From IMG/VR virus record IMGVR_UViG_3300045988_134667, positions 8,223 through 72,222 of that record: DNA of 64,000 nt. One strand, written 5' to 3'. This DNA comes from a virus. The position numbers were made by a program, and so were the translations under genes. This document shows, piece by piece, positions 1 to 64,000 of this stretch (position 1 is the stretch's first letter; the number at the start of each line of letters is the position of its first letter). The notes beneath the pieces are model-generated. The model searched no databases and had not been told where the DNA came from. It saw only the letters and a program-made list of their open reading frames with translations.

Positions 1-1960
1 ACTGTTTATATTGTCTTTTAGTCTCATCATAAACATAAATCATAAAGTATGGCTTTCTGTATGCGCAAAGCGATTGCAAATATCTATTCTCTCCGCAAGC
101 ACCTAAATTGTACCAACTACTTTCCATTGGTTTTGCAATGATTCCCTTAATTTTGTCCAACTCATTTTGTTGATAGAGCTGACCACATTCTATTCTATAT
201 TCTAATTCTTTATATTCAGATGAATCTTTCTCAAAATGAGATTGAACTTCCATCATAGATGTGACATAATTAGTGATTGTTCCAACTTGATTTCCCATAC
301 CTGCTTTATTTGTTTTTTTAACAGCAGCTTCAGTAACAACAATTTTTTCTGCATTTCGCTGAACACATTCGATAGCAGGTAAATATCTATAACGTCTTTT
401 CATAACTGGATTATTAGTAGAAAAGTTCAGATCCGAGTCCCAATCTTCCCCATTCTCAGCCATACAAAATGAATCCCAACCGTTTATAATCATGATAGTA
501 TTCATATATTGATACCAATACTGACATTCATCCGAATTATTGATATTACACATTCGAATATTATTATGACTTGTCATTGGGCTTCTAAAGAGTACAATTT
601 CATCTTCATTTTTATCAATCCAAAATTTTGAATAACATTCATTTGCTTTTAATAAACCTGTAACTTCCAACCCACAAAGAGATTGCATAAGAGCAAATGG
701 ATCGCCACTTGCAATCTGATAGTTACCTTTTACAAATAATTTACCAATTTTCGCATCATTCATTTTTTTCTTGATATATCTATGTACAGAGTCGATTATA
801 TATGGATCTCCCAACATATATTCGCTTGTATATAAAGCACGTTGCCATGAATTTACATCAGTATTTTCGTTAATACCAAGAAATTTAATAGTAGAAGAGT
901 AGTCACCACACATAGCATCTTTTAAATAGTTGATTGTTGGTGCGCACAATTCCTCAACATCTTCGTCTGTAAATTCATAAGACTGAAGATATTGGTAATT
1001 CAATTCTCTCTGTTCTTCAAGAACATGCGGTGAAATTTTTGTTACAGAAAATCCGTATCCACATTCCTTATATGCATTCACATATTGCTCAATATTATCA
1101 TACGCTCCCCATAATTTAAGAGAAGACTCTGTGACAATCATTTCACATTGACGAATATCTTGCATGTTTCCCCAAATATCTTCAATCATATAATTACCAT
1201 TATTGTATTTTTCAATAAATTCATAAATAGGGAACGGATAGAGCATTCCTTTGAGCCATGCGTTTCTCAAGCACACACCGCCAGGAATATAATCAAGACC
1301 TAAAGATTCAGCTACTCGCTGCATATATTGTATAGTACAAAGATTAAAACCGTCAGATACATTGTTTTCAAGAGCTTTATCTTTAATAATTTCTCTTGTC
1401 GGTTCTTTTGAATCGCCACCATCATCAAGTGATATAACATCTGCAAAATATTGTGTAATACAATCTTTTACAACCAAAATTCCATGTGGATCACAAATCG
1501 GTTGTGATGCAGAACATGTTAATGCTTTGTAAGCTTCGTATTTTGCAGGAACTAATTTAGTATCTGGATTTCTCTTGCATTCACATAATTCATTTAATTT
1601 GTCAATGTACTGTGAATTGCAGAAGAGAAGAGTATTATTTTTTAATCCACCAGTAGTTCCGACAAAGCGTTTATAATTAACACCATTTATGATAACACCT
1701 TTTTTACCAGTCGCTCTTGCAAAATCAGATTTTTTATCAACAACTACCTGCATAAATATCTTTGAAAAATCAATACTCCAAATAGGTTTTTCTAAAATCT
1801 TATTTGCCATTATGCGGAATTCTTGGGCTTCAAACAGTGATATGAGTTCCTGATATTTAAAAGCCTCTTCTTTGGTAATCTGTAAATCCCAATTAGAATA
1901 CTTTAGTTTATTTGTTCCAATTTTAAAAATCTCATATTGAGGTACGCTAATACCAGCCAT
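1..1960 (-). CDS. large Cys-rich hypothetical protein; N-terminal 653 aa present, C-terminus lies beyond the window start
   Basis: Uninterrupted minus-strand frame from ATG at 1958-1960 (SD AGGAGG 4 nt upstream) to the window edge. Begins MAGISVPQYEIFKIG. Contains an LDDGGD segment reminiscent of, but not matching, DxDGD polymerase motifs. No confident family assignment. Confidence 0.7.
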   Translation of the reverse strand, partial: MAGISVPQYEIFKIGTNKLKYSNWDLQITKEEAFKYQELISLFEAQEFRIMANKILEKPIWSIDFSKIFMQVVVDKKSDFARATGKKGVIINGVNYKRFVGTTGGLKNNTLLFCNSQYIDKLNELCECKRNPDTKLVPAKYEAYKALTCSASQPICDPHGILVVKDCITQYFADVISLDDGGDSKEPTREIIKDKALENNVSDGFNLCTIQYMQRVAESLGLDYIPGGVCLRNAWLKGMLYPFPIYEFIEKYNNGNYMIEDIWGNMQDIRQCEMIVTESSLKLWGAYDNIEQYVNAYKECGYGFSVTKISPHVLEEQRELNYQYLQSYEFTDEDVEELCAPTINYLKDAMCGDYSSTIKFLGINENTDVNSWQRALYTSEYMLGDPYIIDSVHRYIKKKMNDAKIGKLFVKGNYQIASGDPFALMQSLCGLEVTGLLKANECYSKFWIDKNEDEIVLFRSPMTSHNNIRMCNINNSDECQYWYQYMNTIMIINGWDSFCMAENGEDWDSDLNFSTNNPVMKRRYRYLPAIECVQRNAEKIVVTEAAVKKTNKAGMGNQVGTITNYVTSMMEVQSHFEKDSSEYKELEYRIECGQLYQQNELDKIKGIIAKPMESSWYNLGACGENRYLQSLCAYRKPYFMIYVYDETKRQYKQ

Positions 1961-2024
1961 AAATCCTCCTTTTATCTTTTATTTATTATGTTTCACTTAT
2001 ATATTCTCCAAATGAAATTTCTAT

Positions 2025-2303
2025 TTACTCACTTTCAGATTTTCCTTCGTTGAAAGCTACAATTCCAAATGTATCAACAGAAATTACCAATCCTATTGTT
2101 CTAATACATAAATTGTCAACCATGATTGCGAAAACAAAAATGAAAGTAATTGATATAAATGTTAGAAATTTATATATTAACTTTTTACGAAATCTCTTTT
2201 TATCAATATAATACTGTTTATCCTTAAATTTCACATACCAGAAATCTTGTGTGTTGCAAAATTGAGGTAATTTATCTTTTAGTTTATTTACAATTTTATT
2301 CAT
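2025..2303 (-). CDS. small membrane protein
   Basis: ORF-track ORF trimmed to ATG at 2303 with SD GGAGGA. Hydrophobic stretch FLTFISITFIFVFAIMV. Confidence 0.5.
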   Translation of the reverse strand: MNKIVNKLKDKLPQFCNTQDFWYVKFKDKQYYIDKKRFRKKLIYKFLTFISITFIFVFAIMVDNLCIRTIGLVISVDTFGIVAFNEGKSESE

Positions 2304-2535
2304 CGTAGTCCTCCATTTCTTTGTATTTAAATCCAAGCCAATTAATTACTCTGTCTGTCCCCAAACATCCAATACAGTCCTCATGCATATATTCTCCGTT
2401 TTCATTATCAAGATAGCGTTCACCTTGATAAATACCTTCGCCACAATAACAGCATAGATACTTTGGATGAGGTGGAGAGTAATAAGGACACCGATAATCA
2501 TGTAGACCGTCATTTCTTCCACATATACTACACAT
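2296..2535 (-). CDS. Cys-rich zinc-ribbon-like small protein
   Basis: ORF-track ORF with CxxC...CPYY...CCYCGEG pattern. Confidence 0.45.
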   Translation of the reverse strand: MCSICGRNDGLHDYRCPYYSPPHPKYLCCYCGEGIYQGERYLDNENGEYMHEDCIGCLGTDRVINWLGFKYKEMEDYDE

Positions 2536-2963
2536 ATAGTTGTTTAATTCTCCTTTAATACAGTTGCTTAATTTTTCAAGTTACAATTTTTAGATGGATA
2601 TTTGTTCACCGAATGGCGTAGAATTTTCTGTACAATGGTGTACATTAGAAATTCTGGTTAGAAATGGTATCTCAGTTAGATTTACTAGCTTGATATTTTC
2701 TCATACGTTCAGCCGCCTGTTTCTTCTGTTCATCTGTAAGTTCACGTTTCTTCGCTCTAAAACTGATTAATGTTTTATCCTTTAATAAATATTTCTTACC
2801 TCTACCAGTATCTTGAATGAGAGAGTACATATCAGGGCTTTACTTACATAATCTATCCAATTTAGTAATATATGTAGAATCTGAAGCATAAATTGTTGCA
2901 AATTTCTCATCACGCATCATATTGATACAAACTTCCTGTTCTTCAATTGAAACTGTCATATTT

Positions 2964-3179
2964 TTATCTGCCATTGTTCATTTTCCTTTCTCTATAACTT
3001 CTAATACTGTTATTCATTTGCTTTTCACATGAGCGATCGAAAGCCCAATCTGCGAAAATCTTATCTGCAATATTTCGAGATCCTTCATAGTCAGTACAAA
3101 AATCTGAAGCACAAATATTTCCTCCGTATGTATTTGCATATTTATAGTTCTTTGATGTAATTGTTACTGTTTTGTTCAT
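2964..3179 (-). CDS. hypothetical protein
   Basis: ORF-track ORF; SD AGGAGA upstream of ATG at 3179. Confidence 0.4.
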   Translation of the reverse strand: MNKTVTITSKNYKYANTYGGNICASDFCTDYEGSRNIADKIFADWAFDRSCEKQMNNSIRSYRERKMNNGR

Positions 3180-3275
3180 TAATTAGTTCTCCTTTTCTGT
3201 TTAAAAATAATTTGTTCATTTTGCATCAGCTCCTTTGAGTGCTGCGTTAATGGTTACATATGTATATTCTCTGTT

Positions 3276-3503
3276 TTATAATTCATTTTCTAATAATTTA
3301 ATTATCTTTGTTTTAACATTATCAGAAAATAAACAATTTTTATCTGACTCCAATAAGTCTAATACGGTCTGATATGATAGGTCGGACGATTTTAGTGTAT
3401 TGATATAATGTTCTTTGTTCTTAAACCATTTTGTACCAATTTTATATAATTGATTTGAGTCACCTATCTCATTTGTTCCTGCGATTTTTACCATTCTTCC
3501 CAT
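3276..3503 (-). CDS. hypothetical protein
   Basis: ORF-track ORF; SD AGGAGG before ATG at 3503. Confidence 0.5.
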   Translation of the reverse strand: MGRMVKIAGTNEIGDSNQLYKIGTKWFKNKEHYINTLKSSDLSYQTVLDLLESDKNCLFSDNVKTKIIKLLENEL

Positions 3504-3505
3504 AT

Positions 3506-4453
3506 TTAATTTTCCTCCTTTGTTATGAAGTCATATTTATCAAATACTCGTATATCACGAATCTTTTCCAAACATGACTCATCATTATTCTTTTTGTAAG
3601 TTGCTTCATATTTGTGATTTTCTTGCAAGACATATGCATAGACTTGTTGGATATCTTCTTCAGAATATTTAAAATCTTTATTTTTACAGATTTGATTATA
3701 CATTTGAGCAAGTCGTCTTTTGGCATTAGCCTTCCTTATATTATTCTCCACATATTTATATGAATCTTTATATTTTCGTTGGCTAATAGCAAAAGCGTCA
3801 ATATACAACTGATCTTCAGGTCTGCCGTATACATTTGGTAAACGAGTTATTTCACCTGAATCTTTATTGATCATAAAATCATTCTGCCTATAAATATAAA
3901 TAAGACCAATGCTTTCTAATATTTTGTTGTAATCAATAATGGATCTTTCTGAAATACCTGAAAGTTGAGATATGTATTCTATAGTAAGATTACCAACAAC
4001 TCGACATTTGTGCTGATATGCGTCTATATATACATCAATCGTTGAACTGATAGTTCCAATAAGGAAGATAAAGTATTTCAACAATAGAAGAGTATTAACA
4101 TCCTTTAGCCGACATATCGTTAAAATCTCTTCGTAGGTAATAATTGTAAAATATTCACCTTCTTCTGTGATAAAAAGATCAGAACAATCTATTATGTCAA
4201 ATTTACCTTTTGATTTAACTCGCTTTATAATACCTTGATCAATTAACTCATCGTAGCCAGTTTTCAAACCAGTATAAAATCTACGTGGATAGTCTAATGA
4301 TTTTGTAAGCTGATATGCTAGTATTTCACAAGATGTACATATTTCTTTTACATCTTCATTAGGCAAAAGGGTTTTTATGGCACAATAGGCTGCTAAGCCA
4401 TATATAGAAAGCTTGTCTGATTTATATATTTTTTCACTTAGCCATAATTGCAT
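3506..4453 (-). CDS. putative DNA-binding or replication-initiation-like protein (winged-helix-like segment)
   Basis: 315-aa ORF with SD GGAAGTG. The segment IEYISQLSGISERSIIDYNKILESIGLI resembles a wHTH. It lies next to iteron-like and repeat boxes. The functional call is inference. Confidence 0.5.
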   Translation of the reverse strand: MQLWLSEKIYKSDKLSIYGLAAYCAIKTLLPNEDVKEICTSCEILAYQLTKSLDYPRRFYTGLKTGYDELIDQGIIKRVKSKGKFDIIDCSDLFITEEGEYFTIITYEEILTICRLKDVNTLLLLKYFIFLIGTISSTIDVYIDAYQHKCRVVGNLTIEYISQLSGISERSIIDYNKILESIGLIYIYRQNDFMINKDSGEITRLPNVYGRPEDQLYIDAFAISQRKYKDSYKYVENNIRKANAKRRLAQMYNQICKNKDFKYSEEDIQQVYAYVLQENHKYEATYKKNNDESCLEKIRDIRVFDKYDFITKEEN

Positions 4454-4542
4454 CTGTTCACTTCCTTTCGCTTATATATTCTCCAACAGGAGTGCAGAAG
4501 AGTAAAACACTTAAAAATCAATGACTATGAATAACCATGGTG

Positions 4543-4615
4543 CAAAAATGTACAAGTTTATGCACGTACACTCCCCAAGTGTAGAGAAAAAATGTGCTCA
4601 AAAATGTACAAATTT
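4543..4615 (+). promoter_or_regulatory. direct repeats CAAAAATGTACAA(G/A)TTT x2 plus a partial third AAAAATGT, upstream of minus-strand gene 3506..4453
   Basis: Boxes at 4543-4559 and 4599-4615, 56 bp apart, each containing the TGTACA palindrome. Candidate operator or initiator-binding sites. Confidence 0.4.
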
Positions 4616-4695
4616 GCAGATAGTTCATTTACTATGATATTCAATTACAATGATTTTAATTAAACTCTTATTTTTTGTTTTACTCTTTCATTTAA

Positions 4696-5121
4696 TTATT
4701 CTCCTTCTGAATTACAATCTGAATTACAATTTTGTTCTAAATCAACATACTTCTCTTTGTAAATATCATCTACAAAGAATACTGGTAATTTATCATGATA
4801 CATTTCATAAAATTCTTCACCTGATATACTTATCCAAAAATTATTTCCTGTTTGTCTTTGTTTCTGTAATACGTCAATTTCTTTCTGATATTTACTATTT
4901 TTAATTATTCCTCCAATTTTTCCACAGATAGTACAATAACTGCTTAATGAAGTATGTATACGTTCTTTTTCTTCTTGAGTAAATGCGTTACTTTTAAAAT
5001 TCCATTTATATTGAATCAAACATTCTTCATAATGATGTTTGTGCTTTGATTTGCGGTTACTCTTTGAGATATTACTTTCTGTTGATTTGAGATATTTTGG
5101 TATTTCATTTTCTTGTATCAT
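4696..5121 (-). CDS. hypothetical protein
   Basis: ORF-track ORF trimmed to the internal ATG (MIQENEIPKY) preceded by a strong SD AGGAGG plus 8 nt. Confidence 0.45.
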   Translation of the reverse strand: MIQENEIPKYLKSTESNISKSNRKSKHKHHYEECLIQYKWNFKSNAFTQEEKERIHTSLSSYCTICGKIGGIIKNSKYQKEIDVLQKQRQTGNNFWISISGEEFYEMYHDKLPVFFVDDIYKEKYVDLEQNCNSDCNSEGE

Positions 5122-5141
5122 ATTTAATTCCTCCTGTTTGA

Positions 5142-5351
5142 TTATTCTGCCCAATAAGAGCATTTGCTGCATAAATCATTCCAATCAGTAATAATTTTAT
5201 TATTTGTTTTGATATTTTCTTTTGTGCATATAAATTCAATTTTGTCTTCGCAGCAATCATAGTGTGCGATTCTGTAATATTCTTTATATGGACACATTCG
5301 ACCTAGTGATTTTTCATTGTTACAAAATTTTATTATTTCTTTTTTATTCAT
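5142..5351 (-). CDS. Cys-rich small protein
   Basis: ORF-track ORF; SD GAAAGGA; multiple Cys pairs. Confidence 0.4.
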   Translation of the reverse strand: MNKKEIIKFCNNEKSLGRMCPYKEYYRIAHYDCCEDKIEFICTKENIKTNNKIITDWNDLCSKCSYWAE

Positions 5352-5936
5352 TGATTGTCCTTTCTCATATTTTCTGATTATATATTCTCTATTTAAAATG
5401 TGATTATATGTCTACCCAAAATTATTTCTTCCTTATGTCAGAAATACCGTCCCTATCAAGGAACTATTTTTATGCTGTCGCCTATATTCATTCTATTTAC
5501 TGTTGTATACGTAATTTTAATAAGTAAAATTTGTTAGGCAAGGAAGTATAGGCTGGTATAGTTTAAATATTCTGTGTACAGTCCAGTTATTAGATTTCTG
5601 GCTAGAAAAGCAATTCTGAAGGTTGAATAGTGTGTTGGTATATTGTTTGAAATAAAAATATTCCTATAAAAGTTACATGGTAAGTTATTAAACGTTTCTG
5701 TTGTAATTAATGTTAAAATGCTCATAATTTCATTCCTTTCTTTTTTATGTTAAATGCGATTTATAAGATTCTGGTTAAATATTCTCTGTTTGATTTTATT
5801 TTTTGCATAAAAATAAGACAGTGTGATTACTGCCGTGATGATTTTGCGTGTAGTTTTATAGTAGCCCCTATGTTGGGGTTATATAATTTGGAATTTTATC
5901 AGAAAAATCGTTATCGGTAAAAGTGCTTATAAATAA

Positions 5937-6145
5937 GGAAGATTTTGGAATTGTGGATGGATTTTTGGTTAGATGGGAGTTTGATTTTTTGGTTGTGAAG
6001 TGACTGAAATGCTTGATTTTAGTGGGTTTTGACGATATGTGGCACGATAAGTGGTTTGAAGGGTGAAATTTTGGATTTTGCTTGATTTTGTTGTGGATTT
6101 TGAAGATTGGGAAGATGGTGGATTTTTGAGTTGGTGTGTGGATGA
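5937..6145. repeat. G+T-rich strand-asymmetric block with at least 8 degenerate copies of G(G)ATTTT(T)G; iteron-like, candidate replication origin
   Basis: Seen directly: GATTTTGG, GGATTTTTGG, GATTTTTTGG, GATTTTAG, GGATTTTG, GATTTTG, GGATTTTG and GGATTTTTG within about 200 bp. It sits in the divergent intergenic region between the minus- and plus-strand modules. Confidence 0.45.
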
Positions 6146-6346
6146 ATCAGCTATATGGTTTACTGCATTTCCAGCCTACCTAATTAGTTTTAACTACCCC
6201 CGGTTAGGCAAAAACAATGGATAATAGATATATATTATACATTCTTTTCGGATAGAACAAATGTTCGATAAAATCAGATCTGAATTATCTAAGTAGAACA
6301 TATGTTTGTATTATAATTTATCGTATTTTTTGAAAAAAAATGATAC

Positions 6347-6393
6347 TTGACTTTAGACAATCCATGTGATAGTATATAGTAAAGTCAAGTGAA
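6347..6393 (+). promoter_or_regulatory. sigma-A-type promoter P1 (TTGACT, 17 bp spacer, TAGTAT) followed by a GTCAAGTGAA box
   Basis: -35 at 6347-6352, -10 at 6370-6375, conserved box at 6384-6393. Confidence 0.6.
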
Positions 6394-6425
6394 CAAACAA
6401 TTTTTAAGAAATTAGAAATTGACTC

Positions 6426-6472
6426 TTGACAAGCAAAAGAACATCTGTTATACTTGTATCAAGTCAAGTGAA
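6426..6472 (+). promoter_or_regulatory. sigma-A-type promoter P2 (TTGACA, 17 bp spacer, TATACT) followed by a GTCAAGTGAA box
   Basis: -35 at 6426-6431, -10 at 6449-6454, box at 6463-6472. Confidence 0.65.
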
Positions 6473-6527
6473 TAACTAGGAAGTAACAAGACTTTAAACT
6501 TCTTTGCAAGCAATCCTAAAACAATAC

Positions 6528-6574
6528 TTGACAACAGACAAGTAACATGATATACTTTAAACAAGTCAAGCGAT
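6528..6574 (+). promoter_or_regulatory. sigma-A-type promoter P3 (TTGACA, 17 bp spacer, TATACT) followed by a GTCAAGCGAT box
   Basis: -35 at 6528-6533, -10 at 6551-6556, box at 6565-6574. Confidence 0.65.
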
Positions 6575-7138
6575 TGACTTAAATGTTCAAACTTATAGCT
6601 TATATATAGGGTAGCAACCTATAAATAGGGTGCAAAGTCTAGCACACCTTACACCCTTACATAGTGGATAGCATGAAACACGCTATACTTAGCAATTTTC
6701 ATTCTAGCATATTTCATGCAAAAATTCCACAAAAAGTTTGCATATCTTCAAAAGTGCCTTTGCGGATAGGTGGCAAGTGTTACGGCACAAACCACACTAC
6801 GAAAATAAGTTACGGCTTGTATTCTAACTATTTGCATTGCAATTCGGGGTGAAAATAGAGTGCCTACGTTCCCCAACTCGTAGGAATTGAATATTGAGGT
6901 CTGTATCTATATCCTAAAGGGGTTAGAGGTCATGAATGCTCAAGACTAAGCATGAATACTCTTTAGGGGCGTACGAAAGTACAACGGTGTGAGGTGCACT
7001 AGGTAAGGTGAGGAGGACGTTATAAAGCTACCAGTCTGCAAAGATTGACAGTTCCAAGTCTGTTAAAAGCTGAGGATAACAACGTACACAATAAAAATAC
7101 ATAGCACCGATTGCGTCAAGTCGGAGAAAGAGAACATT

Positions 7139-7804
7139 ATGAGTAAAACAACAACTAACACAACAGTAGCAACAAACAACGCTAAAGTTGACTTTTTCCA
7201 ATCAGCACGCACATTATCAACACGGACTTCAGAATTTTTCCGTTGTATTATCAAAAAAGCCGAACTCAATACAATCTATAGCTCTAAGATTGATGCTAAT
7301 GAAAAGAGCATTGCAGCCATTGATGACATGCTCGAAAAAGGTACTAACCTTGACGTAACCGTTGAGGATCTGAACCGGATGCGTACTAATTATGTAACTA
7401 TCAATGAAGGCTTAAAGGTTGAGTGGGATAAGTTGCTCAAAGAGCAGGCTTCTTTTGAGTACAACGAACACGACAAAAAATTCCGCAAAGCTATGAAAGA
7501 TGCTAAGTGCTTAGAAGATGTCAAGACAGCAGTAGAAAACTTCTATAAAGCTTATAAACTTAATGTAACAAATACAACATTCGAGACAGCAGTTCTTGAG
7601 TCAATCGGTAAGAAGATTGATACAAAAACCGTTGTAAAATCTAACGGTACAAAAGCTCTTAAGTATGACGTAACAAATGCACTTAAAAACCTTTATGGTG
7701 TAGGCTTTGAGTGGATGGTTGAAGCAGGAACTATCAAACCTGCTGATATTCCTAGTGTATTGACGGACAAATACACAAAGAAATCTAAGAAAAACAACAA
7801 ATAA
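7139..7804 (+). CDS. hypothetical protein (first plus-strand early gene)
   Basis: 221-aa ORF-track ORF downstream of the tandem promoters; SD GGAGAAAGAG. Confidence 0.7.
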   Translation: MSKTTTNTTVATNNAKVDFFQSARTLSTRTSEFFRCIIKKAELNTIYSSKIDANEKSIAAIDDMLEKGTNLDVTVEDLNRMRTNYVTINEGLKVEWDKLLKEQASFEYNEHDKKFRKAMKDAKCLEDVKTAVENFYKAYKLNVTNTTFETAVLESIGKKIDTKTVVKSNGTKALKYDVTNALKNLYGVGFEWMVEAGTIKPADIPSVLTDKYTKKSKKNNK

Positions 7805-7832
7805 TATGCAACCATAAAATGTATAGTTAGAG

Positions 7833-7861
7833 AGGGCAAGGTAAACACTTTGCCCTTTTTA
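7833..7861 (+). terminator. rho-independent terminator
   Basis: AGGGCAAG...CTTTGCCCT stem followed by TTTTTAT. Confidence 0.7.
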
Positions 7862-7894
7862 TAGTGTACATTTTTAATTAAGAAGGAAAACATT

Positions 7895-8035
7895 ATGCAA
7901 AAACTCACATTATTTTTAGGAAATGGAATTATAAGGGAAGTTATCTGCCCTTATTCTGATAAAAACGCAATTAAAGAATGGTTGCGTACTTTTTATCCTG
8001 TAAGTTGTAGATTCTATAGAGAACAGGAGGTATAA
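7895..8035 (+). CDS. small hypothetical protein (46 aa)
   Basis: ATG preceded by AAGGAAAA; frame read manually and ends in TAA. Confidence 0.35.
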   Translation: MQKLTLFLGNGIIREVICPYSDKNAIKEWLRTFYPVSCRFYREQEV

Positions 8036-8039
8036 AATC

Positions 8040-8207
8040 ATGGGAAAAGATAGAAGCATGGCAATAAAACATGCAAAAGCGAAAAAAGAAGCAATGAAAG
8101 AAGTGTTAAACGATCAGAATGACTTTGCACAAACTTCATGGGGACTTACTGACAATATGCGTAAATGGTTCAAGACAAAACCATATGCATTGACATATGG
8201 AAAATAA
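8040..8207 (+). CDS. small basic hypothetical protein (55 aa)
   Basis: SD AGGAGG plus ATG; MGKDRSMAIKHAKAKKEAMKEV. Confidence 0.4.
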   Translation: MGKDRSMAIKHAKAKKEAMKEVLNDQNDFAQTSWGLTDNMRKWFKTKPYALTYGK

Positions 8208-8276
8208 AAATGATAGCACTTGAAAAAAGTCAAATAATATGCTATCTTTGAATATATAAAAGGAGGCAAAAATTAT

Positions 8277-8558
8277 ATGATAGTATATTATAAACTTGAT
8301 ACACTTTTAAGCGAACGCAAAATAACAAAAACACAACTATGTAAAGATACCGGAATTAGCACTAATGTTGTGTCTAAAATAAGTAAAAATGAAGTATTTA
8401 AAACAGATACATTAAATCGTATCTGCGAATATCTCCATGTCCAACCAAGCGAAATCATGGAATGGATACCAGATGCAGAATATAACAAGGCAAATGCTGA
8501 AAAACAAGCTATAGAAGCTCAAATAGCTGAACTTCAAGCGAAACTAAAAACCATGTGA
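8277..8558 (+). CDS. XRE-family helix-turn-helix transcriptional regulator
   Basis: TKTQLCKDTGISTNVVSKISKNE...LNRICEYLHVQPSEI is a classic HTH_3 pattern. SD AAGGAGG. Confidence 0.75.
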   Translation: MIVYYKLDTLLSERKITKTQLCKDTGISTNVVSKISKNEVFKTDTLNRICEYLHVQPSEIMEWIPDAEYNKANAEKQAIEAQIAELQAKLKTM

Positions 8559-8818
8559 GGAGGCAACCAGCCATGACAATAGATGAAATACGTCAAAGCA
8601 TGACAGAAGCGGGAGTATATTCAAAAGCAGACATAGATAAAATCTGCGACTTAGAACAGCAGTATAGAGATGAATGCAAGGAGATAGCTGAACAATGTGA
8701 AGCTGAAGGTTATCCAGCAAACGGAAGTAATTATGAACTCCGTTGTTCAGAAGCTCGTAAGTATTATGACAAGCAGTTTGCAGATATAGACGCAAATTAT
8801 AATTTTGATGAAGAATAA
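8555..8818 (+). CDS. hypothetical protein
   Basis: ORF-track ORF with ATGA overlap with the upstream gene. Confidence 0.55.
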   Translation: MRRQPAMTIDEIRQSMTEAGVYSKADIDKICDLEQQYRDECKEIAEQCEAEGYPANGSNYELRCSEARKYYDKQFADIDANYNFDEE

Positions 8819-8842
8819 TTTGCAAAACACTGCACCAAACAA

Positions 8843-8870
8843 AGCACCCAATTTCCGGGTGCTATTTTTA
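8843..8870 (+). terminator. rho-independent terminator
   Basis: AGCACCC...GGGTGCT stem followed by a T-run. Confidence 0.6.
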
Positions 8871-8902
8871 TACCCAAAAACAATCAGAAAAGGAGAACAA
8901 AT

Positions 8903-9400
8903 ATGAAAAAGAAATTATTATCACTCATTCTTACAACAGTAACAATCCTTACATCCTACACAGTAGGCACAATGCAACCAACGCAAACAGTCAATGCCTC
9001 AACTCCAAAGCAGATCAGTATCACAAATGCAATTCCAATCTGTGACATTGCTGGTTATTTCTATGACAAATATGGATATCTCTGCTTTGAGCTTGGCGAT
9101 ACAACAAAGCAGTTCAATAAGGCAGATGGATATTCATATTCAAAAATCTGTGAGAAACTTCCGCATCTTAAAGATTTAGATGAAAACAAAACATATCCTT
9201 TGACAGCGAAAGTAACAAAGGTAAACAAAAAGAAAAACGTTGTCACTGTACAGGATTATAGCGGAAACAAATGGAAATTTCGTGGCTGTGAAGACTATGA
9301 AGATGGAGATGTAGTATCTATGCTCATGGATAGTAATGGAACAGAAAAGGTAACTGATGATATTATCTTACAGGTCAGATACAGCGGTGCAGAGTGGTAA
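8903..9400 (+). CDS. secreted protein or lipoprotein candidate
   Basis: N-terminal signal-like MKKKLLSLILTTVTILTSYTVG; SD AAAGGAGAA. Confidence 0.6.
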   Translation: MKKKLLSLILTTVTILTSYTVGTMQPTQTVNASTPKQISITNAIPICDIAGYFYDKYGYLCFELGDTTKQFNKADGYSYSKICEKLPHLKDLDENKTYPLTAKVTKVNKKKNVVTVQDYSGNKWKFRGCEDYEDGDVVSMLMDSNGTEKVTDDIILQVRYSGAEW

Positions 9401-9424
9401 ATAATAAGAAAGGAAGTAAAAACA

Positions 9425-9598
9425 ATGTCAGAGAAAGCAAAACAAATTCATGCAACCTATTGTAATTATGAAGTAGCAAAGGCAAGCAAACCATCACGGA
9501 TCTATTCAGTCCGAACAGAAACACGGAAACCACACGGAATAAAAACCCACAATATGAGTAAAGCGATGTTAGCACAGACGTTAGCATCGCTTTTTTAG
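9425..9598 (+). CDS. small hypothetical protein (57 aa)
   Basis: ATG with SD AAGGAAG. The gene end lies inside a terminator hairpin (9562-9597, AGCGATG/CATCGCT plus T6). Confidence 0.4.
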   Translation: MSEKAKQIHATYCNYEVAKASKPSRIYSVRTETRKPHGIKTHNMSKAMLAQTLASLF

Positions 9599-9621
9599 TA
9601 CAGAAGGAGGATGAAAACCAA

Positions 9622-9798
9622 ATGATAATTATCATTAAGGATGGTTATGATGTTATTGATAATCGTCCAGAAGCAGAAATTGCACAGTCAGAGCGTGATT
9701 ACTTTGAGGAGCGTTACAACAGAGACTTAAAACGCAAACTCGAAGCAAATAAGCATCCATTTGCAAAGAAATTATTAGCTGCATGTGGATTATTATAG
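9622..9798 (+). CDS. small hypothetical protein (58 aa)
   Basis: SD GAAGGAGG; frame verified manually and ends in TAG. Confidence 0.4.
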   Translation: MIIIIKDGYDVIDNRPEAEIAQSERDYFEERYNRDLKRKLEANKHPFAKKLLAACGLL

Positions 9799-9815
9799 AA
9801 TGGAGAGTGAAAATC

Positions 9816-9974
9816 ATGGCAAGAACATTACGGGATAATCAGGCATCATGGGACGCATTATTTTATGCAATCATTACAGGATGCACAGCGAAAGACGCAT
9901 TATTAGCTATGGGAATCTGCCCAGATAGCGAAAATAATTTAGCAAGGAGAACAGAAAGAGAGGCGAAAAAATAA
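9816..9974 (+). CDS. small hypothetical protein
   Basis: ORF-track ORF trimmed to an ATG with SD GGAGAGTGA. Confidence 0.4.
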   Translation: MARTLRDNQASWDALFYAIITGCTAKDALLAMGICPDSENNLARRTEREAKK

Positions 9975-10273
9975 ATGAAAGGATATGAAGTACCGGATGG
10001 TTATATGGGACTCGTAGAAGACAGATATATGCTCTTTGCAAGCGAAAGCGATTATAATGAGTATATGCTTCTTCATAAGGAGGTCTAAATGGAAAGAGAA
10101 ATTAAAAACGAATTATTCAATGCATTGTGCAAACGATGCGGAGAACGTAGAACTTGTCATGGGATCTGCGTTGACATGAACAATGCAATGGTAAAGGCAA
10201 ATGAAATTAAAGCGACTGCGAAATAATCTGGTCGCTATTTTATTACAAAAAATATCATAAGGAGGGCACGATT

Positions 10274-11203
10274 ATGTGTAAGAGAGTTTATTTAACAGCA
10301 AAAGAAGCAGAAATGGAAATGCAGGAATCACGGAACGCAGAAGGATTTACTGGCAAAATGGAAACTGATTATATTTCACGGATGATTAAGGACGCAAAAC
10401 GAAACAGTATGGTTGGAGATAAGCTTCAGCTTGTAGTAGATCCAATGTATATCCACATTCCTGAATGGCAGAGAAGATTAAAACTTACAAGAGCATACGC
10501 AATCGGTAATACATATAACAAATACAAATGGGATGTTCCGAAGGTACTGTTCCACAAAGGCAGATTGTATGTTATTGATGGTCAGCACAGAATATATGGC
10601 GCATTTAAGGCGAAAATGGATTCCGTAGTGGTTGAAATCATGGAATGTTCACTCGAAGAAGCAATTGATTTGTTTATCAATCAGTCACAGGATAGAGTGA
10701 AAATGCAGCCTATGGATATTTATAAGGCTGCTATTGCAGGTGGTAAGGGAGATTATGTGAAATTACAGGAAATTTGTCACAAGAATAATGTTGCAGTAAA
10801 AGGAGATGATGATAATGAAAACACAGTAGGAACGCTTACATCTATTTCTGATGGAGTAAAGTTGTCAAAGACAAACCCAGAGCTTCTTGATTCAATGCTT
10901 GCTCTGCTTGGAAAGCTTGGTTGGAACGGATATGCAGATTCTTACAACGGAAAAGCATATACCGCAAAAATTATTCGTGCTTTAAAAGCATTATATGCAT
11001 ACACAGAAGGCAGAACAGATGAAATGGAGAAAGCCTTAATTAAGCATTATAAAGGAACTGAATATTTTGTTGAGAATGTAATGGATAAAACACAAGCACA
11101 AATTTTTGATTATTTGTCTGAAATTGTCCGTTATGAAATGGAAAGTCCATTTACAGATAAAAATAAAACTGCAAAGAAAACAGCAAAAGTAAAAGCAATG
11201 TAA
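10274..11203 (+). CDS. ParB/sulfiredoxin-superfamily nuclease-domain protein with a DGQHR motif (DndB-like)
   Basis: YVIDGQHRIYGAF motif; SD AAGGAGG. Confidence 0.65.
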   Translation: MCKRVYLTAKEAEMEMQESRNAEGFTGKMETDYISRMIKDAKRNSMVGDKLQLVVDPMYIHIPEWQRRLKLTRAYAIGNTYNKYKWDVPKVLFHKGRLYVIDGQHRIYGAFKAKMDSVVVEIMECSLEEAIDLFINQSQDRVKMQPMDIYKAAIAGGKGDYVKLQEICHKNNVAVKGDDDNENTVGTLTSISDGVKLSKTNPELLDSMLALLGKLGWNGYADSYNGKAYTAKIIRALKALYAYTEGRTDEMEKALIKHYKGTEYFVENVMDKTQAQIFDYLSEIVRYEMESPFTDKNKTAKKTAKVKAM

Positions 11204-11322
11204 CAGAGAACAAACAATTAGAAAGCGAGTGATCAATATGAAACATCGGTAAAAGCGAAAATAAGATGCGCTATCAGACTATACGGGCAAACACATTATA
11301 ATAAGGAAAGGATAGATGGATT

Positions 11323-11520
11323 ATGACATATAGAAAGACAAAACAGTTAAGAGAATTCGAACCGATTCTGTTACAGAATGGTTATAGATTTACACGGTGC
11401 AAGGGAAGTCATTTTATTTACATGAATCGAACTTCTCATAAAATCATTGCAGTGAATAAGGATTTAAACAAGATGGTTCGTGGAAGACTTATAAAAGAGA
11501 ATAACTTGGTGGAGGTGTGA
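11323..11520 (+). CDS. hicA: HicA-like mRNA interferase toxin
   Basis: 65 aa. RCKGSHFIYMNRTSHKIIAVNKDLNKMVRGRLIKE contains the YcfA/HicA GSH core. Confidence 0.6.
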   Translation: MTYRKTKQLREFEPILLQNGYRFTRCKGSHFIYMNRTSHKIIAVNKDLNKMVRGRLIKENNLVEV

Positions 11521-11526
11521 TTGATT

Positions 11527-11697
11527 ATGCAGACAAGAAATATTAAAGTGGGAACAAAATTTAAGCATATGAAAGAAGAATGGATCTGTACATCAAATGA
11601 TGGATTCATATTTGAGGCAGATTGTTTAAACAAAAATTGTCCAATGAAAGATTTAATGCTCATAGGATCAAGCGAAGAAGTAGAAGTGATTGAATAA
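11527..11697 (+). CDS. small hypothetical protein downstream of hicA (possible antitoxin partner)
   Basis: 56-aa ORF immediately after the HicA-like gene; no recognisable HicB features. Confidence 0.3.
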   Translation: MQTRNIKVGTKFKHMKEEWICTSNDGFIFEADCLNKNCPMKDLMLIGSSEEVEVIE

Positions 11698-11709
11698 GAG
11701 GTGAGAAAT

Positions 11710-12084
11710 ATGAAATGGATAGAGATTTTACGAAAAGATGACCATGCATTACTGCAAAGCGAAAGTGATACACAGTATGCGGTTGTAAGTGGCTACGATC
11801 CAACACAACCAGAAGATCAGCAGTGGTCAAGTGGAACATATTTTACTTATTGGAATGACGTAAAGCGAAAAGCCGATTGTTTGCAAAATGCTTTAGATTG
11901 TTTCAGAAGTAGAACAGAAGAGAATTATGTAACCAAAGGTCAGAAATACCTTGAAATCTACAGGGAAGATTATAGCGAAGGTACATTCAACGAAATTGTT
12001 ACATCGCTTGGAATTGATAATGACAGAGTTGGAAATTCGATTGGTTGTTATTGCATTGTAGATGAAGAAAGTTTAAAAAGGTAA
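11710..12084 (+). CDS. hypothetical protein
   Basis: ORF-track ORF trimmed to an ATG with SD AAGAGGTGA. Confidence 0.55.
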   Translation: MKWIEILRKDDHALLQSESDTQYAVVSGYDPTQPEDQQWSSGTYFTYWNDVKRKADCLQNALDCFRSRTEENYVTKGQKYLEIYREDYSEGTFNEIVTSLGIDNDRVGNSIGCYCIVDEESLKR

Positions 12085-12107
12085 AAGAATGCGAAGAGGT
12101 ATAGTTC

Positions 12108-12314
12108 ATGCGATTAAGTGATTTATTATCATATATAAGCGAAAATGAAAACGTTTATGTATGGTTGGATGGAAAAATTGTAGCGGAATACAATGGGAGA
12201 GATAGTATTTCTCTTAAATATAATGATTTTGAGGTTGAAAAGGGAAGTCTTAGAAAGTGTGAAAACGGAATCGAAGTTACATTAACAGGAAACTTTATTG
12301 TTCCTAAAAGATAA
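12108..12314 (+). CDS. hypothetical protein
   Basis: ORF track. Confidence 0.45.
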   Translation: MRLSDLLSYISENENVYVWLDGKIVAEYNGRDSISLKYNDFEVEKGSLRKCENGIEVTLTGNFIVPKR

Positions 12315-12398
12315 TGAGCAGGAAGATGTGGATTTTATTATCTCGATGAATGTAATAGCAGAGTAAACAGATATTTCAAGGTAAAAGGAGAATGAACA

Positions 12399-12692
12399 AT
12401 GGTAAGAATTGGTAGTATTGGAATAAATTTGCAGGATGAAACAAAAGAAGTTTCAACCGAAAATAAAGTTTTGAGTTTTCATCTTTTTGGTCAGTGCCCA
12501 AAATGTAAAAGAGAAATAGAACTTGTAGAATCTATGAAAACAGATTCTTGTGAATGCGAAGATTCATATTCATTCACAGGTTGGAGATATAAATGTAAAT
12601 GTGGTCATGTGGTGCAAATTCATGAAGATGCTTTTGATTCTGTCATTGATTCGTTTTATGAAGTTGGATTTGTAGAAGAAAACGCAGAGTAA
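12399..12692 (+). CDS. zinc-ribbon protein
   Basis: CPKCKRE...CECED...CKCGH. Confidence 0.5.
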   Translation: MVRIGSIGINLQDETKEVSTENKVLSFHLFGQCPKCKREIELVESMKTDSCECEDSYSFTGWRYKCKCGHVVQIHEDAFDSVIDSFYEVGFVEENAE

Positions 12693-12724
12693 ATGGATAT
12701 TTCATAAGGAAAGTGAGGAAAATT

Positions 12725-13024
12725 ATGGTAAGAGAATGTTATAAGGAAATTTATAAATTACGGAATTTACTTGATGTAGCAGGCATTCCGTATGTTTTTG
12801 AAAATGGATTTTTAAATGGAGCTGCATTAGCATATCCAAATAGAAATGAAGGAGAGTTTGTTTGTTCTGTAATTGAGCATGATGGAAGTTATGGAAGAAA
12901 CGATGACAAGTTAGAACTTATGGGACTACTTACAAATGAAGAAAGTGAATGTGATGACGTTGTAGGATGGCTTACAGCAGAAGATGCGTTTAACAGAATT
13001 TCTAAACATTATAATGCACAGTAA
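12725..13024 (+). CDS. hypothetical protein
   Basis: ORF track trimmed to an ATG with SD AGTGAGGAAA. Confidence 0.5.
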   Translation: MVRECYKEIYKLRNLLDVAGIPYVFENGFLNGAALAYPNRNEGEFVCSVIEHDGSYGRNDDKLELMGLLTNEESECDDVVGWLTAEDAFNRISKHYNAQ

Positions 13025-13363
13025 ATGCGTGTTTCTTTTGAAAGGAAGGTAGGGAAAATGAAAGGTACGATAAAAGTAAATAAATTAAATAAGTCAGGTC
13101 TGTTTATTTCTGAAGTTGATTGGGATAAATGTTATAAAAGTGAAAGTAATCCTGATGGAAATTTCGTAATGATAATTGAGCCATTGGAGGGATGTGATAA
13201 AGGAATTATTTATTACGAGAAAGTGGATAATGGCTATCTTATAATGGGAGAAGCTTATATTATTCAAAATAAAATTGATAGAATTGAAGCGGAAATACAG
13301 AAATGGAAAGCAGCATATAAAAGTAGACCGTTTAATTATGTAAAAGAAAAATTACACAACTAA
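13025..13363 (+). CDS. hypothetical protein
   Basis: ORF track. The true start may instead be the internal ATG (MKGTIKV). Confidence 0.5.
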   Translation: MRVSFERKVGKMKGTIKVNKLNKSGLFISEVDWDKCYKSESNPDGNFVMIIEPLEGCDKGIIYYEKVDNGYLIMGEAYIIQNKIDRIEAEIQKWKAAYKSRPFNYVKEKLHN

Positions 13364-13401
13364 GAAATTCGCATTTACTAGGGAAATGGAGGACAACAGA
13401 T

Positions 13402-13638
13402 ATGAATATCAATTATTTTAGAGATAAGTATATGAATAAAGAATTTATGATAATTACTAATACTGAACGAACAGTATTAGTAACTGATATTGATGACTTT
13501 TATATGACAGTCAAAGTGACAAAGAATAAATACAGTAGGCAAAACTGTATTGGAAATTATTTTCCGTATGTGGATGATATTGTGAAATATCCTCTCACGG
13601 CATTACCAGTGATGTATGAAGTATCAGAAGGAAACTAA
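13402..13638 (+). CDS. hypothetical protein
   Basis: ORF track; SD GGAAATGGAGGA. Confidence 0.5.
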   Translation: MNINYFRDKYMNKEFMIITNTERTVLVTDIDDFYMTVKVTKNKYSRQNCIGNYFPYVDDIVKYPLTALPVMYEVSEGN

Positions 13639-13664
13639 GATTTCTTAAGAAGTAGTGAAGAGAA

Positions 13665-13856
13665 ATGGCAAAATATACATGTAACAAGACAAAGGATGAA
13701 ATTCTTGAGATTATTGCAGAAGAGTTTAAAAAAGTAAACAGAGATTATGATGATGCAATGCAAAATAACAACGAGAAACTCAAGGTACGGAATCAGGGTA
13801 GATATGCAGCAATGTTTGATTTGTTACATAAGTTAGAGATTTATGAAAAGGAGTGA
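13665..13856 (+). CDS. hypothetical protein
   Basis: ORF track. Confidence 0.45.
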   Translation: MAKYTCNKTKDEILEIIAEEFKKVNRDYDDAMQNNNEKLKVRNQGRYAAMFDLLHKLEIYEKE

Positions 13857-13862
13857 AGAGAA

Positions 13863-14078
13863 ATGACAAGCATTGAAAAGTCAAAAGAGGACGTACGGAA
13901 CTTAAATGAATTCACAAATCATTTGATTAAATTATTTGAATCGGATGACAAGCGGTTCTCATTTGAATTTTGTACATGTGGCACAATGGAGATTTATGAC
14001 AAAGAAAAAGAAATCGGTTATGCAGTTCACATTGCACCGATTGAATATGATGAAGATGGAAACGCAACAAATTTATAA
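13863..14078 (+). CDS. hypothetical protein
   Basis: ORF track. Confidence 0.45.
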   Translation: MTSIEKSKEDVRNLNEFTNHLIKLFESDDKRFSFEFCTCGTMEIYDKEKEIGYAVHIAPIEYDEDGNATNL

Positions 14079-14088
14079 AGGAGACGGA

Positions 14089-14262
14089 ATGAATTACTTA
14101 GAGTATATTATCTATCATAATTGTGATAAAGGCAGAATCGTAGTACGACACACACAAAGATTTTTCACAAGTTATGAAGAAGCGAAAGAAAATGCAAAAC
14201 ATTGGATAGAACAGAATTATCCGAATGAGAATATAAACAATTTTGAAATATATGTTAAATAA
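14089..14262 (+). CDS. small hypothetical protein (57 aa)
   Basis: ATG with SD AAGGAGACGGA. The end coincides with the end of track ORF 13936..14262. Confidence 0.45.
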   Translation: MNYLEYIIYHNCDKGRIVVRHTQRFFTSYEEAKENAKHWIEQNYPNENINNFEIYVK

Positions 14263-14323
14263 GTCAAGGGCAGTTAGGAGAATAAATACCTAGCTGCCTA
14301 TTTTATTACAAGAAAGCGAGAAA

Positions 14324-14599
14324 ATGATTATGAGCAGATGGTTATATGATCCTGAAACGGATTCACGGAATGGAAAAGAGTTTACTTACAATTTGCCAAT
14401 ACATGAAAATGAGGACTTACTTTTAGGTTTTACATATAGGCAAATTATGGACGAAGTGATTGCAAATTACGGTCATAATGTAACAGAAAAAGAAATCAGA
14501 AAACAGGTAAACGAACATCTGGAAATGGTTAAAGAAAATATGGAAGAAAATTTAATGTTGTGTATCGACAGTATGTTGAAAGAAATTAAGGAGGCGTAA
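14324..14599 (+). CDS. hypothetical protein
   Basis: ORF track. Confidence 0.5.
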   Translation: MIMSRWLYDPETDSRNGKEFTYNLPIHENEDLLLGFTYRQIMDEVIANYGHNVTEKEIRKQVNEHLEMVKENMEENLMLCIDSMLKEIKEA

Positions 14600-14601
14600 T
14601 T

Positions 14602-15360
14602 ATGTATAAAATCATTAATCCATGTAAATGTAAGGTTTACACAAGAACAGGAAACGAAGTAGATAGAAATGCATTTGTGAGAATTGAATATAAAGATTCA
14701 AAATTAAGTATGAGTGGTGTAGTTGCGCCATTATCAAATAGAGATTGTCTTGGCTCTTCTGGTCAGTGTGTTGATGAAATCAGAAATGGTTCACCAACAG
14801 ATGAGTGGACAACGGAAATGCTTAACAAATTATGTGATATTTGGGATAGATGGCATTTGAATGATATACGTCCTTATTGTGAACACATGAGAGAACTTGG
14901 ATGGGCAGAGCACACTCAGGATAAAGTTAAAATTGAGAAATGGACTTTGACGAAAGAAGCGTGTCAGAAAAAAGACAACGCAAAGAAAAGAGCGGTGGAG
15001 TGTTTAAAAAATGGAGAACCTTTTTATCCGACAAAAGAAGAAACCGTATATGCAAATATGGAATATTCTATTGATGTTTACAATGATGAAGATATCTTTG
15101 AAAAATATGGAAATTTATATAAAAATGCATACGAATTAAAAGAGAAAGATTGTTTAGGACATTCAAATACAGAATATAAGACAAGAGGTTGGATTTCATA
15201 TAAAGATCACAAACTCGGTTTTATTGGTAGAGAATGTCCAGTGTGCGGCTATAAATACGGAACTGCTTGGAAGATGGAAGAAGTACCACAGGATATAATT
15301 GAGTGGCTGGAAAGTTTACCAGAAACTAAAGTAAAGCCAGCATGGTATAAGGAGGTCTAG
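14602..15360 (+). CDS. hypothetical protein with a C-terminal CPVCGYKYG zinc-ribbon-like element
   Basis: 252-aa ORF; SD AAGGAGG. Confidence 0.6.
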   Translation: MYKIINPCKCKVYTRTGNEVDRNAFVRIEYKDSKLSMSGVVAPLSNRDCLGSSGQCVDEIRNGSPTDEWTTEMLNKLCDIWDRWHLNDIRPYCEHMRELGWAEHTQDKVKIEKWTLTKEACQKKDNAKKRAVECLKNGEPFYPTKEETVYANMEYSIDVYNDEDIFEKYGNLYKNAYELKEKDCLGHSNTEYKTRGWISYKDHKLGFIGRECPVCGYKYGTAWKMEEVPQDIIEWLESLPETKVKPAWYKEV

Positions 15361-15361
15361 T

Positions 15362-15601
15362 ATGAGAGAAATTGAAGTAAACAATGGATGTAAAATTGTA
15401 TTAGAGAATAAATCACAAGGTATAGAAGTTATTCATTGTGACAGTAAGGGAGGTATTGAATATAGTTACAATATTCCTGATGGCGAACTTGTAATGTTGC
15501 TGAATTATTACAGAAACTGTAAGAGTGGCAGAGAAAAATCTGATTATATATTAGAAGGTAAAATTAGAAATACGAACACGGATATCGTTGAATATATATA
15601 G
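15362..15601 (+). CDS. hypothetical protein
   Basis: ORF track. Confidence 0.5.
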   Translation: MREIEVNNGCKIVLENKSQGIEVIHCDSKGGIEYSYNIPDGELVMLLNYYRNCKSGREKSDYILEGKIRNTNTDIVEYI

Positions 15602-15641
15602 TCAAAGGAAATTGTAATTTACTTAGAAGGAGCGTGTTTGT

Positions 15642-15902
15642 ATGGATAAAGAAAGATATCAGAAATATGTAGAAATTGCAAAGAGAGCAGAAAACGAAAA
15701 TCTTTACAGTGGAGAGAGAATAAGTCTGTTAATGGATATTGAAAGTGCGGATCAGAAATTCCATTTAAGATTAGACGATTGGTTGAAGGCAGACGAATTC
15801 AATTTTACTCATGATTTGTATGGAATTATGAATAATATCAATAGAACTGAATTTCCTGCAATAGATTTTGGATTATTTATTCCAAGATTCGCAGGCAAGT
15901 AA
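15642..15902 (+). CDS. hypothetical protein
   Basis: ORF track; SD GAAGGAGCG. Confidence 0.5.
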   Translation: MDKERYQKYVEIAKRAENENLYSGERISLLMDIESADQKFHLRLDDWLKADEFNFTHDLYGIMNNINRTEFPAIDFGLFIPRFAGK

Positions 15903-15967
15903 TACAGAGAATAATAAGGCAGACGCAAACAAATGTGTCTGTCTTATTTATTGGAAAGGAGAGTAAA

Positions 15968-16606
15968 ATGGGACTTTTATATTTAAAGAATGAAGAGAAA
16001 CGGTTGTACAGTGCATACGGATTAACCGTATATGGCAGACAGGATAGATATGAATGGACTATCTACAACAATAAACCAGATGAAAATGTATATACATCAT
16101 TACGGATTGAGCGAAACGGAGAGGAAATCTACAGCAGAAATCTTGGTAATAGATGTATCTTTGAAGAGAATTTCAACAGAACGATTGATAACTTCTTATG
16201 GTGGATTGATAAAGATAATCCTGATGCATATGACATTGATAATGCAGTTATTAAGGATCTGTGTGAAACAAACTCATTATTTAATCATCTGATTGGAAAT
16301 CGTAAGCGAAAAGAACAGACAGAAGCCAATGAGAAAGCAAGGGTTGAAGCAATCAGAGAAGAGGAACAGAGACAGATTGATTTGATCAAGCAGTATTGTG
16401 AAAAGAAAAATCTGTTATTCAAACAGTATTATGAAAAGGTTTATCTGATTAAGCTACACAATAAAGATGTAAGGCAGATGATTGAAAATGCAGACAATAA
16501 GCAGTTTGAAGGATTGAGAGATTTTATGAATGAACATCCTGATAACAAAGAGGCTGTGATTGTAATGAATGGAAACATTGAAGATATAGTAAGGCAGATA
16601 GCATAG
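15968..16606 (+). CDS. hypothetical protein
   Basis: ORF track trimmed to an ATG (MGLLYLK) with SD AAGGAGAG. The upstream ATG lies in a terminator-like hairpin. Confidence 0.55.
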   Translation: MGLLYLKNEEKRLYSAYGLTVYGRQDRYEWTIYNNKPDENVYTSLRIERNGEEIYSRNLGNRCIFEENFNRTIDNFLWWIDKDNPDAYDIDNAVIKDLCETNSLFNHLIGNRKRKEQTEANEKARVEAIREEEQRQIDLIKQYCEKKNLLFKQYYEKVYLIKLHNKDVRQMIENADNKQFEGLRDFMNEHPDNKEAVIVMNGNIEDIVRQIA

Positions 16607-16624
16607 AAAGTGAGGTTGATTGAT

Positions 16625-17008
16625 ATGGAATTAAAATTATCAAATTGTTCAATAGATAAATTTGTGAATTATGCAATAGAGAGAATGAATAAGCATCGTA
16701 TGGATAATAAATACCATTATTCTTACATGACAGAATCACGATTGAGAAAAGTGTTTCAGTATATGTGTGACAGAAAAACAAAATGTTCAGGATCTAATTA
16801 TTATATTTCAGATACAGATGGATTTATTAGTAAATTCTCACAGCCAGAAGAAGAGAAACAGGAGTTAATGGAAGAAATGCTATTCCATGAAGTATGGTGC
16901 AAGTGTGAATGGATTTATAGGATTATTGATAAAGAAAGAGAATTTTATGAATCATTAAAAGGATACGTCGGTGCAAGAAAAGTAAAAGAATTTGAGAATG
17001 TAGCATAG
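16625..17008 (+). CDS. hypothetical protein
   Basis: ORF track trimmed to an ATG (MELKLSN) with SD AAGTGAGG. Confidence 0.55.
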   Translation: MELKLSNCSIDKFVNYAIERMNKHRMDNKYHYSYMTESRLRKVFQYMCDRKTKCSGSNYYISDTDGFISKFSQPEEEKQELMEEMLFHEVWCKCEWIYRIIDKEREFYESLKGYVGARKVKEFENVA

Positions 17009-17021
17009 GAGGTTGAGTAAT

Positions 17022-17720
17022 ATGTATATAGAACATGATTATCATTATATAAATGCAAATGAAAAATTGTTAATAGAAAAAGGTTACGGAAAGATTTCAA
17101 TACATTCTATTCATTTTGATAGACATTATTCAGAAGAACAAAAAGAGAAAAATCGGCAAATCGCAGAAAAGATGACAAAAGAGGAATGGAGTATACATTG
17201 TGAAAAAGTCGCAAAAAGCTTTGCAAAACCATTAAATGATATTCTGAAGCAGTTTATAGACAGATATGATATTCACCAGGTTTCAGAAGAAACAGATACG
17301 ATGGAACATTATAAAAGTGATTGGGATTTATATTTTTGGAGTAATAAAGGATGGAATGGAAAAGATTATATGGACTGTTTCAAACTTGATTTTAACACGA
17401 ACAGAAGTGTAGAAAAGAATATGGCTTTGTTAAATGAAATTATTCCTCTTGTTAAGTCTATGGAATATGAAAACATAGGTTGTCGTATACAATATGATGC
17501 TGTCTTAGACAAAGAAAAAATAGAAAGAGAAGCGAAAGAAATCTGTGAAAAGCTTACAGGAAAATTTATAACATATTGTGGGATTGAAGGAAAAATCAAA
17601 GTTGTGGATGAAGTTAATAACTATAAAACTTATGGATTTTTTAGAAAAGGTGCAAAAAGCAAGTATTATAAAGTATCAAATACAGAAATATTAGCAATGA
17701 AATTACAGGAGGCAATTTAA
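17022..17720 (+). CDS. hypothetical protein
   Basis: ORF track trimmed to an ATG (MYIEHDYHY) with SD AGGAGG. Confidence 0.6.
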   Translation: MYIEHDYHYINANEKLLIEKGYGKISIHSIHFDRHYSEEQKEKNRQIAEKMTKEEWSIHCEKVAKSFAKPLNDILKQFIDRYDIHQVSEETDTMEHYKSDWDLYFWSNKGWNGKDYMDCFKLDFNTNRSVEKNMALLNEIIPLVKSMEYENIGCRIQYDAVLDKEKIEREAKEICEKLTGKFITYCGIEGKIKVVDEVNNYKTYGFFRKGAKSKYYKVSNTEILAMKLQEAI

Positions 17721-17960
17721 TATGGAAGATAAAGTCGTAATTGATATATTAAAGGAACTAAGAAATGAATTTTTACAGAGAGTTGAAGAATTGTAAGATG
17801 CCTATAGAGAATGTGGTCATAATTCAATTTGTAATAGAATCTCACAGTTACATGAAGACATAAATGCAATCGAAAAGAAAATTAAAAGAATTAGTCCTAG
17901 CGATTATAATTGGTAATTCCAAAGGAAAGAACTGTTTATTTAGAAAGTGAGGCAAGTAAA

Positions 17961-18185
17961 ATGGTTGATTATACAAGAATAAATGTGTCAAAAGATGGCA
18001 AATATTTATTCGCAACAGAACAAGGACAGCTTACATACGATTGGGAAGCAAAACGGGTTTACAAATTATTAAAAGAAAAATTTCCAGAAAACGAAGGCTA
18101 CAAAGTTTCTGTAATAGAATGGAGAGCAAGAGGAATTGAACCAGATTGGGCGAAGGAGGTAAACGATAATGAAAACAATAATTGA
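17961..18185 (+). CDS. hypothetical protein
   Basis: ORF track trimmed to an ATG (MVDYTRI) with SD AGTGAGG. Confidence 0.5.
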   Translation: MVDYTRINVSKDGKYLFATEQGQLTYDWEAKRVYKLLKEKFPENEGYKVSVIEWRARGIEPDWAKEVNDNENNN

Positions 18186-18492
18186 TAAAAGTGAATGTAA
18201 ACAATTAAGTGACAATATTGAAGGCAAATTAGTAGTAATTAAACCAGATTTTTTCAAACCAGAGTTTAAAGACGCAAAATATCAAATTGTACTTGCAACT
18301 GGTGGTTTTGGATGTGACGCAGATAAATTTGGAACTGCTGTGTTTGTAACAGAATGTTGTGAAGATCCCGAAGAATATAGGCAAGAAAGATACAATCTTA
18401 TTGGTGAACCTACAAAAGAAATGATTGAGAAATGGAAATCTTTATATGGTGAGTTTAATGAGAAAGTACAGAAAGCATTGGAGGTGCAGTAA
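18169..18492 (+). CDS. hypothetical protein
   Basis: ORF track; overlaps the upstream gene. Confidence 0.55.
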   Translation: MKTIIDKSECKQLSDNIEGKLVVIKPDFFKPEFKDAKYQIVLATGGFGCDADKFGTAVFVTECCEDPEEYRQERYNLIGEPTKEMIEKWKSLYGEFNEKVQKALEVQ

Positions 18493-18494
18493 TT

Positions 18495-18665
18495 ATGATG
18501 ACAGAAGAGAGATTCAAAGAGACTAATTATAAAATGAGTTACGAGGAATACAAGAAATGCTGTTGCCAAAGATGTATGAAGGAAGATTGCATTCATAGAG
18601 ATGCATATAGAAGATTGCCTGAAATTGATGGTGGTCTTGGTTTGTGTCCTAATTTGAAAGGATAG
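18495..18665 (+). CDS. small Cys-rich protein (56 aa, CCCQRC...C...C)
   Basis: SD GGAGGTG; frame read manually. Confidence 0.4.
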   Translation: MMTEERFKETNYKMSYEEYKKCCCQRCMKEDCIHRDAYRRLPEIDGGLGLCPNLKG

Positions 18666-18673
18666 TGATTAGT

Positions 18674-18862
18674 ATGAGAGATTTAAAACCTGGTGATGTT
18701 GTTCATGTTCAAGGAATTGTTTGTGAGATTGCAGAAATTGCATGGCAAGAGCCTTGGGATCGGAGAGAGGCATATTACTTAGAGTTTAGAGATACAAATG
18801 GAATATACAGAAGTTGGAAACAAAATTTCGATGGTGGTTATGCTGAGTTGAAGGGAGAGTGA
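18674..18862 (+). CDS. hypothetical protein
   Basis: ORF track trimmed to an ATG (MRDLKPGD). Confidence 0.5.
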   Translation: MRDLKPGDVVHVQGIVCEIAEIAWQEPWDRREAYYLEFRDTNGIYRSWKQNFDGGYAELKGE

Positions 18863-18866
18863 TTAA

Positions 18867-19058
18867 ATGGAAGAATTACTAAACAAATTAACAGAAGAAC
18901 AGAAAACAGAGTTGAGTAATCTGTGCCAAAAAATTAATGATATTTTTGAGGAAAATGATAACTTTACTGAAGATGATGTAGATAAATATGTAGGTACTTC
19001 ATTGCAAAAGGGAATTTACCAAGTAATGAATGAGTTAGGCTTATGGTGTACTATATAA
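18867..19058 (+). CDS. hypothetical protein
   Basis: ORF track. Confidence 0.5.
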   Translation: MEELLNKLTEEQKTELSNLCQKINDIFEENDNFTEDDVDKYVGTSLQKGIYQVMNELGLWCTI

Positions 19059-19229
19059 GCTGTCTGGTGAAAATAAAGGTAATTTAGACCACGAAGAAAT
19101 GTTCAATACCAAATAGCAGATGGACAAAAGATATGATGAATTGTTCAAAAAAGGATTTGTATGGCTTAAATCCTACGGCATGGAAACAGATTGATGAGAA
19201 CAGATGGTGTCGATTGGAGGGATATTAAA

Positions 19230-19451
19230 ATGAAAATAAGAACATATCAAAACAAGAGAAATAAACGAAAATACATCGAAGTGCATAATGATGGACATCA
19301 TCATAATTCTGTTCGTCAGTATATACAGCACGATCAGAAAATTGCAGGTCATAAAGTTGGAGTTGTTAGAAATTATACTGGCGATGGAAAACTTCATCGG
19401 TGGAGAAAAGGTAACTTAAATGAGCTATTGGAAGATTACAAAGAGGTGTGA
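19230..19451 (+). CDS. His-rich small protein
   Basis: ORF track trimmed to an ATG (MKIRTYQ) with SD TGGAGGGA; HNDGHHHNS. Confidence 0.5.
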   Translation: MKIRTYQNKRNKRKYIEVHNDGHHHNSVRQYIQHDQKIAGHKVGVVRNYTGDGKLHRWRKGNLNELLEDYKEV

Positions 19452-19807
19452 GTATGAAATATCAGCATATAGAATTTATTGATGGTAGCAATCCTTATAT
19501 CAGCAAAACGGAAAAGGATTTCAAATGGATGTGTGAACATTATGTTCTCATTCCGATTGCAGAAAATTTCTGGAAGGCAACCGATAGAATTTATTATAAA
19601 GTAGTTGGTTTTGTAGATAAAGACAAGAGAGCTACTTTTAACAGAAATTACAAGTCAAAAGTAGGTGCAATGAGAGTAATTCGCAAGGCAATTAAAGAGA
19701 ATAAATTTGAATGTATTATACTTAGAAAAGAAGTTGAAGATTTACGGAATGATGAACACTTTGATATTTCAGTAAGTACACCTATTAAAACATGGAATTT
19801 GGTATAG
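19448..19807 (+). CDS. hypothetical protein
   Basis: ORF track. Confidence 0.55.
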   Translation: MSMKYQHIEFIDGSNPYISKTEKDFKWMCEHYVLIPIAENFWKATDRIYYKVVGFVDKDKRATFNRNYKSKVGAMRVIRKAIKENKFECIILRKEVEDLRNDEHFDISVSTPIKTWNLV

Positions 19808-19962
19808 ATTGGAGTGATGAAAATGAAAAACAATGATTATCCAATATATTTTAAGAGTAAAGATAATGATATATATGCAAGCTATGATGGTGTGCGATGG
19901 TTTTGGTATGGAAATATGGAATGTTGTTAGTAAGAAATAGCAATTTCAAAGGAGTTGATTCA

Positions 19963-20169
19963 ATGGAAATTAGAGTAATTGATTGTGATGCAATCGTAGG
20001 CTTTGTTGATTATGGAACTATTGATAGTGAAAAGAATGGTGGTTGGTCAACGAAGATGAGATGTAAAAAATGCGGCGCAGCATGGTTAGCAGAAAATTAT
20101 ATAAATGGAATTGAAACATGTCCAAAGTGTAACGCAACGGGTAAAAAATATGTTATTTCAGTAAATTAG
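19963..20169 (+). CDS. zinc-ribbon protein
   Basis: Trimmed to an ATG (MEIRVIDCD) with SD AAAGGAG; CKKCGAAW...CPKCN. Confidence 0.5.
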   Translation: MEIRVIDCDAIVGFVDYGTIDSEKNGGWSTKMRCKKCGAAWLAENYINGIETCPKCNATGKKYVISVN

Positions 20170-20181
20170 AAAGGACGGTTG

Positions 20182-20568
20182 ATGATTATGTTAAAAGCAA
20201 TAAATATTAAATGGGACACAGATGGAAACAAGGATATATTCAATGAACTTCCAACGGAAATGATTATTCCAAATGAATTGGAAGAACTGTACAAGAAAGA
20301 TAGAGAATACGCACTTGAAGAGATCTCAGATTGGCTATCAGATGAGACAGGATTTTGTCATGACGGATTCAAAGTTGTAATGGAAATCACAAGACAATCT
20401 GTTGAGAACGAATTGTTTGATTTCTTCAATGACAAAATGAAAACTGGCAATGCACCTGAAATTAAAAGAGTTGGTCGTTATCCGGAAGAATATATCACAA
20501 TAGATAGCGGAATTGTTATTGATTGTATAGGTGGAAAGCAGATCAGATTGATTATTCAGGTAGATTAA
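20182..20568 (+). CDS. hypothetical protein
   Basis: ORF track trimmed to an ATG. Confidence 0.5.
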   Translation: MIMLKAINIKWDTDGNKDIFNELPTEMIIPNELEELYKKDREYALEEISDWLSDETGFCHDGFKVVMEITRQSVENELFDFFNDKMKTGNAPEIKRVGRYPEEYITIDSGIVIDCIGGKQIRLIIQVD

Positions 20569-20581
20569 GGAGTGATGATTT

Positions 20582-20917
20582 ATGAATTATATTTATTTTG
20601 GAAACAGAATTGAAAGAAGCCCATTAGGGAATATGGGGTTACAGTTATTAGAAGCTCAAGAGAAATTAGTTTCTCAGGAATACGAAGTTGAGAATCTTAG
20701 AATTAAAGCAGCTATGTATAAAGCATATTTCTTTCGTAATTTTTCATTAGCAGAAAAATTACGAAAACAAAGTGAAGAAAACGGAGATGCACTTATTGGA
20801 GAGTTTGATGGTTTTTCATATGCAAGTTGGAGAGCAAACGCTGTATATAGAACGCTTGAAGATATGTGCGATGAAGGACTATTAACTGAAAAAGAATATA
20901 GAGAATGCAAAGTATGA
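20582..20917 (+). CDS. hypothetical protein
   Basis: ORF track. Confidence 0.5.
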   Translation: MNYIYFGNRIERSPLGNMGLQLLEAQEKLVSQEYEVENLRIKAAMYKAYFFRNFSLAEKLRKQSEENGDALIGEFDGFSYASWRANAVYRTLEDMCDEGLLTEKEYRECKV

Positions 20918-20950
20918 AACAAGAGTTTCTTTAGAAGAATGGAGGCAGAC

Positions 20951-21181
20951 ATGGAAAAAATTGATAATAATATTCAGTTAGCTTTCTTAGGTGGTATGAA
21001 AGCTGGATTAGAAGCATTAATTCATGGACTTGAAGTAGTAGCAGAGAATAATAATGGGCAAGTATCATTTGAGTTTGTTAAAATGGTTTCTGCTAGTACG
21101 ATAGCTGATGTAGAATTAAAATTATCTAGTATAGAGAACGGGAAAGGTCTTATAGATGCTTTAAATAATAAAAGCAAATGA
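20951..21181 (+). CDS. hypothetical protein
   Basis: Trimmed to an ATG with SD GGAGG. Confidence 0.5.
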   Translation: MEKIDNNIQLAFLGGMKAGLEALIHGLEVVAENNNGQVSFEFVKMVSASTIADVELKLSSIENGKGLIDALNNKSK

Positions 21182-21228
21182 AAGATAATTTACAATGCTC
21201 AGGATTTGTTATAAAGGAGAGATGTATT

Positions 21229-21420
21229 ATGGTAAGAATTAAAGATGGAAATTATATAGCAATATTCCACGATAGAATGATTGAAGTAAAAGCAGATTCA
21301 AAAAAAGATGCTTATAATAAAGCAAAAAGATATTTTGAATCAAGAGAACATAGAGAATTATTTGATGGCGAACTAAAAGTGTGTCAGATACCATCTATGA
21401 TAGGTGTTCTGGATGAGTGA
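21229..21420 (+). CDS. hypothetical protein
   Basis: Trimmed to an ATG (MVRIKDG) with SD AAGGAGAG. Confidence 0.5.
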   Translation: MVRIKDGNYIAIFHDRMIEVKADSKKDAYNKAKRYFESREHRELFDGELKVCQIPSMIGVLDE

Positions 21421-21460
21421 AATAAATAGAAAAATATTTATTGGAAAGTAAGGTGGCTAC

Positions 21461-21631
21461 ATGAATATTGTATTAGAAATGGAAATTTGGATTGTTAATG
21501 ATGAGTATTTTATCACACAAGGACTAAACGGATATGAAGTGTATGATTGTGGCGATGATACAAAAGAAGCAAAAGACTTATATACGGGTACATTTGAAGA
21601 ATGTTTGACTTGGATATGGAATAGTATCTAA
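21461..21631 (+). CDS. small hypothetical protein (56 aa)
   Basis: ATG with SD AAGGTGG; frame read manually and ends in TAA. Confidence 0.35.
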   Translation: MNIVLEMEIWIVNDEYFITQGLNGYEVYDCGDDTKEAKDLYTGTFEECLTWIWNSI

Positions 21632-21678
21632 GTCGAATGAAAGGATGATTTCTTGTTTTAGAAATGGAGGAAATAATT

Positions 21679-21939
21679 ATGAGCCAAACAGTATTTGATG
21701 AGAATGATTTTATAAAACGAGTACCAAAAAAGATTTTGGAACGTACAAGAGAAAATATGGAAGTGTATCATATGGATTTAGCAGATTCATTTCAGGAAGC
21801 AACAAGGGAATTAGCAAAGAAAGGTACAACTTTGTGGAAAGCATGGTATTATGATGATTTTAGAGAATATGTACCATGTATTTACTGCCCAGAATATTTG
21901 GATTTATCAAAATATCCATTAAAATACAAAGGGAAATAA
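21679..21939 (+). CDS. hypothetical protein
   Basis: Trimmed to an ATG (MSQTVFDEN) with SD GGAGG. Confidence 0.5.
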   Translation: MSQTVFDENDFIKRVPKKILERTRENMEVYHMDLADSFQEATRELAKKGTTLWKAWYYDDFREYVPCIYCPEYLDLSKYPLKYKGK

Positions 21940-22026
21940 TTCAATGAATCGGAAATTTACTTGGAGAATATGTAAGAGGTTGGAATATTCAATCTCTTAT
22001 TTTTATGGAGAGGAATGATAATTACT

Positions 22027-22251
22027 ATGTTTAATTACAAAGAATTTAAGAAGGAAATGTCTAAAAGATGGCATGAAGTACATAAGAATGGAAAGTATCT
22101 TACAATTATTCCTAATAATAATTACGAGGGATACAGTAAAGGATTTTTGTTTGCAACGGATATCATTAAAGGTTTTGAGAATGTATTAAAGTTACTAAAT
22201 ATGGATCATTTTAATACTTGGATATATAGTGCAAAATTTAAAGTCATGTGA
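22027..22251 (+). CDS. hypothetical protein
   Basis: Trimmed to an ATG (MFNYKEF). Confidence 0.45.
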   Translation: MFNYKEFKKEMSKRWHEVHKNGKYLTIIPNNNYEGYSKGFLFATDIIKGFENVLKLLNMDHFNTWIYSAKFKVM

Positions 22252-22300
22252 TAAAATTATAGTAATGATATTCAATAGTTGGAAAACGGAGGTAATTGTT

Positions 22301-22453
22301 ATGGCACAGTTAATCGGATTTTTAATTGCAGGATATTTATGTATTTATCTTCCTTGGAAAGCGCACCAAAAGGAAGAATCTCGTAAGAGGCAAGATATGT
22401 ATGATAACCTTAATAAGAAGTCTGTTGATGAAATGGAAAAGTGGAGAAAATAG
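22301..22453 (+). CDS. small membrane protein
   Basis: Trimmed to an ATG (MAQLIGFLIAGYLCIYLPW) with SD GGAGG. Confidence 0.45.
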   Translation: MAQLIGFLIAGYLCIYLPWKAHQKEESRKRQDMYDNLNKKSVDEMEKWRK

Positions 22454-22484
22454 TAATATAAAATAAGAAGGGTGGTTGATGATT

Positions 22485-23105
22485 ATGTTCGGAGGACTAT
22501 TAGCGTTCTTAGGAATTTATGCAGGAAGTGCTGCAAAGGCAACTTACGACAATTATGACATGAAGAAAACTACTCGTACAGTTGATAAAGATGGAAATGT
22601 TCATTACATGGACAGGTTATGTAATGATTATATCAATGGAGAGCGAGTAAAGAGGGTTGAAACTACTGATAAAAATGGAGTTAAATTGTATTCTACAGTT
22701 GGTGTGAATAGCAGTAAAGTGTATGACACTTCTTACGGAAGAGGTACACAGCAGTTATTCGAAATGAGTGAACATGATAAACAGGAAAATCTAAAATACG
22801 GGAAAAATGTATATAGTCAATACAATCCATATTTCGGAAAAACTGTTACAACTGAAATTAGTTCAGGCAGAACAATTACCTGTTTGTTTAGCGGTAAAAA
22901 TAGTAAGACTGGTAAAGAGTTCTATAGAGTATGGTATTTCCGTCCAGAATGTCAAGGAAAGCTTGATTACAATACTACTGTTGATGGCGATATGGGAATT
23001 GAAATTACAAAAGAAGAATTTAATAAGTTGAATTTTGGAGCTTTGACATGTACATGTATGCCAAGTGATTATGATGTAGTCCATGCATTATGGGGTGATA
23101 GGTAA
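22485..23105 (+). CDS. secreted or membrane-anchored protein
   Basis: N-terminal hydrophobic MFGGLLAFLGIYAGSAAKA; SD GAAGGGTGG. Confidence 0.55.
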   Translation: MFGGLLAFLGIYAGSAAKATYDNYDMKKTTRTVDKDGNVHYMDRLCNDYINGERVKRVETTDKNGVKLYSTVGVNSSKVYDTSYGRGTQQLFEMSEHDKQENLKYGKNVYSQYNPYFGKTVTTEISSGRTITCLFSGKNSKTGKEFYRVWYFRPECQGKLDYNTTVDGDMGIEITKEEFNKLNFGALTCTCMPSDYDVVHALWGDR

Positions 23106-23353
23106 TGAATAAACAGAGAAGAGAAAAGATAAAGCAACTCAAAACTCAAATTGATTTGATTCAAACCGATTTGAAGAAAGTTTCAAGCGAGTTATCTTCT
23201 ATATTAAGTGAAGAACAGGATGCATTTGATAACATGCCAGAAGGACTACAAAGCAGTTATAGAGGAATGTGTTCTGAAGATGCAATTGACAGTATGGAAG
23301 AAGCAAGTGAGAAACTTGACGAAGTGATTGAGTTGTTGGATGATATTGTGTAG
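23105..23353 (+). CDS. acidic coiled-coil small protein
   Basis: ORF track. Confidence 0.5.
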   Translation: MNKQRREKIKQLKTQIDLIQTDLKKVSSELSSILSEEQDAFDNMPEGLQSSYRGMCSEDAIDSMEEASEKLDEVIELLDDIV

Positions 23354-23510
23354 AATGGAAGGAGCAATAAATAATAGTTTCATTGGAAAATTCAATCAAT
23401 ATATTGTGATTGAATAATGCACTAACTACAATATATAGTACATAAAGAGATGGCTGTTGGTACGAAATGTACTAGCAGCTATTTTATTTAAAAAAATATC
23501 AAAAAGCTAA

Positions 23511-23539
23511 TTGACAAACTAGCAAATAAATGATAATAT
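23511..23539 (+). promoter_or_regulatory. sigma-A-type promoter (TTGACA, 17 bp spacer, TAATAT)
   Basis: -35 at 23511-23516 and -10 at 23534-23539, 25 nt upstream of the RHH gene. Confidence 0.6.
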
Positions 23540-23563
23540 AACTAACATAAGGAGGTAAAGCAA

Positions 23564-23752
23564 ATGAAAAAAACTTTTGCTACTCCTATTGATGAAGAAT
23601 TGCAGAATGAATTTAAAGCCAAATGTAAACAGGAAGGATATAAAATGAATGAAGTAGTAGAAATCCTTATGAATGGTTATATTAATGGTCAAATTCAAAT
23701 TGAGAAAGAAATTTCTTATAAAATTCATCAATCAGGAAAATAAAATAGTGTA
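23564..23752 (+). CDS. ribbon-helix-helix (Arc/CopG-like) DNA-binding protein
   Basis: 62 aa; SD AAGGAGG. KKTFATPIDEELQNEFKAKCKQEGYKMNEVVEILM shows the beta-strand plus two-helix pattern of RHH proteins. Followed by a GTGTAGGTT/AACCTACAC hairpin. Confidence 0.5.
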
Positions 23753-24017
23753 GGTTCTCCACCGACCAAAGCGAAAACCTACACCATCAGCACTTGAACC
23801 TAAGTCCTAGTCGTTACATATTATATCGTATTTTCTGGACTTATTCAAGTCACATTTTCCAAACAAAAATTGCGTACTTTGAAAATTAAATAACAGATTG
23901 GCTATCTGTAAAAGCTGTCGTAATGGAGTTGGAATACTCTCGATAATGTGCGAGCAAAATGGAGAATAAAACATTAGAACATTATCAACAAATTTATATA
24001 AGAAAGGAAGATATAAT

Positions 24018-24974
24018 ATGCGATTAACAAAAGAGCAGAACGAAACAGCAAATCCATTACTTGATAATAGACAACTTAGGGATAAGTGTGTCGGAAGATA
24101 TGAAGTATTGGAACAGGTAAAAACATTGTTACTTTTACCAGATAATGAAACGGCAACGGTAAAACAAATTGCTGAATATTATTCATCAATTAGGACAGAT
24201 GAAGAGAAAGCATTGGGTAAGAAAGATATTATTATTTCAGAAGATGCTATTCAAAAAATTTATCAAAGAAACAAAGAAGAGTTTTCCAATGATGGCGTAA
24301 TGGTTAAAAAGTCTAAAGATTTTTTGAATTGGACAAAGTGTCCAAGTCAAAGAGGAAGTATTACGATGCAATTTGATAGTGGAAAGATACTAACAATATC
24401 AAACGCAGGAATCAAAGTATTTCCTAAAAGAGCAATTCTCAGAATTGGAATGCTTTTAACTGGATCAGAGGTTAGTTCTGAAATCCGTTCACAGCTTCTT
24501 AATATAGAAGAAAAGACTTCAACGGAAATCAAAACAGAAGACATTGAAGAAGAACAGAAGTTAATGCTTAGTGTCGGAATGGCTGTAGCAAGTGGAGATG
24601 CAAATGCGGTTGCTATAGCATCGGCAAATCTTGTAGCATTTAAGAATAGGCATATTGAAAAGTTACAGAATGATAATAAAGCATTAGCAGGTGAAATTCT
24701 TTCATGGTCTGATAGAAAGAAATTGAATGCAGGTGTTAGACAGTTAGCTGCTGTGACAGGTATCCCATTTGGGAATATGTGGAATGAACTTTATAAGAAC
24801 CTTCAGTATAAATATGGAATCTGCTTAAAACAGAGAGGTGAAAAACCATTTATTCAGTGGGTTGATGAAAGTGAATGGGAGAATGTTATCAAGACGTTCT
24901 GTGCAATGTGTGAGGCATATGACCAGTCACCAACAGAGATGTTTCAGCAGACTACACCGAAGATTAAAGCATAA
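24018..24974 (+). CDS. putative phage regulatory or antirepressor-like protein
   Basis: 318-aa ORF; SD AAGGAAG. The family call is a weak inference from overall resemblance to phage Ant/KilA-C-type proteins. Confidence 0.35.
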   Translation: MRLTKEQNETANPLLDNRQLRDKCVGRYEVLEQVKTLLLLPDNETATVKQIAEYYSSIRTDEEKALGKKDIIISEDAIQKIYQRNKEEFSNDGVMVKKSKDFLNWTKCPSQRGSITMQFDSGKILTISNAGIKVFPKRAILRIGMLLTGSEVSSEIRSQLLNIEEKTSTEIKTEDIEEEQKLMLSVGMAVASGDANAVAIASANLVAFKNRHIEKLQNDNKALAGEILSWSDRKKLNAGVRQLAAVTGIPFGNMWNELYKNLQYKYGICLKQRGEKPFIQWVDESEWENVIKTFCAMCEAYDQSPTEMFQQTTPKIKA

Positions 24975-25056
24975 TTACATAACTTCCACGCTGTATATGT
25001 GATGGAAACTGTCTTATACTTTCCAGTTCAAAGAAAGTAGTTTTATAAAGATTGGA

Positions 25057-25650
25057 GTGATGAATATGCCATATATTATATGCAATAATGATAATTATTT
25101 AGCACAGGACATAAAGAATGGATTTTCGATTGTACATAGCGAAGAAGAAGCTTTTAAGTGGCAGAAAATTGACAAGGCAAACAATGTTTGTAAAAAATAT
25201 TGCCAAACTAATAAGCAAGTAAAGAAATATCATTTAGAGGTAAAGTATGTATCTCAAGAGAATAAGGTTTTGAATCCAGTTGCGAAGCCTATTGAATTAG
25301 GGTATGATATTCTTGATAAGGTCAAAGAGATTTCTACATTCACAAAGGAAATCGAAGATAGAAGATTGTATCTAATGGAAATGTTACATAATATAGACTT
25401 GGAAATTGTTGATATTGAACATGCTGCTGAGTTTTATACATTAAATGCTTCTCAGGGATATAAACTATATAAAATGTTACATGATGCACGAATTCAGAGA
25501 AGATCATATAAAGACGAACTTGAAAAGATTAACTTGTCATTGGGAACTTCTATAAGAAGTGCAAATATGGAAAATCTCGAAAAGAGCATTGTAGGAATGG
25601 AACACAGGAAATATGAACCGAGAGTAAATAAGGAATTATTTGGAGTGTAA
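25057..25650 (+). CDS. hypothetical protein; intact paralog of the TAG-interrupted gene at 32213..32829
   Basis: Its C-terminus MEHRKYEPRVNKELFGV matches MDKRTYEPRVMNELFDL in the paralog, and similarity runs along the whole length. Confidence 0.6.
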   Translation: MMNMPYIICNNDNYLAQDIKNGFSIVHSEEEAFKWQKIDKANNVCKKYCQTNKQVKKYHLEVKYVSQENKVLNPVAKPIELGYDILDKVKEISTFTKEIEDRRLYLMEMLHNIDLEIVDIEHAAEFYTLNASQGYKLYKMLHDARIQRRSYKDELEKINLSLGTSIRSANMENLEKSIVGMEHRKYEPRVNKELFGV

Positions 25651-25702
25651 AAAGCCAAGTAAACCAAGTTTTCTTGTGGAATGAAAAGGAGAATAATAGT
25701 GT

Positions 25703-25891
25703 ATGAAAATTAAAGATTTTCTTGAAAATTTTAATGGAGATAATCATATTAAAATTTACGATAGTTATGATTTTAGCACACATAGATATAATCATGTACA
25801 GGAAGCAATTTCTTCCTATGGATATTTCACAGTTAAGAGCTGGGATATTGCAGATGGTGTATTAAAGATAACAATTCGGTCGCAGTTTTAA
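25703..25891 (+). CDS. hypothetical protein
   Basis: ORF track. Confidence 0.45.
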   Translation: MKIKDFLENFNGDNHIKIYDSYDFSTHRYNHVQEAISSYGYFTVKSWDIADGVLKITIRSQF

Positions 25892-25924
25892 TACTAAGAA
25901 ATCTAAGTTTTAGGAGGTATTATT

Positions 25925-26197
25925 ATGACGGTAAAAGATATTTTAACAATAACAGGTGGAAATACAAGATTTTATATTCAAGGAACAACAGAAAAAGACG
26001 AAATTGTTCAGTTAGCATATGGAAAAGTTGACGATATTAAATTCCCGTTAATTCCCTATGGAAAATATGAAGTACAACACATTTCAGTAGATGAAAATTA
26101 TTTATATATTTGCATAGATGATAATATTAGCTTTGCACAAATAAATCCAGAATTAACAGATATTACTTGCGGTGGGTTTACAGGCTATATAATATAA
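25925..26197 (+). CDS. hypothetical protein
   Basis: ORF track; SD AGGAGG. Confidence 0.5.
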   Translation: MTVKDILTITGGNTRFYIQGTTEKDEIVQLAYGKVDDIKFPLIPYGKYEVQHISVDENYLYICIDDNISFAQINPELTDITCGGFTGYII

Positions 26198-26234
26198 AAA
26201 TACCAAGTAAATTTAACTTTCCTTTGGTATAGAA

Positions 26235-26525
26235 ATGGAGAATATTATGTTGAGAAGAAATTTATTTATAGGCATTCCAAATGATAAACTGAAGGAGTGC
26301 TATGAAAGTTATAAGCGTGTTAGTTGTAAAATGGAAGAAGAAAAGGAATTATTTTCTGATCTTGTAACAGAATATAAGACTTTTGTGGAAAGCGAACATC
26401 CAAAAGCAGCAGAAGCAGTTTGTCAGGCTGATATGTTTAATGAGATTGCACATAGATTTTTCAAAATTGTAGAAGTAATTAAGGATAAAGAATTTTGTGA
26501 GATTATGGGAATTGAGGTGAAGTAA
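26235..26525 (+). CDS. hypothetical protein
   Basis: ORF track. Confidence 0.5.
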   Translation: MENIMLRRNLFIGIPNDKLKECYESYKRVSCKMEEEKELFSDLVTEYKTFVESEHPKAAEAVCQADMFNEIAHRFFKIVEVIKDKEFCEIMGIEVK

Positions 26526-26720
26526 ATGGAAAATAGAAATGTAATTGAAACAGTAGTACATACGGCATTAACGAAAAGAGAATTGATTGATTTGATTAAC
26601 AAATCTTTTCCTGATGAAGAGGTTGGTAATCACGGACAGATAGCACAGCTTTCCACAACAACTATGTCAGATGGAACAAAAATGCAGAATGTTTGCTTTG
26701 GCAAGATATTAAAAGTTTAA
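26526..26720 (+). CDS. hypothetical protein
   Basis: ORF track. Confidence 0.45.
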   Translation: MENRNVIETVVHTALTKRELIDLINKSFPDEEVGNHGQIAQLSTTTMSDGTKMQNVCFGKILKV

Positions 26721-26770
26721 TAGCAAGATGAATGAATGATTTGCTTGGAAGATTAGAAGAGGTAATATAA

Positions 26771-26953
26771 ATGAAACAGTATGAAAAATTACAAACAGAT
26801 ATGCAACAGAATTTATCAATAGATGAAATATCTGGGTATTTATTTGCATTAAAAGATGAATATGTTGCATATTGCAATCAAAATGATAAAAGAGTTGATG
26901 ATATATATTCATTGGCTTCATTTTTAGACACTGAGTACAAAGAGGTACAATAA
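26771..26953 (+). CDS. hypothetical protein
   Basis: ORF track. Confidence 0.45.
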   Translation: MKQYEKLQTDMQQNLSIDEISGYLFALKDEYVAYCNQNDKRVDDIYSLASFLDTEYKEVQ

Positions 26954-27353
26954 ATAATGGAACAATGGGATATTACATGCTGTAGATGTGGAAAGTTTAT
27001 TCTGACAGAGCAAAGAGAATCATTTTCTGGAAATATAAAATGTGTCAGAGGTAGTTATGACAATGGATTCTATAATGGAATTGAGGATCGGTTTTATTGT
27101 AAAAAATGTGCTGATAAATTAGGATTGGGGTGATATAGTGTACGAATTTTCAAAAGAGATTATCGAAAAAATCAATGCAGCAAAATGTCTTACTTTAAAA
27201 GAATTAAGGATAACCGAACTTGCATTAAGAATGTATGAAGTAAATGAAGATATTTTAGATGAATCTACTGGCTTATCGAATAATGATAAATACGAACTAA
27301 AATATAACTGTTAAAATAAATGATTTATTGGGAATATTGGAAGAGGTGATATA

Positions 27354-27617
27354 ATGAGCCGAATTAATAAAACGCAAAATAACTTAGATACCGTGTGGAA
27401 TAATTTGGATTTAGCTTATGAACATATGGAAAGAGCTATTGAGGATTTGTCACAAATGACTGGATTATCTGATGAATTAGAGAGAATGGTTGATCAGTAT
27501 GATTTGTCGGAAATAAGTATAATGAAGCAGGAAGTTGAAGAATTGATGTTTAACGCTGATGGAACGCAAAGAACCACTAAAATAGAAGATTATAGAAGTG
27601 GTAAAATTCCACTGTAA
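27354..27617 (+). CDS. hypothetical protein
   Basis: ORF track. Confidence 0.5.
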   Translation: MSRINKTQNNLDTVWNNLDLAYEHMERAIEDLSQMTGLSDELERMVDQYDLSEISIMKQEVEELMFNADGTQRTTKIEDYRSGKIPL

Positions 27618-28028
27618 ATGACGATTTCTTATGGAGGATTTGGAGGTAATAATATGAAGGTGCTTGGAAGCTTTGTAGATTGTGTTTATGAGTCACATTT
27701 ATACAAAGAGGATATTGGAGATATTAGAACAAAACTTATAAGTAGATTACCAGATAAAAGAATCTGTGAAATGGCAAGTGTACTTATAATCGACACAAAA
27801 TATGATGCGTATGTTGTGAAAATACGAAGACCTGAGTTGAATAGTAACGGATTCGTTGACATAGAAAAGACTCATAAGAAAATTTACGAAACTGATTTTA
27901 TTGAAATTTCAAAGCGTGATTATAATGGATTAGATTGGAAAGAAGCTGTTAAGAAAACAGATGAATTAATGAAACCAAGCTCGTTTGTTATTTTCAAAAC
28001 AGATATTGATGTAGATACATTAATCTAA
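27618..28028 (+). CDS. hypothetical protein
   Basis: ORF track. Confidence 0.5.
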   Translation: MTISYGGFGGNNMKVLGSFVDCVYESHLYKEDIGDIRTKLISRLPDKRICEMASVLIIDTKYDAYVVKIRRPELNSNGFVDIEKTHKKIYETDFIEISKRDYNGLDWKEAVKKTDELMKPSSFVIFKTDIDVDTLI

Positions 28029-28037
28029 TGAAAAGAA

Positions 28038-28343
28038 TTGTTTCAAAAGAAAGGATATGATATTATGGTTAAGTTGAAAGTTGGAAGAAATATATTAGAC
28101 ATAAGTGAAAATGATTTGATACTTGATAATGGAGCTTGTTATCAAATTGTAACACAAAAAATTGGATATGGATTCAACAAAGCAGTTCCTAAAATGAGCA
28201 AGAAATTATTTAGCGATTTAAAAAACACAGGGTTAATTTTTACAAATGATGAGTTAAGACAGGCTGCCATAAAGAGATATGGAAATATTGTTGAAACATA
28301 TTGGAAATTTAATATAGAAAGTATGAAAAAATTGGGATATTAA
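28038..28343 (+). CDS. hypothetical protein
   Basis: ORF track. Confidence 0.5.
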   Translation: MFQKKGYDIMVKLKVGRNILDISENDLILDNGACYQIVTQKIGYGFNKAVPKMSKKLFSDLKNTGLIFTNDELRQAAIKRYGNIVETYWKFNIESMKKLGY

Positions 28344-28446
28344 ACCTAAAGAAAAATTGCTTTCAAGTGGAGGCAGATGTGTTATATAATATTGGTGATA
28401 AATTGAAATGTAAACATGAATTTAGCGGTGAAACCGAGGAGCAGCA

Positions 28447-28713
28447 ATGATTAATTTGAATTGGTTGAAAAATAAGATATGTGAAAAAGAGATTGTTTGG
28501 GATAAAATCCGAATGTACGGAGAGGAGGAACATCAATTCAGCTATTGGATAATGGCAGTCATCTCCACCGATAATAAGATAGAATGGTATGTAAAAAATA
28601 CAGCTATTAACGAAGTTATTTTCGAAGGAAATACATATGAATCCTGTGTTAATTTTCTTGAAACACTTATAAATAAGTTGGTTGAAACTGGAAAATATAA
28701 ATATTTGGAATAA
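28447..28713 (+). CDS. hypothetical protein
   Basis: ORF track. Confidence 0.5.
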   Translation: MINLNWLKNKICEKEIVWDKIRMYGEEEHQFSYWIMAVISTDNKIEWYVKNTAINEVIFEGNTYESCVNFLETLINKLVETGKYKYLE

Positions 28714-28763
28714 ATGAAAGTAGAAGCAGAATAAACTGCTTCTTTTTTAATGCAGAAAACGAG

Positions 28764-29039
28764 GTGATAATAATGAATATGGGAAATCCAAAAAGAGCAT
28801 CAAGATTTTTATGTCTTCACTGTATGAAAATTAATCAGTTAGGAAGTGGTATACAGAGAAATGGAAATCAGCGTAAGAAGAAACATATCAAAGACTTAAC
28901 ATGTTTTAATGAAGGCTGTAATGGAGAAATCACGAAAAACGTAGAAATTCGTTGGTGTGACGATTATCTGGAAATGTTGGATTATGCTCAACGAATTAGA
29001 TCACGTTATTATACGGATAAAGTAGAGAATAATATGTAG
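28764..29039 (+). CDS. zinc-binding small protein
   Basis: CLHC...CFNEGC pattern. Confidence 0.45.
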   Translation: MIIMNMGNPKRASRFLCLHCMKINQLGSGIQRNGNQRKKKHIKDLTCFNEGCNGEITKNVEIRWCDDYLEMLDYAQRIRSRYYTDKVENNM

Positions 29040-29043
29040 GAAG

Positions 29044-29325
29044 GTGGAATATAGTATGGAAAATTATAAAATTAGTTATAATGGTGATACTCAAATTAAA
29101 AATATTCACCATATAGGTGTTGATTATAATGGAAATTATTATAGCGTGATTTTCGGAGAATATGTAAATGGAGGATTCTTTAGTATTCCGAACTGGAATT
29201 GCGGTGGTGAGTTAGCTGGGCTTAGTGATGTGTTTTGGAATACAGAATCTATTCAGAAATCATTAAAAAGTAAAAGAGCAGCTAAAGCTATTGCAAAAGC
29301 GATAGAAGATTACACAAAGGAGTGA
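29044..29325 (+). CDS. hypothetical protein
   Basis: ORF track. Confidence 0.5.
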   Translation: MEYSMENYKISYNGDTQIKNIHHIGVDYNGNYYSVIFGEYVNGGFFSIPNWNCGGELAGLSDVFWNTESIQKSLKSKRAAKAIAKAIEDYTKE

Positions 29326-30326
29326 TGATTATGTGTTACAAAATAGAAGTACAAAACAAAAATGCTGAAAAGCTTAATAGGAAGTTGGATGAGTTAAACG
29401 CACCACAGTTTTTAAGAGATTACTTGAATGAGTTGGAAAGCAAGAACGGAGCGTTAAATTATCTAGTGGCAATTAAAGATTTTTTACAGTGGTTGATTGA
29501 AAGCAATATTATTAATAAGAAATCAATTTCTGAAATAGAAGTTTCTGATTTTAGTGACTTGCGACCACAAAATATTAGTTCATACCTTAGATACAAGGAA
29601 ACAAATGGAATGTCGCCAACCACAACGGAGACAAGAAAAAATATCATTAAAAGTTTCATACAGGATATTTATTCATACAGAGAATGTTTATTAAGAGAAA
29701 TTTATAGCAACATAGAAGATTTTTACAAAATGATTAAATATAAAGGAATCCCATCTGGTAATAACTTGACTAAAAAACTTCCAACAGAAAAGCAGCTTAA
29801 TGATATGGAAGAGAAAATAATGTGGAAGAAAGATGAATGTGTGAGGAATAGGAATATTGCTATCTTTCGAGTTTTAAGAGGAACTGGAATAAGAGAATCT
29901 GAACTTGCCGGTTTGGATTTATCAGATTTACATTTAGATGAAGAAATGCCATATATTACTATTCTTGGTAAAGGTGTGTACAGAGAAATGCAAAACAGAA
30001 CTGTATATCTTAGCGGATCTGCTCTGAAGGCATTAAGAGAATGGTTAGAATACAGAAGTACCTTAGATAATATTGTAGATACGGAAGCAGTTTTTGTAAA
30101 TAAAAACGGTACACGTACAACAGAAAGAAATATCAAACAGATATTTGAAAATTATGGCAATGGAATTACACCACATATGATGAGACATTATTATGCTAGT
30201 GTAATGAATCAGAATGGGAATCTTGCATTTGTACAACAGCAGCTTGGGCATAGTAGTGTGAATACAACGGTTAATAATTATGCAAACGGAGCTGTTGGAA
30301 TGAAAGAAAAATTAATGGAGATGTGA
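29325..30326 (+). CDS. int: tyrosine recombinase / phage integrase
   Basis: C-terminal catalytic signature RGTGIRESEL ... HMMRHYYAS ... LGHSSVNTTVNNY (R, H-x-x-R and the Tyr nucleophile). Confidence 0.8.
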   Translation: MIMCYKIEVQNKNAEKLNRKLDELNAPQFLRDYLNELESKNGALNYLVAIKDFLQWLIESNIINKKSISEIEVSDFSDLRPQNISSYLRYKETNGMSPTTTETRKNIIKSFIQDIYSYRECLLREIYSNIEDFYKMIKYKGIPSGNNLTKKLPTEKQLNDMEEKIMWKKDECVRNRNIAIFRVLRGTGIRESELAGLDLSDLHLDEEMPYITILGKGVYREMQNRTVYLSGSALKALREWLEYRSTLDNIVDTEAVFVNKNGTRTTERNIKQIFENYGNGITPHMMRHYYASVMNQNGNLAFVQQQLGHSSVNTTVNNYANGAVGMKEKLMEM

Positions 30327-30328
30327 TT

Positions 30329-30523
30329 ATGGTTGAATATATTGGAAATAAAATCAGAACTGAAAAGAGAATAACAGTAAGAGGACTGGCAAAAGCTGCC
30401 GAAGTTGCTCCAAGTACGATTAGCAAGTGGGAAAATGGAAGTGCTGTTCCTGACTTAGCTGTACTTGATTTGGTTGCCAAAGCTATGAAAGTGCAACCAT
30501 TTGATCTTGTTAAATTTGTGTAA
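30329..30523 (+). CDS. XRE-family HTH regulator
   Basis: ITVRGLAKAAEVAPSTISKWENGSAVPDLAVLDLVAKAM. Confidence 0.65.
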   Translation: MVEYIGNKIRTEKRITVRGLAKAAEVAPSTISKWENGSAVPDLAVLDLVAKAMKVQPFDLVKFV

Positions 30524-30536
30524 TATGTATACGACA

Positions 30537-30755
30537 CTATTTCTTAGTGTCGCAGATAAAAATATCGTTTGGTGTACAATTTAACGCCTGGCATATTTTC
30601 TCGATAGTATCAAAACGAATGCTTTTTGTTTTTTCATTACAAATGTCACCAATATTATTACTAGAAATTCCAGTAGTTTTAGATAACCAATACTGTGTTT
30701 TCTTTTGATCTGCAAGAATTTGTTTGAGGTTTATTCTCATATTATATTCCTCCAT
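30537..30755 (-). CDS. XRE-family HTH regulator (repressor-like, divergent from the toxin operon)
   Basis: KKTQYWLSKTTGISSNNIGDICNEKTKSIRFDTIEKICQAL. Confidence 0.65.
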   Translation of the reverse strand: MEEYNMRINLKQILADQKKTQYWLSKTTGISSNNIGDICNEKTKSIRFDTIEKICQALNCTPNDIFICDTKK

Positions 30756-30810
30756 ATAAATTATTTAAAAATATAATACCAAAAAATATCATATTTTTCA
30801 ATAATATATC

Positions 30811-30839
30811 TTGACATATGATATGCATGGGTATATAAT
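30811..30839 (+). promoter_or_regulatory. consensus promoter TTGACA, 17 bp spacer, TATAAT, with flanking inverted repeat ATATCATAT / ATATGATAT
   Basis: -35 at 30811-30816 and -10 at 30834-30839. The operator-like inverted repeat straddles the -35, in the divergent region between the two HTH genes and the toxin gene. Confidence 0.65.
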
Positions 30840-30911
30840 GCAAAGCATAAGAAGTAAACAAGAAGCAAACAAAACGTAGGACATTACATAAGAAGAAAGG
30901 AGGTAAAAGGA

Positions 30912-31277
30912 ATGACTGTAAACTTTGGGTATGTTATGATGATTGACTTTGGAGAAGATAAAATTAATTCAGTTCAAGTAGGAGTAAGACCGGGCGTAAT
31001 CATTCAGAACGACATCGGGAACAAATATTCTCCGACCTCAATAGCTGTTCCTTTGACCAGTGAAATCAAGAAATTAAATATGCCATGTCATAAAGTCCTA
31101 CATATGAACGAACAAAATGGCTTGACGGAAGATTCAATGGTGCTTGGAGAGCAAGTAAGGGTAATTGACAAAAATTCGATATTATACAAAATGGGCACTT
31201 TAAACGATGGTGAATGTGATCTTGTCGTTAAAGCATATTTTGCAAATATACCTAGAAGGAGGGTTAATTGTGGCTGA
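30912..31277 (+). CDS. MazF/PemK-family endoribonuclease toxin-like protein
   Basis: GYVMMIDFGEDKINSVQVGVRPGVIIQNDIGNKYSPTSIAVPLTSEI. RPGVIIQND is the PemK/MazF fold signature. SD AAAGGAGG. Confidence 0.65.
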   Translation: MTVNFGYVMMIDFGEDKINSVQVGVRPGVIIQNDIGNKYSPTSIAVPLTSEIKKLNMPCHKVLHMNEQNGLTEDSMVLGEQVRVIDKNSILYKMGTLNDGECDLVVKAYFANIPRRRVNCG

Positions 31278-31572
31278 ATATAAGAGTATTACAAAGAAAG
31301 AATTGACAGAATTACTTGATAAATATCCAGAAGATAAAGAGTTTAGTATTATCCAAACTCAACTTGGAATGACAATTATTCCATTAGGAGAGCGGATAGC
31401 AAATAAAGTAGATATTTTGGAAATTGCGAATGCAGCAAAAACAATGATTTATTCAGAGAATAAATTCATGTCACAAGTTGATATGCACAGCGTAAGGCAA
31501 GATATATTTAATATAGAAAGAAATGGAATAATGGATACGTTGTTGCTACCTAGATTTTCTAATAAAGAATAA
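31270..31572 (+). CDS. hypothetical protein co-transcribed with the MazF-like gene (possible cognate partner)
   Basis: GTG start with SD AGGAGGG; overlaps the toxin gene by 8 nt. Confidence 0.45.
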   Translation: MAEYKSITKKELTELLDKYPEDKEFSIIQTQLGMTIIPLGERIANKVDILEIANAAKTMIYSENKFMSQVDMHSVRQDIFNIERNGIMDTLLLPRFSNKE

Positions 31573-31653
31573 CTTTAGTGTCCTATAATTAGGACACCAT
31601 ACATATTAGAATGAAAACATGAACAAGAAATCGAACAAGTGTTTGTTTTATAC

Positions 31654-31682
31654 TTGACACAAACATATGTTTGGACTATGAT
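31654..31682 (+). promoter_or_regulatory. promoter TTGACA, 17 bp spacer, TATGAT, with the 14-bp palindrome CAAACATATGTTTG in the spacer; likely drives the tRNA cluster
   Basis: -35 at 31654-31659 and -10 at 31677-31682; a perfect palindromic operator sits inside the spacer. Confidence 0.55.
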
Positions 31683-31881
31683 TATTATTGTAAGAGAAAT
31701 AATGGAAATAAAAAACAGTCCGAATGACGTGGCTGCAACCACATATGTCATTCAGACTGTAACTCAACCAACCAAGATTAAGTCATTACATATTTTGGCA
31801 TAATTTTCCAGTTATGTCAAGTTCAGTATGGCTAAAATCATAGCCTGTTTCCAATATTTTATCAAAATTTAATAATTTTAT

Positions 31882-31954
31882 AGGGCATTCGCCAAGTGGT
31901 AAGGCACAGGATTTTGATTCCTGCATTACATCAGTTCGAATCTGATATGCCCTG
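31882..31954 (+). tRNA. tRNA-Gln (anticodon UUG)
   Basis: Cloverleaf with acceptor AGGGCAT/ATGCCCT, D-arm GCCAAGTGGTAAGGC, anticodon stem CAGGA/TCCTG with loop TTTTGAT, and T-loop TTCGAAT. Architecture is nearly identical to E. coli tRNA-Gln. Confidence 0.8.
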
Positions 31955-32113
31955 CTTTGTGACATTCCACCCGGTATGTTACAGAACGCAAGTGATTTCC
32001 TTGTAAGAGCAAAATGTGTAGTTGCTATAGTTCTACCATAGTTTAATCCACTAACGGATTACAAGCTGATACTATAGAACTTCCTGATAAACTTGCGATA
32101 GTGTCAGCTACTT

Positions 32114-32187
32114 GGATCATTAGCACAATTGGTTAGTGCATTCGGCTCATAACCGAAAGGCTCAGAGTTCAAGTCTCTGATGATCCA
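32114..32187 (+). tRNA. tRNA-Met or initiator/Ile-lysidine type (anticodon CAU)
   Basis: Acceptor GGATCAT/ATGATCC, D-arm GCACAATTGGTTAGTGC, anticodon stem TTCGG/CCGAA with loop CTCATAA, T-arm CAGAGTTCAAGTCTCTG. Confidence 0.8.
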
Positions 32188-32212
32188 TTGCTAAATCAAA
32201 CAAAGAGAGGAG

Positions 32213-32829
32213 ATGATTACGTTGGCACAATATGTAATTACAGACGGTTCTCGTTGGATTATGAGAAATCGTAATGGTAAATATGTTCCAACATCTTGCG
32301 AGGCATTGGCTGATACATTTTCAAATAAAGCAGCCAATAATCTATATAATAACTCGCTACCCAAAGCCTTGAAATCAGTATTTCATATCCAGAAAATTGA
32401 TACCCCACCAGATAATGTAAAGCAGATTACACAATCAGAAGTGGAAAATAATACCGAAAAAGTTATGGTTGCTGAAAATATCTAGAAATGGATTGACAAA
32501 ATAACTGATCTTAATGGATTAGCAACAGATGCATTACATAGAAAAGAAGAGCTGTGTGAAGAACTTAGCTTTGTAGACAGGGAATTATCTGATATCAATC
32601 ATTATATAGAATTTTGTAATCTTAATGCAGCACAAGGATGGAAGGCATATAAGATGATAAAGGAACGGAGAATAAAAAGAAGAAGTATCAAAAATGAGAT
32701 ACAAATTCTTAACATTATTCTTGATAAAAAGATTTCTGACACAGTTACAAATGAGATTTTGGAATCCATGTCGAAAATGGATAAGCGTACATATGAACCA
32801 CGAGTAATGAACGAGTTGTTTGATTTGTA
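32213..32829 (+). CDS. paralog of the 25057..25650 product, interrupted by an in-frame TAG at 32483-32485 (pseudogene or amber read-through)
   Basis: Track ORF 32213..32485 ends in TAG. The same frame continues without further stops to TAA at 32827-32829, with no start codon until a late ATG. Homology to the intact paralog spans both sides of the TAG. Confidence 0.5.
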
Positions 32830-32845
32830 AAGGAAGGATATACAT

Positions 32846-33025
32846 ATGGTGATTTGTAAAAGGTGTTATACACCTATGGTTGGTGTTATGTCATTCTCAA
32901 AGAACAAGCATGAGAAATTCTGTCGTTGTCCGAAGTGTTGTTCAGAGACACGGCATATAAAAATCAATGATAACGAGTTGAGTTTTGGAGAGATATTACA
33001 TAGAGAAATCAAGAAGGGAAAGTAA
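32846..33025 (+). CDS. zinc-ribbon small protein (59 aa)
   Basis: SD AAGGAAGGA; MVICKRCYTPM...CRCPKCC. Confidence 0.5.
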   Translation: MVICKRCYTPMVGVMSFSKNKHEKFCRCPKCCSETRHIKINDNELSFGEILHREIKKGK

Positions 33026-33032
33026 TTACATA

Positions 33033-33593
33033 ATGGAAATACAACAAATATTGGAATGGTACTGTGATAATGAAATGTATCAGTTAAAAAAGATGTGTTA
33101 CCCAATGTTGATAAAGATTGGAGGTATATCTGACAAAGATTATGACGACTTTTACAGTATCGCTTTAAGTGTATTATCAGACACCGCATTAAGATTTGAT
33201 TCAGAAAAAGAAATAGATTTTGATTCATTCTTAGCCAGTAACATTAAGCGAAAGTTTAAAACCGAGATTCGTGATCGTAATCGTGAAAAACGTATTCCTG
33301 CTAAGAAAATTGAGAGTACAAGTAATCTTGTTACAGAAGATGGACTGGAACTTGGAGAAACCATTCCATCAAAGTTTGATACATATGAAACTGCTTGTGA
33401 GTATTTGTTTGAAGGTACTAAGATCCAAAGATATTTGGATAAGTTATCATATACACAACGCAAAATCGTTTCGCTATTATCTAATGGATATAAAGCAAAA
33501 GAAATCAGAGAATTATTACATATGGATAGCAAACAATATTCTAATAATCTTGCAGCTATTCAAGCATATGAAAATGTAAAAATTTTAATGTAA
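33033..33593 (+). CDS. sigma-70-family RNA polymerase sigma factor (phage-encoded, ECF/late-sigma-like)
   Basis: Region-2-like YDDFYSIALSVLSDTALRFD and region-4 HTH LSYTQRKIVSLLSNGYKAKEIRELL. Confidence 0.7.
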   Translation: MEIQQILEWYCDNEMYQLKKMCYPMLIKIGGISDKDYDDFYSIALSVLSDTALRFDSEKEIDFDSFLASNIKRKFKTEIRDRNREKRIPAKKIESTSNLVTEDGLELGETIPSKFDTYETACEYLFEGTKIQRYLDKLSYTQRKIVSLLSNGYKAKEIRELLHMDSKQYSNNLAAIQAYENVKILM

Positions 33594-33612
33594 ACATAAG
33601 GAGGAAATAGTC

Positions 33613-35049
33613 ATGGCAAAGAAGGTAAGAGAAGAAAATATTCCATTGATTAACTATACCAGTGAGGTAAAAGATGGAGATGTTAATGACAATCAGGATG
33701 TACAGAGATATTTCTGTAGTGACAAGCCATTCGTTAATGGAATTGGTGTTACGATTCTAACTGGCGACTATCTTCCACCTTTAATTTTAGCTGAAGTTCC
33801 TTTAAATGAGGATATTGTACAAAAATATATTGTAGATGGTCTTCAGAGAACAACCGCATTAATGCAGATTAGATATGGGAATCATAAATTTACTGGTGCT
33901 ATTGAAGATAGTGAAATTGAGTACCAAGAAAAGCAGGTAGATGAAAATGGAAAATTTTTAAAAGATGAAGATGGGAATTTTGTATGGGAAAAGAAAACAT
34001 TTGATATTAAAAATAAAACATATGATGATTTTCCAAAAGAACTGAAGAAACGATTTGACAACTATCAGCTCAGAATTGCCACATATCAAAATTGTGATAT
34101 GAAAAAGGTAAGCAAATTGGTAAGAAAGCTGAATGTACAAAGAGGAATGAATACAAGTCAGAGAGCATTGACTTGGATTCCTACATATGCAAGAAAAATT
34201 AAAAATATTGCTGATGAAGGATTTTTTAAAAATAGTATTGAGTATTCTGACACTGCTAGGAAAAATGGAGAATATATGCAGAGCGTATGCCGATCTGTTA
34301 TGAATGTTTTTCATTTTGATGACTACAAACGTGGTGCAAAAGAAATATGTGATTATCTCGAAGATAATAGTAACATTGAAGAATTCAATACAGTCCATGA
34401 ATATTTTCAAAGAATCGAAGCAGCTTGTAAAGATACTTGTAAAGATATTCTTGTTAAAAAAGATATTCCTGTATGGCTGACGGTATTTAGTAGATTTGTG
34501 AAAAGTGGTTTACAAGATAGTAAATTTGCTGATTTTATTCATGAGTTGTCAGGAAAATTGCATAGTACGGATGTTAATGGCGTTAGTTACGATTCATTAA
34601 ATAAGGAGTCTGGTACTACGGATAAAAAACTTGTAGTTGCTAAAATTAATACATATACAGCTTTGATGAATGAATTTTTACATATTGATACAAGAGAAGT
34701 AAATGACACAGAATTGGAGAATAACAATACGGAAGAAAGTGCTGAAGAAAATACGGAAGAAAGTGTTCTTTCCTTTGTTCAAGAAAATACGAATCCAAAT
34801 GTGACGGACGAAGATATAAACCTTTACACAGACATGGTAGAAGATTGTGTGAAGATTGATGATCCCGTTTATAAAGAGTGTGGAATGGCATTAGTAGCAC
34901 TCATGGCTTATGCTTGTCAGAATGACAAGGATCAAGATTTTGAAAGATGGATTGAAAATTATCGCAATAAATCCGAATTTAGTCCATCGCAGAAAGTTAA
35001 TTATACATATATGAAACGCAGTTTTGATAATTTCGTAGCAAATGCGTAA
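33613..35049 (+). CDS. DUF262-like (ParB/GmrSD N-terminal nuclease-domain) protein with an acidic C-terminal region
   Basis: VDGLQRTTAL resembles the DGQQR motif of DUF262. 478 aa; SD AAGGAGG; forms an operon with the sigma factor. Confidence 0.55.
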   Translation: MAKKVREENIPLINYTSEVKDGDVNDNQDVQRYFCSDKPFVNGIGVTILTGDYLPPLILAEVPLNEDIVQKYIVDGLQRTTALMQIRYGNHKFTGAIEDSEIEYQEKQVDENGKFLKDEDGNFVWEKKTFDIKNKTYDDFPKELKKRFDNYQLRIATYQNCDMKKVSKLVRKLNVQRGMNTSQRALTWIPTYARKIKNIADEGFFKNSIEYSDTARKNGEYMQSVCRSVMNVFHFDDYKRGAKEICDYLEDNSNIEEFNTVHEYFQRIEAACKDTCKDILVKKDIPVWLTVFSRFVKSGLQDSKFADFIHELSGKLHSTDVNGVSYDSLNKESGTTDKKLVVAKINTYTALMNEFLHIDTREVNDTELENNNTEESAEENTEESVLSFVQENTNPNVTDEDINLYTDMVEDCVKIDDPVYKECGMALVALMAYACQNDKDQDFERWIENYRNKSEFSPSQKVNYTYMKRSFDNFVANA

Positions 35050-35085
35050 TCAATTTGGTAATAAGCAATAGCTTTTACATAAAAA

Positions 35086-35126
35086 AGATGGACAACGATG
35101 TGTCGTGAAGTTCCTGTTGTCCATCT
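35086..35126. terminator. strong 11-bp-stem hairpin (AGATGGACAAC / GTTGTCCATCT); candidate terminator or RNA stabiliser
   Basis: Perfect stem preceded by an A-run, so it would be rho-independent if read from the minus strand. No T-run on the plus side. Confidence 0.45.
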
Positions 35127-35262
35127 CTCATATCAAACTAAAGGAATAATCCAAAAGTCGATATACATATATTGTAATCTTTTCTTAAGGTTAAATCAAC
35201 AACCAAATTGACATTCTTCTCGTTCTGAGTTGGATTATTCCATTATTAAAAGAGGAGGTTTT

Positions 35263-35634
35263 ATGATAGTAAAAGATTTAGAACAGGAATCATTTCGTCA
35301 GATCAGGCAGAAATTATCTGGTTTTGATGACAATTCAAGCAATGAAGAAATTGCAGGACATGTTAAAGGTGTAGTTGATCTCGAAAGTGCATTATATAGT
35401 AAGTTAGATACTGAGAATAATTCACCTAATATTCCAGTTTTAGATAACGAACAAGAAGGAGATACAGAAGACGATGAATCAAAATCGCAGAAAATTATAA
35501 ATGAATTATTTGCTGTTGTAACAGAATTTAATGTAAGAAACACAAGTTACAATAAGACGGTTAACAAAACATGGGATGAATTGTGTGATATGGGAATAGA
35601 CTTGTTCCAAAAATTGAAGAATGTTGATGACTAA
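35263..35634 (+). CDS. acidic hypothetical protein
   Basis: SD AGGAGG; trimmed from the track ORF. Confidence 0.55.
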   Translation: MIVKDLEQESFRQIRQKLSGFDDNSSNEEIAGHVKGVVDLESALYSKLDTENNSPNIPVLDNEQEGDTEDDESKSQKIINELFAVVTEFNVRNTSYNKTVNKTWDELCDMGIDLFQKLKNVDD

Positions 35635-35670
35635 ATATAACAAAAGATATATTCTACAAAGGTGAAAAAG

Positions 35671-35982
35671 ATGAAGATAACAGGAATAATTCGGAGAGTC
35701 GATGATTTAGGTCGAATAGTAATTCCAAAGGAAATTAGAAGACAAGTGTTTGGAAAAACAGACGCATCTGGTGAGCCAATGGAAATATTTATTGACGGAG
35801 AAAATATTGTACTCCGAAGATATGAGGAAATACAAACATGTAAATGGATAAAATATGATTATAGAACGATTTGCCCTAAAGAACACGATGCAGGTAATCT
35901 ATATTGGAGAATACCCGAAGATATGGATAAGATAAAATATTGTCCTTATTGTGGCAAAGAAATAGTTATTGTAGATGAGTAA
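35671..35982 (+). CDS. AbrB/MazE/SpoVT-family DNA-binding domain fused to a C-terminal zinc ribbon
   Basis: RRVDDLGRIVIPKEIRRQV swapped-hairpin motif, followed by CPKEHD...CPYCGKE. Confidence 0.65.
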   Translation: MKITGIIRRVDDLGRIVIPKEIRRQVFGKTDASGEPMEIFIDGENIVLRRYEEIQTCKWIKYDYRTICPKEHDAGNLYWRIPEDMDKIKYCPYCGKEIVIVDE

Positions 35983-36024
35983 TAAATAAAATTCTCTTTC
36001 TTTGGAAAATTAGGAGGTTTGCAG

Positions 36025-36357
36025 ATGGAAATGTTGAAAGAATATTCAGAAAAATATGGATTAAAAGAAGTGGTAAATGATTATGGAGAGTGTCGTCATA
36101 CAAGTGATAGAAGCATTGTATTTCCGAATGGATGGGTTGCTTCTATTGTAGAAAATAATGGTGTTGATACATATAAGCCAAACGGAGAACACATAAAAGA
36201 ATTTAAGTCGAATAAGAACTATTCTGTTGCAATGTGTGATTGCAATGGGTATTTCGATTGGGATATTCTTAATAAATATGGAGCAATTGATGGATGCATT
36301 TATTGCGACACAGAACTTGAACTACTGATTGCTTGTGAGACAATCAGGAGATTATAG
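36025..36357 (+). CDS. hypothetical protein
   Basis: Trimmed to an ATG with SD AGGAGG. Confidence 0.5.
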   Translation: MEMLKEYSEKYGLKEVVNDYGECRHTSDRSIVFPNGWVASIVENNGVDTYKPNGEHIKEFKSNKNYSVAMCDCNGYFDWDILNKYGAIDGCIYCDTELELLIACETIRRL

Positions 36358-36392
36358 GAGTGTGTGATTTTCTTTGGAAGGAAGGTGAGAAG

Positions 36393-36764
36393 ATGCAAAT
36401 AAATATTAGTTATACATTATATACAGACGGTGATTACAGTTTAAGGAATGCCGAAGATTTTGGCTGTACTAATAGGGACGTAGTAGTTGATGATTTTGAA
36501 CATTACGATTACATAGGTTTTGTGGAATTTAAAAATGAAGAAGATTGGCGTTGTAAAAGCGAAGCGAAAAATTTTCTTTGGAGATTTTTATGTGATGGAA
36601 TTCATATATCTTATACGCATCCTTGGCTACTTAAAGATTTTTATGACATTATGAAATCTTTAGAGAATGTCATTAATGAATATAAAGAGGGAATATCTGT
36701 ATCCAAAAAGCATATAACAGGTAACTATGAAGGAACAGAAATTAAAATAGAAATATCACAGTAA
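36393..36764 (+). CDS. hypothetical protein
   Basis: Trimmed to an ATG (MQINISY) with SD GGAAGGTGAGAAG. Confidence 0.5.
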   Translation: MQINISYTLYTDGDYSLRNAEDFGCTNRDVVVDDFEHYDYIGFVEFKNEEDWRCKSEAKNFLWRFLCDGIHISYTHPWLLKDFYDIMKSLENVINEYKEGISVSKKHITGNYEGTEIKIEISQ

Positions 36765-36801
36765 TGTTCGATTTCATAGGAAAGTGAGGAGAAAATAATT
36801 T

Positions 36802-37164
36802 ATGAATGGTATACAAATTATATCGCAAGAAGCAATGACAACACTCAGAGTTATACCAGCTATCTTATTGGTATTATCAATGTTTATAATCTTACCAATA
36901 ACATTCCGTATTGGAAATAAAACGAATAATTGGAAGTTGGCATTTAAGTTTGAAATAATATCTGGAATAATATATGGAATTATAATTATAACGATTTTAT
37001 TTTTAGGATTGTTTGATAAGCCAACAGGCTATTATAAATACACTGTAAAAATTTCTAATGAATGTAGTTTATTGGAATTTAACGAACAATACAAAATTAT
37101 CAAAGAAAATAGAGACGGAACATATGTTATTACTGATGATTTAGATTATGAAAATGGAAGATAA
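36802..37164 (+). CDS. membrane protein (two predicted TM segments)
   Basis: LRVIPAILLVLSMFIILPI and IISGIIYGIIIITILFLGLF. Confidence 0.55.
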   Translation: MNGIQIISQEAMTTLRVIPAILLVLSMFIILPITFRIGNKTNNWKLAFKFEIISGIIYGIIIITILFLGLFDKPTGYYKYTVKISNECSLLEFNEQYKIIKENRDGTYVITDDLDYENGR

Positions 37165-37206
37165 AGCCAAGTAAAACTTCGTTTCATTAGAAATTTGGAA
37201 GGAGAC

Positions 37207-37521
37207 AATGTGTTAAATATAGGAGATTGTGTAGGGCAGATTAACAAAGATTCATCTGGTGTATGGAAGTTATATAAGGATAAGATAAATAAAATCACGA
37301 TAACAAAGAAATATGGTAGAAGATATTTTACAAAGGCAGTGTTTTATCCATTAGACGCAGACGATGTAGATAACAATACAAAAGATATGGAAGAGTCGAT
37401 TGGCAAAGGATATATCATTGTAAGAGAAGTATTTGGGTTAAATGATAAGACTGAACCTTATGCTGAAAGATGGATAAAATGGGCTAATGAGAATCAAGAT
37501 AAGGCAACTGGTTTGATATAA
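37207..37521 (+). CDS. hypothetical protein
   Basis: GTG start with SD GGAAGGAG. Confidence 0.45.
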   Translation, partial: NVLNIGDCVGQINKDSSGVWKLYKDKINKITITKKYGRRYFTKAVFYPLDADDVDNNTKDMEESIGKGYIIVREVFGLNDKTEPYAERWIKWANENQDKATGLI

Positions 37522-37584
37522 ACGGAGAATATAACGGTAGAAACAATTAACAAAAATAAATATAAGAAAGAATAGGTACAAAAT

Positions 37585-39642
37585 ATGGATGGATTTATGA
37601 TGTTTAAGAAGGCTTTACAGAAGCACTTCAATGAAATGCAGAAAGAGGCAACACATTTATTTGAGGTAAATGTAGATAAGGATGAATTATGGAATACATA
37701 TCTTGATAGCTTCCCTGCTGGTACAAATAATATTTTCAGAGAGCGTAGGGAACATGATTGTAGTTGTTGTAGACAGTTTATTAAGAATATTGGTTCTGCT
37801 GTCACCATCAAAGATAATCAGATTCACACAATTTGGGAACTGAATCTTGGCGATACAACATACCAGCCAGTGTGCGATGCACTTGACGCTTTTGTAAAGG
37901 CTCATACAGTTACAGATATTTATACAACTAAGTTCCCTAAAATTGGTACAGATTTTAACTTTGAGGAAATCAATGGAAAATCTCATCAGTGGGATCATTT
38001 CTTCTTAGAGCTTCCAAGCAAATTCGTAAATAGAAGTAGTCGTTCTAATGAGGAAGTTAAAGGACAGTTCAGAGATACAAGAAATGTATTTAAGCGTTCT
38101 CTTGATGAAATCACAATGGATGCGCTTGATACGATTCTTGAACTGATTAATTCCAATACGCTTTATAAGGGTGAAGAATGGAAGACTGTGCTCACAGAGT
38201 TTAAAAAGTACAAGAAAGAATATGATAAGTTGACATCTGAATCTGATAAGGAATTGTACGCTTGGGAGAAGTCTGTAACAGCAGGTATTGCAATTGGCAG
38301 AATTAGAAATCATTCTATTGGAACACTCCTTGTAAATGTGAGCGAAGATATGGATTTGGATACTGCTGTTAGAAAATATGAGCAGATTGTAGCACCGAGC
38401 AACTATAAAAGACCCAAGGCCATTTTCACAAAGAAGATGCTTGAGGACGCAAAGAAGACAATTACAGAACTGGGATATATGGATTCATTGCAGCGAAGAT
38501 TTGCTACTTTGAATGATATTACAGTCAATAATGTATTGTTCTCTAATAAGAGTGCTGCAAGAAGAATGAATGGTGCAAATGATATTTTTGGACAGATGGA
38601 AAAGGATGTTGTTGTAAGCCCTAAGAAGTTTTCTAAGGTCGAAGAGATTTCAGCACAGGATTTTATTGATAAGGTACTTCCAACTGCAAAAGAGATTGAA
38701 GCTTTTGTAGAAAATAAACATGAGAAGAACTTTGTTTCTATGATTGCACCTGTTAATCCAGACGCTAAGACAATGTTCAAATGGAATAATGGATTATCTT
38801 GGGCTTATTCAGGAAACATTACTGACTCTGATATGAAGCAGAATGTAAAAGCTGCTGGCGGTAATGTCGATGGTGTACTCAGATTTTCAATTCAGTGGAA
38901 CGAAGATGGACATGACAATTATGACCTTGATGCACATTGTGTTGAGCCAAATGGAACAGAAATCTATTATGGTAGTTACAAAGCACCAAGAATTACTTCT
39001 ATGGGCGGTCAGTTAGATGTTGATGTTATTAATCCATGTGGAAAAGTTGCAGTAGAGAATATTACATGGCAGGATTTATCAAGAATGAGACCAGGAACAT
39101 ATAGATTATTTGTACATCAGTATTCAGGTGCAGTAAGGCATGGATTCAGAGCAGAAGTTGAGTTCAATGGAGAGATTTATTCATTTGATTATAGTAACCC
39201 TATGAGAACTGGCGAGAATGTTCAGGTGGCAGAAGTTACACTTGATGAGAATGGCAACTTCTCAATTAAGGAAAAGCTGTCTGGAAGTTCATCTATTTCA
39301 AGTCGTGAGATTTGGGGTGTAAATACAAATCAGTTTGCTCCTGTATCAGTAATTAGTTACAGTCCAAACTATTTTGATGAACAGGATGGAATTGGTCATA
39401 GACATTTATTCTTCTTCCTGAAGGATTGTGTAAATAGTGAAGAGCCTAATGGATTCTATCTTGAGTTTCTTGACAATGATTTAATGAAGCATAAGAGAGT
39501 ATTTGAGGCTTTAGGTGCTAAGTGTCATGTAGAAGATACTGATGATCAGCTTTCAGGAATTGGATTCTCTATGACAAAGAGAGCAGATTTAGTTGTTAAG
39601 GTTAAGGGCGCAACAGAGCGTATAATGAAGATTAAGTTTTAA
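37585..39642 (+). CDS. large hypothetical protein (685 aa), no recognisable domain
   Basis: Longest ORF in the window; contains REHDCSCCRQF; followed directly by the 39663 gene. Confidence 0.7.
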   Translation: MDGFMMFKKALQKHFNEMQKEATHLFEVNVDKDELWNTYLDSFPAGTNNIFRERREHDCSCCRQFIKNIGSAVTIKDNQIHTIWELNLGDTTYQPVCDALDAFVKAHTVTDIYTTKFPKIGTDFNFEEINGKSHQWDHFFLELPSKFVNRSSRSNEEVKGQFRDTRNVFKRSLDEITMDALDTILELINSNTLYKGEEWKTVLTEFKKYKKEYDKLTSESDKELYAWEKSVTAGIAIGRIRNHSIGTLLVNVSEDMDLDTAVRKYEQIVAPSNYKRPKAIFTKKMLEDAKKTITELGYMDSLQRRFATLNDITVNNVLFSNKSAARRMNGANDIFGQMEKDVVVSPKKFSKVEEISAQDFIDKVLPTAKEIEAFVENKHEKNFVSMIAPVNPDAKTMFKWNNGLSWAYSGNITDSDMKQNVKAAGGNVDGVLRFSIQWNEDGHDNYDLDAHCVEPNGTEIYYGSYKAPRITSMGGQLDVDVINPCGKVAVENITWQDLSRMRPGTYRLFVHQYSGAVRHGFRAEVEFNGEIYSFDYSNPMRTGENVQVAEVTLDENGNFSIKEKLSGSSSISSREIWGVNTNQFAPVSVISYSPNYFDEQDGIGHRHLFFFLKDCVNSEEPNGFYLEFLDNDLMKHKRVFEALGAKCHVEDTDDQLSGIGFSMTKRADLVVKVKGATERIMKIKF

Positions 39643-39662
39643 TTAGAAAAAGGAGATTACTA

Positions 39663-40439
39663 TTGTTAGAAGATTTTGAATTAAAGAAAAATATGTCAAA
39701 AAAATTTTTTAATGGTTCAAAATGGGTTTCTAAAAAATCTGGTGAGTTTGAAATTATAGGTAATTTAAATAAGCCAATTTATGATAAAAAGGGTGTTCCA
39801 TCATATCCGTACTATTTGTGTAGATTTAATGACGGTACAATTGTGATATCAAATAGAAACGTTATTAAAAGTGGTGGAACACACAACCCTAATACTCCTA
39901 CTGTATGTGGTGTTGGTTATCTTGGTATTGGAAAATGGAAAGCGACACAAAATGGAGAAAATACAAAGGAGTATACGTTATGGTCTGGAATGCTATATAG
40001 ATGTTACTGCAATTCGAAATACAGGTATAATTTTAAAACATATGAGAAATGCACCGTAGATTCATCGTGGCATAATTTTCAAACATTCTGCGAAGATATT
40101 ACATCTTTAACAAATTATCAACATTGGAAAAATGAAGAAAATTGGCAACTTGATAAAGATAGTATCGTTCATGGAAATACAATATATAGCAAGGAAACTT
40201 GTATGTTTTTACCACTGATTGATAATGTAAAAGAAATGAATGATAGAACACGAAAAAATCGGCTGACGGGTTTAACATATGTTGCATACTCACCAGATGG
40301 TTTAAGGATAGAATTTAAAAATCAGACTCAATTTGCAAAAGAAAATAATTTAGAAGGTTCATCAATTTGGAAATGTTTAAATGGATCATTAAATACACAT
40401 AAAGGTTGGCGTTTTAAGATTAAAAATAAAGGAGAATAA
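39663..40439 (+). CDS. putative DNA-binding or endonuclease-associated protein (W/Y-rich WSGMLYRCY...Y..Y...C.V...W..F..F motif)
   Basis: TTG start with SD AGGAGA plus 7 nt. The motif resembles those in phage HNH/AP2-type proteins; low confidence. Confidence 0.45.
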   Translation: MLEDFELKKNMSKKFFNGSKWVSKKSGEFEIIGNLNKPIYDKKGVPSYPYYLCRFNDGTIVISNRNVIKSGGTHNPNTPTVCGVGYLGIGKWKATQNGENTKEYTLWSGMLYRCYCNSKYRYNFKTYEKCTVDSSWHNFQTFCEDITSLTNYQHWKNEENWQLDKDSIVHGNTIYSKETCMFLPLIDNVKEMNDRTRKNRLTGLTYVAYSPDGLRIEFKNQTQFAKENNLEGSSIWKCLNGSLNTHKGWRFKIKNKGE

Positions 40440-40443
40440 AAAA

Positions 40444-40830
40444 ATGAAAGAAAAATTATTTATTGATGCAACTCGTAATAACTATCAGTTCCCATTTAGA
40501 GGAATGATTAACGTAATTGATTTGTGGGATTTGTCTCTCACAAATCTGGACTCAGTGTTTAAAACACTCAATGCAGAAGCAAAGAAGTCTGAGGAAGAAA
40601 GTCTTCTGAATACTAAGTCAAAGGAAGATGAGGAGGTTTCTAATAAGATTGAAATTGTCAAGTATATTGTTGGCGTGAAACTGGATGAGAAGAAGAAGAG
40701 AGAAGACGCTAAGAAGAATGCTGAGATGAGACAGAGGTTGCTTGAAATCAAGGCTAAGAGACAGGATGCAGCACTTGAAAATATGTCTGATGAGGATCTG
40801 GATAAGGCACTTGCAGAATTAGGAGAATAA
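40444..40830 (+). CDS. Lys/Glu-rich coiled-coil protein
   Basis: ORF track; followed by an AGGTCGGT/ACCGACCT hairpin at 40838-40862. Confidence 0.55.
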   Translation: MKEKLFIDATRNNYQFPFRGMINVIDLWDLSLTNLDSVFKTLNAEAKKSEEESLLNTKSKEDEEVSNKIEIVKYIVGVKLDEKKKREDAKKNAEMRQRLLEIKAKRQDAALENMSDEDLDKALAELGE

Positions 40831-40889
40831 GATAATTAGGTCGGTTGATAAATGACCGACCTTAATATAAAAGAAAAGGAGACAAAAAG

Positions 40890-42467
40890 ATGAGTAGTAT
40901 TTTAAGCAACTTAGGAATGGTAATTCCGATTGTAGCAATTGTATTAGTTGTAGTTGGTTTGTTAGTAGCAGGTTATGTAAAGGCTTCACCTGATAGAGCA
41001 TACATAATTTCTGGACTTAGGAAAGAACCAAAGGTGTTAATTGGTAAAGCTGGAATCAAGATTCCGTTTTTAGAAAAGAAAGATGAGCTGAATTTGCAGT
41101 TGATTCCAATTGATGTAAAGACAAGTAGTGCAGTTCCAACAGCAGATTATATTAATATTAATGTAGATGCTGCGGTCAACATAAAGGTAAGTTCAGACAA
41201 TACAAGATTACAGCTTGCAGCTCAAAACTTCTTAAATAAGCCAGTTGATTATATTGGAAGGGTGGCAAGAGAAGTTCTCGAAGGAAATATGAGAGAAATT
41301 GTTGGCAAGATGAATTTAGAGGAAATGGTTTCAGATAGACAGAAATTTGCCGAACTTGTAAAAGAGAATGCAGAACCAGATCTTGCAGCTATGGGACTTG
41401 ACATTGTAAGTTTCAATGTACAGAACTTTGTTGATGAAAATGGTGTTATTGAGAACCTTGGCGTAGATAATATTGTTAAGATTCAGAAAAATGCAGCTAT
41501 CTCAAGAGCCGAAAGTGAAAAAGAGATTGCAAAAGCAAGAGCTATCGCAAAGAAGGAAGCAAACGATGCGGAAGTAAGTTCTGAATTAGAAATTGCAAAT
41601 GCACAGGCTGAAGCTCAGAAGAAGAAAGCAATCGTCCAGGCTAATGCTAATAGAGAATCACAGGAAGCTCAGATTGAAGCAGATACTCTTATTGCACAGA
41701 AAGAGAATGAACTTGCAATTAAAAAGGCAGAATTACAGAAAGATGCTGATACAAAGAAAGCAAGTGCAGATGCAGCATATAATATTCAGCAGGAAACAGA
41801 GAGAAAGACAGTTGAGATTGCAACTGCTGATGCAAATCTTGCCCGTCAGGAAAAGGCTATTACTTTAAAAGAGAAAGAAGTAGAACTTACAGAGAGAACT
41901 CTTGAGGCAACAGTAAAGAAACAGGCAGAGGCAGATAAATACGCAAAACAGCAGGAAGCAGATGCTAAGTTATACGAAACTCAGAGACAGTCAGAAGCAA
42001 AACTTTTCGAGAGGCAGAAGAATGCTGAAGCAGAAAAGTTTGAGCAGGAAAAGAAAGCAGAAGCTGAAAAAGCAACAGCAGATGCCAACAGATATACAAT
42101 GGAACAGGAGGCAGAAGGTATTCGCAGCAAAGGACGGGCAGAAGCGGATGCGATTAAAGCAAAAGCATTAGCAGAAGCAGAAGGTATTGAAAAGAAAGCA
42201 GAAGCCATGAAACAGATGGGCGAAGCTGCGGTATTAGAGATGTACTTCAAAGCGATGCCTGAGATTGCGAAGAATATTGCAGAACCGCTTGCGAAGGTTG
42301 ATAAGATTACAATGTACGGTGATGGAAATTCATCTAAACTGATGAAAGATATTATGAATACTCTTAACCAGGTAACAGATGGAATGAAAGAATCTACTGG
42401 CATTGATCTTAGTTCTGTACTTGCTGGTTTTGCAGGTGCAAAGATTGCTGACAAAACACAGAAATAA
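40890..42467 (+). CDS. flotillin / SPFH (band-7) family membrane protein (FloT/YuaG-like)
   Basis: N-terminal TM segment (VIPIVAIVLVVVGLLVAGYV), an SPFH core, a long Ala/Glu/Lys-rich flotillin-repeat region (EAQKKKA, AEAEK), and a 525-aa length typical of bacterial FloT. Confidence 0.75.
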   Translation: MSSILSNLGMVIPIVAIVLVVVGLLVAGYVKASPDRAYIISGLRKEPKVLIGKAGIKIPFLEKKDELNLQLIPIDVKTSSAVPTADYININVDAAVNIKVSSDNTRLQLAAQNFLNKPVDYIGRVAREVLEGNMREIVGKMNLEEMVSDRQKFAELVKENAEPDLAAMGLDIVSFNVQNFVDENGVIENLGVDNIVKIQKNAAISRAESEKEIAKARAIAKKEANDAEVSSELEIANAQAEAQKKKAIVQANANRESQEAQIEADTLIAQKENELAIKKAELQKDADTKKASADAAYNIQQETERKTVEIATADANLARQEKAITLKEKEVELTERTLEATVKKQAEADKYAKQQEADAKLYETQRQSEAKLFERQKNAEAEKFEQEKKAEAEKATADANRYTMEQEAEGIRSKGRAEADAIKAKALAEAEGIEKKAEAMKQMGEAAVLEMYFKAMPEIAKNIAEPLAKVDKITMYGDGNSSKLMKDIMNTLNQVTDGMKESTGIDLSSVLAGFAGAKIADKTQK

Positions 42468-42483
42468 TTATGAAATGTTTATG

Positions 42484-42520
42484 GGTTGGTTGGTTCTATA
42501 GCCAATCAGCCCTATTATTA
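42484..42520 (+). terminator. terminator-like hairpin GGGTTGGTTGG / CCAATCAGCCC followed by a T-rich tract
   Basis: Stem with one G-U pair, followed by TATTATTAT. Confidence 0.5.
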
Positions 42521-42578
42521 TACATAATTAAAACAATAGAAAGAACGCACATTTTATATGGGATTTTTGAGGTAATAC

Positions 42579-42758
42579 ATGAATATTTTAAACATTATTT
42601 TATTGATTATTGGAATTTTTAACCTTATTGTTGGTATAGCATGGACGAAAAAGAATATTATCAACCTTGTGTTCAAATTACTGTTCTTGGCAGGTGGTGG
42701 ATATTTAGTATTCTATGCTTTATATTCAAGTAACATTCTAATTGCTTTAAACAAGTAA
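42579..42758 (+). CDS. small two-TM membrane protein (59 aa) immediately downstream of the flotillin gene
   Basis: MNILNIILLIIGIFNLIVGIAW...LLFLAGGGYLVFYALY; frame verified manually. Confidence 0.45.
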   Translation: MNILNIILLIIGIFNLIVGIAWTKKNIINLVFKLLFLAGGGYLVFYALYSSNILIALNK

Positions 42759-42773
42759 TAGGAGAAGAATATA

Positions 42774-43328
42774 ATGTCAAACCTATATGTATATTTAATG
42801 CGTTCTCGTAACAAGGATAATAAGGATATTCCAATTTTTAAGGAACGATCCGAAACAATCCTTGCATATAGAGAAAATGAAGATAAGGTGATTGATGCTT
42901 TTAAGAGTTTTGCAGCTAAAGGAGTTCCTGGTGAACAGACAAGATTATATAGGTCGGTCAATTCTAGGAATGAAGAAAAAATCAGAGAAGAATTTATTAT
43001 CCGTCTGTTGAGAGATAAACCAAGTATGACACAGCTTAATCGCACATTGGCATCCGTTGCACAACAGGTACAAAATCGTGATGAGAGTAAATGGCTGTTT
43101 GATTTTGATGTGGATGATAGAGAAATGGCAGCTAATTTTCTTTCCGACATTAACCATTTTTCGGGAATTAAGCTCATTGATATGAAATGCCATAAGACTC
43201 CACACGGATATGCAATCATTGTTCCGCATGGTTTCGACACAAGAGAACTTATAGAGAAGTGGAAAGATTATGATGTCACATTGAAGAAAGATAGGCTGTT
43301 GTTTTTGGATATGATAACGAATGAGTGA
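42774..43328 (+). CDS. hypothetical protein
   Basis: ORF track; SD GGAGAAGAA. Confidence 0.55.
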   Translation: MSNLYVYLMRSRNKDNKDIPIFKERSETILAYRENEDKVIDAFKSFAAKGVPGEQTRLYRSVNSRNEEKIREEFIIRLLRDKPSMTQLNRTLASVAQQVQNRDESKWLFDFDVDDREMAANFLSDINHFSGIKLIDMKCHKTPHGYAIIVPHGFDTRELIEKWKDYDVTLKKDRLLFLDMITNE

Positions 43329-43337
43329 GGTTAGAAT

Positions 43338-43547
43338 ATGAAAATTATTGTAGATAAAATGCCAGATGAACCAAAAGAATGTATCTTTTCTGAATGTACA
43401 AATCAGTTGCGTGGTAATTATGCATGTAATTTATACCAAGGAAGAGGATGTGAACCTAATAGATGTGATTTTTTAAAGCCAATTATGGATTATCATGCGG
43501 TTGAACATATGGGTGATAATGTGGTAAAGATGATTCCAATAGAGTGA
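43338..43547 (+). CDS. Cys-rich small protein
   Basis: CIFSEC...CNLYQGRGCEPNRC. Confidence 0.45.
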   Translation: MKIIVDKMPDEPKECIFSECTNQLRGNYACNLYQGRGCEPNRCDFLKPIMDYHAVEHMGDNVVKMIPIE

Positions 43548-43557
43548 GGTATAAAAT

Positions 43558-44331
43558 ATGGCAGTATTTGTAACAGGCGATACACATGGAAATCCTACAC
43601 GATTAAGTAAAGATAGTTTCTATGAACAGAAAGATTTCTCTGGTAATAGAGATGAAAATACTGTAATTATTTTAGGAGATTTCGGTCTTGTATGGAACAG
43701 AGATGGCGAAAGTAAACAGGAAAAATATTGGTTGGATTGGTTAAATCAGAAACCATTCACAACAGTATTTATTGATGGAAATCATGAGAATCATAAAAGA
43801 CTTGCAACTTATCATATAAAAGAATGGTGTGGCGGTAAGGTTCATGAAGTTAGATCTAATGTATTACATTTAATGCGTGGTGAAGTGTTTACCATTAAAG
43901 ATAAGAAATTCTTTGCATTTGGTGGTGCATCAAGTCATGATATTCAGGATGGCATTCTTGATTACAATGACGAAGATTGGAGAGAGAAAGCCAAGAAGCT
44001 TGATAAGCAAGGCAAGTATATGTATCGTATTAATGGCTTATCTTGGTGGAAAGAAGAATTGCCGACAGATGAAGAAATGCAGCATGGACTAGATATGTTG
44101 AATGAAAACAATAATATAGTTGATTATATTATCACACATAGTCCTTCTACATCAGAGTTATATCTTATGGGCGGTAAAGGGTTGTATGAACCAGATGTGT
44201 TGACTAATTATTTGGAAGAAGTGAAAGCTGCAACTGAATATAAAAAGCATTTGTTTGGACATATGCATGTAAATAAGGCAATCAACGACAAAGATATTTG
44301 TTTGTATGAACAGATTATTAGGATATTGTAG
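43558..44331 (+). CDS. calcineurin-like metallophosphoesterase (phage Ser/Thr phosphatase-like)
   Basis: GDTHG, ILGDFG and GNHEN metal-binding motifs. Confidence 0.75.
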   Translation: MAVFVTGDTHGNPTRLSKDSFYEQKDFSGNRDENTVIILGDFGLVWNRDGESKQEKYWLDWLNQKPFTTVFIDGNHENHKRLATYHIKEWCGGKVHEVRSNVLHLMRGEVFTIKDKKFFAFGGASSHDIQDGILDYNDEDWREKAKKLDKQGKYMYRINGLSWWKEELPTDEEMQHGLDMLNENNNIVDYIITHSPSTSELYLMGGKGLYEPDVLTNYLEEVKAATEYKKHLFGHMHVNKAINDKDICLYEQIIRIL

Positions 44332-44346
44332 AGTGAGGTGAGATGA

Positions 44347-44820
44347 ATGTTTTTAAGCAACATAGATAAATTTGGATATCCAGTTGGCACATTTAAACTT
44401 GGTCAAAAAATATATCATATTAAGGACAAGGAACACAGATTTAAATTTCATAAAAAGTGTGAATATTGTGAAAGTACAGGACGTGTATTGATAAAAGGTA
44501 AAGAATTTATATGTCCTGCTTGTAAAGGCGAGTACATGTATAAGGAGATAGTTGAAAAGATTATTGACGATTATGATATAAGAATTGGCGGCATCATTAG
44601 TCTTCAAAATAAGAAAAACGCTTATGAATATTATTCCACTGGTTCAGATAGTTATGGTTTGCAAATCCAAAAATGCGGTGATGGTAGTAATACATATTTT
44701 GGAACAAAAGAGGAAGCTCAAGAAGCTTGTGAAAAGTTCAATAAAGAACATAATGTTGATTTATATTTGGAAGAATATAATCGTGCAAGTCTTAAAGAAA
44801 GCATAATAGATGGATTCTAA
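44347..44820 (+). CDS. zinc-ribbon-containing hypothetical protein
   Basis: CEYCESTGRV...CPACKGEY. Confidence 0.5.
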   Translation: MFLSNIDKFGYPVGTFKLGQKIYHIKDKEHRFKFHKKCEYCESTGRVLIKGKEFICPACKGEYMYKEIVEKIIDDYDIRIGGIISLQNKKNAYEYYSTGSDSYGLQIQKCGDGSNTYFGTKEEAQEACEKFNKEHNVDLYLEEYNRASLKESIIDGF

Positions 44821-45223
44821 GCGAGGTGAGAGAGTGAAATTAAAAGATCAAATACGAAATAAATTAAGAACTTGGTTATTTGAGACTGAATTAAAGGACT
44901 TACAAAAATCTACCATACAGATGCAAATGGCACGAAATCAATATTCAGACGCATATAGATTAGTCAATGACTGTCATCAATTAATGAATTCAATGATGGA
45001 TGTCGGAACTGATATTCATTTACATAGTGACCATTCTTGGGCGGTTGTATGTATTAAAGGTCATCCAGAGTACGTATCATTTATGCCATTGTCATTTGAT
45101 GATGCTCGTAATGTAATCAGATTTTTACAACGATTTAAATATTCAAATAGGGTGATTGATTCACCTTTTGGATTTAAAAATATGATTAATGATAATATTA
45201 TGGATAATCCATTTGTAAAGTAG
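44810..45223 (+). CDS. hypothetical protein
   Basis: ORF track. Confidence 0.5.
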   Translation: MDSKRGERVKLKDQIRNKLRTWLFETELKDLQKSTIQMQMARNQYSDAYRLVNDCHQLMNSMMDVGTDIHLHSDHSWAVVCIKGHPEYVSFMPLSFDDARNVIRFLQRFKYSNRVIDSPFGFKNMINDNIMDNPFVK

Positions 45224-45412
45224 AGAATAATCTAATATAGAAGTAATTCTATTCAAGGGCTGATCAGCCAAATTTTCCAAATAAAAGTAACAAAAAATAT
45301 TTTTTTCTTTATTCTCTGTCAAAATCCTTTAATCTACAGAGATTGCGCAATCATTTTTACCTAGGAGTTACTGTTAAATCCTTTCTTCTTACTTATTTTG
45401 TTGTAAAATTCT

Positions 45413-46933
45413 ATGGAATTAACACGTCTGCTAAAACCATAGGAAAAAAATAATTATTGTGAGTTAAGTGTAATTGAGCTTTGTAGTGGTATTGGTGCGC
45501 AGATGAAGGGAATTGATAATACTCATCTATTTAATGCAAATATGATTGCAACAGCAGATTTAGACAAAGAAGTAGTAGTTAGTTATGCTGCAATGCATTG
45601 TGGTTTGACTAATGAGATGATTGAAAACTATGAAGATTATCCAAGCAAAGAAGAAATGGTAAGACAGCTTACAGATAAGAGACTTGGATATGATTTTAAG
45701 AAAGATGTTCCGTATGATTGGGAAAAACTTTCACGAAAGAAGAACAAGACAAAAGGTATTGAGAAATATTGGTTAGCAGACCATATTTCACATAATCTTG
45801 GCGATATGATGCAGATTGAGTCACTGCCATATAGTGATTTACTTACATACTCGACTCCATGCACAGATTTGTCAATCGCCGGTAAACAGGAAGGATTAAA
45901 GTGGACATGTCATGATTGTGGTTGTGAATATGATCCATCAGAATTAGATGTAGATACTCGTTATACTTGCCCTAATTGTGGCAGTCACAACATTAAATCA
46001 ACTCGTTCAGGTTTATTGTATGAAGTTGAGAGACTTCTTGTAAAAGCAAAAGAGAATAATACATTACCAAAGTATTTGCTTATGGAGAATGTAGATGCTC
46101 TTGTATCAAAGAAGTATATTGACAGTTTTAAGGATTGGCTGATTCGACTTGATAATTTGGGATATAACTCATATTATCAGACAATCAATGCAAAGAATAC
46201 AGGTATTCCACAGAATCGAAATAGAATCTTCTGTATCTCTATTCGTAAGGATATTGATACCAAGTCTTTTGAATTTCCACAGCCTTTTGATACAGGAATC
46301 AGATTAAAGGATTTATTAGAAACAGATAGCAGTGTTTTGGAGAAATATTTCTTATCTGATGAAGTACAGAAAAGACTTCAGATAACAGATCCAAAATTTG
46401 AAAAGAATATTGTTGGTACTACAAAACCTGAATTCAGAACTATCGGTCAGAGAGATTTAGTTTATCAGCAGGATTCAGTAATGGGTACTTTAGTGGCAAC
46501 TGATTATAAACAACCAAAACAGATTCTTGCCAATTCAAATAATATAAATAGACTTTTTAATATTTATGGTGAAAATAAAGGAACTGGATTTGCAGGAAAT
46601 GTTTGGGATAAAGATTATATTTCTCCAACAATAACAACATGTCAAGGAGGAAATCGGCAACCAATGGTCGAAGAAGAGAGAGACAATTTGAGAGTTGTGA
46701 GAAAGCTTACGCCAAAAGAGTGCCATAGGCTTATGGGATTCGATGATGTTGATTATGAGAACTGTAAAGCAGTTGGAATGTCTGATACTCAGGGATATAA
46801 ACAAAGCGGTAACAGTATAGTAACAACTTGCATCTCTTTGTTGATTGAGCATTTATATAAGGCTCAGTATGACAATACATATATTTGTACAGATGAGAAG
46901 ATGGTAAATTTTCATCAGCCACAAGCGGATTAA
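45413..46933 (+). CDS. DNA (cytosine-5)-methyltransferase with a zinc-ribbon insertion. Motif I is encoded upstream of the track ORF start (45503), separated from a possible ATG (45413) by an in-frame TAG (45440-45442).
   Basis: Within track ORF 45503..46933: motif IV STPCTDLS, motif VI LLMENVDAL, motif VIII GIPQNRNRIF, motif X GNSIVTT, and an inserted CHDCGC...CPNCGSH. Motif I (IELCSGIGAQ) is read at 45473-45502 in the same frame, with no ATG, GTG or TTG between the TAG and 45503. Confidence 0.7.
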
Positions 46934-46939
46934 GTTCTG

Positions 46940-47780
46940 CTTGTGGTAATAAATGTACTGATATAAATGATTTTGAATTAACAAGAAGTAAATGGGTTAA
47001 TGACAAGTATAAAAAATTTTATGAAGAAAAAGGTTATCTTCCCAAATATTTCGATGTTTATAACGGAACAGAAGTGAAAGATTTTGCTCCTACAATATCA
47101 ACAAGAAGTAATGGAGCTATGGGAAGTGGGACTTTGCTTGTATATGATAATGTAAATTTTAATTTACCCTCTATTCAAAATGTAACTTATGAAAACGATG
47201 TTCAAAGAGTTGGAACTGTAAGTGAGAATAGTCTTATTGGCGGTAGAGTTATTGGAATAGAGGGTATTTGTTTCACATTAATGGCTTGCACTCATGGTTA
47301 TGGTATGGGAAACATTTATGACAATAGAAAGTTGGTGTTAGATGAAAAATTCAGAAAATACACCGAATGAATTGATTTTTGTTGGTGGTATAGATGGTAA
47401 CTTATGGTTGGATAACGGCAAACAACTATCTAGGAACTTTAAACAAGGATATAGAGCTTATAGCAGCGAAGGGATTGCCTGTTCTATTACGACAAATGGT
47501 GGATGTATAGGCGGTTGCACTGGACTCTATCTTATAGAAAGAGAGAATAATGAATAAGGATATACAATTTGAATTAACTTCAAGCAATTATGTTAATAAA
47601 AAATATACTGAATTTTACAAGAAACATGGATATATTCCAAAAATGTTCAATCCATATAATTGCAGTGAAATTACAGATATTGCACCAACTCTTACTACTC
47701 AATGCGGAAGCATGACAAGTAGTAGTTCTATCTGCATTATTGAAGAAATCCCACAAGAAAAGGATATACACAGAGAATAA
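46940..47780 (+). pseudogene. fragmented C5-methyltransferase-like C-terminal segments (three short ORFs 47074..47370, 47342..47557, 47550..47780)
   Basis: APTISTRSNG and IAPTLTTQCGS segments resemble the PTITT region (YISPTITTCQGG) of the upstream MTase. Only the C-terminal-like part is present, abutting the IS element. Confidence 0.35.
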
Positions 47781-49140
47781 TACAATAGAGAGTCAGTTAT
47801 TGACTCTCTATAACAGAGGAGGTGAAACAATATAAATAAAGCGGAAAGACATGTAATAAACAAAAACCATCCAATGTATTTAGCTTGTGATAACTTATGT
47901 TTTCTGGCAAAGAATATGTATAATTTATGCAATTATACAATTCGCCAAGAATTCTTTGAGACAAAGAAAGTTAAGAAGTATGGTGACTTAAATAAGGAAC
48001 TAAAACATACAGATGCTTTTATGGAACTTGGATCAAATGCAGCACAGATGGTTACAAAAGCATTGTGTAAGTCTTGGAAATCATTTCTTGTATCAGTTAA
48101 AGATTATACTATTCATCCAGAAAAGTATTTGGGAAAACCTAAGATACCAGCTTATAAAAAGAAAGACGGTAGATTTGTTTGTACTTTAACTAATATGCAG
48201 ACTAAAGTGAAAGATGGTTATTTGTATTTTGCTTTTAAGAGAATGAAAGAGTATAACAATTTAATTCTCACAAAAGTTACAGGTCATCATTTGTCTACGA
48301 GAATTGTTCCAAAAGGTGGTTGTTATATTATTGAAATTGTTTATGACGATGAAAAGCAATGTAAAAGTGAATTGGATAGAAACAGAATTGCTTCGATTGA
48401 TTTAGGTGTAAATAACTTTGTAACAATGGTAAATAACATAGGAGAATCTTCTATTGTTATAAATGGCAAAGGAATTAAATCTTATAATCAGTATTGGAAT
48501 AAAAAGGTTTCTAAATTAAGAAGTATTGCGAAAACCGTAAATGGATCTGATTGGACTAAACAGATGCAGAGCCTTACAAATAAAAGATATTTCAAGATGG
48601 AGTATTTCATGCATTGTGCGAGCAAATGGATTGTTAGTTATTGTGTGAAACATAATATTGGAACACTTGTTATTGGTAAGAATGATGGTTGGAAACAGAA
48701 AACAAATATGTGTAAAATTACAAATCAGACTTTTACTCAAATACCATACGAAAGTTTTCTTGAAAAGCTTGGATATAAGTGTGAAGAAACTGGTATAGAT
48801 TTGATTAAAACAGAAGAAGCTTATACTTCAGGAACTTCTTTCTTAGACAATGAGTTACCTGTTAAAGAAAATTATAACAAGTCAAGAAGAGTTTATAGAG
48901 GATTATTTAAAAGCAACAACGGAGAATATATAAATGCCGATGTTAATGGTGCATTTCAAATAATGCGTAAAGTATTCTCAAATGTAAAAGCAGATGAGAT
49001 AGTGGGTGCATATTCACACCCTGTAATTATAAATTTGTAATTGTAAATGGAAAATAAAAAGCCAATGAATGCCAAGATTGATTCAATGCATGAGAAAAAT
49101 CTGTTTAAATTACAGCCAATGCCAAGTTTTGTGTATCAGG
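47781..49140 (+). mobile_element. IS200/IS605-family element carrying tnpB only (IS1341-like); right boundary approximate
   Basis: Perfect subterminal hairpin ATAGAGAGTCA-gttat-TGACTCTCTAT at 47785-47811, immediately upstream of tnpB. Repeated GCCAATG(A)ATGCCAAG segments lie downstream of tnpB, in the expected right-end / guide-RNA region. Confidence 0.55.
47874..49040 (+). CDS. tnpB: TnpB (IS605 OrfB-type RuvC-like RNA-guided nuclease family)
   Basis: RuvC-I IASIDLGVNNF, RuvC-II IGKNDGW, RuvC-III ADVNGAFQIMRKV. The usual CxxC zinc finger appears to be replaced. Confidence 0.7.
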   Translation: MYLACDNLCFLAKNMYNLCNYTIRQEFFETKKVKKYGDLNKELKHTDAFMELGSNAAQMVTKALCKSWKSFLVSVKDYTIHPEKYLGKPKIPAYKKKDGRFVCTLTNMQTKVKDGYLYFAFKRMKEYNNLILTKVTGHHLSTRIVPKGGCYIIEIVYDDEKQCKSELDRNRIASIDLGVNNFVTMVNNIGESSIVINGKGIKSYNQYWNKKVSKLRSIAKTVNGSDWTKQMQSLTNKRYFKMEYFMHCASKWIVSYCVKHNIGTLVIGKNDGWKQKTNMCKITNQTFTQIPYESFLEKLGYKCEETGIDLIKTEEAYTSGTSFLDNELPVKENYNKSRRVYRGLFKSNNGEYINADVNGAFQIMRKVFSNVKADEIVGAYSHPVIINL

Positions 49141-49151
49141 CGTAAATGAAA

Positions 49152-49196
49152 TACTATATATAGTGTTTATAGAAAATATAGGCACTATATATAGTG
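49152..49196 (+). promoter_or_regulatory. pair of perfect palindromes (C)ACTATATATAGT(G), 31 bp apart
   Basis: Core sites at 49153-49164 and 49184-49195, upstream of gene 49241. Confidence 0.55.
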
Positions 49197-49240
49197 GTAT
49201 TTTTACCAAGAAACATAGATTTCCTTCGGGATGAAAAGAG

Positions 49241-49570
49241 GTGAAGTTTTTGAAAATCGTACAGAATAAATCACATTATGATTTTAGAATAAAAATCGGA
49301 AATAACTATGTAACTGTTGCAACGCTTCATCCGTGGTTATTCAGTAAACATAATCATAAATACAGTCTGTATTTTTATTATTATGGAGCTGAATATGAAG
49401 AAGGAACGTATGCTTGTTGTCATAGAAATGGAAATGAAAAGATGACGGTATATGAACAAGAAAATGAACTTCATAAAGAATTTCTTGAAAGAGTGAGAAG
49501 AATAGTTTCAAAGAAACTGTATGTCATAGGAAGTTCGATCTTGGAAGAAATAAAGTATATTGAAGATTAG
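49241..49570 (+). CDS. hypothetical protein
   Basis: ORF track. Confidence 0.55.
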   Translation: MKFLKIVQNKSHYDFRIKIGNNYVTVATLHPWLFSKHNHKYSLYFYYYGAEYEEGTYACCHRNGNEKMTVYEQENELHKEFLERVRRIVSKKLYVIGSSILEEIKYIED

Positions 49571-49597
49571 GAGAATATATTAGCAGGAGGTGATGCG

Positions 49598-50281
49598 ATG
49601 AGCAAGATATACGATTATGAAGAATATCAAAATCAACGAGTAAAAGTTACATATACTGATAAAAGAAAATACAGAGAAGAAAACATTGTTGGTCTATATG
49701 GACAAGTTATTAAGACTACAAGTGGATCAATAGCGGTTCAGATTGATGGAATGTATAATGCAGCAAGCTCCAATGGATTATATTGGTTTAAAAGAAGTGA
49801 ATTGGATATTATTAGAGATGGAAGTGAGGATAATAAAATGACAGGATTTAATAAAGTGGCGATTGTAAATTTGGTAGATGATTACAATAAGAAGGATTAT
49901 GGATTTGCTTTATATGATGAAGATATGAATGAAATTGTTAAGTACGATACAAACCATCCGTTATATGTGATTGTAAATGCAAGAGGAAAAGATAATAGAG
50001 TCCTTGGAATTTTAAAAGAAGTAAAGTCAGTAGAAGCATATGGCAAGTGCGTAACGGCACAGGTCGTTGGAGTTGTTAATATGAATGCATACAATGCAAG
50101 AATTGATGAGGAAAATCGTCAGAAAGAAATTGCAAAGCAGAAAGCTTCTATTGAGAAGGAGTTAAAGTCTGAGATTGAAAAGATGAATAATATTGCTTTA
50201 TATGAAAAGATGGCAAAGGAGCATCCTGAGAATCCAAGACTCGCTGAACTTGTTAATGCACTGAAAGAGTTAGGAGAATAA
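49598..50281 (+). CDS. hypothetical protein
   Basis: ORF track; SD AGGAGGTGA. Confidence 0.6.
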   Translation: MSKIYDYEEYQNQRVKVTYTDKRKYREENIVGLYGQVIKTTSGSIAVQIDGMYNAASSNGLYWFKRSELDIIRDGSEDNKMTGFNKVAIVNLVDDYNKKDYGFALYDEDMNEIVKYDTNHPLYVIVNARGKDNRVLGILKEVKSVEAYGKCVTAQVVGVVNMNAYNARIDEENRQKEIAKQKASIEKELKSEIEKMNNIALYEKMAKEHPENPRLAELVNALKELGE

Positions 50282-50285
50282 ATAT

Positions 50286-50765
50286 ATGAAGATAGAATTA
50301 ATCAAATTAAAATTCAATGATACTCATTCTTATAAGCATAAGCCATTTACATATTGCTGTGATGAAATTCAAAATGATAAGGCTATTGTATTTACAGGTG
50401 AAGATTTGGTATGCAACGATACTTTTGGATTAGTAGTAAGAGATTCAGATGATAATATAATTCCTCAATTTTGTAATTCATACACCGAAACATTTAACTC
50501 TTGGGGTGATGAGTATGAGCAGACAGATAATTATCCAATTCAATTTTGCCCTCACTGCGGAGAGAAGATTGAGATTTCAGTCGTAGAAGAGATTGATGTA
50601 TCGGATAAATATGAAGAATTAACTAAGCAGCGTGATGAATTATGGAAGAGGTGTCAGAGAACAGACAGTAAGAAAGAAGAGAGTGAGTTGAGAAACAAGG
50701 TTAGAAAGCTGGATGACCAGATAAACGATTTCTATGAATTGTGTGAGTGGAAAGGAGAATATTAA
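50286..50765 (+). CDS. zinc-ribbon-containing protein
   Basis: FCPHCGEKI. Confidence 0.5.
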   Translation: MKIELIKLKFNDTHSYKHKPFTYCCDEIQNDKAIVFTGEDLVCNDTFGLVVRDSDDNIIPQFCNSYTETFNSWGDEYEQTDNYPIQFCPHCGEKIEISVVEEIDVSDKYEELTKQRDELWKRCQRTDSKKEESELRNKVRKLDDQINDFYELCEWKGEY

Positions 50766-50766
50766 A

Positions 50767-51087
50767 ATGGAGAATAGATTATTGTTTGAGAAAGATGTTA
50801 TTAGAGCAGTTGATAAACATACAAAAGATGATGATCGGCTGGACGATGATATTAGTTGTATTCTTGAAGAAATTACTTCACCAATTCAAGTCGGCTCAAT
50901 AATAATAGAGGATAATCCAATACAGAAACAGAGACGAATATTATTATTCGAGAATGAGAATCTTGACTTAGAGCAGCGTGGTAACAGATATTATTTATCA
51001 CTTTATGATAAGGAAGGAAAATTTCAGAGAGAAGTAACCATTGATGTAAAGGACGACTATAAAGTTGGACTTGGGAATGGTAAGTAG
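50767..51087 (+). CDS. hypothetical protein
   Basis: Trimmed to an ATG (MENRLLF) with SD GGAAAGGAGAA. Confidence 0.5.
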   Translation: MENRLLFEKDVIRAVDKHTKDDDRLDDDISCILEEITSPIQVGSIIIEDNPIQKQRRILLFENENLDLEQRGNRYYLSLYDKEGKFQREVTIDVKDDYKVGLGNGK

Positions 51088-51096
51088 AGGAGCTTT

Positions 51097-51285
51097 ATGA
51101 GATCAGAGATTAAAAGACGACAATTTTCTGAAAATCATCAATCTTGGTTCTCTCATGATTGTGCTTGTTGGGCAAATAATCACAATGGTTGGAGAAAGAT
51201 GAAAAAGAAGAATCGTAGATTATTTAAAAAGAAGTATAGAAGAGAAGTTGAAAATGATATTAATAAAGAATTGAATGATATGTAA
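51097..51285 (+). CDS. basic small protein
   Basis: ORF track. Confidence 0.45.
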   Translation: MRSEIKRRQFSENHQSWFSHDCACWANNHNGWRKMKKKNRRLFKKKYRREVENDINKELNDM

Positions 51286-51365
51286 TAACAGTAAATTCAG
51301 GTTTCTTTTGGACGCAAGGAGAGAATATATTAACAGATAAAGAAAACACAGAAAGGAATAAAATT

Positions 51366-52466
51366 ATGAAAATTATTGAAACAGGAACTACGTATAAGGT
51401 GTATGGTGAAGATTTAGTCGTATTAGACAATCTACCAGCCCAGACATACAAAGTCGGATTTGGTCAGTTCACAGGTTTCTTCTTAGAGAAGCAGAATGAA
51501 TTAGAGATTAAAGAGGATAAAATCTACGGAGTTCACGAAGAAAAAGCGAATAAGGTATTGAACAGATTTGAGAAGTCACGCAAAAATTTAGGTGTAATTC
51601 TCAGTGGGGATAAAGGGATTGGAAAGTCATTGTTTGCAAGATTATTGGCACAGAAAGCAATTCAGAATGGTATTCCTGTTATCTTAGTCGATGATTTTAT
51701 TCCTGGTATTGATGATTTCTTAAATGATATTAAGAATGAAGTGCTCGTGTTATTTGATGAATTTGATAAAACTTTCGCTAGAAGTAAAGACAACGATCCA
51801 CAGTCAAAAATGCTTTCCTTATTTGATGGTACAAGTTCAGGTAAGAAGTTATTTGTCGTTACATGCAATAATTATAGGAATTTGAACGAGTATCTTATTA
51901 ATAGACCAGGAAGATTTCATTTCCACTTCAGATTTGAGTATCCAACGGCAGATGAAGTAAAGGATTATTTGAGAGATAAGCTTAATGAGAAATACCATTC
52001 TGAAATCAATAAAGTAGCTTCATTCTCAAGAAAGATTAAGCTTAATTACGATTGTTTATCAGCTATCGCACTTGAATTAAATGAGGGCGAAACATTTGAG
52101 GATGCTATTAAGGATCTGAATATTGTTAAGTCCGAAGGACAGAATACATACAAACTTACATTGTTTACAGATGAAGGTGTTGTATTCAGTTCAAATGATG
52201 TAAGAATTGATTTATTCAGTGGAGAAAATAACAATATCTGGGTTGAAGATTCAGCAGATAATGGTATTTACATCAACTTCAAGGGTAACAGCGCAGTATT
52301 TAATAATAAGACCAATTCATTTGTTTTACCAAATGACAAAATTAAGGTTGATTATGATGAGGATTATATTGATGAAAAGCTGAGAGATATGTATAAAAAT
52401 CTGCATTATACTTATGCTGAGATTACATTGAATTATGGTAATCGCATTCACTATAACTTAGTGTAA
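51366..52466 (+). CDS. AAA+ ATPase
   Basis: Walker A GDKGIGKS, Walker B VLVLFDEFD, sensor VVTCNN, arginine-finger region RPGRF. Confidence 0.75.
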   Translation: MKIIETGTTYKVYGEDLVVLDNLPAQTYKVGFGQFTGFFLEKQNELEIKEDKIYGVHEEKANKVLNRFEKSRKNLGVILSGDKGIGKSLFARLLAQKAIQNGIPVILVDDFIPGIDDFLNDIKNEVLVLFDEFDKTFARSKDNDPQSKMLSLFDGTSSGKKLFVVTCNNYRNLNEYLINRPGRFHFHFRFEYPTADEVKDYLRDKLNEKYHSEINKVASFSRKIKLNYDCLSAIALELNEGETFEDAIKDLNIVKSEGQNTYKLTLFTDEGVVFSSNDVRIDLFSGENNNIWVEDSADNGIYINFKGNSAVFNNKTNSFVLPNDKIKVDYDEDYIDEKLRDMYKNLHYTYAEITLNYGNRIHYNLV

Positions 52467-52509
52467 CTTCACAGGAAAGCAACAACTCATCTGATTTTTA
52501 TGAAAAGAG

Positions 52510-53088
52510 GTGATAATTATAGCAGGCGGTAAAAAGAAAGGAAATAATTATATAGTAGATGAAGAACACCAAATAGCAAAAATCGAATTACAAAGAAGAA
52601 ATGGCAAAGAAAGTCTTTGGACAATTATAGATTTAGAAGATTTGGAAAGAGTAATTAATTTTCCATATACATGGTATTCAAGATATTTAAAAAATACTAA
52701 AAGCTATTATGTATTTGCAACCGTTTATTTAGGTGGTAAAAACGGACAACCAAGAAATAAAATAGTATCATTACATCAATTCATAATGAATACTACAAAA
52801 TATGTAGATCATATCGAACATAATACTCTTGATAATAGAAAGTCTAAACTTAGAATAATTTCCAATAAAAACAACTTAACGAACAGAAAAGGAAAGAACA
52901 TAAATAATACTTCTGGTTATAGAAATGTATCTTGGAACAAAGAGATGCAAAAATGGACAGTGCAAATACAAATAAATAAAAAATGTGTCGTTTTAGGAAC
53001 TTTCCCTAAAGAGCAACTTGAAGAAGCTGGAAAGTTTGCAGAAGAAATGAGACAGAAATATTATGGAGAATTTGCAGGTGTCGGATAA
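52510..53088 (+). CDS. HNH homing endonuclease with a C-terminal AP2-like DNA-binding domain
   Basis: HNH core LHQFIMN...VDHIEHNTLDNRKSKLRI, AP2-like SGYRNVSWNKEMQKWTVQIQINKKCVVLGTFPKEQLEEAGKFAEE. The start codon is uncertain (GTG inside the SD). Confidence 0.7.
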   Translation: MIIIAGGKKKGNNYIVDEEHQIAKIELQRRNGKESLWTIIDLEDLERVINFPYTWYSRYLKNTKSYYVFATVYLGGKNGQPRNKIVSLHQFIMNTTKYVDHIEHNTLDNRKSKLRIISNKNNLTNRKGKNINNTSGYRNVSWNKEMQKWTVQIQINKKCVVLGTFPKEQLEEAGKFAEEMRQKYYGEFAGVG

Positions 53089-53111
53089 CATATACGAAAG
53101 GATGAGTATAA

Positions 53112-53594
53112 ATGAATTTGAAAAAGATTAGAAGTGAAGATTTGGTTTTCAGTAATGAAATTGAAGATGATAGAACCAATACATACCTCACATTGAACGA
53201 TTATGATTGGATGAATTATAATCTGTCTACTCGTTTTAAGACAGAAGAGATGGGAGTATTAGAAATTGAGTTTGAATATTTCGGTATAGTTACTTCACAG
53301 ATGAATGTAAAACAGACATTAAACGGCAAGGTATATGAAATTACATATGAATATCCAACAGATATTTTCAGTAAAAATTTGATTAAGTTCTTAGAAAAAC
53401 ATATCAGACACTGGAATGAAAAATACACATTTAATGGCGAAGAAGAAGTTATAGATTTCTTTAATGAAGTTCTCGATAAAGGGACTGTTAAAGATGTTGC
53501 TGAAATCAATAAAGATGACAACAGACCACAATGCTGCATAGACCATGATAAATATTTTTCAACATGTGACACTTGTGAGTTTGGAGGTGATTAA
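53112..53594 (+). CDS. hypothetical protein
   Basis: ORF track. Confidence 0.55.
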   Translation: MNLKKIRSEDLVFSNEIEDDRTNTYLTLNDYDWMNYNLSTRFKTEEMGVLEIEFEYFGIVTSQMNVKQTLNGKVYEITYEYPTDIFSKNLIKFLEKHIRHWNEKYTFNGEEEVIDFFNEVLDKGTVKDVAEINKDDNRPQCCIDHDKYFSTCDTCEFGGD

Positions 53595-54071
53595 GTGTTA
53601 GTACCTGCAATTTTATACAAAGAACAGATCAAGAAAGAATTTCAGAAATATTACTATACAACAGATATGATGTATGAAACTGGTTGTATGTGCAATTGGA
53701 GTCCTGAAATTGCAGAATGTCCAAATGAGAGTCAATTCCAATATGCAATAGTTGATAAGAACGAAAAACTCATTGGCTATTTAGGATATTCCGTTGATTG
53801 GTATGTATCTAAAGCATATAACTTTGGATTGTTCTCATTTGACAGAGGAAATATCTTGGTTGGTAGGGACGTATTCGATAAATTAGAAGAACTGATTAAA
53901 ACATTACATAGAGTTGAATGGAGAGCTGTTGGTGGAAATCCTGCTTGTAGAGGTTACGATAACTTTATCGAGAGACATAATGGAATGAAACATGTTCTGA
54001 AAGATTCAATTAAAGATAAGAGTGGTAAATATCACGATGATATTATTTATGAGATTGTGAGTGGAGAATAA
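53595..54071 (+). CDS. hypothetical protein
   Basis: ORF track. Confidence 0.55.
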   Translation: MLVPAILYKEQIKKEFQKYYYTTDMMYETGCMCNWSPEIAECPNESQFQYAIVDKNEKLIGYLGYSVDWYVSKAYNFGLFSFDRGNILVGRDVFDKLEELIKTLHRVEWRAVGGNPACRGYDNFIERHNGMKHVLKDSIKDKSGKYHDDIIYEIVSGE

Positions 54072-54221
54072 TACATTGGAGGTGAAAACATAATGGGAAT
54101 GTATACAGAGATTAATGTGTGTTTTGATTTGTTAAGGAACACACCGAAAGAAATTGTAGATATTTTACATTGTTTTGTAGAAGGAACAGATGTTGAATAA
54201 ATTTAAAGGAGAATATTAAAC

Positions 54222-54533
54222 ATGGAAACAATTTTAAGATTATTAGCAGAGAATCCAGAAAGTTTAGGAGCGGTAGTAAAGACATACATTACAAAGTACA
54301 AAGAGCCTGTATATGATATTTTGAAGGAACTTATGATTATTGCAAAGGATTATTCTGAGAATACTGAATATCCTGCAATTCAAGCGAGAACTAAGAAAAA
54401 TATGTTTGATGCATATATAAATGTTGGATTTACAGAGGATCAGGCATTAGCACTTATGATTAACGATAATATTCAGCTTATGAAGAATATTCAGAAGTCA
54501 GTTAATAATACTCCTGTAAAAAAGAGCAAGTAG
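54222..54533 (+). CDS. hypothetical protein
   Basis: ORF track. Confidence 0.5.
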   Translation: METILRLLAENPESLGAVVKTYITKYKEPVYDILKELMIIAKDYSENTEYPAIQARTKKNMFDAYINVGFTEDQALALMINDNIQLMKNIQKSVNNTPVKKSK

Positions 54534-54563
54534 TGGTTTCGAAGTAAACCAATCTTTCTTTTG
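54534..54563 (+). terminator. rho-independent terminator
   Basis: TGGTTT-cgaagt-AAACCA followed by ATCTTTCTTTTG. Confidence 0.6.
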
Positions 54564-54679
54564 AAAATTTTTAATCATATCTAAGCCATTCGGCTATGGG
54601 AATCCCAGTAAATAAGAGAATATAGATACGAAAGGAGCAATAAGTGTCGGCTTAAACTTGCAAGGCTTCTATTAGTAAA

Positions 54680-55246
54680 ATGAATAAAAAATATAATATT
54701 ATTTATGCTGATCCACCTTGGGATTATGGAAATACTAAAAATCTCAACGGAGAATTTTGGGGAATGGCAGATAAACATTACGAGGTAATGAAATTTAAAG
54801 ATTTATGTAATTTACCAATCGGTAATATTGCAGCAGATGATTGTTTTTTATTTTTATGGGTTACATCGCCATTCCTTGAAAAAGGATTTGAACTTATAAA
54901 ATCATGGGGATTTAAATATGCAACTGTTGGTTTTGTATGGGTAAAGATGAAAAATGATATGTCAGAAGTTAGAAAAGATGGATTGGGCAAATATACTATC
55001 TCAAATGCGGAATATTGTCTAATAGCACGAAAAGGTAAATATTGGCGTGAAGCGAGAAATGTACAACAGATTATAGAATATCCCAAAACAGAACATTCTG
55101 AAAAGCCAAAAGAAATAAGAGACAGAATAGTATCTTTATGTGGTAATTTGCCAAGAGTAGAATTATTTGCAAGAGATTTATGTGAAGGTTGGGATTCTAT
55201 TGGCAATGAAATTGACGGAAGAGATATTAGAGATGTAATTAAGTAA
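54680..55246 (+). CDS. MT-A70-family N6-adenine DNA methyltransferase (orphan)
   Basis: Catalytic DPPW motif (IIYADPPWDYGN); about 190 aa, typical of phage MT-A70 MTases. Confidence 0.75.
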   Translation: MNKKYNIIYADPPWDYGNTKNLNGEFWGMADKHYEVMKFKDLCNLPIGNIAADDCFLFLWVTSPFLEKGFELIKSWGFKYATVGFVWVKMKNDMSEVRKDGLGKYTISNAEYCLIARKGKYWREARNVQQIIEYPKTEHSEKPKEIRDRIVSLCGNLPRVELFARDLCEGWDSIGNEIDGRDIRDVIK

Positions 55247-55270
55247 CAAGAAATTTTTCTTTCTTGGGAG

Positions 55271-55462
55271 GTGATTAATATATTTCATATAGAGAGAACT
55301 AAAGTCGAAAATGGATGCGATTGTTGGGGAAGACCAGAATATGATGATGTATACGAAGTTTATTGTAATGATGAGTTTATATGTCGTATGTCAAGTGATC
55401 CAACCGTATTAGTTGATAAGATAAATGATGTTTTAATTAATTATAGGAGAATAATTATATAG
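55271..55462 (+). CDS. hypothetical protein
   Basis: ORF track; start uncertain. Confidence 0.4.
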   Translation: MINIFHIERTKVENGCDCWGRPEYDDVYEVYCNDEFICRMSSDPTVLVDKINDVLINYRRIII

Positions 55463-55507
55463 GACAGCTAATTGATAAAACAGTATTATGAAAATCGGAG
55501 GAAAAGA

Positions 55508-55702
55508 ATGAAAAGAGGAGATATTATTGAATTAATTGAGGATACAACATTTTATAAAAAAGGTAAGAAGGCTTATTTTATTGGTAGGTCAAATACTAAT
55601 CCCAATAATATCGAAATTGTTTGGGTTGGTGAAGAACAGTCTTATAAAGATGGCGATATAGATGAATTTCCAGCTAGATTATTTTTAAATAGTGGAGAAT
55701 AA
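55508..55702 (+). CDS. hypothetical protein
   Basis: Trimmed to an ATG (MKRGDIIEL) with SD GGAGGAAAAGA. Confidence 0.5.
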   Translation: MKRGDIIELIEDTTFYKKGKKAYFIGRSNTNPNNIEIVWVGEEQSYKDGDIDEFPARLFLNSGE

Positions 55703-55706
55703 TTTT

Positions 55707-55901
55707 ATGAACAATGGAGTAAATTACACAATCATCAGTAGACCTTCTTATATTACATTTGAGTGCCCATTTTGCCATGAAGAAGTTGAAGTGAATTTTG
55801 ATAAAGTTGATTTCAATAGTGATTATTGGGGAGATGGTGCTTGGTGTGATTGTCCTAAATGTGGTGAGGAAGTGGAACTTGATGATTATGAGTACGATTA
55901 G
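55707..55901 (+). CDS. zinc-ribbon protein
   Basis: CPFCHEE...CDCPKCGEE. Confidence 0.5.
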   Translation: MNNGVNYTIISRPSYITFECPFCHEEVEVNFDKVDFNSDYWGDGAWCDCPKCGEEVELDDYEYD

Positions 55902-55955
55902 GAGAATAATATTATGAAGGGCAAATATAAAAGTTGCGACATAGAGTAGAACGAG

Positions 55956-56342
55956 GTGATTAATATTTCAGAATTACATGATAAATTTGAAAAAATAAGT
56001 GATGCTATAAAAGTCTTAATGGTTAGTAAGCAGATGGACGCAATAGGGAAAATGATAAGTGCAATGTCAGAAGCTCAAATACAAAATGAACTTGAACAAA
56101 AATATAAAGACTTAGGCATACAGGTACAAGAAGATCCGATTGCAAAGCTTCTTGAAACAATTAATGAAATGCATTTTGGCGATAATTTTCCTATTGAATG
56201 CCTTGAACCTCCAAAACAAGAGTTATCTACTCTTAAAAAGAGAATAAAGTATTGTAAGAATCCTATGGAGAAAAAGAAATTAGAGCAGGAATTAAATGCT
56301 TTATATAAAGAACATAAAAGAAATAGGAGAATAATATCATGA
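55956..56342 (+). CDS. hypothetical protein preceded by a disrupted copy of the MKGKYK... gene start
   Basis: Track ORF begins at a GTG that abuts a GAGG. The ATG (about 55913) and SD belong to a roughly 60-bp segment duplicated at 56322-56386. Confidence 0.5.
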   Translation: MINISELHDKFEKISDAIKVLMVSKQMDAIGKMISAMSEAQIQNELEQKYKDLGIQVQEDPIAKLLETINEMHFGDNFPIECLEPPKQELSTLKKRIKYCKNPMEKKKLEQELNALYKEHKRNRRIIS

Positions 56343-56533
56343 AAGGTAAATATAAAGGTTGTGACATAGAAGTAGAACGAGGTGGTTCAGAGTTCTTGAC
56401 CTTTGCAGTATTCGATAATGGATATGAAGTGACAAGTGGATTTTCTGAAAGTAGCGACACTGTAAGAGATTATTATAGCTATATGAAAAGTGTAGTAGAT
56501 GACTATAAAGAACATCCAGAAGATTACGAATAG
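56339..56533 (+). CDS. hypothetical protein (intact copy of the MKGKYKGCDIEVERGG N-terminus)
   Basis: ORF track. Confidence 0.5.
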   Translation: MKGKYKGCDIEVERGGSEFLTFAVFDNGYEVTSGFSESSDTVRDYYSYMKSVVDDYKEHPEDYE

Positions 56534-56545
56534 GAGGATAACTAT

Positions 56546-57289
56546 ATGGATAATTTAACATACAGAGAAGAAGTAAATCTTTATGAAACAATTCAAAAAT
56601 CGTTTCCTAAAATTCTAATCAAGGATCTTACAGAATACGAAAGAATTTGTCCTGTCTGCAATGGTCTTGGAATGAGAATAGAAGACAATATTTATGGAAT
56701 CAAAGGCGATAGTTCTGAAGCTGGTAGAAAATATCATTTTCCATACAAGCATCAAGCACTTTCATTTTGTCAGAGTTGTTTTAATGGAGTACAGCAATTA
56801 TGTCCTTATTGTGGACAGTCTTATAAGAATCAGGGATATATGCATTGTGATTGTGAAGGACAGAAGAAAGCTGACGAAGAAGAGAGGATAAAGAAGTGGA
56901 GTGATAAAGTATCTAAAGCAGTTCCAGTTGATGAAAAAGATGTAAACACGATGCTTTACTGTGAAGAGTTTGACGAGTATTACGATACTGTTGATGATTT
57001 CTTTGACGATTATTTTGGGCGTTATACAGATGAAGAATTTAATAATGATGGCAGACCTGAGAGATTATGGGTGTGCAGCGTGGAGAAGATTCATATTGAT
57101 GCTGATAATGTAGTTGATAATGCTTGCGAAGAGTTACATGAAGATGCTTATGAACAGTGTGATATTGGTGGTCTGCAAAATTTGTTAGATACCTGGTGTA
57201 AGGATCAGACAGGAGCTACTACATATTATCCATGTTATAAGCAGTATGTAGAAATTGATTGGAGTGAATATGAAGATTATAGCAGGTAA
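56546..57289 (+). CDS. multi-zinc-finger protein
   Basis: CPVCNGLG, CQSCFNG, CPYCGQS, HCDCEGQ. Confidence 0.6.
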   Translation: MDNLTYREEVNLYETIQKSFPKILIKDLTEYERICPVCNGLGMRIEDNIYGIKGDSSEAGRKYHFPYKHQALSFCQSCFNGVQQLCPYCGQSYKNQGYMHCDCEGQKKADEEERIKKWSDKVSKAVPVDEKDVNTMLYCEEFDEYYDTVDDFFDDYFGRYTDEEFNNDGRPERLWVCSVEKIHIDADNVVDNACEELHEDAYEQCDIGGLQNLLDTWCKDQTGATTYYPCYKQYVEIDWSEYEDYSR

Positions 57290-57494
57290 TTATTTTGGTA
57301 AAAATATTCAGTTTGTATGTAGAAGCTATAACTGTGTATATGAAGTTGAATCAAAGGATGATTGGAATATTCGAATGGTATTTCCTAACTATTGTAGTTT
57401 TAAATATAAAGTTCCTGAATATGAAGTAGTTTGTCCTAATTGTGGTCATAGAGAATATCTTGGTTGTGATCAAGATGACTTAATAGGGGACTGA
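57270..57494 (+). CDS. zinc-ribbon protein
   Basis: CPNCGHREY; trimmed to an ATG. Confidence 0.45.
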   Translation: MKIIAGNYFGKNIQFVCRSYNCVYEVESKDDWNIRMVFPNYCSFKYKVPEYEVVCPNCGHREYLGCDQDDLIGD

Positions 57495-57604
57495 ATCTGA
57501 AAATTTGCATTGTCCTTGGATTCCTCTATTAAAGAAGAGAGAAGATTGGAATGAACGATATAGGGTTGAGCCAATAAGAGAATAAACATAAGGAGAATAA
57601 TTAT

Positions 57605-57895
57605 ATGTACGAAATTGTAGAAGATGAATATAACCAGTTTTTACAAGATATAGCAGACGGTTCAATGATATTCGGAAAATATATTAATGAATCAGAATAC
57701 GAAGATGAATATTCTCACAATGATATTGACGAAGCACAAGATAAATTTATTGAAAAAGTCAGAGAATACCTACATGAAAACTATCCTGGTAAATATATAG
57801 TGTCAGGCAGTTGGTGTGTATTTGTTATGACACCTGATAGAGCGAGAGAAGGTCATATATCAGAGAGAACAATAGAGCTGTTTACAGTGAAATAA
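57605..57895 (+). CDS. acidic hypothetical protein
   Basis: ORF track. Confidence 0.5.
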   Translation: MYEIVEDEYNQFLQDIADGSMIFGKYINESEYEDEYSHNDIDEAQDKFIEKVREYLHENYPGKYIVSGSWCVFVMTPDRAREGHISERTIELFTVK

Positions 57896-57963
57896 GAAAT
57901 CAAGAAAGATTCGTTTCTTGCGGAAATTTAAAAGGAGAATATAAGAGTAGGAGGTAAAATTAA

Positions 57964-58545
57964 ATGCATTATTGCGTTCATTTACTCACAAAAGAATTAC
58001 CAAGTGAGAATAAAATTGCAACAATTATGAAGCCATACAATTCAGAACTTGTATATGGCTCAGATGATGAAGAAGACAAACAGATTAATTATCCAGTTTT
58101 TACATGGGATTACTATCGAATCGGTGGCAGGTACAAGGCTGAATTAAAACTAAAAGTAGATAAAGGAGGATCGGCAAATAGTGAATATTATAATTGGGGT
58201 TATTATGACAGACAAGATAGAAACGGCAGATTGTTTTGGTCAAGTCTTTTATCAACATTAAAAGAGAATATTGCACCTGAATGGATGTATCATGAGGAAG
58301 ATTGGTTTATGAATATGGGTTTTGGCGATGGATATATTCTTGTTGATGGAGCAAAACAAAGCGATGTTTTAAATATTAACAAGCTTGGATGTTACATATG
58401 TATTCTTCCTGACGGTTCAGCTATTGCAAGAGATTCATGGGATGGTAAAGATATTATCAAAGATGAAAAATTTGATGAAAAATATAAACAGGCTATAACA
58501 GATAATATGGATGGATTTATTACAGTGCTTGATATCCATGATTAA
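57964..58545 (+). CDS. hypothetical protein
   Basis: ORF track; SD AGGAGG. Confidence 0.55.
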   Translation: MHYCVHLLTKELPSENKIATIMKPYNSELVYGSDDEEDKQINYPVFTWDYYRIGGRYKAELKLKVDKGGSANSEYYNWGYYDRQDRNGRLFWSSLLSTLKENIAPEWMYHEEDWFMNMGFGDGYILVDGAKQSDVLNINKLGCYICILPDGSAIARDSWDGKDIIKDEKFDEKYKQAITDNMDGFITVLDIHD

Positions 58546-58641
58546 GAATGAATATATTTTATTTTAAAGATAGGAGTGATATAAACGAGAGTATATAAAG
58601 ATAAACAGTATCTCATTTTTGATTATGAAGATGGACGTACT

Positions 58642-59715
58642 GTGAAATATGATTTCGCAACAAAGACTGCTATTGGAATTAAAGGTAAACCAGTAAAAAA
58701 TCTATGTAGTCAACTAAGTGGCTTTACCTTAAATGAGTTATTTGATTGTTGTGATGATGAAAAGTATGCAAAGTTTTTACGATTTATTAGAAATTCAGAA
58801 ACATACTCATATTCAATAAGCAACATAGGAACAATTCTTGATAGAGTTCCAAGATATGATAGATTTGAACAAATCTTTTCAGCAGGATTTGATGACATTA
58901 TCAAAGATGGTTATCGGTTCAAGTATTCTATAAATGAGATTCCAAAATCTCTAATCAAATTATGTCGTAAATATCCCATTAAATTATCAAATAATACTGT
59001 TAAGTATTATAAAGAAAATCAAGATGCGCATTACATAGCTTATAACTTGGATTATCTAAGTTTAGATTCTGATGATATTTATATCGTTTGGAATACAGAA
59101 ACATGGGATAGAGTTGATGGTGCTTGTATTTATTATTCTTTTTTCAATGAATTAGTGAATGAATTTGGATATAACGCAAAGGATTTATGGTTGTATCTGG
59201 ATAGAATCAAGACATTTGAGGCAGTTGAAGATATGGGTTTCTTAATTCGTGAATTGTACGATTATGCTAATATGATGAATCAACTTAGCCCAAAGTATGA
59301 AAAATATCCAAGACATTTCCTTACTACACATAGAATTGCTTGTAGAAATTACAATCGAATGAAGAAAGAATTCTCAGAAGAGTTATTTAAAAAGAGAATA
59401 AATAAACAGTACGAATGCTCTTTTGGTGATTACATATTTATTTATCCAGAATCTACACAGGATATTAAAGATGAAGCGACAATGCAAAACAACTGCGTAG
59501 CATCATACATAGATAAGGTTATTGATGGCGAATGTCACATTCTTTTCTTGAGAAAGAAGAATAAACCAGATGAGAGTTTGGTAACGATTGAAGTAAGAAA
59601 TAACCATATTGTACAAGCTAGACGAAGATTCAATGATGAAGTAACAGCAGAGGATCAGAAAGCTATTGATGCGTTTAATAAAAAGTTTGCAAATAAGGAG
59701 GATAAAGCAGCATGA
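58642..59715 (+). CDS. PcfJ-like protein
   Basis: C-terminal MQNNCVASYIDKVIDGECHILFLR...VTIEV resembles the PcfJ-domain signature; assigned from memory of the family. Confidence 0.45.
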   Translation: MKYDFATKTAIGIKGKPVKNLCSQLSGFTLNELFDCCDDEKYAKFLRFIRNSETYSYSISNIGTILDRVPRYDRFEQIFSAGFDDIIKDGYRFKYSINEIPKSLIKLCRKYPIKLSNNTVKYYKENQDAHYIAYNLDYLSLDSDDIYIVWNTETWDRVDGACIYYSFFNELVNEFGYNAKDLWLYLDRIKTFEAVEDMGFLIRELYDYANMMNQLSPKYEKYPRHFLTTHRIACRNYNRMKKEFSEELFKKRINKQYECSFGDYIFIYPESTQDIKDEATMQNNCVASYIDKVIDGECHILFLRKKNKPDESLVTIEVRNNHIVQARRRFNDEVTAEDQKAIDAFNKKFANKEDKAA

Positions 59716-60152
59716 TTAAAGGTGATCGAATTAAATTAGTTAAGAAGATGGGTGTGTTTGATAACATCGGTGAGATTTGTGAAGTAACTGATATTCAGGA
59801 AGGTGGAGTAATCTGCTTTAAGTTTGGTGGTTGCCATCTTGGTTGTATGTCATATGACGAGTATGAAAAGTATTTTGAAAAGGTTGAGACACCTGTAAAG
59901 AGAACTTGGAGTGAGTGGAGTTTGGCACACGAACTTACTTTTATTGATATTAGGGGTGATGAAAAGACCATTAAATATCAGTATAGAGATAATGGTAGGA
60001 GAGTCCAGGTTAGAAGTGGTGCTTTGAAAGCAGGTTCGTCTTGCTATGACGAGGATGAATTTAGTCTTAGTAGTGGTTTGGAATTGGCAGAGATGAGATT
60101 GGTTGTAAAATATCTCAACAATCAGGTTAAGTCGATTGCAAAGGCGATGTAA
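59712..60152 (+). CDS. hypothetical protein
   Basis: ORF track. Confidence 0.5.
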   Translation: MIKGDRIKLVKKMGVFDNIGEICEVTDIQEGGVICFKFGGCHLGCMSYDEYEKYFEKVETPVKRTWSEWSLAHELTFIDIRGDEKTIKYQYRDNGRRVQVRSGALKAGSSCYDEDEFSLSSGLELAEMRLVVKYLNNQVKSIAKAM

Positions 60153-60167
60153 GAGGAGAATAAATAT

Positions 60168-60689
60168 ATGAAAACAAAAATTATTAGTGCATTCCCTGCT
60201 TGTGGTAAGACATATGCTTTTAAAAAACTAAATGAGAAAGGCTACAAGATTCTTGATAGTGATAGCAGTCAGTTTAGTTGGTGCTATGATTATAATCCAG
60301 TTAATTCAGATAAAATTGAAAGGTATCGCAATCCTGAATTTCCAAAAAATTATATTCAGCATATTAAAGAGAACATTGGAAAAGTTGATTATATCTTTGT
60401 AAGCAGCCATAAAGAAGTTAGAGACGCTTTGATTGAGAATGGAATTTATTTCACATTAGTTTATCCTGGCAGAAAGATGAAAGCTGAATGGGTTGGTAGA
60501 TGCTTCTTGCGTGGAAGTGGCGAAGAGTTCTGTCAGCTCATTGCAGACAATTGGGACAAATGGATTGATGAAATGGAAGAAGTAGAAGATTGTGATAGAT
60601 ATATTCTTGGTGAAGATGATTCTATTGATCCAGATGACTTAGATAGATATTACTACTTAGGAGAATTAATCGAAAAAGGATTGGTTTAA
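60168..60689 (+). CDS. P-loop NTPase / small nucleotide-kinase-like protein
   Basis: Walker A SAFPACGKTYAF close to the N-terminus. Confidence 0.55.
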   Translation: MKTKIISAFPACGKTYAFKKLNEKGYKILDSDSSQFSWCYDYNPVNSDKIERYRNPEFPKNYIQHIKENIGKVDYIFVSSHKEVRDALIENGIYFTLVYPGRKMKAEWVGRCFLRGSGEEFCQLIADNWDKWIDEMEEVEDCDRYILGEDDSIDPDDLDRYYYLGELIEKGLV

Positions 60690-60728
60690 AGAACAAATAA
60701 CAATATATAGAAAAATTAAAAAATAATA

Positions 60729-60773
60729 CACTATATATAGCGGTTAAATAAAATAAAACTACTATATATAGTA
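60729..60773 (+). promoter_or_regulatory. pair of palindromes CACTATATATAGCG / TACTATATATAGTA, 31 bp apart
   Basis: Sites at 60729-60742 and 60760-60773, upstream of gene 60828. Confidence 0.55.
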
Positions 60774-60827
60774 ACAAAATGGACAAGAAATATCGGTTTC
60801 ATGCGAAGTTTAGAAAGAGAGAAAAAT

Positions 60828-61169
60828 ATGAAAATTTTAGAAGGACACGAAAAAGAATACAAGGATTGGTACGACAAGAATAGTGACGGATACAGCAGAG
60901 CTTGCTTCACTTATGCTGAAAGGTGGGCTGAACTGCTAGAAGCAGAAATTGACAAGGGCAATGATGTTATGAAGTGCTTTGTTGATAATGCAGACAGATT
61001 GAGCCGTGAAGCAGACACAGAGGGTATAACAGGGTTTATGTACGGATGTGCAGTTAGTATTCTTTCACAGTGTTGGAAGTATGGAGAATATCTTAGAAAG
61101 TGGCACAATAAGGAATACAGCTATGATGGTGATGGTGTTGTGAATCCAGCAATTTTAACAATTGGTTAA
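60828..61169 (+). CDS. hypothetical protein
   Basis: Trimmed to an ATG (MKILEGH). Confidence 0.5.
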   Translation: MKILEGHEKEYKDWYDKNSDGYSRACFTYAERWAELLEAEIDKGNDVMKCFVDNADRLSREADTEGITGFMYGCAVSILSQCWKYGEYLRKWHNKEYSYDGDGVVNPAILTIG

Positions 61170-61201
61170 GAGAATATAAAGCAAAGGAGATTTAAAAAAG
61201 A

Positions 61202-61492
61202 ATGAATTTTGGACAGGCAATTGAAGCTTTAAGGAACGGTAAAAAGGTAGCAAGAGTTGGGTGGAACGGTAAAGGTATGTTTTTGTATATGACAACAGGA
61301 AGTGTTGTTCATTTAGATGAAATGAAATCAGAAACAGCAAATTATTTAAGAAGTTTTTGTAAAGATAAAGGTATGGACGAAATTGAAATTTGTCCACATA
61401 TTGATATGAAGACAGCAGACAATAAGTTAGTTATTGGATGGCTTGCGAGTCAGACAGATATGCTTGCAGAAGATTGGGACGTGGTAGAATAA
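61202..61492 (+). CDS. DUF2829-family protein (Thoeris anti-defence Tad2-like candidate)
   Basis: N-terminus MNFGQAIEALRNGKKVARVGWNGKGMF matches the characteristic DUF2829 opening (M.FGEA.EALK.GKKV.R.GWNGKG). Confidence 0.55.
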   Translation: MNFGQAIEALRNGKKVARVGWNGKGMFLYMTTGSVVHLDEMKSETANYLRSFCKDKGMDEIEICPHIDMKTADNKLVIGWLASQTDMLAEDWDVVE

Positions 61493-61499
61493 AATAATA

Positions 61500-61544
61500 T
61501 ACTATATATAGTTTACACTAAATAAATGCACACTACATATAGTG
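61500..61544 (+). promoter_or_regulatory. pair of palindromes TACTATATATAGTT / CACTACATATAGTG, 31 bp apart
   Basis: Sites at 61500-61513 and 61531-61544, upstream of gene 61597. Confidence 0.5.
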
Positions 61545-61596
61545 ATAAAAGTACCAAGAATTTTCGATTTCTTTTAGAGAATATACATAAGGAGGA

Positions 61597-62457
61597 TTGA
61601 TACATACGAATTTAATACAAGCATTAGAAAAGCAGATTGAGTTCTGTAATCAATATACAAGATATAAATGTGGGGTATTTGTAAGAACAAAAGAACAATG
61701 CGAGATTGTAATGAAATGCATTTCAAACTTATTGTTAGATCAAAGCAATACTCAATTAAAAAATTATGCATGGAAGTTAAGTTGCTATTGGAATAATGGT
61801 AATTGTATTGAAGTATTGTCTGTAAATGATTCCATACGAGGATATAAATTTAATGGTGTAATAATTGAAAATGAAATCGAAAGAGATGTTGTTAATTCTT
61901 TGATTATGCCATATTTAATGGTAAGGACTGATTCTACTGGACATAAAATTGAAGAATTTAATAATGTTAAAGAGAGAATATTTACAGTAGATATTAGCAA
62001 GAGTGATATCACCGAAAGTAAAAATCGTTCAATTTATATTTCGACTGGTTGGCAGAGAAATATATTAAGTAGAAGATTGAGAAGTTCAAATATATTTATT
62101 GATGAAAGTTTTAAGAAGGAGTATACATGTATGTTTAATAATCACACAGCAGCTTTTAGAGTTGCACAGGTAGGAACAGATAAGATTTATGTTTACAATG
62201 CAATTGGTATTCCAAAGGAGAATATTAAATATGAGACAGAGTTTGTCAATAGAACCAAGGAAACTTATCTAAATATCAAAGGTGAACATAAAGTTGAAGG
62301 TATTGGATTTGAGAATGAAATAGATGTTCATTTGCTTATTGATACTAATGTATATGATAAGTATGAAGTTGATTTCCATGATGGTCTTGTTTTTGTTTTT
62401 TTACATGAAATTATCAATGAGAAGCCTGTTTTAGAGGATGTTTCAAAGAATAGTTAA
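61597..62457 (+). CDS. hypothetical protein upstream of the Thg1-like gene
   Basis: ORF track. The TTG start directly abuts the SD, so the true start is uncertain. Confidence 0.5.
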   Translation: MIHTNLIQALEKQIEFCNQYTRYKCGVFVRTKEQCEIVMKCISNLLLDQSNTQLKNYAWKLSCYWNNGNCIEVLSVNDSIRGYKFNGVIIENEIERDVVNSLIMPYLMVRTDSTGHKIEEFNNVKERIFTVDISKSDITESKNRSIYISTGWQRNILSRRLRSSNIFIDESFKKEYTCMFNNHTAAFRVAQVGTDKIYVYNAIGIPKENIKYETEFVNRTKETYLNIKGEHKVEGIGFENEIDVHLLIDTNVYDKYEVDFHDGLVFVFLHEIINEKPVLEDVSKNS

Positions 62458-62490
62458 GAGAGAATAATATATTAAAAGAGAGGTACATAT

Positions 62491-63348
62491 ATGCCAGTAC
62501 ATGATGATTTAGGCGTTAGGATGAAGACATTTTATGAGCAGATCCCAAAGACAAAACTGATGAGAAGGTGTCCAGTTGCTATCCGCATTGATGGAAAAGC
62601 GTTTCACACATTCACAAGAGGATTCCAGAAACCGTTTGATGAAGTGTTAATTAAGTCTATGCAGGAAACAATGAAATACTTATGTGAGAATATTCAGGGC
62701 TGTGTTCTTGGTTACACGCAGTCAGATGAGATTACACTAATTCTTATTGATTATAAGAAGCTCACATCTTCCGCATGGTTTGATTATGAAGTGCAAAAGA
62801 TTTGTAGTATTGCTGCAAGTATGGCTACGATGGCATTTAATACATTCTTTGCTAAAAATGTTTATTTTACTGATAAGTTTGATGAACATGGGAATATCAT
62901 TGACGAAGAATATGTTTCTATTCATTTAGCCCATGTCAAAGCAGTTGACAAAGGTGCAATGTTCGATGCTCGTTGTTTCAATATTCCAAAAGAAGAAGTG
63001 ACAAATCTCATATATTGGAGACAATTAGACGCTTCTCGTAATTCAATTCAGATGGTAGGTCAAGCCAATTTTTCACACAAGGAATTACAGAATAAGTCAT
63101 GTAATGATATTCAAAACATGCTTATGACTCAGAAAGATATTAACTGGAACGATTTACCGACTTATCAGAAGAGAGGAAGCTGTTGTGTAAAAATGTATCA
63201 GACTGCTAATGGTGTTTTTGAAAGTCATGCAGAAGATGAATTAGTCGAAAATGGCAGGACATATTGGAGTATTGATACAAATATCCCTATTTTCAAGGGC
63301 GAAGGTAGAGAATATATTGATAGGTTAGTATTCGTTGGTGAAGAGTAA
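62491..63348 (+). CDS. Thg1-like protein (tRNA-His guanylyltransferase / 3'-5' nucleotidyltransferase family)
   Basis: VAIRIDGKAFHTFTRGFQKPFDEVLIKSM resembles the Thg1 N-terminal catalytic-core segment. MFDARCFNIPKEEVTNLIYWRQLD matches the downstream Thg1 WRQ region. Confidence 0.6.
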   Translation: MPVHDDLGVRMKTFYEQIPKTKLMRRCPVAIRIDGKAFHTFTRGFQKPFDEVLIKSMQETMKYLCENIQGCVLGYTQSDEITLILIDYKKLTSSAWFDYEVQKICSIAASMATMAFNTFFAKNVYFTDKFDEHGNIIDEEYVSIHLAHVKAVDKGAMFDARCFNIPKEEVTNLIYWRQLDASRNSIQMVGQANFSHKELQNKSCNDIQNMLMTQKDINWNDLPTYQKRGSCCVKMYQTANGVFESHAEDELVENGRTYWSIDTNIPIFKGEGREYIDRLVFVGEE

Positions 63349-63369
63349 ATAAAAAAGGAAAATATATAG

Positions 63370-63591
63370 ATGAGTAATTTAAAAGAAAAATTAGCAAAAG
63401 GTGGAGTAACAGCAATTATTGTCATTACAATTTTAGCTGTATGCTATGGACTTAGTTGGATTGTTACATGTGGAATAATCAAGCTTATTACAATGTGTTT
63501 TGGTTTGACATTTAAATGGTCTATTGCAACTGGTATTTGGCTGATTATCTGCATTTTAAAGTCAGTTTTTAATGTAACAGCGAAGAAATAG
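63370..63591 (+). CDS. small two-TM membrane protein (holin-like candidate)
   Basis: GVTAIIVITILAVCYGLSWIV and IATGIWLIICIL with a charged C-terminus. Confidence 0.4.
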   Translation: MSNLKEKLAKGGVTAIIVITILAVCYGLSWIVTCGIIKLITMCFGLTFKWSIATGIWLIICILKSVFNVTAKK

Positions 63592-63839
63592 AGTCGAAGG
63601 AAACTGACATTTCTTTGGCTTTACAAACCTAGTGTTTATAAGGGTTTCAGAGGTCAAAAATTTCAAAAATGCTCAAATCGAGCAAAATCCCTAATTTTCA
63701 ATGATTTTTAGAGAATAACAAAAATGAGGTGCTGAAAACCCTTATAAATCAAGGGTTTTACAGTATCAATATCAAGAAACAGAGAATATAAGAATAGCAA
63801 GAAATCACTGTTTCATGTGAATTTTGAGGAGGTGAGAAA

Positions 63840-64000
63840 GTGACAGAATTTAGATTTAATGAAGACTTTGCAAATAATTGGAAGTCAGGGCAGACAGTTA
63901 CTTGTGAAGAAAAAGAGGATGGTTACTTAGTTGATAAGGTGGCACTGATTGAAAAGGACGAACTTTTAAAACATGGTGAATTTATCACAATGAATGTTGA
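63840..64000 (+). CDS. hypothetical protein, 5' portion (continues beyond the window end)
   Basis: GTG start with SD GGAGGTGAGAAA; open to the window edge. Confidence 0.35.
   Translation, partial: MTEFRFNEDFANNWKSGQTVTCEEKEDGYLVDKVALIEKDELLKHGEFITMNV

Follow-up and report, generated by a model that had tools for sequence, protein, structure and literature searches.

Three tandem promoters at one locus of the 64,000-nt stretch of DNA analysed here (the window) are each followed, at a fixed distance, by the same short box, which probably forms a helix at the 5' end of every RNA made from the array. The box, 5'-AAGUCAAG(N)GA, would constitute the first 8-12 transcribed nucleotides and act mainly at the RNA level: nt 3-8 (GUCAAG) would pair with a downstream CUUGAC, which for promoters P1 and P2 is the extended -35 element of the next promoter, and the partner of the last promoter would be a dedicated UUGACUU located 4 nt away. 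A transcript from any of the promoters would carry a helix 0-2 nt from its 5' end, and this helix, by analogy with stem-loop stabilisers known from Firmicutes, would shield a long ribosome-free leader from 5'-end-dependent decay of the RNase J1 type. The host RNA polymerase would read P1, P2 and P3 as stacked sigma-A/sigma-70-type promoters, and an XRE protein encoded at 8277 probably shuts the array off via 18-bp palindromes whose sequences overlap the -35 elements; the boxes of P2 and P3 may additionally serve as an arm of such a palindrome. This combination of stacked promoters, a 5' RNA helix, stabilisation and XRE shut-off is the best explanation of the locus, and taken as a whole we give it an even chance of being correct. 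The locus combines devices of known kinds, namely a tandem promoter array, a 5' stem-loop element and an immunity-like HTH/operator module. If the explanation is true, one 8-nt sequence solves the design problem that stacked promoters pose: three start sites give rise to three RNAs, each capped with a helix at its 5' end, and each transcript finds its partner in the next promoter because the box is an inverted -35 hexamer.

The window is part of a large, low-G+C phage-like element, a gut phage, and nearly all genes from 7139 on lie on its + strand. The closest proteins, at ~60% identity, come from large phages of Bacillus and Clostridioides, and almost identical proteins abound in metagenomes associated with humans. 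When the locus was compared as DNA with 50,697 phage records there was no match and hence no close sequenced phage. Between the leftward genes (ending at ~5725) and the first rightward gene (7139) lie 1.4 kb of non-coding DNA, which include a G-rich repeat zone at the GC-skew switch, a LexA-type box, the promoters (6347-6556) and a leader of ~560 nt. The LexA (Cheo)-type box GAACAAATGTTC (6255-6266, no strand assigned), upstream of P1, is the sole exact GAAC-N4-GTTC in the window and conforms to the definition of such a box as GAAC-N4-GTTC within a promoter; in relatives, the LexA-type box occupies the spacer of TTGATA-17-TAAAAT. Since the element encodes an integrase and a ParB-like gene in addition to carrying the LexA box, it may be temperate.

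The promoter array and its shared box

The original prediction of three tandem near-consensus promoters is borne out at the positions it gave, and it was also right to describe them as a stacked array that shares an element in the +1 region. All three promoters lie on the + strand: P1 (6347-6375) consists of the -35 TTGACT (6347-6352), a 17-bp spacer ending in TGA and the -10 TAGTAT (6370-6375); P2 (6426-6454) of TTGACA, a 17-bp spacer ending in TGT and TATACT (6449); and P3 (6528-6556) of TTGACA, a 17-bp spacer ending in TGA and TATACT (6551). The hexamers of P1 score 9/12 and are kept in relatives, those of P2 and P3 score 11/12 each, and with spacers within 17 +/- 1 bp and a TGn motif in every case the array has the sequence features of sigma-A/sigma-70 promoters, from which promoter activity and start sites are predicted. 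The start-to-start distances are 79 and 102 bp, and a C at -36 is invariant, extending the -35 to CTTGAC.

The invariant AAGTCAAG starts 6 nt past each -10 (6382, 6461 and 6563) and is accompanied by GA at box positions 10-11. Box 1 (AAGTCAAGTGAA, 6382-6393, + strand) and box 2 (AAGTCAAGTGAA, 6461-6472, + strand) would form nt +1 to +12 of the P1 and P2 RNAs, respectively, and box 3 together with its dedicated partner, AAGTCAA-GCGA-TTGACTT (6563-6580, + strand), is predicted to fold into a 5'-terminal hairpin of 7 bp capped by a GNRA loop. The TTGACT inside this hairpin has no downstream -10 and so is no promoter. A conserved box GTCAAG(T/C)GA(A/T) had been predicted 8-10 nt after each -10; it is indeed present at all three promoters, but the invariant block is longer than this motif, and the distance is always exactly 8 nt (6384, 6463 and 6565) and not a range. 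Since the reverse complement of GTCAAG is CTTGAC, the extended -35, an inverted repeat brackets each promoter; that the box is an inverted copy of the -35 had been overlooked in the initial reading. An antisense promoter arising from the inverted TTGAC was considered and rejected, as the minus strand, read from the sequence, offers no usable -10.

The box is confined to the array. GTCAAGYGAW occurs four times in the window against 0.44 expected, a number reached by none of 100 shuffles; the fourth copy (55390) has no promoter, and exact matches to AAGTYAAGNGA occur in the window only at P1, P2 and P3. None of the 43 hexamer pairs in the window scoring at least 10/12 has the box outside the array; it is absent at the 12/12 promoter at 30811 and also at 31654 and 23511. 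Beyond the window, the composite pattern CTTGAC-N18-TANNNT-N6-AAGTCAAG matches 70 viral contigs in IMG/VR, ~38 of which are relatives of 95-157 kb with 2-3 tandem copies and the same 79/102 spacing. In unrelated viral contigs, among the matches listed, AAGTCAAG follows CTTGAC-N18-TANNNT at offsets 0-24 with no excess at offset 6, and in 596 Gb of bacterial genomes the pattern amounts to 83 singletons spread over all phyla, roughly the chance level, and forms no arrays. The absence of an offset preference outside the lineage and the chance-level bacterial singletons make the box a feature of the phage lineage and not of the host, and the idea that it is a general host or polymerase feature was rejected on these grounds.

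The array was also compared across 22 loci that were fetched via the protein of the first gene, gene 1, with no selection for the box. At least two classes of array precede the same gene 1 (84-97% identical) in these loci. Class 1 arrays are of the window's type; class 2 arrays have two promoters, the second with AAGTTAAGAGAT at the same offset and the first without a box. Other array types begin with TGTCAAGAGGTTGACA, TGTCGAAAGGACA and similar sequences, the first promoters of some relatives have TGTCGAA at +1, and some array promoters of relatives, such as ATCAACAAAACA, have no box.

The box could in principle be a functionless remnant left when a single ancestral promoter unit was duplicated. 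Outside the hexamers P1 and P3, which are paralogous, agree at 21/34 positions, and one relative (L085) has undergone a recent additional duplication of the promoter unit. The spacers of P1/P3 and P2 have nevertheless diverged to approximately background, yet the 8-mer AAGTCAAG is identical at 8/8 positions in P1, P2 and P3, and the box is also kept in arrays with unrelated spacers; a mere remnant is hardly credible.

Predicted helices at the 5' ends of the array RNAs

For folding with ViennaRNA the first A of the box was taken as +1. In the P1 RNA, nt 3-8 (6384-6389) are predicted to pair with 6425-6430, the CTTGAC of P2, and this helix encloses an inner hairpin with a GNRA loop (CAAUUUUUAA-GAAA-UUAGAAAUUG, 6398-6421, + strand) that is retained in most relatives. 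In the P2 RNA, nt 3-10 (6463-6470) are predicted to pair with 6525-6532, the AUACUUGAC of P3, and in both RNAs the pairing probability of nt 3-8 with the next CUUGAC is 0.9-1.0. The P3 RNA is predicted to form the hairpin with a 7-bp stem and GCGA loop at -6.4 kcal/mol (z -2.9). Given the predicted start sites, the helices begin at nt 1 (P3) or nt 3 (P1, P2), i.e. within the few nucleotides of the RNA end that characterise a stem-loop stabiliser; a shift of a few nucleotides in the predicted starts would alter the 5' overhang. The minimum-energy fold leaves the predicted 5' ends of RNAs from 30811, 31654 and the XRE promoter (8220) unpaired, with pairing probabilities near 0 at the 5' ends from 30811 and 31654, and a ribosome-binding site lies a few nucleotides from the start in the case of the promoters at 23511 and 8220.

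With 6-8 bp and -6 to -8 kcal/mol the helices are short, those of P1 and P2 close loops of 35-54 nt and can form only once ~50-70 nt have been made, and the P1 helix of the window has a U.U mismatch that is missing in relatives. The 5' pairing is 0.73 observed versus 0.44 in shuffled sequences, a comparison that is supportive and partly circular, the array guaranteeing a downstream TTGAC. Pairing between the box and the next -35 is likewise partly automatic, given that the box is the inverse of TTGAC.

In the relatives the last promoter of the array always keeps a complementary, non-promoter segment, separated from the box by loops of either 4-12 nt or ~42-56 nt. The short loops (4, 4, 9, 9, 10 and 12 nt) are unrelated in sequence, and the 4-nt loop is GCGA or GUGA. 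Of nine last-/first-promoter types, seven have a perfect hairpin that begins at nt 1-3 and spans 5 bp or more, compared with a null frequency of 0.088 in the genome. The box AAGUUAAGAGAU of L071, L078, L079, L081, L086, L088 and L092 always occurs with the partner AUCUCAAAACUU at +54 to +68, and in class 2 all 12 nt of the box pair with AUCUCAAAACUU across three different inserts. One of these partners (L088) has a C-to-U change that converts a G-C pair to G.U, and in the box variants AAGTTAAG and AAGTCGAG the changes are transitions, so that pairing with CUUGAC is retained by means of G.U pairs. At the box-less class-2 promoter, the +10 region and the upstream flank of the next promoter differ in a compensatory manner (CAACAAC/GUUGUUG versus CAACUAC/GUAGUUG). 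The box itself shows no double compensatory change among the relatives; in the closest of them both arms are nearly invariant, with 80-100% conservation throughout and no true covariation, which renders a phylogenetic footprint within this group uninformative.

Variable loops, GNRA loops, the tolerance of G.U pairs and the use of both arm orientations argue for an RNA helix and against the operator of a symmetric dimer, and the box helix is thus the probable 5'-terminal RNA element of the stacked array. The original prediction had offered two roles for the shared box, an operator or a transcript 5' element; with partners kept across variable loops, the comparative data favour the latter. Stabilisation of the RNA by the helix, which stands about as good a chance of being right as of being wrong, was chosen as the mechanism because a 5' hairpin is an established stabiliser in Bacillus subtilis, where long stretches of downstream RNA are stabilised by a hairpin located at the 5' end or close to it (PMC3997798).

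The sequence of the box is kept even where its partner could vary freely, which hints at a further constraint, for example promoter escape or a conserved factor. A rival reading would make the box an initial-transcribed-sequence element, similar to the one downstream of phage T5 early promoters, that tunes start choice, escape or promoter strength and involves neither RNA structure nor a repressor. The fixed offset from the -10 and the beginning at +1 with an A fit such an element, as does sequence conservation that persists though the partner is free to change. Equal or stronger promoters in the same phage nonetheless do without the box, as do some array promoters of relatives; AAGTCAAG shows no preferred offset outside the lineage, among the matches listed, and the dedicated complementary segments downstream are left unexplained. 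An element of this sort is distinctly improbable as the main function of the box.

The XRE protein and palindromes over the -35 regions

The XRE/Cro-type HTH protein (93 aa, 8277-8558, + strand) varies with the array that it would control. Identity to the window copy is 80-100% in class 1 and close variants, 68% in L081, 56-62% in the ATCACAC type, 47-51% in the other class-2 types (L071, L078, L079, L088-L090) and 34-35% in L086, L087 and L092. The variation is confined to the N-terminal HTH, which co-varies with array type, and the C-terminal coiled coil is conserved; HTH identity spans 34% to 100% with array type, and gene 1 stays at 84-97%.

Several 18-bp palindromes of 7-N4-7 geometry are candidate operators for this protein. 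The best, ACTTGAC-AACA-GACAAGT (6526-6543, no strand assigned), lies over the -35 of P3. Weaker candidates are found at 6345-6362 and 6417-6434 and at 6452-6469, the right arm of which is box 2 and which has perfect ACTTG/CAAGT arms and departs from the 7-N4-7 consensus at 2/14 positions; a further weak site (6554-6571) has box 3 as its right arm. An operator-like ACTTGAA-AAAA-GTCAAAT (8218-8235, no strand assigned) covers the -35 of the promoter from which the XRE gene itself would be read (8220 TTGAAA, 17 bp, TATCTT). Six of the eight sites with at most three mismatches to ACTTGACNNNNGTCAAGT are in the array or at the XRE promoter, compared with 2.8 expected in total in the window, and each array promoter has one palindrome site overlapping its -35.

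The palindromes change with the protein. The window class has the form ACTTGAC-N4-G(T/A)CAAGT; L081 and L071, both of which have the recognition helix NMPTRFS, carry ATCACAA-N4-TTGTGAT in their arrays as well as at the XRE promoter, and the class with NMPAKFS has ATCACAC...GTGTGAT in the same two locations. An XRE helix with matching palindromes is the classic repressor/operator signature, and the 7-N4-7 palindromes display all of its parts, i.e. a fixed geometry, overlap with the promoter, a copy at the gene's own promoter and a co-varying helix. We infer XRE binding from this pattern; the operator assignment is clear in the two classes with ATCACAA and ATCACAC and plausible in the case of the window's ACTTGAC form.

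The box itself could chiefly be a DNA operator half-site for the XRE repressor (8277). GTCAAGT mirrors ACTTGAC, and together with the ACTTG formed by the 3' part of the -10 (TATACTTG) it would give an 18-bp operator from -9 to +9, so that repressor would sit on the start site as well as on the -35. The co-variation of XRE and array type, the clustering of operator-like sites in the array and the same 7-N4-7 geometry in other XRE classes are all compatible with this reading, and ACTTG-N8-CAAGT occurs exactly only twice in 64 kb, both times in the array and once with box 2 (6452-6469), with a one-mismatch copy at the XRE promoter. The details fit poorly, however: the P1 box lacks a left arm and P3 has a poor one (4/7), a -35 site but no +1 box is present at the XRE promoter, and the arms of the P3 palindrome AAGTCAA-N4-TTGACTT are oppositely oriented. 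Between the box and its inverted copy the spacing ranges from 4 to ~55 nt among relatives, and the box is unchanged in phages that differ in XRE helix and spacer palindromes; AAGTTAAGAGAT is found with at least four XRE recognition helices and AAGTCAAG with two. A primary half-site is therefore an unlikely reading, since constancy across XRE classes, a partner-less P1 and variable spacing to the inverted copy are not what an operator would show. With a P1 box that has no left arm, an XRE promoter that has no box and a box that is constant, the operator is better sought in the -35 palindrome, with the box at most a secondary arm at P2 and P3; the perfect ACTTG-N8-CAAGT at 6452-6469, which uses box 2, may have a role as DNA. 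Of the earlier suggestion that the shared box could be an operator for an early repressor, with the XRE protein at 8277 among those named for footprinting, the connection between this XRE and the array survives in their co-variation, but the sites that track the protein are the 18-bp palindromes over the -35 and spacer and at the XRE gene's promoter.

The constancy of the box across XRE classes would also suit binding, as DNA or RNA, by a conserved factor, which could be a host protein or the product of gene 1. Across all of these classes gene 1 retains 84-97% identity, and the site bears some resemblance to the Spo0A (TGTCGAA) and CtsR (AGTCAAA) boxes; TGTCGAA is what some relatives have at +1 of their first promoters. 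Both resemblances are imperfect, and the box variants do not drift toward either; Spo0A, CtsR and cre sites were rejected as candidates, all being partial consensus matches. Gene 1 has no recognisable nucleic-acid-binding domain and bacterial genomes show no enrichment, and we regard binding by such a factor as very improbable. The 5' RNA helix remains the preferred reading of the box, with the palindromes as probable XRE operators. The locus is in effect a natural set of swapped HTH recognition helices and matching candidate operators in a very common human-associated phage lineage.

The leader, its candidate ribozyme and known systems

The array feeds a structured leader, 460-640 nt long, that ends in a twister-type ribozyme candidate. 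The untranslated, modular part (6581-7018, + strand) has a conserved structured core at ~6735-6860; the leader folds at -125.5 kcal/mol (z -3.5 versus shuffles), the core has six compensatory pairs, and the modules vary among relatives. An ORF within it (6664-6852) was rejected as coding on account of single-nucleotide indels in relatives, and an Rfam search of the leader found no family besides twister. The candidate Twister-P1-type self-cleaving ribozyme (7019-7080, + strand), which is predicted to self-cleave between U7023 and A7024, is a full-length match to RF03160 (45-50 bits, E = 1.6e-9 to 7e-9), its score of 48.3 bits being under the 67.2-bit gathering threshold. The match is present in 8/10 relatives scanned, and another (L014) has a diverged copy; in an alignment that includes this copy 96.4% of cells are paired, with five compensatory pairs, a result that none of 500 shuffles reached. 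Covariation in the ribozyme helices P1, P2 and P4, the two predicted pseudoknots and the U-A site are all present. The columns that we take to be the pseudoknot pairs, residue by residue, are complementary (AC/GU, UCC/GGA) and invariant. The core, ACC/AAGU/UCC/GGA against the consensus GCC/AAGC/CCC/GGG, has compensated changes that keep both pseudoknots, in line with the general architecture in which twister L4 pairs with L1 and L2 to form pseudoknots T1 and T2 (PMC6154101).

Gene 1 (221 aa, 7139-7804, + strand, ribosome-binding site GGAGAAAGAG) is the first gene fed by the array; it belongs to no Pfam or PHROG family, and the best 120 of 310 database relatives are 94-99% identical. A terminator-like hairpin, GGGCAA..TTGCCC with a T-run (7834-7860, + strand; -20.1 kcal/mol, z -4.5), closes the unit. 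The array was originally described as pointing toward the first early gene. Its orientation agrees with this, but ~560 nt of structured, ribozyme-bearing leader intervene, and 'early' is an inference only. A twister cut would remove the protected 5' end from the gene-1 mRNA, a point against the helix benefiting that gene. In two relatives (L011 and L047) a terminator-like hairpin takes the place of the twister, and for this reason the leader may be a separate RNA: it is conceivable, if rather doubtful, that the main product of the array is an abundant structured non-coding RNA of ~460-640 nt from an undescribed family, with the box helix at its 5' end, modules that are shuffled around the ~6735-6860 core from one relative to another, and a 3' end set by twister self-cleavage in this phage and by the terminator in L011 and L047. 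The biological role of self-cleaving ribozymes in bacteria is still open (PMC6765202). This locus provides a clear case of a candidate twister between the leader and first gene of a phage transcription unit, and makes that role directly testable at 7019-7080.

The components of the locus have counterparts in several well-studied systems. As in lambdoid immunity (CI/Cro, OR/OL), the recognition region of a small HTH protein swaps together with several 17-18-bp palindromes, which overlap strong promoters as well as the promoter of the HTH gene itself. The XRE gene differs from the lambdoid arrangement in that a conserved gene separates it from the array, which lies 1.1 kb upstream, and only its N-terminal HTH swaps whereas the C-terminal coiled coil is conserved. 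The candidate ribozyme matches Twister-P1 (RF03160) in P1, P2, P3, P4, the U-A cleavage site and the L4 loop CCAAG.

The predicted box helix resembles the 5'-terminal stem-loop stabilisers of the B. subtilis aprE leader and E. coli ompA, and phage SP82 has a 5' stabiliser as well (PMC3997798). The likeness lies in a helix at or a few nucleotides from the 5' end of a long untranslated leader, with protection from 5'-end-dependent decay as the expected outcome. The SP82 element, by contrast, is a polypurine, RBS-like sequence and not a hairpin. The present locus differs in that the next promoter's -35 would supply the 3' arm, so that one 8-mer serves the whole array.

A shared initial-transcribed sequence in a set of very strong phage early promoters also links the array to phage T5, in which Gentz and Bujard in 1985 and Kammerer et al. 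in 1986 reportedly described a conserved downstream region (+1 to +20) of the early promoters. The T5 element acts on promoter clearance and is unrelated in sequence to the box; to our knowledge no RNA partner has been described for it. The overall layout resembles the T7 early region, where the RNase III site R0.3 lies between the tandem promoters A1, A2 and A3 and gene 0.3, and for which we know of no shared +1 box. In both cases, three strong host-polymerase promoters within ~250 bp head one transcription unit, and the common leader is cut (here by prediction) at a defined site before the first gene. The promoters described here differ in being of the Firmicute type with TGn-extended -10 elements, the leader is much longer and structured, and the cut that host RNase III makes in T7 would be made by a predicted twister ribozyme.

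Structured leader and candidate ribozyme

Between the array of three tandem sigma-A/sigma-70-type promoters (P1 to P3, 6347-6556, each with the same +1-region box) and the first gene (7139-7804; 221 aa, no known family) lies a long, structured untranslated leader (6581-7018; folding z -3.5). Its core (about 6735-6860) is conserved, with 6 compensatory pairs, and matched no Rfam family; modules of the leader are exchanged among relatives. A candidate self-cleaving ribozyme of the Twister-P1 type (7019-7080) follows within the leader, 58 nt 5' of the ATG of the first gene, and most relatives also have it. Its Rfam score is under threshold; its stems show compensatory changes, and changes in its pseudoknots are compensated.

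The leaders of some relatives harbour small ORFs with an RBS (L081, about 2262-2366; L088, about 2175-2279; L071, about 2419-2505). One of the encoded peptides, MVKGY...EQDYLEYIA, has 34 aa, and the other is hydrophobic and 28 aa long; RBS-bearing ORFs of this kind are absent from the leader of the window. In the leader of another relative, L015, the stretch 4700-4750 holds a tRNA/tmRNA-like T-arm, GGTTCAATTCCCAC, with a weak match to the Rfam tmRNA 3' end. A recurrent cassette, ATAGTTAGA-hairpin-TTTTATAGTGTG, is found at 7820-7870 and in L011, L047, L015 and L043, where it is located 5' of the XRE gene or the first gene; its strong terminator-like hairpins are always followed by TATAGTGT.

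Sites in and around the promoter array

LexA (Cheo)-type boxes occur upstream of and inside the array (6255-6266, 6296-6307 and 6439-6450). In relatives a good promoter (TTGATA-17-TAAAAT) has its spacer filled by the first of them; this arrangement suggests that a promoter under SOS control reads into the array. P1 is bracketed by a perfect 11-bp inverted repeat, ACTTGACTTTA (6345-6355) and TAAAGTCAAGT (6380-6390), which is specific to the window; relatives have ATAGTCAAGTCAAG at that place. Two tandem promoters followed by AAGTTAAGAGGT and AAGTCAAGAGGG at the box offset of the array are also found in L046 (59-200), an apparently unrelated, G+C-rich viral contig, and probably reflect chance plus local duplication.

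Gene divergence and lifestyle

A G/T-rich zone with GGATTTTG-like repeats and a GC skew of up to 0.71 (5900-6160 and about 5450) is situated a short way to the right of the minimum in cumulative GC skew, where leftward and rightward genes diverge, and could be an origin or packaging region. The window also encodes tRNA-Gln and tRNA-Met (31882-31955 and 32113-32188) and a Thg1-like tRNA-His guanylyltransferase (62491-63348). Other genes specify a ParB-like protein (10274-11203) and a tyrosine recombinase/integrase (29322-30326), the latter adjoining additional small HTH genes, where two near-perfect promoters point away from each other (30271-30850; 12/12 for the promoter at 30811). Instead of being strictly lytic, the element may be temperate or may be a phage-plasmid.

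XRE protein and co-varying palindromes

Comparison of the window with loci of related viral contigs (L011-L092) reveals that the XRE protein (8277-8558) differs in its N-terminal HTH, which swaps jointly with 18-bp palindromes sited in the promoter array and at the XRE gene's own promoter; its C-terminal coiled coil is conserved, as is the neighbouring gene. The HTH and the palindromes would make up an immunity-like module that comes in at least five specificities.

Follow-up and report, generated by a model that had tools for sequence, protein, structure and literature searches.

The window, by which we mean the whole 64-kb stretch of phage DNA that was analyzed, carries a run of genes in which an Xer-like tyrosine recombinase gene is followed by two small HTH genes (xre1 and xre2), a mazF-like toxin gene, and a gene for a 100-aa protein, which we call orf100 (Table 1). 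The tyrosine integrase that the first-pass annotation had placed upstream of the toxin was confirmed by its Pfam match, and in NCBIfam it matched the XerC, XerS, and XerA models (E~1e-34), all below their curated cutoffs. The same annotation had described two divergently arranged XRE genes on either side of the toxin promoter. Both genes are present, but they are convergent, tail to tail, and do not jointly flank the promoter; only xre2 is divergent from mazF. They have in common the hairpin that lies between them, a likely bidirectional terminator. The start of xre1 overlaps the integrase stop, and this gene is limited to the window-type lineage, being absent from the related lineages L016 and L058. 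The xre2 open reading frame extends to position 30755, giving a protein of 67 to 72 aa depending on the choice of start; the ATG at 30740 is the likely start, since this second ATG is preceded by GGAGG and the gene call in L001 likewise gives 67 aa. Over more than 50 kb, essentially all genes other than xre2 are on the plus strand.

Pfam searches with 20 further proteins of the window added little context, and similarity between the DNA at 29000 to 33000 and cultured phages was confined to tRNA genes. Genome-wide TAG recoding was considered as the cause of a split gene at 32213 and rejected.

Table 1. Genes and regulatory features of the locus, with positions in the window
Feature	Position	Strand	Evidence or remark
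Xer-like tyrosine recombinase (context gene, outside the cassette proper)	29322..30326	+	Pfam Phage_integrase, E=1e-28
xre1, 66-aa HTH protein	30323..30523	+	Pfam HTH_3, E=1.6e-11
Hairpin CGACACTA-tttct-TAGTGTCG between convergent xre1 and xre2	30532..30552	.	8-bp perfect inverted repeat
xre2, 67-aa HTH_26 repressor candidate, divergent from mazF	30537..30740	-	Pfam HTH_26, E=5.2e-19
Likely xre2 promoter, TTGAAA-17-TG-TATTAT	30773..30801	-	10/12 match plus extended -10
Left 9-mer ATATCATAT, operator candidate	30786..30794	.	Within the spacer of the likely xre2 promoter
mazF promoter, perfect TTGACA-17-TATAAT	30811..30839	+	12/12 consensus match
Right 9-mer ATATGATAT	30816..30824		Within the mazF promoter spacer, abutting the -35
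UACAUA in the mazF 5' UTR, candidate self-cleavage site	30885..30890	+	Directly 5' of the SD
mazF-like gene, 121-aa EndoA/MazF-family endoribonuclease homologue	30912..31277	+	PF02452 PemK_toxin, E=8.9e-18
orf100, 100-aa putative antitoxin, translationally coupled to mazF	31270..31572	+	GTG start after a good AGGAGG
Hairpin 3' of orf100	31576..31599	.	Stem conserved, loop variable; no U-tract on + strand

The MazF-family toxin

The toxin matched PF02452 with 64.9 bits, compared with a cutoff of 23.1 bits, over profile positions 3 to 102 of 109, and it also matched phrog_1936, "MazF-like growth inhibitor" (E=2.6e-20). When PDB was searched with phmmer, residues 6 to 108 matched Bacillus subtilis EndoA (4ME7, 4MDX, and 1NE8; E~1.5e-17), with further matches to Staphylococcus aureus MazF (4MZM; E=3.8e-16) and PemK (4HKE; E=6.4e-16), and the SH3-like barrel (MazF/Kid) fold was assigned by this sequence homology. 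Arg26 and Thr49 of the toxin align with the catalytic Arg25 and Thr48 of B. subtilis MazF (GVRPG/GVRPV and PLTSE/AITAQ, respectively), and the T48A mutant of the B. subtilis enzyme is reported to be RNase-dead (PMC10769878). The MazF/PemK identity that had been proposed for this gene was borne out by the homology to solved EndoA structures and by the intact catalytic residues; by its sequence, the phage protein is a genuine member of the EndoA/MazF family.

The proposal that no antitoxin gene precedes the toxin also held. Upstream of mazF there is no antitoxin-like open reading frame, only a 171-bp promoter region and then the divergent HTH gene. The closest bacterial MazF relatives have an upstream RHH MazE with a GYxEMAxINL motif; a MazE profile from 41 bacterial neighbors gave a best E value of 0.17 against the window, and the GYxEMAxINL motif occurs nowhere in it. 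An AbrB/SpoVT-like protein encoded at 35662 to 35982, with a faint MazE_antitoxin match, was considered as an antitoxin acting in trans and rejected. This protein is SpoVT/AbrB-like with a zinc ribbon; tblastn located it in the closest relatives only (L001 to L004), and the 12-kb loci of the remaining lineages gave no match.

Bacillota MazF has been reported to act at the hexamer UACAUA (bioRxiv 10.64898/2026.08.06.743204). In the window, L002, L006, L058, L020, and L028 lineages, this hexamer occurs (as TACATA in the DNA) 25 to 37 nt before the start of mazF; it is absent from L016 and L062. A second copy lies within mazF, at 31099, and none in orf100, and the element is a candidate site at which the phage MazF may cleave its own message. 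Avoidance of the MazF site by the phage, as a protection of its own transcripts, was considered and rejected, with 115 copies of TACAT on the coding strand against 96 expected and 55 copies of TACATA against 46 expected.

The downstream partner, orf100

As first described, the toxin gene is followed by an overlapping gene with a GTG start, and the end of mazF and the beginning of orf100 share 8 nt (GTGGCTGA). The orf100 protein had no match in Pfam, PHROG, PADLOC, or NCBIfam, a tblastn search with it returned no match, and its profile showed no similarity to BsMazE or to SPbeta YosL in hhalign. The AF2 model (pLDDT 86, pTM 0.76) predicted a single compact alpha/beta domain with no DNA-binding motif, for which no relatives were found among solved structures.

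A word-indexed search found 39 proteins of the orf100 family, and among 1.84 billion representative proteins the family forms 52 clusters at 50% identity; the members are 78 to 142 aa long except for two long repeat proteins that match only part of the profile. Wherever the context was long enough to be judged, a MazF/PemK gene lies directly upstream, and across nine lineages (window, L016, L058, L062, L020, L028, L143, L145, and L148) the gap between the two genes ranges from -8 to +17 nt. Homology of the distant partners is not circular: an HMM of family A only matched the orf100 homologues of L145 (6e-11), L148 (5.5e-9), and L143 (6.2e-9), and the L143 homologue forms a bridge, matching that of L028 at 2e-26 and that of the window at 1e-10. 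Between lineages, the identities of MazF and of its partner co-varied (Spearman 0.87), with faster divergence in the partner, and only two columns were invariant across the family. The pI of the partner ranges from 4.9 to 9.8 across lineages, and so variable a net charge does not support the idea of an RNA mimic that is acidic throughout, in the manner of the MazE C terminus. Many other phage MazF-like genes have unrelated downstream genes or none that is recognizable, and thus a dedicated antitoxin may not be obligatory. A literature search found no paper on a phage MazF with a downstream partner. Judged by its synteny and its co-divergence with the toxin, orf100 is probably a new kind of antitoxin that would neutralize MazF.

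Promoter region and divergent regulator

The perfect consensus promoter reported for the toxin gene was confirmed at all 12 positions and is the sole such site in the window, where 0.06 would be expected; at least one was present in 6 of 100 shuffled sequences. It is located in the intergenic region between xre2 and mazF and stands back to back with a likely xre2 promoter (TTGAAA at 30801 to 30796 and TG-TATTAT at 30778 to 30773), whose position would fit a leader of about 26 nt to the xre2 SD. The inverted repeat that had been said to bracket the mazF promoter does exist as two 9-mers; its arms, however, do not enclose the promoter but sit in the spacers of the two promoters, in a nearly twofold symmetric placement. 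The 9-mer is AT-rich and statistically ordinary, with 6 matches in the window versus 3.5 expected, and the left arm is not conserved, reading ATATTATAT in L002, L005, and L012, whose xre2 is 92% identical.

A perfect promoter lies directly 5' of mazF in six diverged lineages (window, L006, L016, L058, L143, and L145), and the palindromes in or beside it differ per lineage, with three copies of TTCAACT-N4-AGTTGAA in L058, TGACAAgTTGTCA in L006, and CAACCgaaaGGTTG in L016. Perfect promoters also precede mazF in the phages L019, L024, L029, and L045, which have no regulator gene. The divergent HTH_26 gene was found in the window, L016, L058, L062, L143, and L145, its place is taken by an unrelated 57-aa RHH-like protein in L006 to L011 and L013 to L015, and a divergent regulator is missing altogether in L020 and L148. 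The exchange of the XRE for the RHH-like protein takes the regulator together with the promoter spacer, while the 5' UTR and mazF remain approximately 97% identical. Since the regulator and the operator-like palindromes are exchanged together between relatives, the xre2 product is a good candidate for direct control of the mazF promoter.

XRE2 itself is a bare HTH, without an oligomerization or cleavage domain. It could be asked whether this protein, rather than orf100, is the antitoxin, of the HigA/HipB-like XRE type, with orf100 as an unrelated passenger. XRE-fold antitoxins are common, and XRE2 weakly matched the NCBIfam antitoxin models for Y4mF/HipB-coupled proteins and PezA (E~3e-4, far below the cutoffs). 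However, MazF is almost unchanged where XRE2 has given way to the unrelated RHH-like protein, two lineages (L020 and L148) do without XRE2, the gene is divergently transcribed and encodes a DNA-binding domain only, and the universal linkage to MazF and the co-divergence belong to orf100 and not to XRE2. We consider an antitoxin role of XRE2 highly improbable. The weak matches of XRE2 to the PADLOC "Control_protein" (E=0.0024) recall the restriction-modification systems with C proteins, in which a small controller of the XRE type, encoded beside a strong promoter, likewise gates a gene that could kill the newly entered cell, but there are no restriction or modification genes here, and a match of this strength is generic to HTH proteins.

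At the other end of the operon, the hairpin after orf100 possibly marks the operon end, although read-through is possible without a U-tract. It is followed by an independent near-consensus promoter at 31654 to 31682 (the CAAACATATGTTTG promoter) with a palindrome of its own. Its sequence does not differ between relatives of the XRE and RHH types, and, thus, XRE2 is not its controller.

The first-pass annotation had put the toxin under direct CI/Cro-like control. One part of this stands, in that a strong promoter lies beside a divergent repressor candidate, but a CI/Cro switch was not supported. In contrast to a lambdoid switch, the first rightward gene here encodes a MazF homologue instead of a Cro-like DNA-binding protein, xre1, the other XRE gene, lies on the far side of xre2 and points toward it, and neither an oligomerization or autocleavage domain nor an ImmA-type partner is present.

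Distribution of the cassette and phage lifestyle

The carriers of the cassette are a family of large (about 80 to 200 kb), low-GC phages from gut metagenomes. The recombinase adjoins the mazF pair in the window, L016, L058, L020, L028, L143, and L148 lineages, but L145 has a regulator-MazF-partner cassette with no integrase. The description of the toxin as wired into the integrase was not supported: the link is positional and recurrent, and because the cassette also occurs without an integrase, the locus is best read as an autonomous module and not as a demonstrated CI/Cro switch. An ImmA/ImmR-like pair directly follows the mazF pair in L148, and it was seen in this distant lineage only. In 185,579 species genomes, the orf100 patterns found no relative, no MazF exceeded 61% identity, and no integrated prophage copies were found; the single 61% MazF match came from an uncultured Bacilli MAG, on a 6.2-kb contig that has the cassette as well. 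We consider it moderately probable that the locus is an autonomous three-gene toxin-antitoxin-like cassette, separately regulated, beside a phage integrase.

Several of these observations could also be accommodated by a lysis-lysogeny switch in which XRE2 is the master repressor, the consensus promoter is the early lytic promoter, and MazF, the first early product, is an RNase that shuts off the host or biases toward lysogeny, with orf100 as its moderator. The cassette directly follows the integrase in most of the large-phage lineages, the regulator is exchanged in the manner of a phage immunity cassette, xre2 is nearly alone on the minus strand, L148 has its ImmA/ImmR-like pair, and the perfect promoters of the four phages without a regulator are placed as for immediate-early genes. 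Additionally, the activity of the host MazF promotes lysogeny of phi3T, and this phage encodes MazF inhibitors (PMC10769878). A bare 67-aa HTH protein fits poorly with a master repressor, however, and the operon is followed by a hairpin and a separate promoter that XRE2 does not control, L145 has no integrase near its cassette, the phage transcripts are not depleted of TACAT or TACATA, and the sole MazF match at 61% identity among the species genomes is itself on a cassette-bearing contig, which leaves lysogeny hypothetical. Overall, we regard both the switch and this role of MazF within it as unlikely.

Another conceivable role is plasmid-type maintenance of an episomal phage, with the Xer-like enzyme resolving multimers and the MazF pair causing postsegregational killing (addiction). 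Phage P1, with Cre/lox and phd-doc, offers a parallel. The recombinase is most similar to XerC, XerS, and XerA and is recurrently adjacent to the toxin pair, ParB-like proteins are encoded in the window at 10274 to 11203 and 33613 to 35049, and a 685-aa phrog_1735 protein shares 60% identity with one from Clostridioides phage pCD1602_4, a name that hints at a plasmid origin. The lack of integrated copies in reference genomes would fit as well, but it may merely reflect uncultured hosts; the Xer matches fall under the curated cutoffs, and no replication initiator or ParA was identified within the window. Maintenance of this kind appears distinctly unlikely to us, and, as it concerns the biological role and not the anatomy of the locus, it is compatible with a three-gene cassette.

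Discussion

In the three-gene cassette that we propose, a small divergent repressor, here the 67-aa XRE2, would bind operators overlapping the two back-to-back promoters and repress its own promoter as well as the consensus-strength, sigma-A-type promoter of mazF. The latter promoter would drive a two-gene operon, in which the first gene is predicted to encode a sequence-specific endoribonuclease of the EndoA/MazF type and the second, translationally coupled gene, orf100, would provide a compact alpha/beta protein with no DNA-binding domain that binds and neutralizes the toxin. Because such a neutralizer cannot regulate transcription, this task would be handed to a separate, exchangeable regulator, as in omega-epsilon-zeta or paaR-paaA-parE. 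Free toxin may additionally cut its own message at UACAUA, in the leader and inside mazF, which would tilt the output toward the partner, whose gene has no such site. The likeliest benefit to the phage would be stabilization or protection of the lysogen or episome (addiction or phage exclusion) or the tuning of lysis versus lysogeny.

MazF is among the best-studied toxins, and, to our knowledge, its antitoxins have always been described as upstream MazE/PemI-type proteins that double as repressors. The Bacillota MazEF system (ndoAI-ndoA, encoding EndoAI and EndoA of B. subtilis) shares with the phage cassette the toxin family (E~1e-17; the IQNDIGN core and the catalytic Arg/Thr are retained) and the two-gene operon with a tightly linked partner. 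However, the order is reversed in the phage cassette, with the toxin first, the phage partner has neither an RHH/AbrB DNA-binding domain nor the GYxEMAxINL toxin-binding tail, and regulation is apparently delegated to a separate divergent gene.

In this last respect, the phage cassette resembles omega-epsilon-zeta and the paaR-paaA-parE systems of Escherichia coli O157 prophages, which are carried by mobile elements and consist of a separate small repressor, a toxin, and a neutralizer without a DNA-binding domain. The phage cassette likewise has a separate adjacent regulator of the XRE or RHH type, although this is not universal (L020 and L148 are without it). The toxin here, however, is MazF and not zeta or ParE, the partner fold is unrelated, the regulator gene is on the opposite strand instead of first in the operon, and the toxin gene precedes that of the putative antitoxin. 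The toxin gene is upstream of that of the neutralizer also in the type II systems higBA, hicAB, mqsRA, and rnlAB. The downstream antitoxin of rnlAB also lacks a classical DNA-binding domain, while those of higBA, hicAB, and mqsRA are HTH or zinc-HTH repressors themselves; the toxin families of all four differ from the phage MazF.

Phage proteins that act on MazF are known from the large Bacillota phages phi3T and SPbeta, in which AimX and YosL, proteins of approximately 50 to 120 aa, inhibit a MazF-family RNase by binding to it; the activity of MazF has a bearing there on the choice between lysis and lysogeny (PMC10769878). AimX and YosL both mimic the MazE C terminus, and the phages that encode them target the host MazF and carry no mazF of their own. 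In contrast, the orf100 profile has no similarity to YosL, and the phage with orf100 has its own mazF. A more far-reaching possibility, which we regard as quite doubtful, is that these phages have internalized the lysis-lysogeny circuit that phi3T runs on the host MazEF. The phage MazF would then be released from the repressor-gated consensus promoter at entry or induction and would trim host and phage transcripts, together with its own UACAUA leader, so as to bias the decision; the threshold would be set by orf100, as a MazF inhibitor of a structurally new class. In that case, the repeated position of the cassette between the integrase and a phage sigma factor gene would be functional and not incidental.

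These results show that, in at least nine diverged lineages, an unmistakable EndoA-type MazF has a downstream partner for which neither a DNA-binding domain nor a relative among solved structures was found and that transcriptional control appears to have shifted to a divergent, exchangeable repressor of a consensus promoter. Should orf100 prove not to be an antitoxin, the toxin would be one more ordinary phage "MazF-like growth inhibitor." If orf100 does neutralize MazF, it would provide a new inhibitor scaffold for an RNase that is used in medicine and biotechnology and a further example of the free exchange of partners in toxin-antitoxin systems. Since the module adjoins a recombinase in poorly known gut phages of 80 to 200 kb, and since the host MazF steers lysis and lysogeny in SPbeta-like phages, the cassette offers a concrete point from which to test how dormancy, exclusion, or host shutoff may be managed by the large Bacillota phages of the gut.

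Organization of the locus

The gene order was obtained by reading positions 28000 to 33000 together with an ORF listing (see the table). The first-pass annotation was largely right in what it observed, with a layout that was partly misdescribed: it had two divergent XRE regulators flanking the toxin promoter, whereas xre1 and xre2 are convergent and the promoter sits between xre2 and the toxin gene. The xre2 start is likely at 30740, giving a 67-aa protein, because GGAGG precedes that ATG and an identical metagenome contig carries a 67-aa call. The 100-aa gene described as overlapping the toxin gene is present; the start of orf100 is preceded by AGGAGG and overlaps the mazF stop by 8 nt (GTGGCTGA). 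The DUF6618 protein at the other end of the locus is 95 to 99% conserved among close relatives.

Features of the locus and accessory genes of the window (spacer lengths are in base pairs)
Feature	Position	Strand	Remarks
DUF6618 protein	29044-29325		E=6e-42; directly 5' of recombinase, overlapping its start
Tyrosine recombinase	29322-30326	plus	Xer-like
xre1	30323-30523	plus	Start overlaps recombinase stop
Hairpin	30532-30552		8 bp, perfect
xre2 ORF	30537-30755	minus
Likely xre2 promoter	30801-30773	minus	TTGAAA-17-TG-TATTAT
Intergenic region			171 bp, between xre2 ORF and toxin gene
Left 9-mer	30786-30794
Right 9-mer	30816-30824
mazF promoter	30811-30839		TTGACA-17-TATAAT
mazF-like gene	30912-31277	plus	121 aa
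Internal UACAUA	31099		Within mazF
Internal motif	31165-31192		TTGACA-16-CAAAAT
orf100	31270-31572		100 aa, GTG start
Non-coding region	31573-31881
Hairpin	31576-31599		3' of orf100
Second promoter	31654-31682		TTGACA-17-TATGAT, near consensus
tRNA-Gln, tRNA-Met			Downstream of second promoter
90-aa ORF	32213-32485		Within 32213-32830; in-frame TAG at 32483-32485
Sigma-70-like, then ParB/GmrSD_N-like gene	32985-35049		Farther downstream of orf100
106-aa protein	35662-35982		AbrB/SpoVT-type
685-aa protein	37585-39642		Unknown function; phrog_1735, E=4.7e-267
SPFH/flotillin protein	40890-42467
C5 cytosine methylase	45503-46933
TnpB/IS605 OrfB	47874-49040
AAA/STAND-like ATPase	51366-52466
PcfJ-like protein	58642-59715
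Thg1-like tRNA-His guanylyltransferase	62491-63348

Toxin and promoter

Membership of the 121-aa protein in the MazF/PemK family was borne out. It matched PemK_toxin with 64.9 bits (cutoff, 23.1; E=8.9e-18) and phrog_1936 ("MazF-like growth inhibitor"), and residues 6 to 108 matched the solved Bacillus subtilis EndoA/MazF structures 4ME7, 4MDX, and 1NE8 (E~1.5e-17). The possibility that it bears no similarity to this fold was checked, and with clear similarity found, the toxin assignment stands. Arg26 and Thr49 align with the catalytic Arg25 and Thr48 of EndoA, and the T48A mutant of B. subtilis MazF is RNase dead (PMC10769878).

As had been noted, a perfect consensus promoter lies upstream of the toxin gene, with a 12/12 match; it is the sole such site in the 64-kb window (0.06 expected, with at least one site in 6 of 100 shuffles). 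Both 9-mers of the reported inverted repeat are present, but they do not bracket this promoter. The right copy lies inside its spacer, abutting the -35 box, while the left copy, which reads ATATTATAT in relatives with a 92%-identical xre2, occupies the equivalent spot in the likely xre2 promoter on the opposite strand, so that the back-to-back promoters are nearly two-fold symmetric. The motif is unremarkable in the AT-rich window (6 matches versus 3.5 expected), and yet its placement is suggestive.

An exchangeable regulator

Among the relatives carrying MazF or partner homologues (L-numbered loci), L006 to L011 and L013 to L015 have an unrelated 57-aa RHH-like protein (weak Pfam RHH_5 match, E=0.008) in place of xre2. 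Across this swap, mazF, orf100, and the 5' UTR keep about 97% identity, and the break point is the -10 box. A perfect TTGACA-17-TATAAT directly precedes mazF in six lineages. The palindromes within it or next to it differ from lineage to lineage: TGACAAgTTGTCA in L006, CAACCgaaaGGTTG in L016, three TTCAACT-N4-AGTTGAA sites in L058, repeats of AATATATACTCTTGA in L143, and AT-rich repeats in L145. A divergent HTH_26 gene adjoins the MazF pair in the window, L016, L058, L062, L143, and L145, the last with no integrase nearby and neighbors that look non-phage; the regulator is absent from L020 and L148, and in L148 the MazF pair is followed by an ImmA/ImmR-like pair instead. In these swaps, regulator and operators act as a replaceable component of a self-contained cassette, which speaks against a role for XRE2 as the antitoxin or as the phage master repressor. 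The proposed CI/Cro-like switch is not supported. The exchange is the strongest argument that the small repressor acts on the mazF promoter.

The partner protein

Of 53 IMG/VR loci with MazF relatives, every one whose MazF is at least 59% identical has an orf100 homologue directly 3' of mazF. The same toxin-then-partner arrangement was found in L020 and L028 (MazF, 37 to 44% identical) and in L143, L145, and L148, which came from the representative search; distant partners directly follow the PemK gene, with gaps of -8 to +17 nt. In L142 and L150, both short contigs, the sequence breaks off in a MazF C terminus. Homology across the partner family is non-circular, since an HMM from the close subfamily alone, searched against 8,241 ORFs, matched the L145, L148, and L143 partners (6e-11 to 6e-9) and the L143 partner bridges to those of L028 (2e-26) and the window (1e-10). 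Identity of the toxin rises and falls with that of the partner (Spearman, 0.87), the partner being the faster to diverge, a pattern that a cognate binding partner should show.

In bacteria, the closest MazF relatives reach at most 59% identity, and at least 41 of their 80 loci have an abutting upstream small ORF. These ORFs share the motif GYxEMAxINL, a subset match RHH-type Pfam families, and they look as expected of canonical MazE. Their profile found no match in the window, in agreement with the earlier view that no conventional antitoxin lies upstream of the toxin.

The orf100 protein had no match in Pfam, PHROG, PADLOC, or NCBIfam. Homologues numbered 15 close ones in a first search and 39 in a profile search, and an HMMER scan of all 1.84 billion cluster representatives gave 52 clusters, whose members are unnamed and 78 to 142 aa long except for two long repeat proteins with a partial profile match. 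AlphaFold2, run on a 26-sequence alignment, confidently predicted a compact alpha/beta domain (pLDDT 86, pTM 0.76) of topology b-a-b-b-a-b-b-b, for which BFVD returned one uncharacterized gut-phage protein. Profile comparisons with SPbeta YosL and B. subtilis MazE were negative. Together, these results show that orf100 is neither a MazE/PemI-type antitoxin nor a YosL/AimX-type mimic and is without a DNA-binding domain. From its linkage and co-variation, it is probably the antitoxin of MazF.

The internal motif in the 3' part of mazF, about 80 nt 5' of orf100, is formed by conserved IDK codons, and the DNA motif is not kept in L058; it could be an internal promoter for extra partner expression, such as other toxin-first systems have.

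Many other phage MazF-like genes also have no upstream antitoxin (L017, L019, L024, L029, L045 to L052, and L055 to L057). Their close downstream genes are unrelated, encoding TPR-like proteins of about 190 aa, proteins of 288 to 322 aa, a 124-aa "macoilin family protein," or an integrase, and several of these loci have a perfect TTGACA-17-TATAAT 60 to 110 nt 5' of mazF. Phage MazF genes may as a rule come first, followed by a partner that varies.

A possible feedback element

Bacillota MazF is reported to cleave at a conserved site, UACAUA (bioRxiv 10.64898/2026.08.06.743204). This motif occurs 25 to 37 nt ahead of the mazF start codon, bordering the Shine-Dalgarno sequence on its 5' side, in the window and the L002, L006, L058, L020, and L028 lineages, and is kept there although the remaining leader has diverged. 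TACA is retained at this position in L143, L145, and L148 but not in L016 and L062. The window has a further UACAUA within mazF and none in orf100. Cleavage at UACAUA would destroy the toxin transcript while leaving that of the partner intact.

Region 3' of orf100

The non-coding region is 97% conserved among close relatives, above the neighboring integrase gene and xre1. The spacer of the second promoter holds a perfect palindrome, CAAACATATGTTTG, and the leader of about 190 nt between this promoter and tRNA-Gln folds at -50.6 kcal/mol (z=-5.4 versus shuffles), with no Rfam match. XRE2-type and RHH-type relatives share this candidate operator without change, which would call for a different regulator at this site, perhaps XRE1. 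At the TAG ending the 90-aa ORF, relatives have CAG and a single 205-aa protein (e.g., L005, 7302-7919). Genome-wide TAG recoding was considered and no sign of it was found; the stop therefore seems to be a nonsense variant carried by this genome.

The sigma-70-like and ParB/GmrSD_N-like genes recur in several diverged lineages (L016, L020, L062, and L148), where they lie 0.7 to 1.7 kb 3' of the MazF pair, and are apparently fused in L062 (one 698-aa ORF). This neighborhood echoes mazEF-rsb-sigB of Bacillus and Staphylococcus, which may be coincidence. The 106-aa protein combines an AbrB/SpoVT-type domain at its N terminus (TIGR02851, E=2.7e-14) with a CxxC...CxxC zinc ribbon at its C terminus, and its precomputed hits include a "faint MazE_antitoxin"; by tblastn the protein was found only in the closest relatives (L001 to L004) and not in the 12-kb loci of other lineages.

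Phage context and role

The phage family has genomes of 80 to 200 kb with about 32% GC, from gut-type metagenomes. Window genes are mostly small, plus-strand, and of unknown function, and include a sigma factor and ParB-like proteins; the accessory genes from 40890 to 63348 are unusual for a phage, and relatives encode a P-type ATPase, TerD, and SIR2 close to the cassette. The 685-aa protein is 58 to 61% identical to proteins of Bacillus phages of about 150 to 165 kb (TsarBomba, Bcp1, and BCP78) and, in the same range, of Clostridioides phage pCD1602_4; matching proteins occur in 490 phage records that range across Salmonella, Klebsiella, and Bacillus. Among 185,579 species genomes, no relative exceeded 61% MazF identity. 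The recombinase recurrently adjoins the MazF pair, as in Thomasclavelia phage TR-TP2.

Canonical mazEF has an upstream antitoxin that binds DNA and carries a MazE tail; both features were sought in the window and were absent, and thus the module is not a canonical mazEF family member. It would instead be an autonomous three-gene module, placed beside the recombinase of a large gut phage, in which a divergent, exchangeable repressor is followed by an EndoA-type MazF and a translationally coupled novel partner. It can be likened to the three-component systems omega-epsilon-zeta and paaR-paaA-parE and to the toxin-first rnlAB.

We infer neutralization by orf100, repression by XRE2, and the biological role. 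The phage does not avoid TACAT or TACATA, so its own messages would also be cut by a MazF with EndoA specificity if nothing restrained it. This favors a MazF kept repressed or neutralized for most of the time. A precedent comes from phi3T, where the MazF of the host favors lysogeny and is inhibited by two phage proteins, AimX and YosL (PMC10769878); given this precedent, a life-cycle role for the phage MazF module is plausible.

Follow-up and report, generated by a model that had tools for sequence, protein, structure and literature searches.

A conserved, pseudoknotted RNA element in the spacer between two tRNA genes of human-gut phages

We analysed 64 kb of the viral record IMGVR_UViG_3300045988_134667 (the window), in which a 159-nt spacer separates a tRNA-Gln(UUG) gene from a tRNA gene with the anticodon CAU, and an RNA element lies between the two genes on the + strand. 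Comparative sequence analysis establishes the fold of this element, its conservation, its fixed position between tRNAs and the hairpins at both of its ends. On this evidence the spacer core is a conserved folded RNA that contains a pseudoknot and is something other than a tRNA. Our preferred model, which as a whole we hold with moderate confidence, is that the spacer is a structured non-coding RNA of a family outside Rfam 15, which would be excised, would persist as a stable RNA and would act in trans. Phage tRNA clusters are commonly viewed only as sets of tRNAs for codon supply or anti-defence; here such a cluster also bears a passenger RNA whose pseudoknotted fold is well supported.

Fold and covariation of the spacer core

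The spacer had been described in an initial annotation as rich in hairpins, and it is indeed non-random in this respect on the + strand, where the 159 nt fold at -40.6 kcal/mol against a shuffle mean of -29.2 (z = -3.17, with 0 of 200 shuffles as low); the fold of the - strand is unremarkable (z = -0.96). The core occupies 108 nt (31956-32063) and consists, in order, of the hairpins P1 and P2, an H-type pseudoknot (S1/S2) and the hairpin P4 (Table 1). Assignment to the H-type class follows from the interleaving of the two helices and from compensatory change in both S1 and S2, and from general knowledge we judge the loop lengths to be sterically feasible. The P1 loop is 10 nt long with a conserved ACCC, and P2 is ~25 nt longer in one lineage (L028). 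P4 corresponds to the hairpin TAATCC-ACTAAC-GGATTA that had already been noticed for presenting CTA in a 6-nt loop. Its inner pairs swap U-A/C-G and C-G/U-A, and its loop has 6 nt in all 38 distinct sequences, with the consensus NCUAAM (ACUAAC, GCUAAC, ACUAAA, GCUAAA). Another pairing that had been proposed, CTATAG...CTATAG, did not hold up, as relatives lack both copies; the copy at 32025-32030 falls in the 3' strand of S1 and in L3, and that at 32072-32077 in the 5' strand of the terminal hairpin P5, whose partner is 32098-32109.

Table 1. Coordinates of the features at the tRNA locus (positions in the window)
Feature	Position	Strand	Description
Sigma-70-type promoter	31654-31682	+	TTGACA-17-TATGAT; 11/12 consensus positions
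Palindrome	31659-31672		CAAACATATGTTTG; 14 bp, perfect, inside promoter spacer
Leader hairpin	31715-31760	+	14-nt arms, 93% complementary; between promoter and tRNA-Gln
tRNA-Gln(UUG)	31882-31954 (ARAGORN 31882-31955)	+	ARAGORN, Rfam
Linker	31955-31957	+	CUU, 3 nt, tRNA-Gln discriminator to P1; YUA in most relatives
P1 hairpin	31958-31983	+	TGTGACAT (31958-31965) with ATGTTACA (31976-31983); 6/8 pairs change on both sides
Junction J1/2	31984-31987	+	GAAC, within nearly invariant AGAACGCA
P2 hairpin	31988-32004	+	GCAAG (31988-31992) with CTTGT (32000-32004); two pairs swap A-U/G-C
Junction J2/3	32005-32007	+	AAG, within invariant UGUAAG
H-type pseudoknot	32008-32039	+	Interleaved S1 and S2
S1 (5 bp)	32008-32012, 32022-32026		AGCAA with TTGCT; 100% paired; types AU/UA/CG, GC/AU
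S2 (7 bp)	32014-32021, 32033-32039		ATGTGTAG (T32017 bulged) with CTACCAT; 100% paired
Pseudoknot loops	A32013 (L1), 32027-32032 (L3)		L1 = A, 1 nt; L2 = 0; L3 = ATAGTT, 6 nt
Linker	32040-32043	+	Invariant AG plus 2 nt
P4 hairpin	32044-32061	+	TAATCC (32044-32049), ACTAAC loop, GGATTA (32056-32061)
P5 terminal hairpin	32064-32109	+	12-bp stem, 22-nt loop; -14.6 kcal/mol, z = -3.83
tRNA, anticodon CAU	32114-32187 (ARAGORN 32113-32188)	+	ARAGORN (tRNA-Met), Rfam
205-codon gene	32213-32830	+	Followed by sigma-factor gene; broken in the window by TAG 32483-32485

In the longer spacers several blocks are invariant (AGAACGCA, UGUAAG, AGUUCU, AG and CUAA), and the stems between them differ by lineage through compensatory changes. 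S2, for instance, occurs in different lineages as TGTGTAG/CTACCAT, ACAATAG/CTATTGT, CTATAAG/CTTATAG, CTGTAAG/CTTATGG and CTGTGAG/CTCACGG; among metagenome variants, L186 has an S2 without the bulge (AUGGUAG/CUACCAU) and L086 a wholly different one (ACAAUAG/CUAUUGU). All of the element sequences come from one clade and represent about 6-8 lineages, and the conservation of the unpaired junctions may in part be due to shallow divergence.

Covariation was counted on a covariance-model alignment (A4) of the 38 distinct sequences. The model, R1, was built from 17 sequences and contains P1, P2, S1 and P4 but not S2; it scores the core in the window at 114.5 bits. Standard pairs fill 94.7% of the pair cells in this alignment, compared with 30-42% in controls whose 3' partners are displaced by 1-3 columns, and both sides change in 16 of the 29 pairs, compared with 1-5 in the same controls. 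No shuffle matched the covariation score of the real alignment. All three counted (outer) pairs of S2 change on both sides; these pairs lie outside R1 and therefore were not fitted by the alignment. RNAalifold independently gives P1, P2, S1 and P4. Three MAFFT alignments (A1-A3) place P1, the bulge in S2 and the insertion in P2 out of register, and for this reason we used A4 and judged S2 from the pairs that are absent from the model.

Other candidate structures at the locus were considered and rejected. AGAAC (31983-31987) could pair with GUUCU (32030-32034), but the two strands hardly vary, the few changes that do occur are uncompensated (G to U in L165 and L106, A to U in L028), and GUUCU lies partly within the covarying S2. 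A helix between UGUAA (32001-32005) and UUACA (32059-32063) competes with P2 and P4 and is missing in the L028 lineage. The P4 loop could also pair with the D arm of the tRNA that follows, but this pairing is lost in the lineages with an ACUAAA loop, where the tRNA D loop is different. A 21-codon open reading frame from ATG 31976 to TAG 32041 has no ribosome-binding site, and its start codon is missing in other lineages.

The covariation also bears on whether the spacer has any function at all. A length of 159 nt approximates two tRNAs, and in more distant relatives further tRNAs (Ile-UAU, Lys-UUU) lie between Gln and Met, as might be expected if the spacer were the decaying remnant of one or two tRNA genes; chance hairpins in AT-rich DNA would be equally functionless. 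We give these readings next to no credence. Compensatory changes maintain five helices across lineages, the junctions are better conserved than the stems, the spacer is unlike tRNA models, and a duplicated copy of the element (described below) is structurally maintained as well. A remnant or chance origin thus stands contradicted by the covariation, and the initial suggestion of a tRNA remnant gives way to an element that is under purifying selection for a non-tRNA structure of its own.

Flanking tRNAs, suppressor tRNAs and TAG codons

ARAGORN identifies exactly two tRNAs in the 64-kb window, and Rfam RF00005 agrees that they flank the spacer, as annotated initially (58.7 bits for tRNA-Gln and 71.8 bits for tRNA(CAU), with a gathering score of 29). 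The tRNA-Gln(UUG) has its discriminator G at 31954 and no encoded CCA. The tRNA with the anticodon CAU is an elongator tRNA-Met or, if its C is modified to lysidine, a tRNA-Ile2; relatives have AAU or UAU anticodons at this position.

As noted initially, the spacer cannot be folded as a tRNA; it matches no tRNA model, and its covarying helices do not make a cloverleaf. With the standard, -ps, -ps70/80 and intron modes of ARAGORN the spacer was empty and only the two flanking tRNAs were returned, and the relaxed tmRNA mode returned 0 genes. A search of positions 31600-32400 with all 4227 families of Rfam 15 (E<=10) gave the two tRNAs and chance matches outside the spacer, and in four other lineages of the element the spacer had no match to Rfam 15 at E<=5. 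Relaxed and organellar ARAGORN modes had been suggested as a means of detecting a hidden tRNA. Only the metazoan-mitochondrial mode calls one, an 'mtRNA-Gly(acc)' at 32000-32066 whose 'acceptor' is the rejected UGUAA/UUACA helix. We judged this call to be an artefact of a permissive mode: the ACC lies in a paired strand of S2, and other lineages have TAT, ATT or CAC in its place. When the mitochondrial mode calls a tRNA within a spacer of this kind, the call should be read as an artefact. Covariance-model folding, which had also been suggested, gave P1, P2, S1/S2 and P4 as the covarying helices and no cloverleaf; none of these helices joins the two ends of the core, and an acceptor stem and a T arm are absent.

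It had been proposed that the spacer might hold a degenerate or unusual suppressor tRNA, which would read UAG by means of the CUA in the loop at 32050-32055. The element shares with the amber suppressor tRNAs of recoded gut phages its context in a phage tRNA cluster and a CUA in a hairpin loop. CUA is kept in the P4 loops of all first copies of the element, a real in-frame TAG lies 430 nt downstream where all relatives encode Gln, and the mitochondrial-mode call could be read in the same sense. We nevertheless consider this reading extremely improbable, and as far as sequence analysis goes it is refuted. The standard, relaxed and intron modes of ARAGORN and the Rfam tRNA model find no match, and the anticodon assigned in mitochondrial mode is not conserved. 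The loop has 6 nt, not 7, with A or G in the place of U33 before CUA, and becomes ACUUAC in the second copy of the element. Unlike an amber suppressor, the element shows covariation of a pseudoknot and not of a cloverleaf, and its genome is not recoded.

The last point follows from the TAG codons themselves. In-frame TAG cases had been noted elsewhere in the sequence, of which only one stands: the TAG at 32483 is the sole case that is both in-frame and within a gene, and at each of the others one gene ends and another begins after it in the same frame. Among 31 relatives the codon at 32483 is CAG in 24 and CAA in 7, and the 205-codon gene is intact in all of them. The TAGs at 16604, 19928, 20167 and 15599 are stops, represented by TAG or TAA in relatives, so that TAG serves here as a normal stop that is conserved or exchanged with TAA. 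Internal TAGs are absent from most long open reading frames. Since the relatives have CAG or CAA at the one site and the other TAGs are true stops, the TAG at 32483 is a lone CAG-to-TAG (amber) mutation or a sequence error, and the code is unchanged. An amber-suppressor or code-15 system was rejected, as in-frame TAGs are not spread through conserved genes. This clears a false lead at the locus, where we see neither a suppressor tRNA nor TAG recoding.

Borders of the element and its proposed processing

The promoter upstream of the two tRNAs, with its palindromic operator-like sequence, was among the features noted initially, and we confirmed both the close match to consensus and the perfect palindrome CAAACATATGTTTG within it. 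It is the probable start of the transcription unit. A relative (L006) has the same promoter and palindrome, and a comparable hairpin after the promoter, yet lacks the tRNA cassette. We found 0 terminator-like sites on the + strand when positions 31200-33100 were tested for intrinsic terminators; P5 is followed by ACUUGG, with no U tract.

Both borders of the element are closely tied to tRNAs. At the 5' border, P1 starts 2-4 nt past the discriminator of a CCA-less tRNA-Gln(UUG) in every lineage and every complete occurrence. At the 3' border, P5 ends 4 nt upstream of the next tRNA. This 3' domain varies by lineage, and hairpins of unrelated sequence occupy the same place elsewhere; in four lineages they finish 2-5 nt before the next tRNA, with a compensatory change in one. 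The L028 lineage has no downstream tRNA, and its core continues instead into a small tRNA-like handle, which comprises an acceptor-like stem, an arm whose loop contains GG, and a T arm (AAGG-UUCAACU-CCUU), and which lacks an anticodon arm. The handle shows compensatory changes (GAGGCATC/GATGCCTC versus GAGACATC/GATGTCTC), and L187 has a handle of unrelated sequence and identical shape. What selection keeps at the 3' border therefore looks to be a site for tRNA-like processing. The strict link to tRNA-Gln is not accounted for by processing alone and may be due to common descent of the cassette.

In the lineage with 255-nt spacers, a second, diverged tandem copy abuts the first (R1 24.7 bits). 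It retains P1, P2, S1, S2 and P4, with covariation of its own, and differs in the junctions, where AAGC replaces AGAACGCA and GUAAG is missing; its P4 loop reads ACUUAC.

In the model that we prefer, a single precursor would run from the promoter at 31654-31682 through the leader, tRNA-Gln, the element, tRNA(CAU) and the 205-aa gene into the sigma-factor gene. Host RNase Z would cut after G31954, since tRNA-Gln lacks an encoded CCA and YUW comes directly after it, and RNase P would cut before G32114. Together the two cuts would free an RNA of ~159 nt in which 3 nt precede P1 and 4 nt follow P5, and these two hairpins would shield its 5' and 3' ends. By analogy with T4 rnaC and rnaD, excision of a stable RNA by RNase Z and RNase P is the most likely course. 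CCA-less tRNAs of Firmicutes are RNase Z substrates, with downstream U residues favouring the cut in work on B. subtilis, and in Firmicutes terminal hairpins protect RNAs against exonucleases that attack from the 5' or the 3' end. Once freed, the folded core would act in trans by binding a protein or a ligand. A processing signal, offered initially as a fallback explanation of the spacer, is compatible with this model.

The location of the element within a tRNA-mRNA co-transcript ahead of a conserved operon, the stable hairpins at both of its borders and its dispensability in close relatives would also suit a purely cis-acting role. The element would then be a folding insulator or stability element for the flanking tRNAs, or a shield against 5'-to-3' decay after the RNase Z cut, with no function as a free RNA. 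We consider this rather unlikely. The same tRNA pair is processed in relatives with a 2-nt spacer, so an insulator seems unneeded. A simple hairpin would suffice for protection, whereas the 108 nt of the core, with their covarying pseudoknot, invariant junctions and conserved 6-nt loop, indicate a specific three-dimensional shape. The intervening tRNA would, moreover, be excised, which would uncouple the element from the mRNA.

The position of the 5' border, 2-4 nt past the discriminator in every lineage and next to a tRNA without encoded CCA, raises the further possibility that the element represents a new class of self-cleaving ribozyme, which would cut at its own 5' end and so make the 3' end of tRNA-Gln. 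Its compact pseudoknotted fold, the conserved unpaired AGAAC, UAAG, AUAGUU, AG and CUAA, and the direct abutment of tandem units would all be in keeping with this. Ribozymes adjacent to tRNAs are an established precedent in gut phages, as theta (minimal HDV-like) ribozymes of human-gut Caudoviricetes lie directly 3' of a CCA-less tRNA and are proposed to define the tRNA 3' end (PMC10879173). Like theta ribozymes, the element is pseudoknotted and lies 3' of a CCA-less tRNA in gut phages. However, theta ribozymes form a nested HDV double pseudoknot, cleave at G1 and have their catalytic C in J4/2, whereas the element has 108 nt made up of hairpins and an H-type pseudoknot. Theta ribozymes are also much shorter than this.

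An HDV-like fold is in fact geometrically impossible here, because only 10 nt (31966-31975) separate the strands of P1 and leave no room for P2 and P3; we therefore rejected an HDV-like or theta ribozyme, whose nested double pseudoknot (P1-P2-P3-P1.1-P4) cannot be built. P1 begins with U and not with G, and the discriminator is followed by YUWU, so that there is no G1 at the would-be cleavage site. Searches with Rfam 15 left the spacer without a match in five lineages (E<=10 for the window and E<=5 for the four others), and in the all-family scan this includes hammerhead, twister, twister-sister, pistol, hatchet and hairpin ribozymes, which we take to be among the Rfam 15 models. The second copy of the element keeps its helices but loses the junction sequences, which would be unusual for a catalytic core. 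Taken together, we regard a self-cleaving ribozyme as improbable.

A bolder reading, to which we assign a low probability, is that the core belongs to a new class of RNA, either catalytic or a decoy, which phages append to a tRNA. As a catalyst, it could be a self-cleaving ribozyme outside all known classes that matures the 3' end of the CCA-less tRNA-Gln and frees itself; as a decoy, it could be a structured, tRNA-punctuated RNA that binds a host factor, for example a nuclease or a defence protein, and neutralises it.

Distribution and comparison with known RNAs

The clade that contains the window consists of phages of 32% GC and ~80-190 kb from human-gut viromes and metagenomes, and a structural protein shares ~60% identity with proteins from myoviruses of Bacillus and Clostridioides. 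In relatives, tRNA-Gln is separated from the tRNA after it by 2-3 nt, 36 nt, 154-164 nt or 253-256 nt, and the class of 154-164 nt is homologous to the spacer of the window. We saw the element solely in one group of related human-gut phages. Among ~190 locus-level occurrences its upstream neighbour was tRNA-Gln(UUG), and its downstream neighbour was a tRNA or, in the L028 lineage, the tRNA-like handle without an anticodon arm. The covariance model R1 recovered the element in about 110 fetched loci. We obtained no R1 matches in more distant phages with the same sigma-factor operon, and BLASTN of the spacer region against 50,697 GenBank phage records matched only tRNAs. The element was not found in 72,556 plasmids, and when 185,579 species genomes were scanned with a degenerate pattern there was a single match, which we judged to be due to chance. 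Large screens of IMG/VR have yielded 10,006 unnamed candidate RNAs (PMC10690425), and the element may be among them.

Presence and absence of the element vary between near-identical phages. It is dispensable, as close relatives have Gln-Met spacers of 2 nt or 36 nt before the same 205-aa and sigma-factor genes, and some have no tRNA cassette at all upstream of these genes; the 205-codon gene is conserved irrespective of the RNA element. No partner gene that co-varies with the element was found within +/-4 kb, and a nearby protein partner was rejected, since the integrase, MazF-like, 205-aa and sigma-factor genes occur with or without it.

Several RNAs from other systems resemble the element in part. 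The 3'ETS of glyW-cysT-leuZ and the ITS of metZWV in E. coli are spacer RNAs that derive from tRNA precursors and act in trans. As we propose it, the element would likewise be released from a tRNA precursor by tRNA-processing nucleases. The E. coli RNAs are short, largely unstructured, Hfq-dependent base-pairing sponges, whereas the element is long and structured and belongs to a phage of Gram-positive type. In the tRNA-miRNA TMERs of MHV68 and in MALAT1/mascRNA, the end of a non-coding RNA is set by RNase P or RNase Z, which an adjacent tRNA or tRNA-like structure brings in. Unlike the element, these are eukaryotic, they consist of miRNA hairpins or a long non-coding RNA, and they have no homology to it.

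We file the element as a new family among the structured, presumably stable RNAs embedded in phage tRNA clusters. T4 rnaC and rnaD (species 1 and species 2), the only close analogues of its layout, are stable RNAs whose function is still unknown (PMC9697503). In the T4 record rnaD is annotated directly after tRNA-Arg, with rnaC next in tandem. With 139 and 119 nt they are, like the element, small and structured, and they lie within a phage tRNA cluster, adjoining tRNA genes on the same strand. They differ from it in belonging to a coliphage rather than a Firmicutes-type gut phage and in their flanking tRNA, and its pseudoknotted core has no described T4 counterpart. R1 scored 0.2 bits, and at most 0.9 bits, on the T4 region, where it revealed no homology to rnaC or rnaD. 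A second, independent family opens a new way to study such RNAs, for which the presence/absence polymorphism, the duplicated copy and the L028 handle that replaces the 3' tRNA supply comparative material. Should the core prove to be catalytic or a decoy, this would hint at a function for RNAs of the rnaC/rnaD type. At its 3' end T4 rnaC has a T-arm-like hairpin closed by an acceptor-like stem, similar to the 3' handle of L028.

The downstream tRNA and its complementarity to P4

The tRNA(CAU) that follows the pseudoknotted RNA element, initially annotated as tRNA-Met(CAU), has a G1-C72 pair, which rules it out as an initiator tRNA. In eight of the loci we fetched from related human-gut phages the anticodon of the homologous tRNA is AAU, and another lineage has a tRNA-Ile with a UAU anticodon at the same position. 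The window tRNA(CAU) may be a tRNA-Ile2, its C34 modified for reading AUA. Its D arm is 81% complementary across 16 nt to P4, the element's hairpin with a 6-nt loop (CACUAAC against GUUAGUG). Since this complementarity is not conserved in lineages with other P4 loops, it is probably due to chance.

Coordinates of features in the window and in loci of related phages (L-numbers)
Feature	Sequence	Coordinates	Remarks
Tyrosine integrase	window	29322-30326	
MazF/PemK-like toxin gene	window	30912-31277	just upstream of promoter; Pfam 8.9e-18
P4 segment	window	32045-32060	
tRNA(CAU)	window	32114-32187	
D-arm segment	window	32127-32142	
TAG in 205-codon gene	window	32483-32485	
I-HmuI-like homing endonuclease domain protein	window	39663-40439	
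TnpB-like gene	window	47874-49040	within phage; OrfB_IS605 and Cas12f1-like TNB domain
Position of downstream tRNA	L063/L064/L070/L084	3901-3976	
Position of downstream tRNA	L165, L206		
94-nt tRNA-Gln(UUG)	L039	2703-2796	
94-nt tRNA-Gln(UUG)	L040	2658-2751	
Second tRNA-Gln/tRNA-Met pair	L004, L005, L009, L010, L025	near 4640-4800	
tRNA-like handle	L028	3292-3350	
tRNA-like handle	L187 (- strand)	about 2670-2740	
90-nt spacer	L034 (example)	2689-2778	

Variant tRNAs and another spacer in relatives

In two relatives the tRNA-Gln(UUG) is lengthened by an extra arm of ∼24 nt in the variable region, an unusual feature for tRNA-Gln. Some relatives have, downstream of the sigma-factor gene, a second tRNA-Gln/tRNA-Met pair whose two members are separated by just 2-3 nt; in L025 the acceptor stem of the element-linked tRNA-Gln is broken and the second pair is intact. 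In L028 and L187 the downstream tRNA is replaced by a tRNA-like handle with an acceptor stem, a GG-loop arm and a T arm but no anticodon arm, which neither ARAGORN nor Rfam detected. L034-L037 have a different spacer, between tRNA-Ile(UAU) and tRNA-Lys(UUU), with an 11-bp closing stem, an MFE of -18.7 kcal/mol (z = -1.5) and little sequence variation. It may be a further tRNA-flanked RNA, a candidacy to be read with the few differences among these loci in mind.

An amber codon in the 205-codon gene

The 205-codon gene downstream of the tRNAs is broken by a TAG in the window and unbroken in all relatives, where the same codon is CAG (24) or CAA (7). The TAG is a lone Gln-to-amber change confined to the window. 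It lies closely downstream of the tRNA-Gln(UUG) gene; this tRNA is no suppressor.

Other genes of the window

The tyrosine integrase points to a phage that is temperate or integrative. Despite its presence, the RNA motif was not detected in any of the 185,579 species genomes searched. Homologues of the MazF/PemK-like gene were found throughout the clade, with or without the RNA element.

Follow-up and report, generated by a model that had tools for sequence, protein, structure and literature searches.

Probable recent nonsense allele at a conserved glutamine codon in an uncharacterised gene of a Lachnospiraceae phage

Does an in-frame TAG in a phage gene that lies just downstream of phage tRNA genes mark a freshly broken copy, or an amber codon that is decoded? 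We addressed this question for a gene in a 64-kb stretch of phage DNA (hereafter the window, meaning the whole stretch analysed), for which an earlier sequence-only reading had left both answers standing. Judging from comparison of the locus with its relatives, the TAG is very probably a fresh nonsense allele, null or truncated, carried by one strain.

The interrupted gene, its paralog and its surroundings

The frame that opens at ATG 32213 on the plus strand and ends at TAA 32828-32830 holds a single internal stop, the TAG at 32483-32485, which is codon 91 (Table 1). The 114 codons between this TAG and the TAA are free of stops, and an open stretch of that length would arise by chance with a probability of about 1e-4 at the 32% G+C of the window (our own estimate from base composition). 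Immediately 3' of the TAG the sequence reads AAATGGATTGACAAA, the base directly following being A. We saw no Shine-Dalgarno-like motif or start right after the TAG, and neither a Shine-Dalgarno motif nor an in-frame start before 32654, where an ATG is the earliest in-frame ATG, GTG or TTG downstream of the stop. The earlier description of this frame, namely a single TAG, a stop-free run of 114 codons behind it and no internal start until a late ATG, was thus borne out, and the C-terminal peptides quoted for this gene and for its paralog proved correct. The true start of the gene may be TTG 32222 rather than ATG 32213, because many homologs begin with MAQYVITDG and a GGAG at 32209-32212 directly abuts the ATG; counted from the TTG, the TAG is codon 88 of 202.

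Table 1. Positions of the interrupted gene, its paralog and neighbouring features in the window
Feature	Position	Strand	Description and evidence
Intact paralog, 194-197 aa	25057..25650	+	BLASTP; family HMM, E 1.5e-32; phrog_32601
MazF/PemK-like toxin gene	30912..31277	+	PF02452, E 9e-18; position conserved in relatives
tRNA-Gln, anticodon TTG	31882..31955	+	ARAGORN, Rfam; ordinary CAA/CAG reader and no amber suppressor
tRNA, anticodon CAT (Met; Ile2 in case of lysidine modification)	32113..32188	+	ARAGORN, Rfam
N-terminal part of interrupted gene	32213..32485	+	90 codons and TAG; ORF list, family HMM, AlphaFold model
In-frame TAG	32483..32485	+	Codon 91; one C-to-T transition (gene nucleotide 271) turns CAG (Gln) into TAG
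C-terminal remainder of gene	32486..32830	+	114 codons and TAA; family HMM, model
59-aa Cys-rich (zinc-ribbon-like) ORF	32846-33025	+	Pfam/NCBIfam/PHROG, weak, below curated cut-offs
Sigma-70/ECF-like factor	33033-33593	+	Pfam/NCBIfam/PHROG, weak, below curated cut-offs
GmrSD_N (DUF262)-like protein	33613-35049	+	Pfam/NCBIfam/PHROG, weak, below curated cut-offs

A family profile (HMM) was built from 120 database homologs. It matched the two pieces of the gene in the same frame and in register, at profile positions 2-89 (E 3e-51) and 91-204 (E 2e-69). Since both halves follow the profile in register and 114 open codons are unlikely by chance, the interruption of one gene is a real observation, far beyond chance. 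Furthermore, the protein matches phrog_32601, a phage family without assigned function, significantly and over most of its length (E 1.2e-8, residues 73-201 against profile positions 10-145 of 184), and this alignment spans the TAG as well. No relatives of the protein were found in Pfam, NCBIfam, PADLOC or among PDB sequences. An AlphaFold model with a mean pLDDT of 72 predicts that the protein begins with a small beta/alpha domain at residues 5-62, which a disordered linker (65-85) joins to a long hairpin of antiparallel helices (88-171); two short helices come last. The TAG falls at the start of the predicted hairpin and at a predicted domain boundary. A Foldseek search of the PDB gave generic coiled-coil hairpin matches only (E > 0.04). 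The region has no relative among GenBank phages (INPHARED) except for tRNA matches; a scan of genome contigs with one protein gave no match, and a scan with the profile detected two Lachnospiraceae prophages. The gene family is widespread, and uncharacterised, in Lachnospiraceae phages and prophages.

The ORF at 25057..25650 had been called homologous to the interrupted gene along the full length. The relationship holds for the C-terminal 112-115 residues or so, but the N-terminal 50 or so residues show no detectable similarity: the BLASTP alignment (38% identity, E 4e-24) is confined to the last 112 residues, and the family profile placed paralog residues 31-196 against positions 54-203, the first part with low confidence. 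The paralog itself matches phrog_32601 with an E value of 6.6e-6. Together with an upstream 318-aa ORF (24018-25650 for the pair; L081-L090), the paralog (194 aa when read from ATG 25066) recurs as identical proteins in more than 100 collection blocks, and the pair is unusually invariant across phages with differing surrounding genes; its function is not assigned. We considered whether the paralog is confined to the TAG strain, which would explain tolerance of the stop, and rejected this, since the same paralog protein occurs widely, alongside main-locus family members that are intact but more divergent.

The gene belongs to a module of conserved order, consisting of the MazF-like toxin, a small ORF, (tRNAs), the gene itself, the 59-aa Cys-rich ORF, the sigma-70/ECF-like factor and the GmrSD_N/DUF262-like protein. 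Two prophages of Lachnospiraceae, L036 and L037 (from Konateibacter massiliensis and Eubacterium segne), share this order, as do phages that are more divergent. Because the gene adjoins the sigma-like gene, its position suggests a possible regulatory role. In L001 (10834-13032) and L002-L006 the sigma-70-like and GmrSD_N/DUF262-like parts form one ORF of 732 aa, and they are two genes in the window and in L036. A 100-aa ORF without family match (31270-31572) overlaps the end of the MazF/PemK-like gene (30912-31277). Upstream of this toxin gene there is no recognisable MazE, its place being taken by a tyrosine integrase (29322-30326) and two HTH genes in divergent orientation. Sporadic disruptions of the same module occur elsewhere and were counted for a nonsense allele: L062 carries at about 690-700 (minus strand) a G-to-A change and an extra A in a homopolymer, a +1 frameshift of the same gene, and in L080 (2685-3312) the sigma-like gene is split into ORFs of 78 and 141 aa. 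These lesions are either real or assembly errors, and the homopolymer +1 of L062 is a probable artefact. In addition to an integrase, the window carries ParB-like proteins, an ATPase, a DNA methyltransferase (methyltransferase-like gene at 45503-46933) and a transposase (transposase-like gene, phrog_506, at 47874-49040), and no recognisable virion genes among the genes scanned. Related contigs measure 80-160 kb, and the window therefore represents 64 kb of a genome of probably 80-160 kb.

Codon 91 among related phages and the age of the stop

A protein search returned 810 database homologs of 202-205 aa, all of them uninterrupted. Gln occupies position 91 in each of the 18 homolog sequences that were read (motifs ENIQKW, ENIQYW and ENVQRW), and among the best 120 of the 810 hits, which are cluster representatives, 104 have Gln and 16 have Lys at this position, the Lys-91 sequences forming one separate clade. 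Because a gene caller could in principle translate TAG as Gln, we also checked the DNA of relatives. Codon 91 is CAG in all six Logan/ENA loci (about 98% identical), in 14/14 IMG/VR contigs, in 12/12 metagenome contigs and in nine of the ten contigs with an identical downstream 59-aa gene (L071-L080), the tenth, L077, having AAG; it is CAA in the Eubacterium segne prophage L037. By handle, CAG was read in L001-L006, L010-L029 and L031-L035. The comparison with related genomes that the sequence-only reading had proposed thus gave CAG or CAA at about 80 loci, AAG in one near-identical relative (L077) and TAG in none, and a degenerate motif scan of IMG/VR yielded 47 CAR and no TAG. Moreover, one nucleotide, at the TAG site, is all that separates the window gene from those of L025, L073, L076 and L080, and when 19 distinct haplotypes of the close clade are compared, T271 is the sole change that the window alone carries.

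Among near-identical strains, gene nucleotide 271 occurs as C (Gln, the majority), T (stop, the window) and A (Lys, L077). The Logan contigs L008 and L009, which come from other samples (SRR25448172 and SRR19487494), end one base before window position 32483. Such ends are expected for an unresolved SNP in the assembly graph and hint that the site is polymorphic in populations; Gln/Lys variation alone would explain these breaks without any TAG.

The exact 90-aa product followed by a stop codon was found elsewhere only in L007 (ENA ERZ28577141, a 21-kb scaffold). Because L007 and the window are 100% identical over 15,251 nt, the two are the same strain, and they possibly stem from the same sample. 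This bears on whether the T arose as an error of sequencing or assembly, or is a minority variant that the assembler happened to choose, in which case the real gene would be intact with CAG. Such an origin, which we regard as unlikely, would account for a single-base difference from otherwise identical genes; other assemblies of the module contain probable artefacts such as that of L062, and L007, as the sole other TAG record, may derive from the same sample. However, the TAG stands in two different assemblies, the 64-kb window and the 21-kb scaffold, and its site lies outside any homopolymer. Substitution errors in consensus sequence are rare at non-repetitive sites.

Over the 19 haplotypes, codons 1-90 have a pN/pS of 0.24 and codons 92-205 one of 0.04, which indicates that the part downstream of the stop is normally the most constrained part of the gene in relatives. 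The TAG lineage has zero substitutions besides the TAG, so that it allows no dN/dS estimate of its own; with no other private change, the mutation is too recent to show decay. The downstream frame would thus be intact because the mutation is young, and its state fits a very recent mutation and does not by itself speak against translation.

Use of TAG in the window and the upstream tRNA genes

The use of TAG across the window was assessed on a greedy non-overlapping set of ORFs, obtained with a home-made ORF picker and not with Prodigal. TAG terminates 27 of the 134 ORFs (20%), and most of the listed plus-strand ORFs that end in TAG have close behind them either a Shine-Dalgarno-like site with the next start or, a few codons on at most, a further stop. 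By this usage TAG is an ordinary working terminator in this genome, and for no TAG of the window other than that at 32483 was family homology shown to run on past the stop. All other same-frame ORF pairs split by TAG (15935/16610, 19897/20179, 49241/49598, 55692/55956 and 56339/56546) were set aside, as in each a Shine-Dalgarno-like site and a new start directly follow the TAG, so that the pair looks like two separate genes. The open extensions after 19448..19807 and 50734..51087 were checked as well. The ORF 50734-51087 ends in a TAG that is followed by 65 open, very basic and low-complexity codons up to a TAA (region to 51285), with no start or Shine-Dalgarno motif seen right after its TAG.

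For contigs of 5-100 kb, Borges et al. took a coding-density gain of more than 10% as criterion of recoding, and they reported in-frame TAG in 26-71% of the genes of recoded clades and a CUA suppressor tRNA in about 40% of recoded genomes (bioRxiv 10.1101/2021.08.26.457843). In the window, ORF coverage rises from 84.6% with code 11 to 87.9% with TAG read as sense, and to 87.1% in the control with TGA read as sense, which is short of that gain and not specific to code 15. Likewise, the combination of many genes with in-frame TAG and rare TAG terminators is absent from the window, given the 27/134 ORFs that end in TAG. The one feature of code 15 that we did find is a TAG aligned with Gln in standard-code homologs (104/120).

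The gene had been placed 26 nt downstream of a phage tRNA cluster. There are indeed tRNAs upstream, but only two genes, and the gap from the end of tRNA-Met(CAT) to ATG 32213 is 24 nt; tRNA-Gln lies 257 nt upstream of the gene. All close relatives have the tRNA-Gln(TTG)/tRNA-Met(CAT) pair at this upstream position, and the window tRNA-Gln(TTG) is base-for-base identical in the CAG-bearing L025, L071, L073 and L076 and in L077. Since the pair is kept and the tRNA-Gln is identical in CAG strains, the tRNAs are unrelated to the TAG. ARAGORN (default and relaxed) and Rfam detected only Gln(TTG) and Met(CAT) and no CTA-anticodon tRNA in the 64-kb window; neither a CTA nor a TTA anticodon occurred in the window or in 34 related loci, so that no phage-encoded CUA suppressor was found within this range. 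A suppressor hidden in the 157-nt spacer between the two tRNA genes was also sought with relaxed, intron and mitochondrial ARAGORN and permissive Rfam settings and was rejected, as only implausible low-score calls were returned, none of them CTA on the strand of the gene.

Some further features of this tRNA region deserve description. The 157-nt spacer (31956-32112) is more conserved among relatives than tRNA-Gln, folds better than shuffled sequences (z = -3.3) and has no counterpart in Rfam; a small RNA, an element for processing or a site of attachment are conceivable roles. Between the window and L001, L010 and L034 the anticodon stem of tRNA-Gln shows apparently compensatory changes (cacaggaTTTTGAttcctg versus catcgcaCTTTGActgcga), with the anticodon TTG kept. 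Furthermore, a second tRNA-Gln(TTG)/tRNA-Met(CAT) pair lies about 0.8 kb downstream of the gene in L010 (3536-3686), L015, L017, L021, L028 and L032, at the point where similarity to the sigma-like gene of the window stops, and this site may be a recombination or integration junction.

These data bear on decoding of the amber as Gln, by which a suppressor tRNA of the host or of the phage genome beyond the window, or near-cognate reading by an abundantly expressed phage tRNA-Gln(UUG), would yield the full-length protein as an incipient step toward code 15. The TAG stands exactly at a conserved Gln codon, as TAG-to-Gln recoding would also produce, a phage tRNA-Gln gene is encoded 257 nt upstream, the tRNA search covers 64 kb of a genome of probably 80-160 kb, and the TAG is followed by A. 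In the classic work on amber context in bacteria, an A after the amber codon favours suppression. Moreover, the 32% GC and the human-gut origin resemble those of known TAG-recoded phages (bioRxiv 10.1101/2021.08.26.457843). Nevertheless, decoding is very unlikely and the sequence-only suggestion of a decoded amber found no support: no CTA or TTA tRNA was detected in the window or the 34 related loci, the tRNA-Gln is unchanged from CAG strains, TAG ends 20% of ORFs with no code-15-specific rise in coding density, this TAG is the lone one in the window with family homology shown across it, and no relative has TAG at the site. In addition, reading of UAG by UUG needs wobble at two codon positions and should hence be inefficient. 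The weaker proposal that an abundant upstream phage tRNA-Gln(UUG) reads UAG at a low rate and so restores the ancestral Gln, giving mostly the N-terminal fragment and some full-length protein, is extremely improbable; if true, the locus would show TAG-to-Gln recoding caught in nature at its very outset, in a standard-code Lachnospiraceae phage lineage.

A recent nonsense allele compared with known systems

The other suggestion, a fresh nonsense pseudogene, is the one that the evidence favours: the TAG occupies a conserved Gln codon, one lineage-private substitution (T271) is the sole private nucleotide, and other samples contain genes that have CAG and are identical apart from it. As the TAG is private, the relatives are intact and TAG serves as a normal terminator, a nonsense allele is the reading that we adopt. 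A single C-to-T transition would have changed the conserved Gln codon 91 from CAG to TAG. Ribosomes would then terminate at the TAG and release a fragment of 90 residues, comprising the N-terminal domain and the linker, and the C-terminal remainder (32486..32830) is probably not translated in the TAG strain. Without the coiled-coil hairpin the allele would be null or a truncation, with presumable loss of function; at most, trace near-cognate read-through might restore Gln. The allele may persist on account of its very young age, or since loss of the gene is tolerated over short periods, and the intact paralog at 25057..25650 may compensate for the loss.

An adaptive truncation, in which loss or alteration of the hairpin is selected, e.g. 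as escape from a host system that senses the protein, and the N-terminal fragment stays functional, is scarcely credible: three alleles (CAG, TAG and AAG in L077) at one nucleotide among near-identical strains, the separate Lys-91 clade, the break of L008 and L009 exactly at the TAG site, the stop at a predicted domain boundary and the independent frameshift allele in L062 would agree with it, whereas only one lineage has the TAG and about 80 loci are intact, purifying selection in relatives is strongest on the C-terminal part (pN/pS 0.04), Gln-to-Lys is conservative and was seen only twice, and no defence or anti-defence family was matched.

In itself the allele is of small importance, being young and confined to one strain within a common group of gut phages. 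It nevertheless serves as a caution, as an in-frame TAG at a conserved Gln beside phage tRNAs mimics code-15 recoding, a reading against which allele counts in relatives, the use of TAG as terminator and the tRNA anticodons speak here. As a side product, we describe a widespread uncharacterised family in a conserved module of large Lachnospiraceae phages, and the natural truncation allele would offer a ready-made mutant if the phage were cultured.

Among known systems, programmed read-through, as in the A1 protein of Qbeta or in retroviral gag-pol, involves a stop conserved among relatives and a downstream part that is an extension domain. The locus in the window shares with these an in-frame stop and a long open homologous frame; in contrast, its stop splits one conserved protein, and all relatives lack it (no TAG at about 80 loci). 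TAG-to-Gln recoding (code 15) has been described in crAss-like, Lak, Garnet/Topaz and other gut phages (bioRxiv 10.1101/2021.08.26.457843; PMC9523058, Peters et al.). The likeness to these consists in a human-gut phage of low GC with an in-frame TAG where homologs have Gln, whereas the window holds one such TAG and not the 26-71% of genes seen there, ends 20% of its ORFs with TAG, shows no code-15-specific rise in density and no suppressor tRNA in the range searched, and does not share its TAG with relatives. Thus, of the recoding criteria examined, the TAG at a Gln position is the only one in which the window resembles code 15, and all others fail. Ordinary amber alleles and young pseudogenes of phages and prophages correspond to the locus in the point-substitution stop at a conserved codon, the intact relatives, the lineage-private lesion and the paralog; nothing essential differs, the allele in the window being too young for visible secondary decay. 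The kind of event is therefore already known, an ordinary and very recent nonsense allele in a common uncharacterised phage gene.
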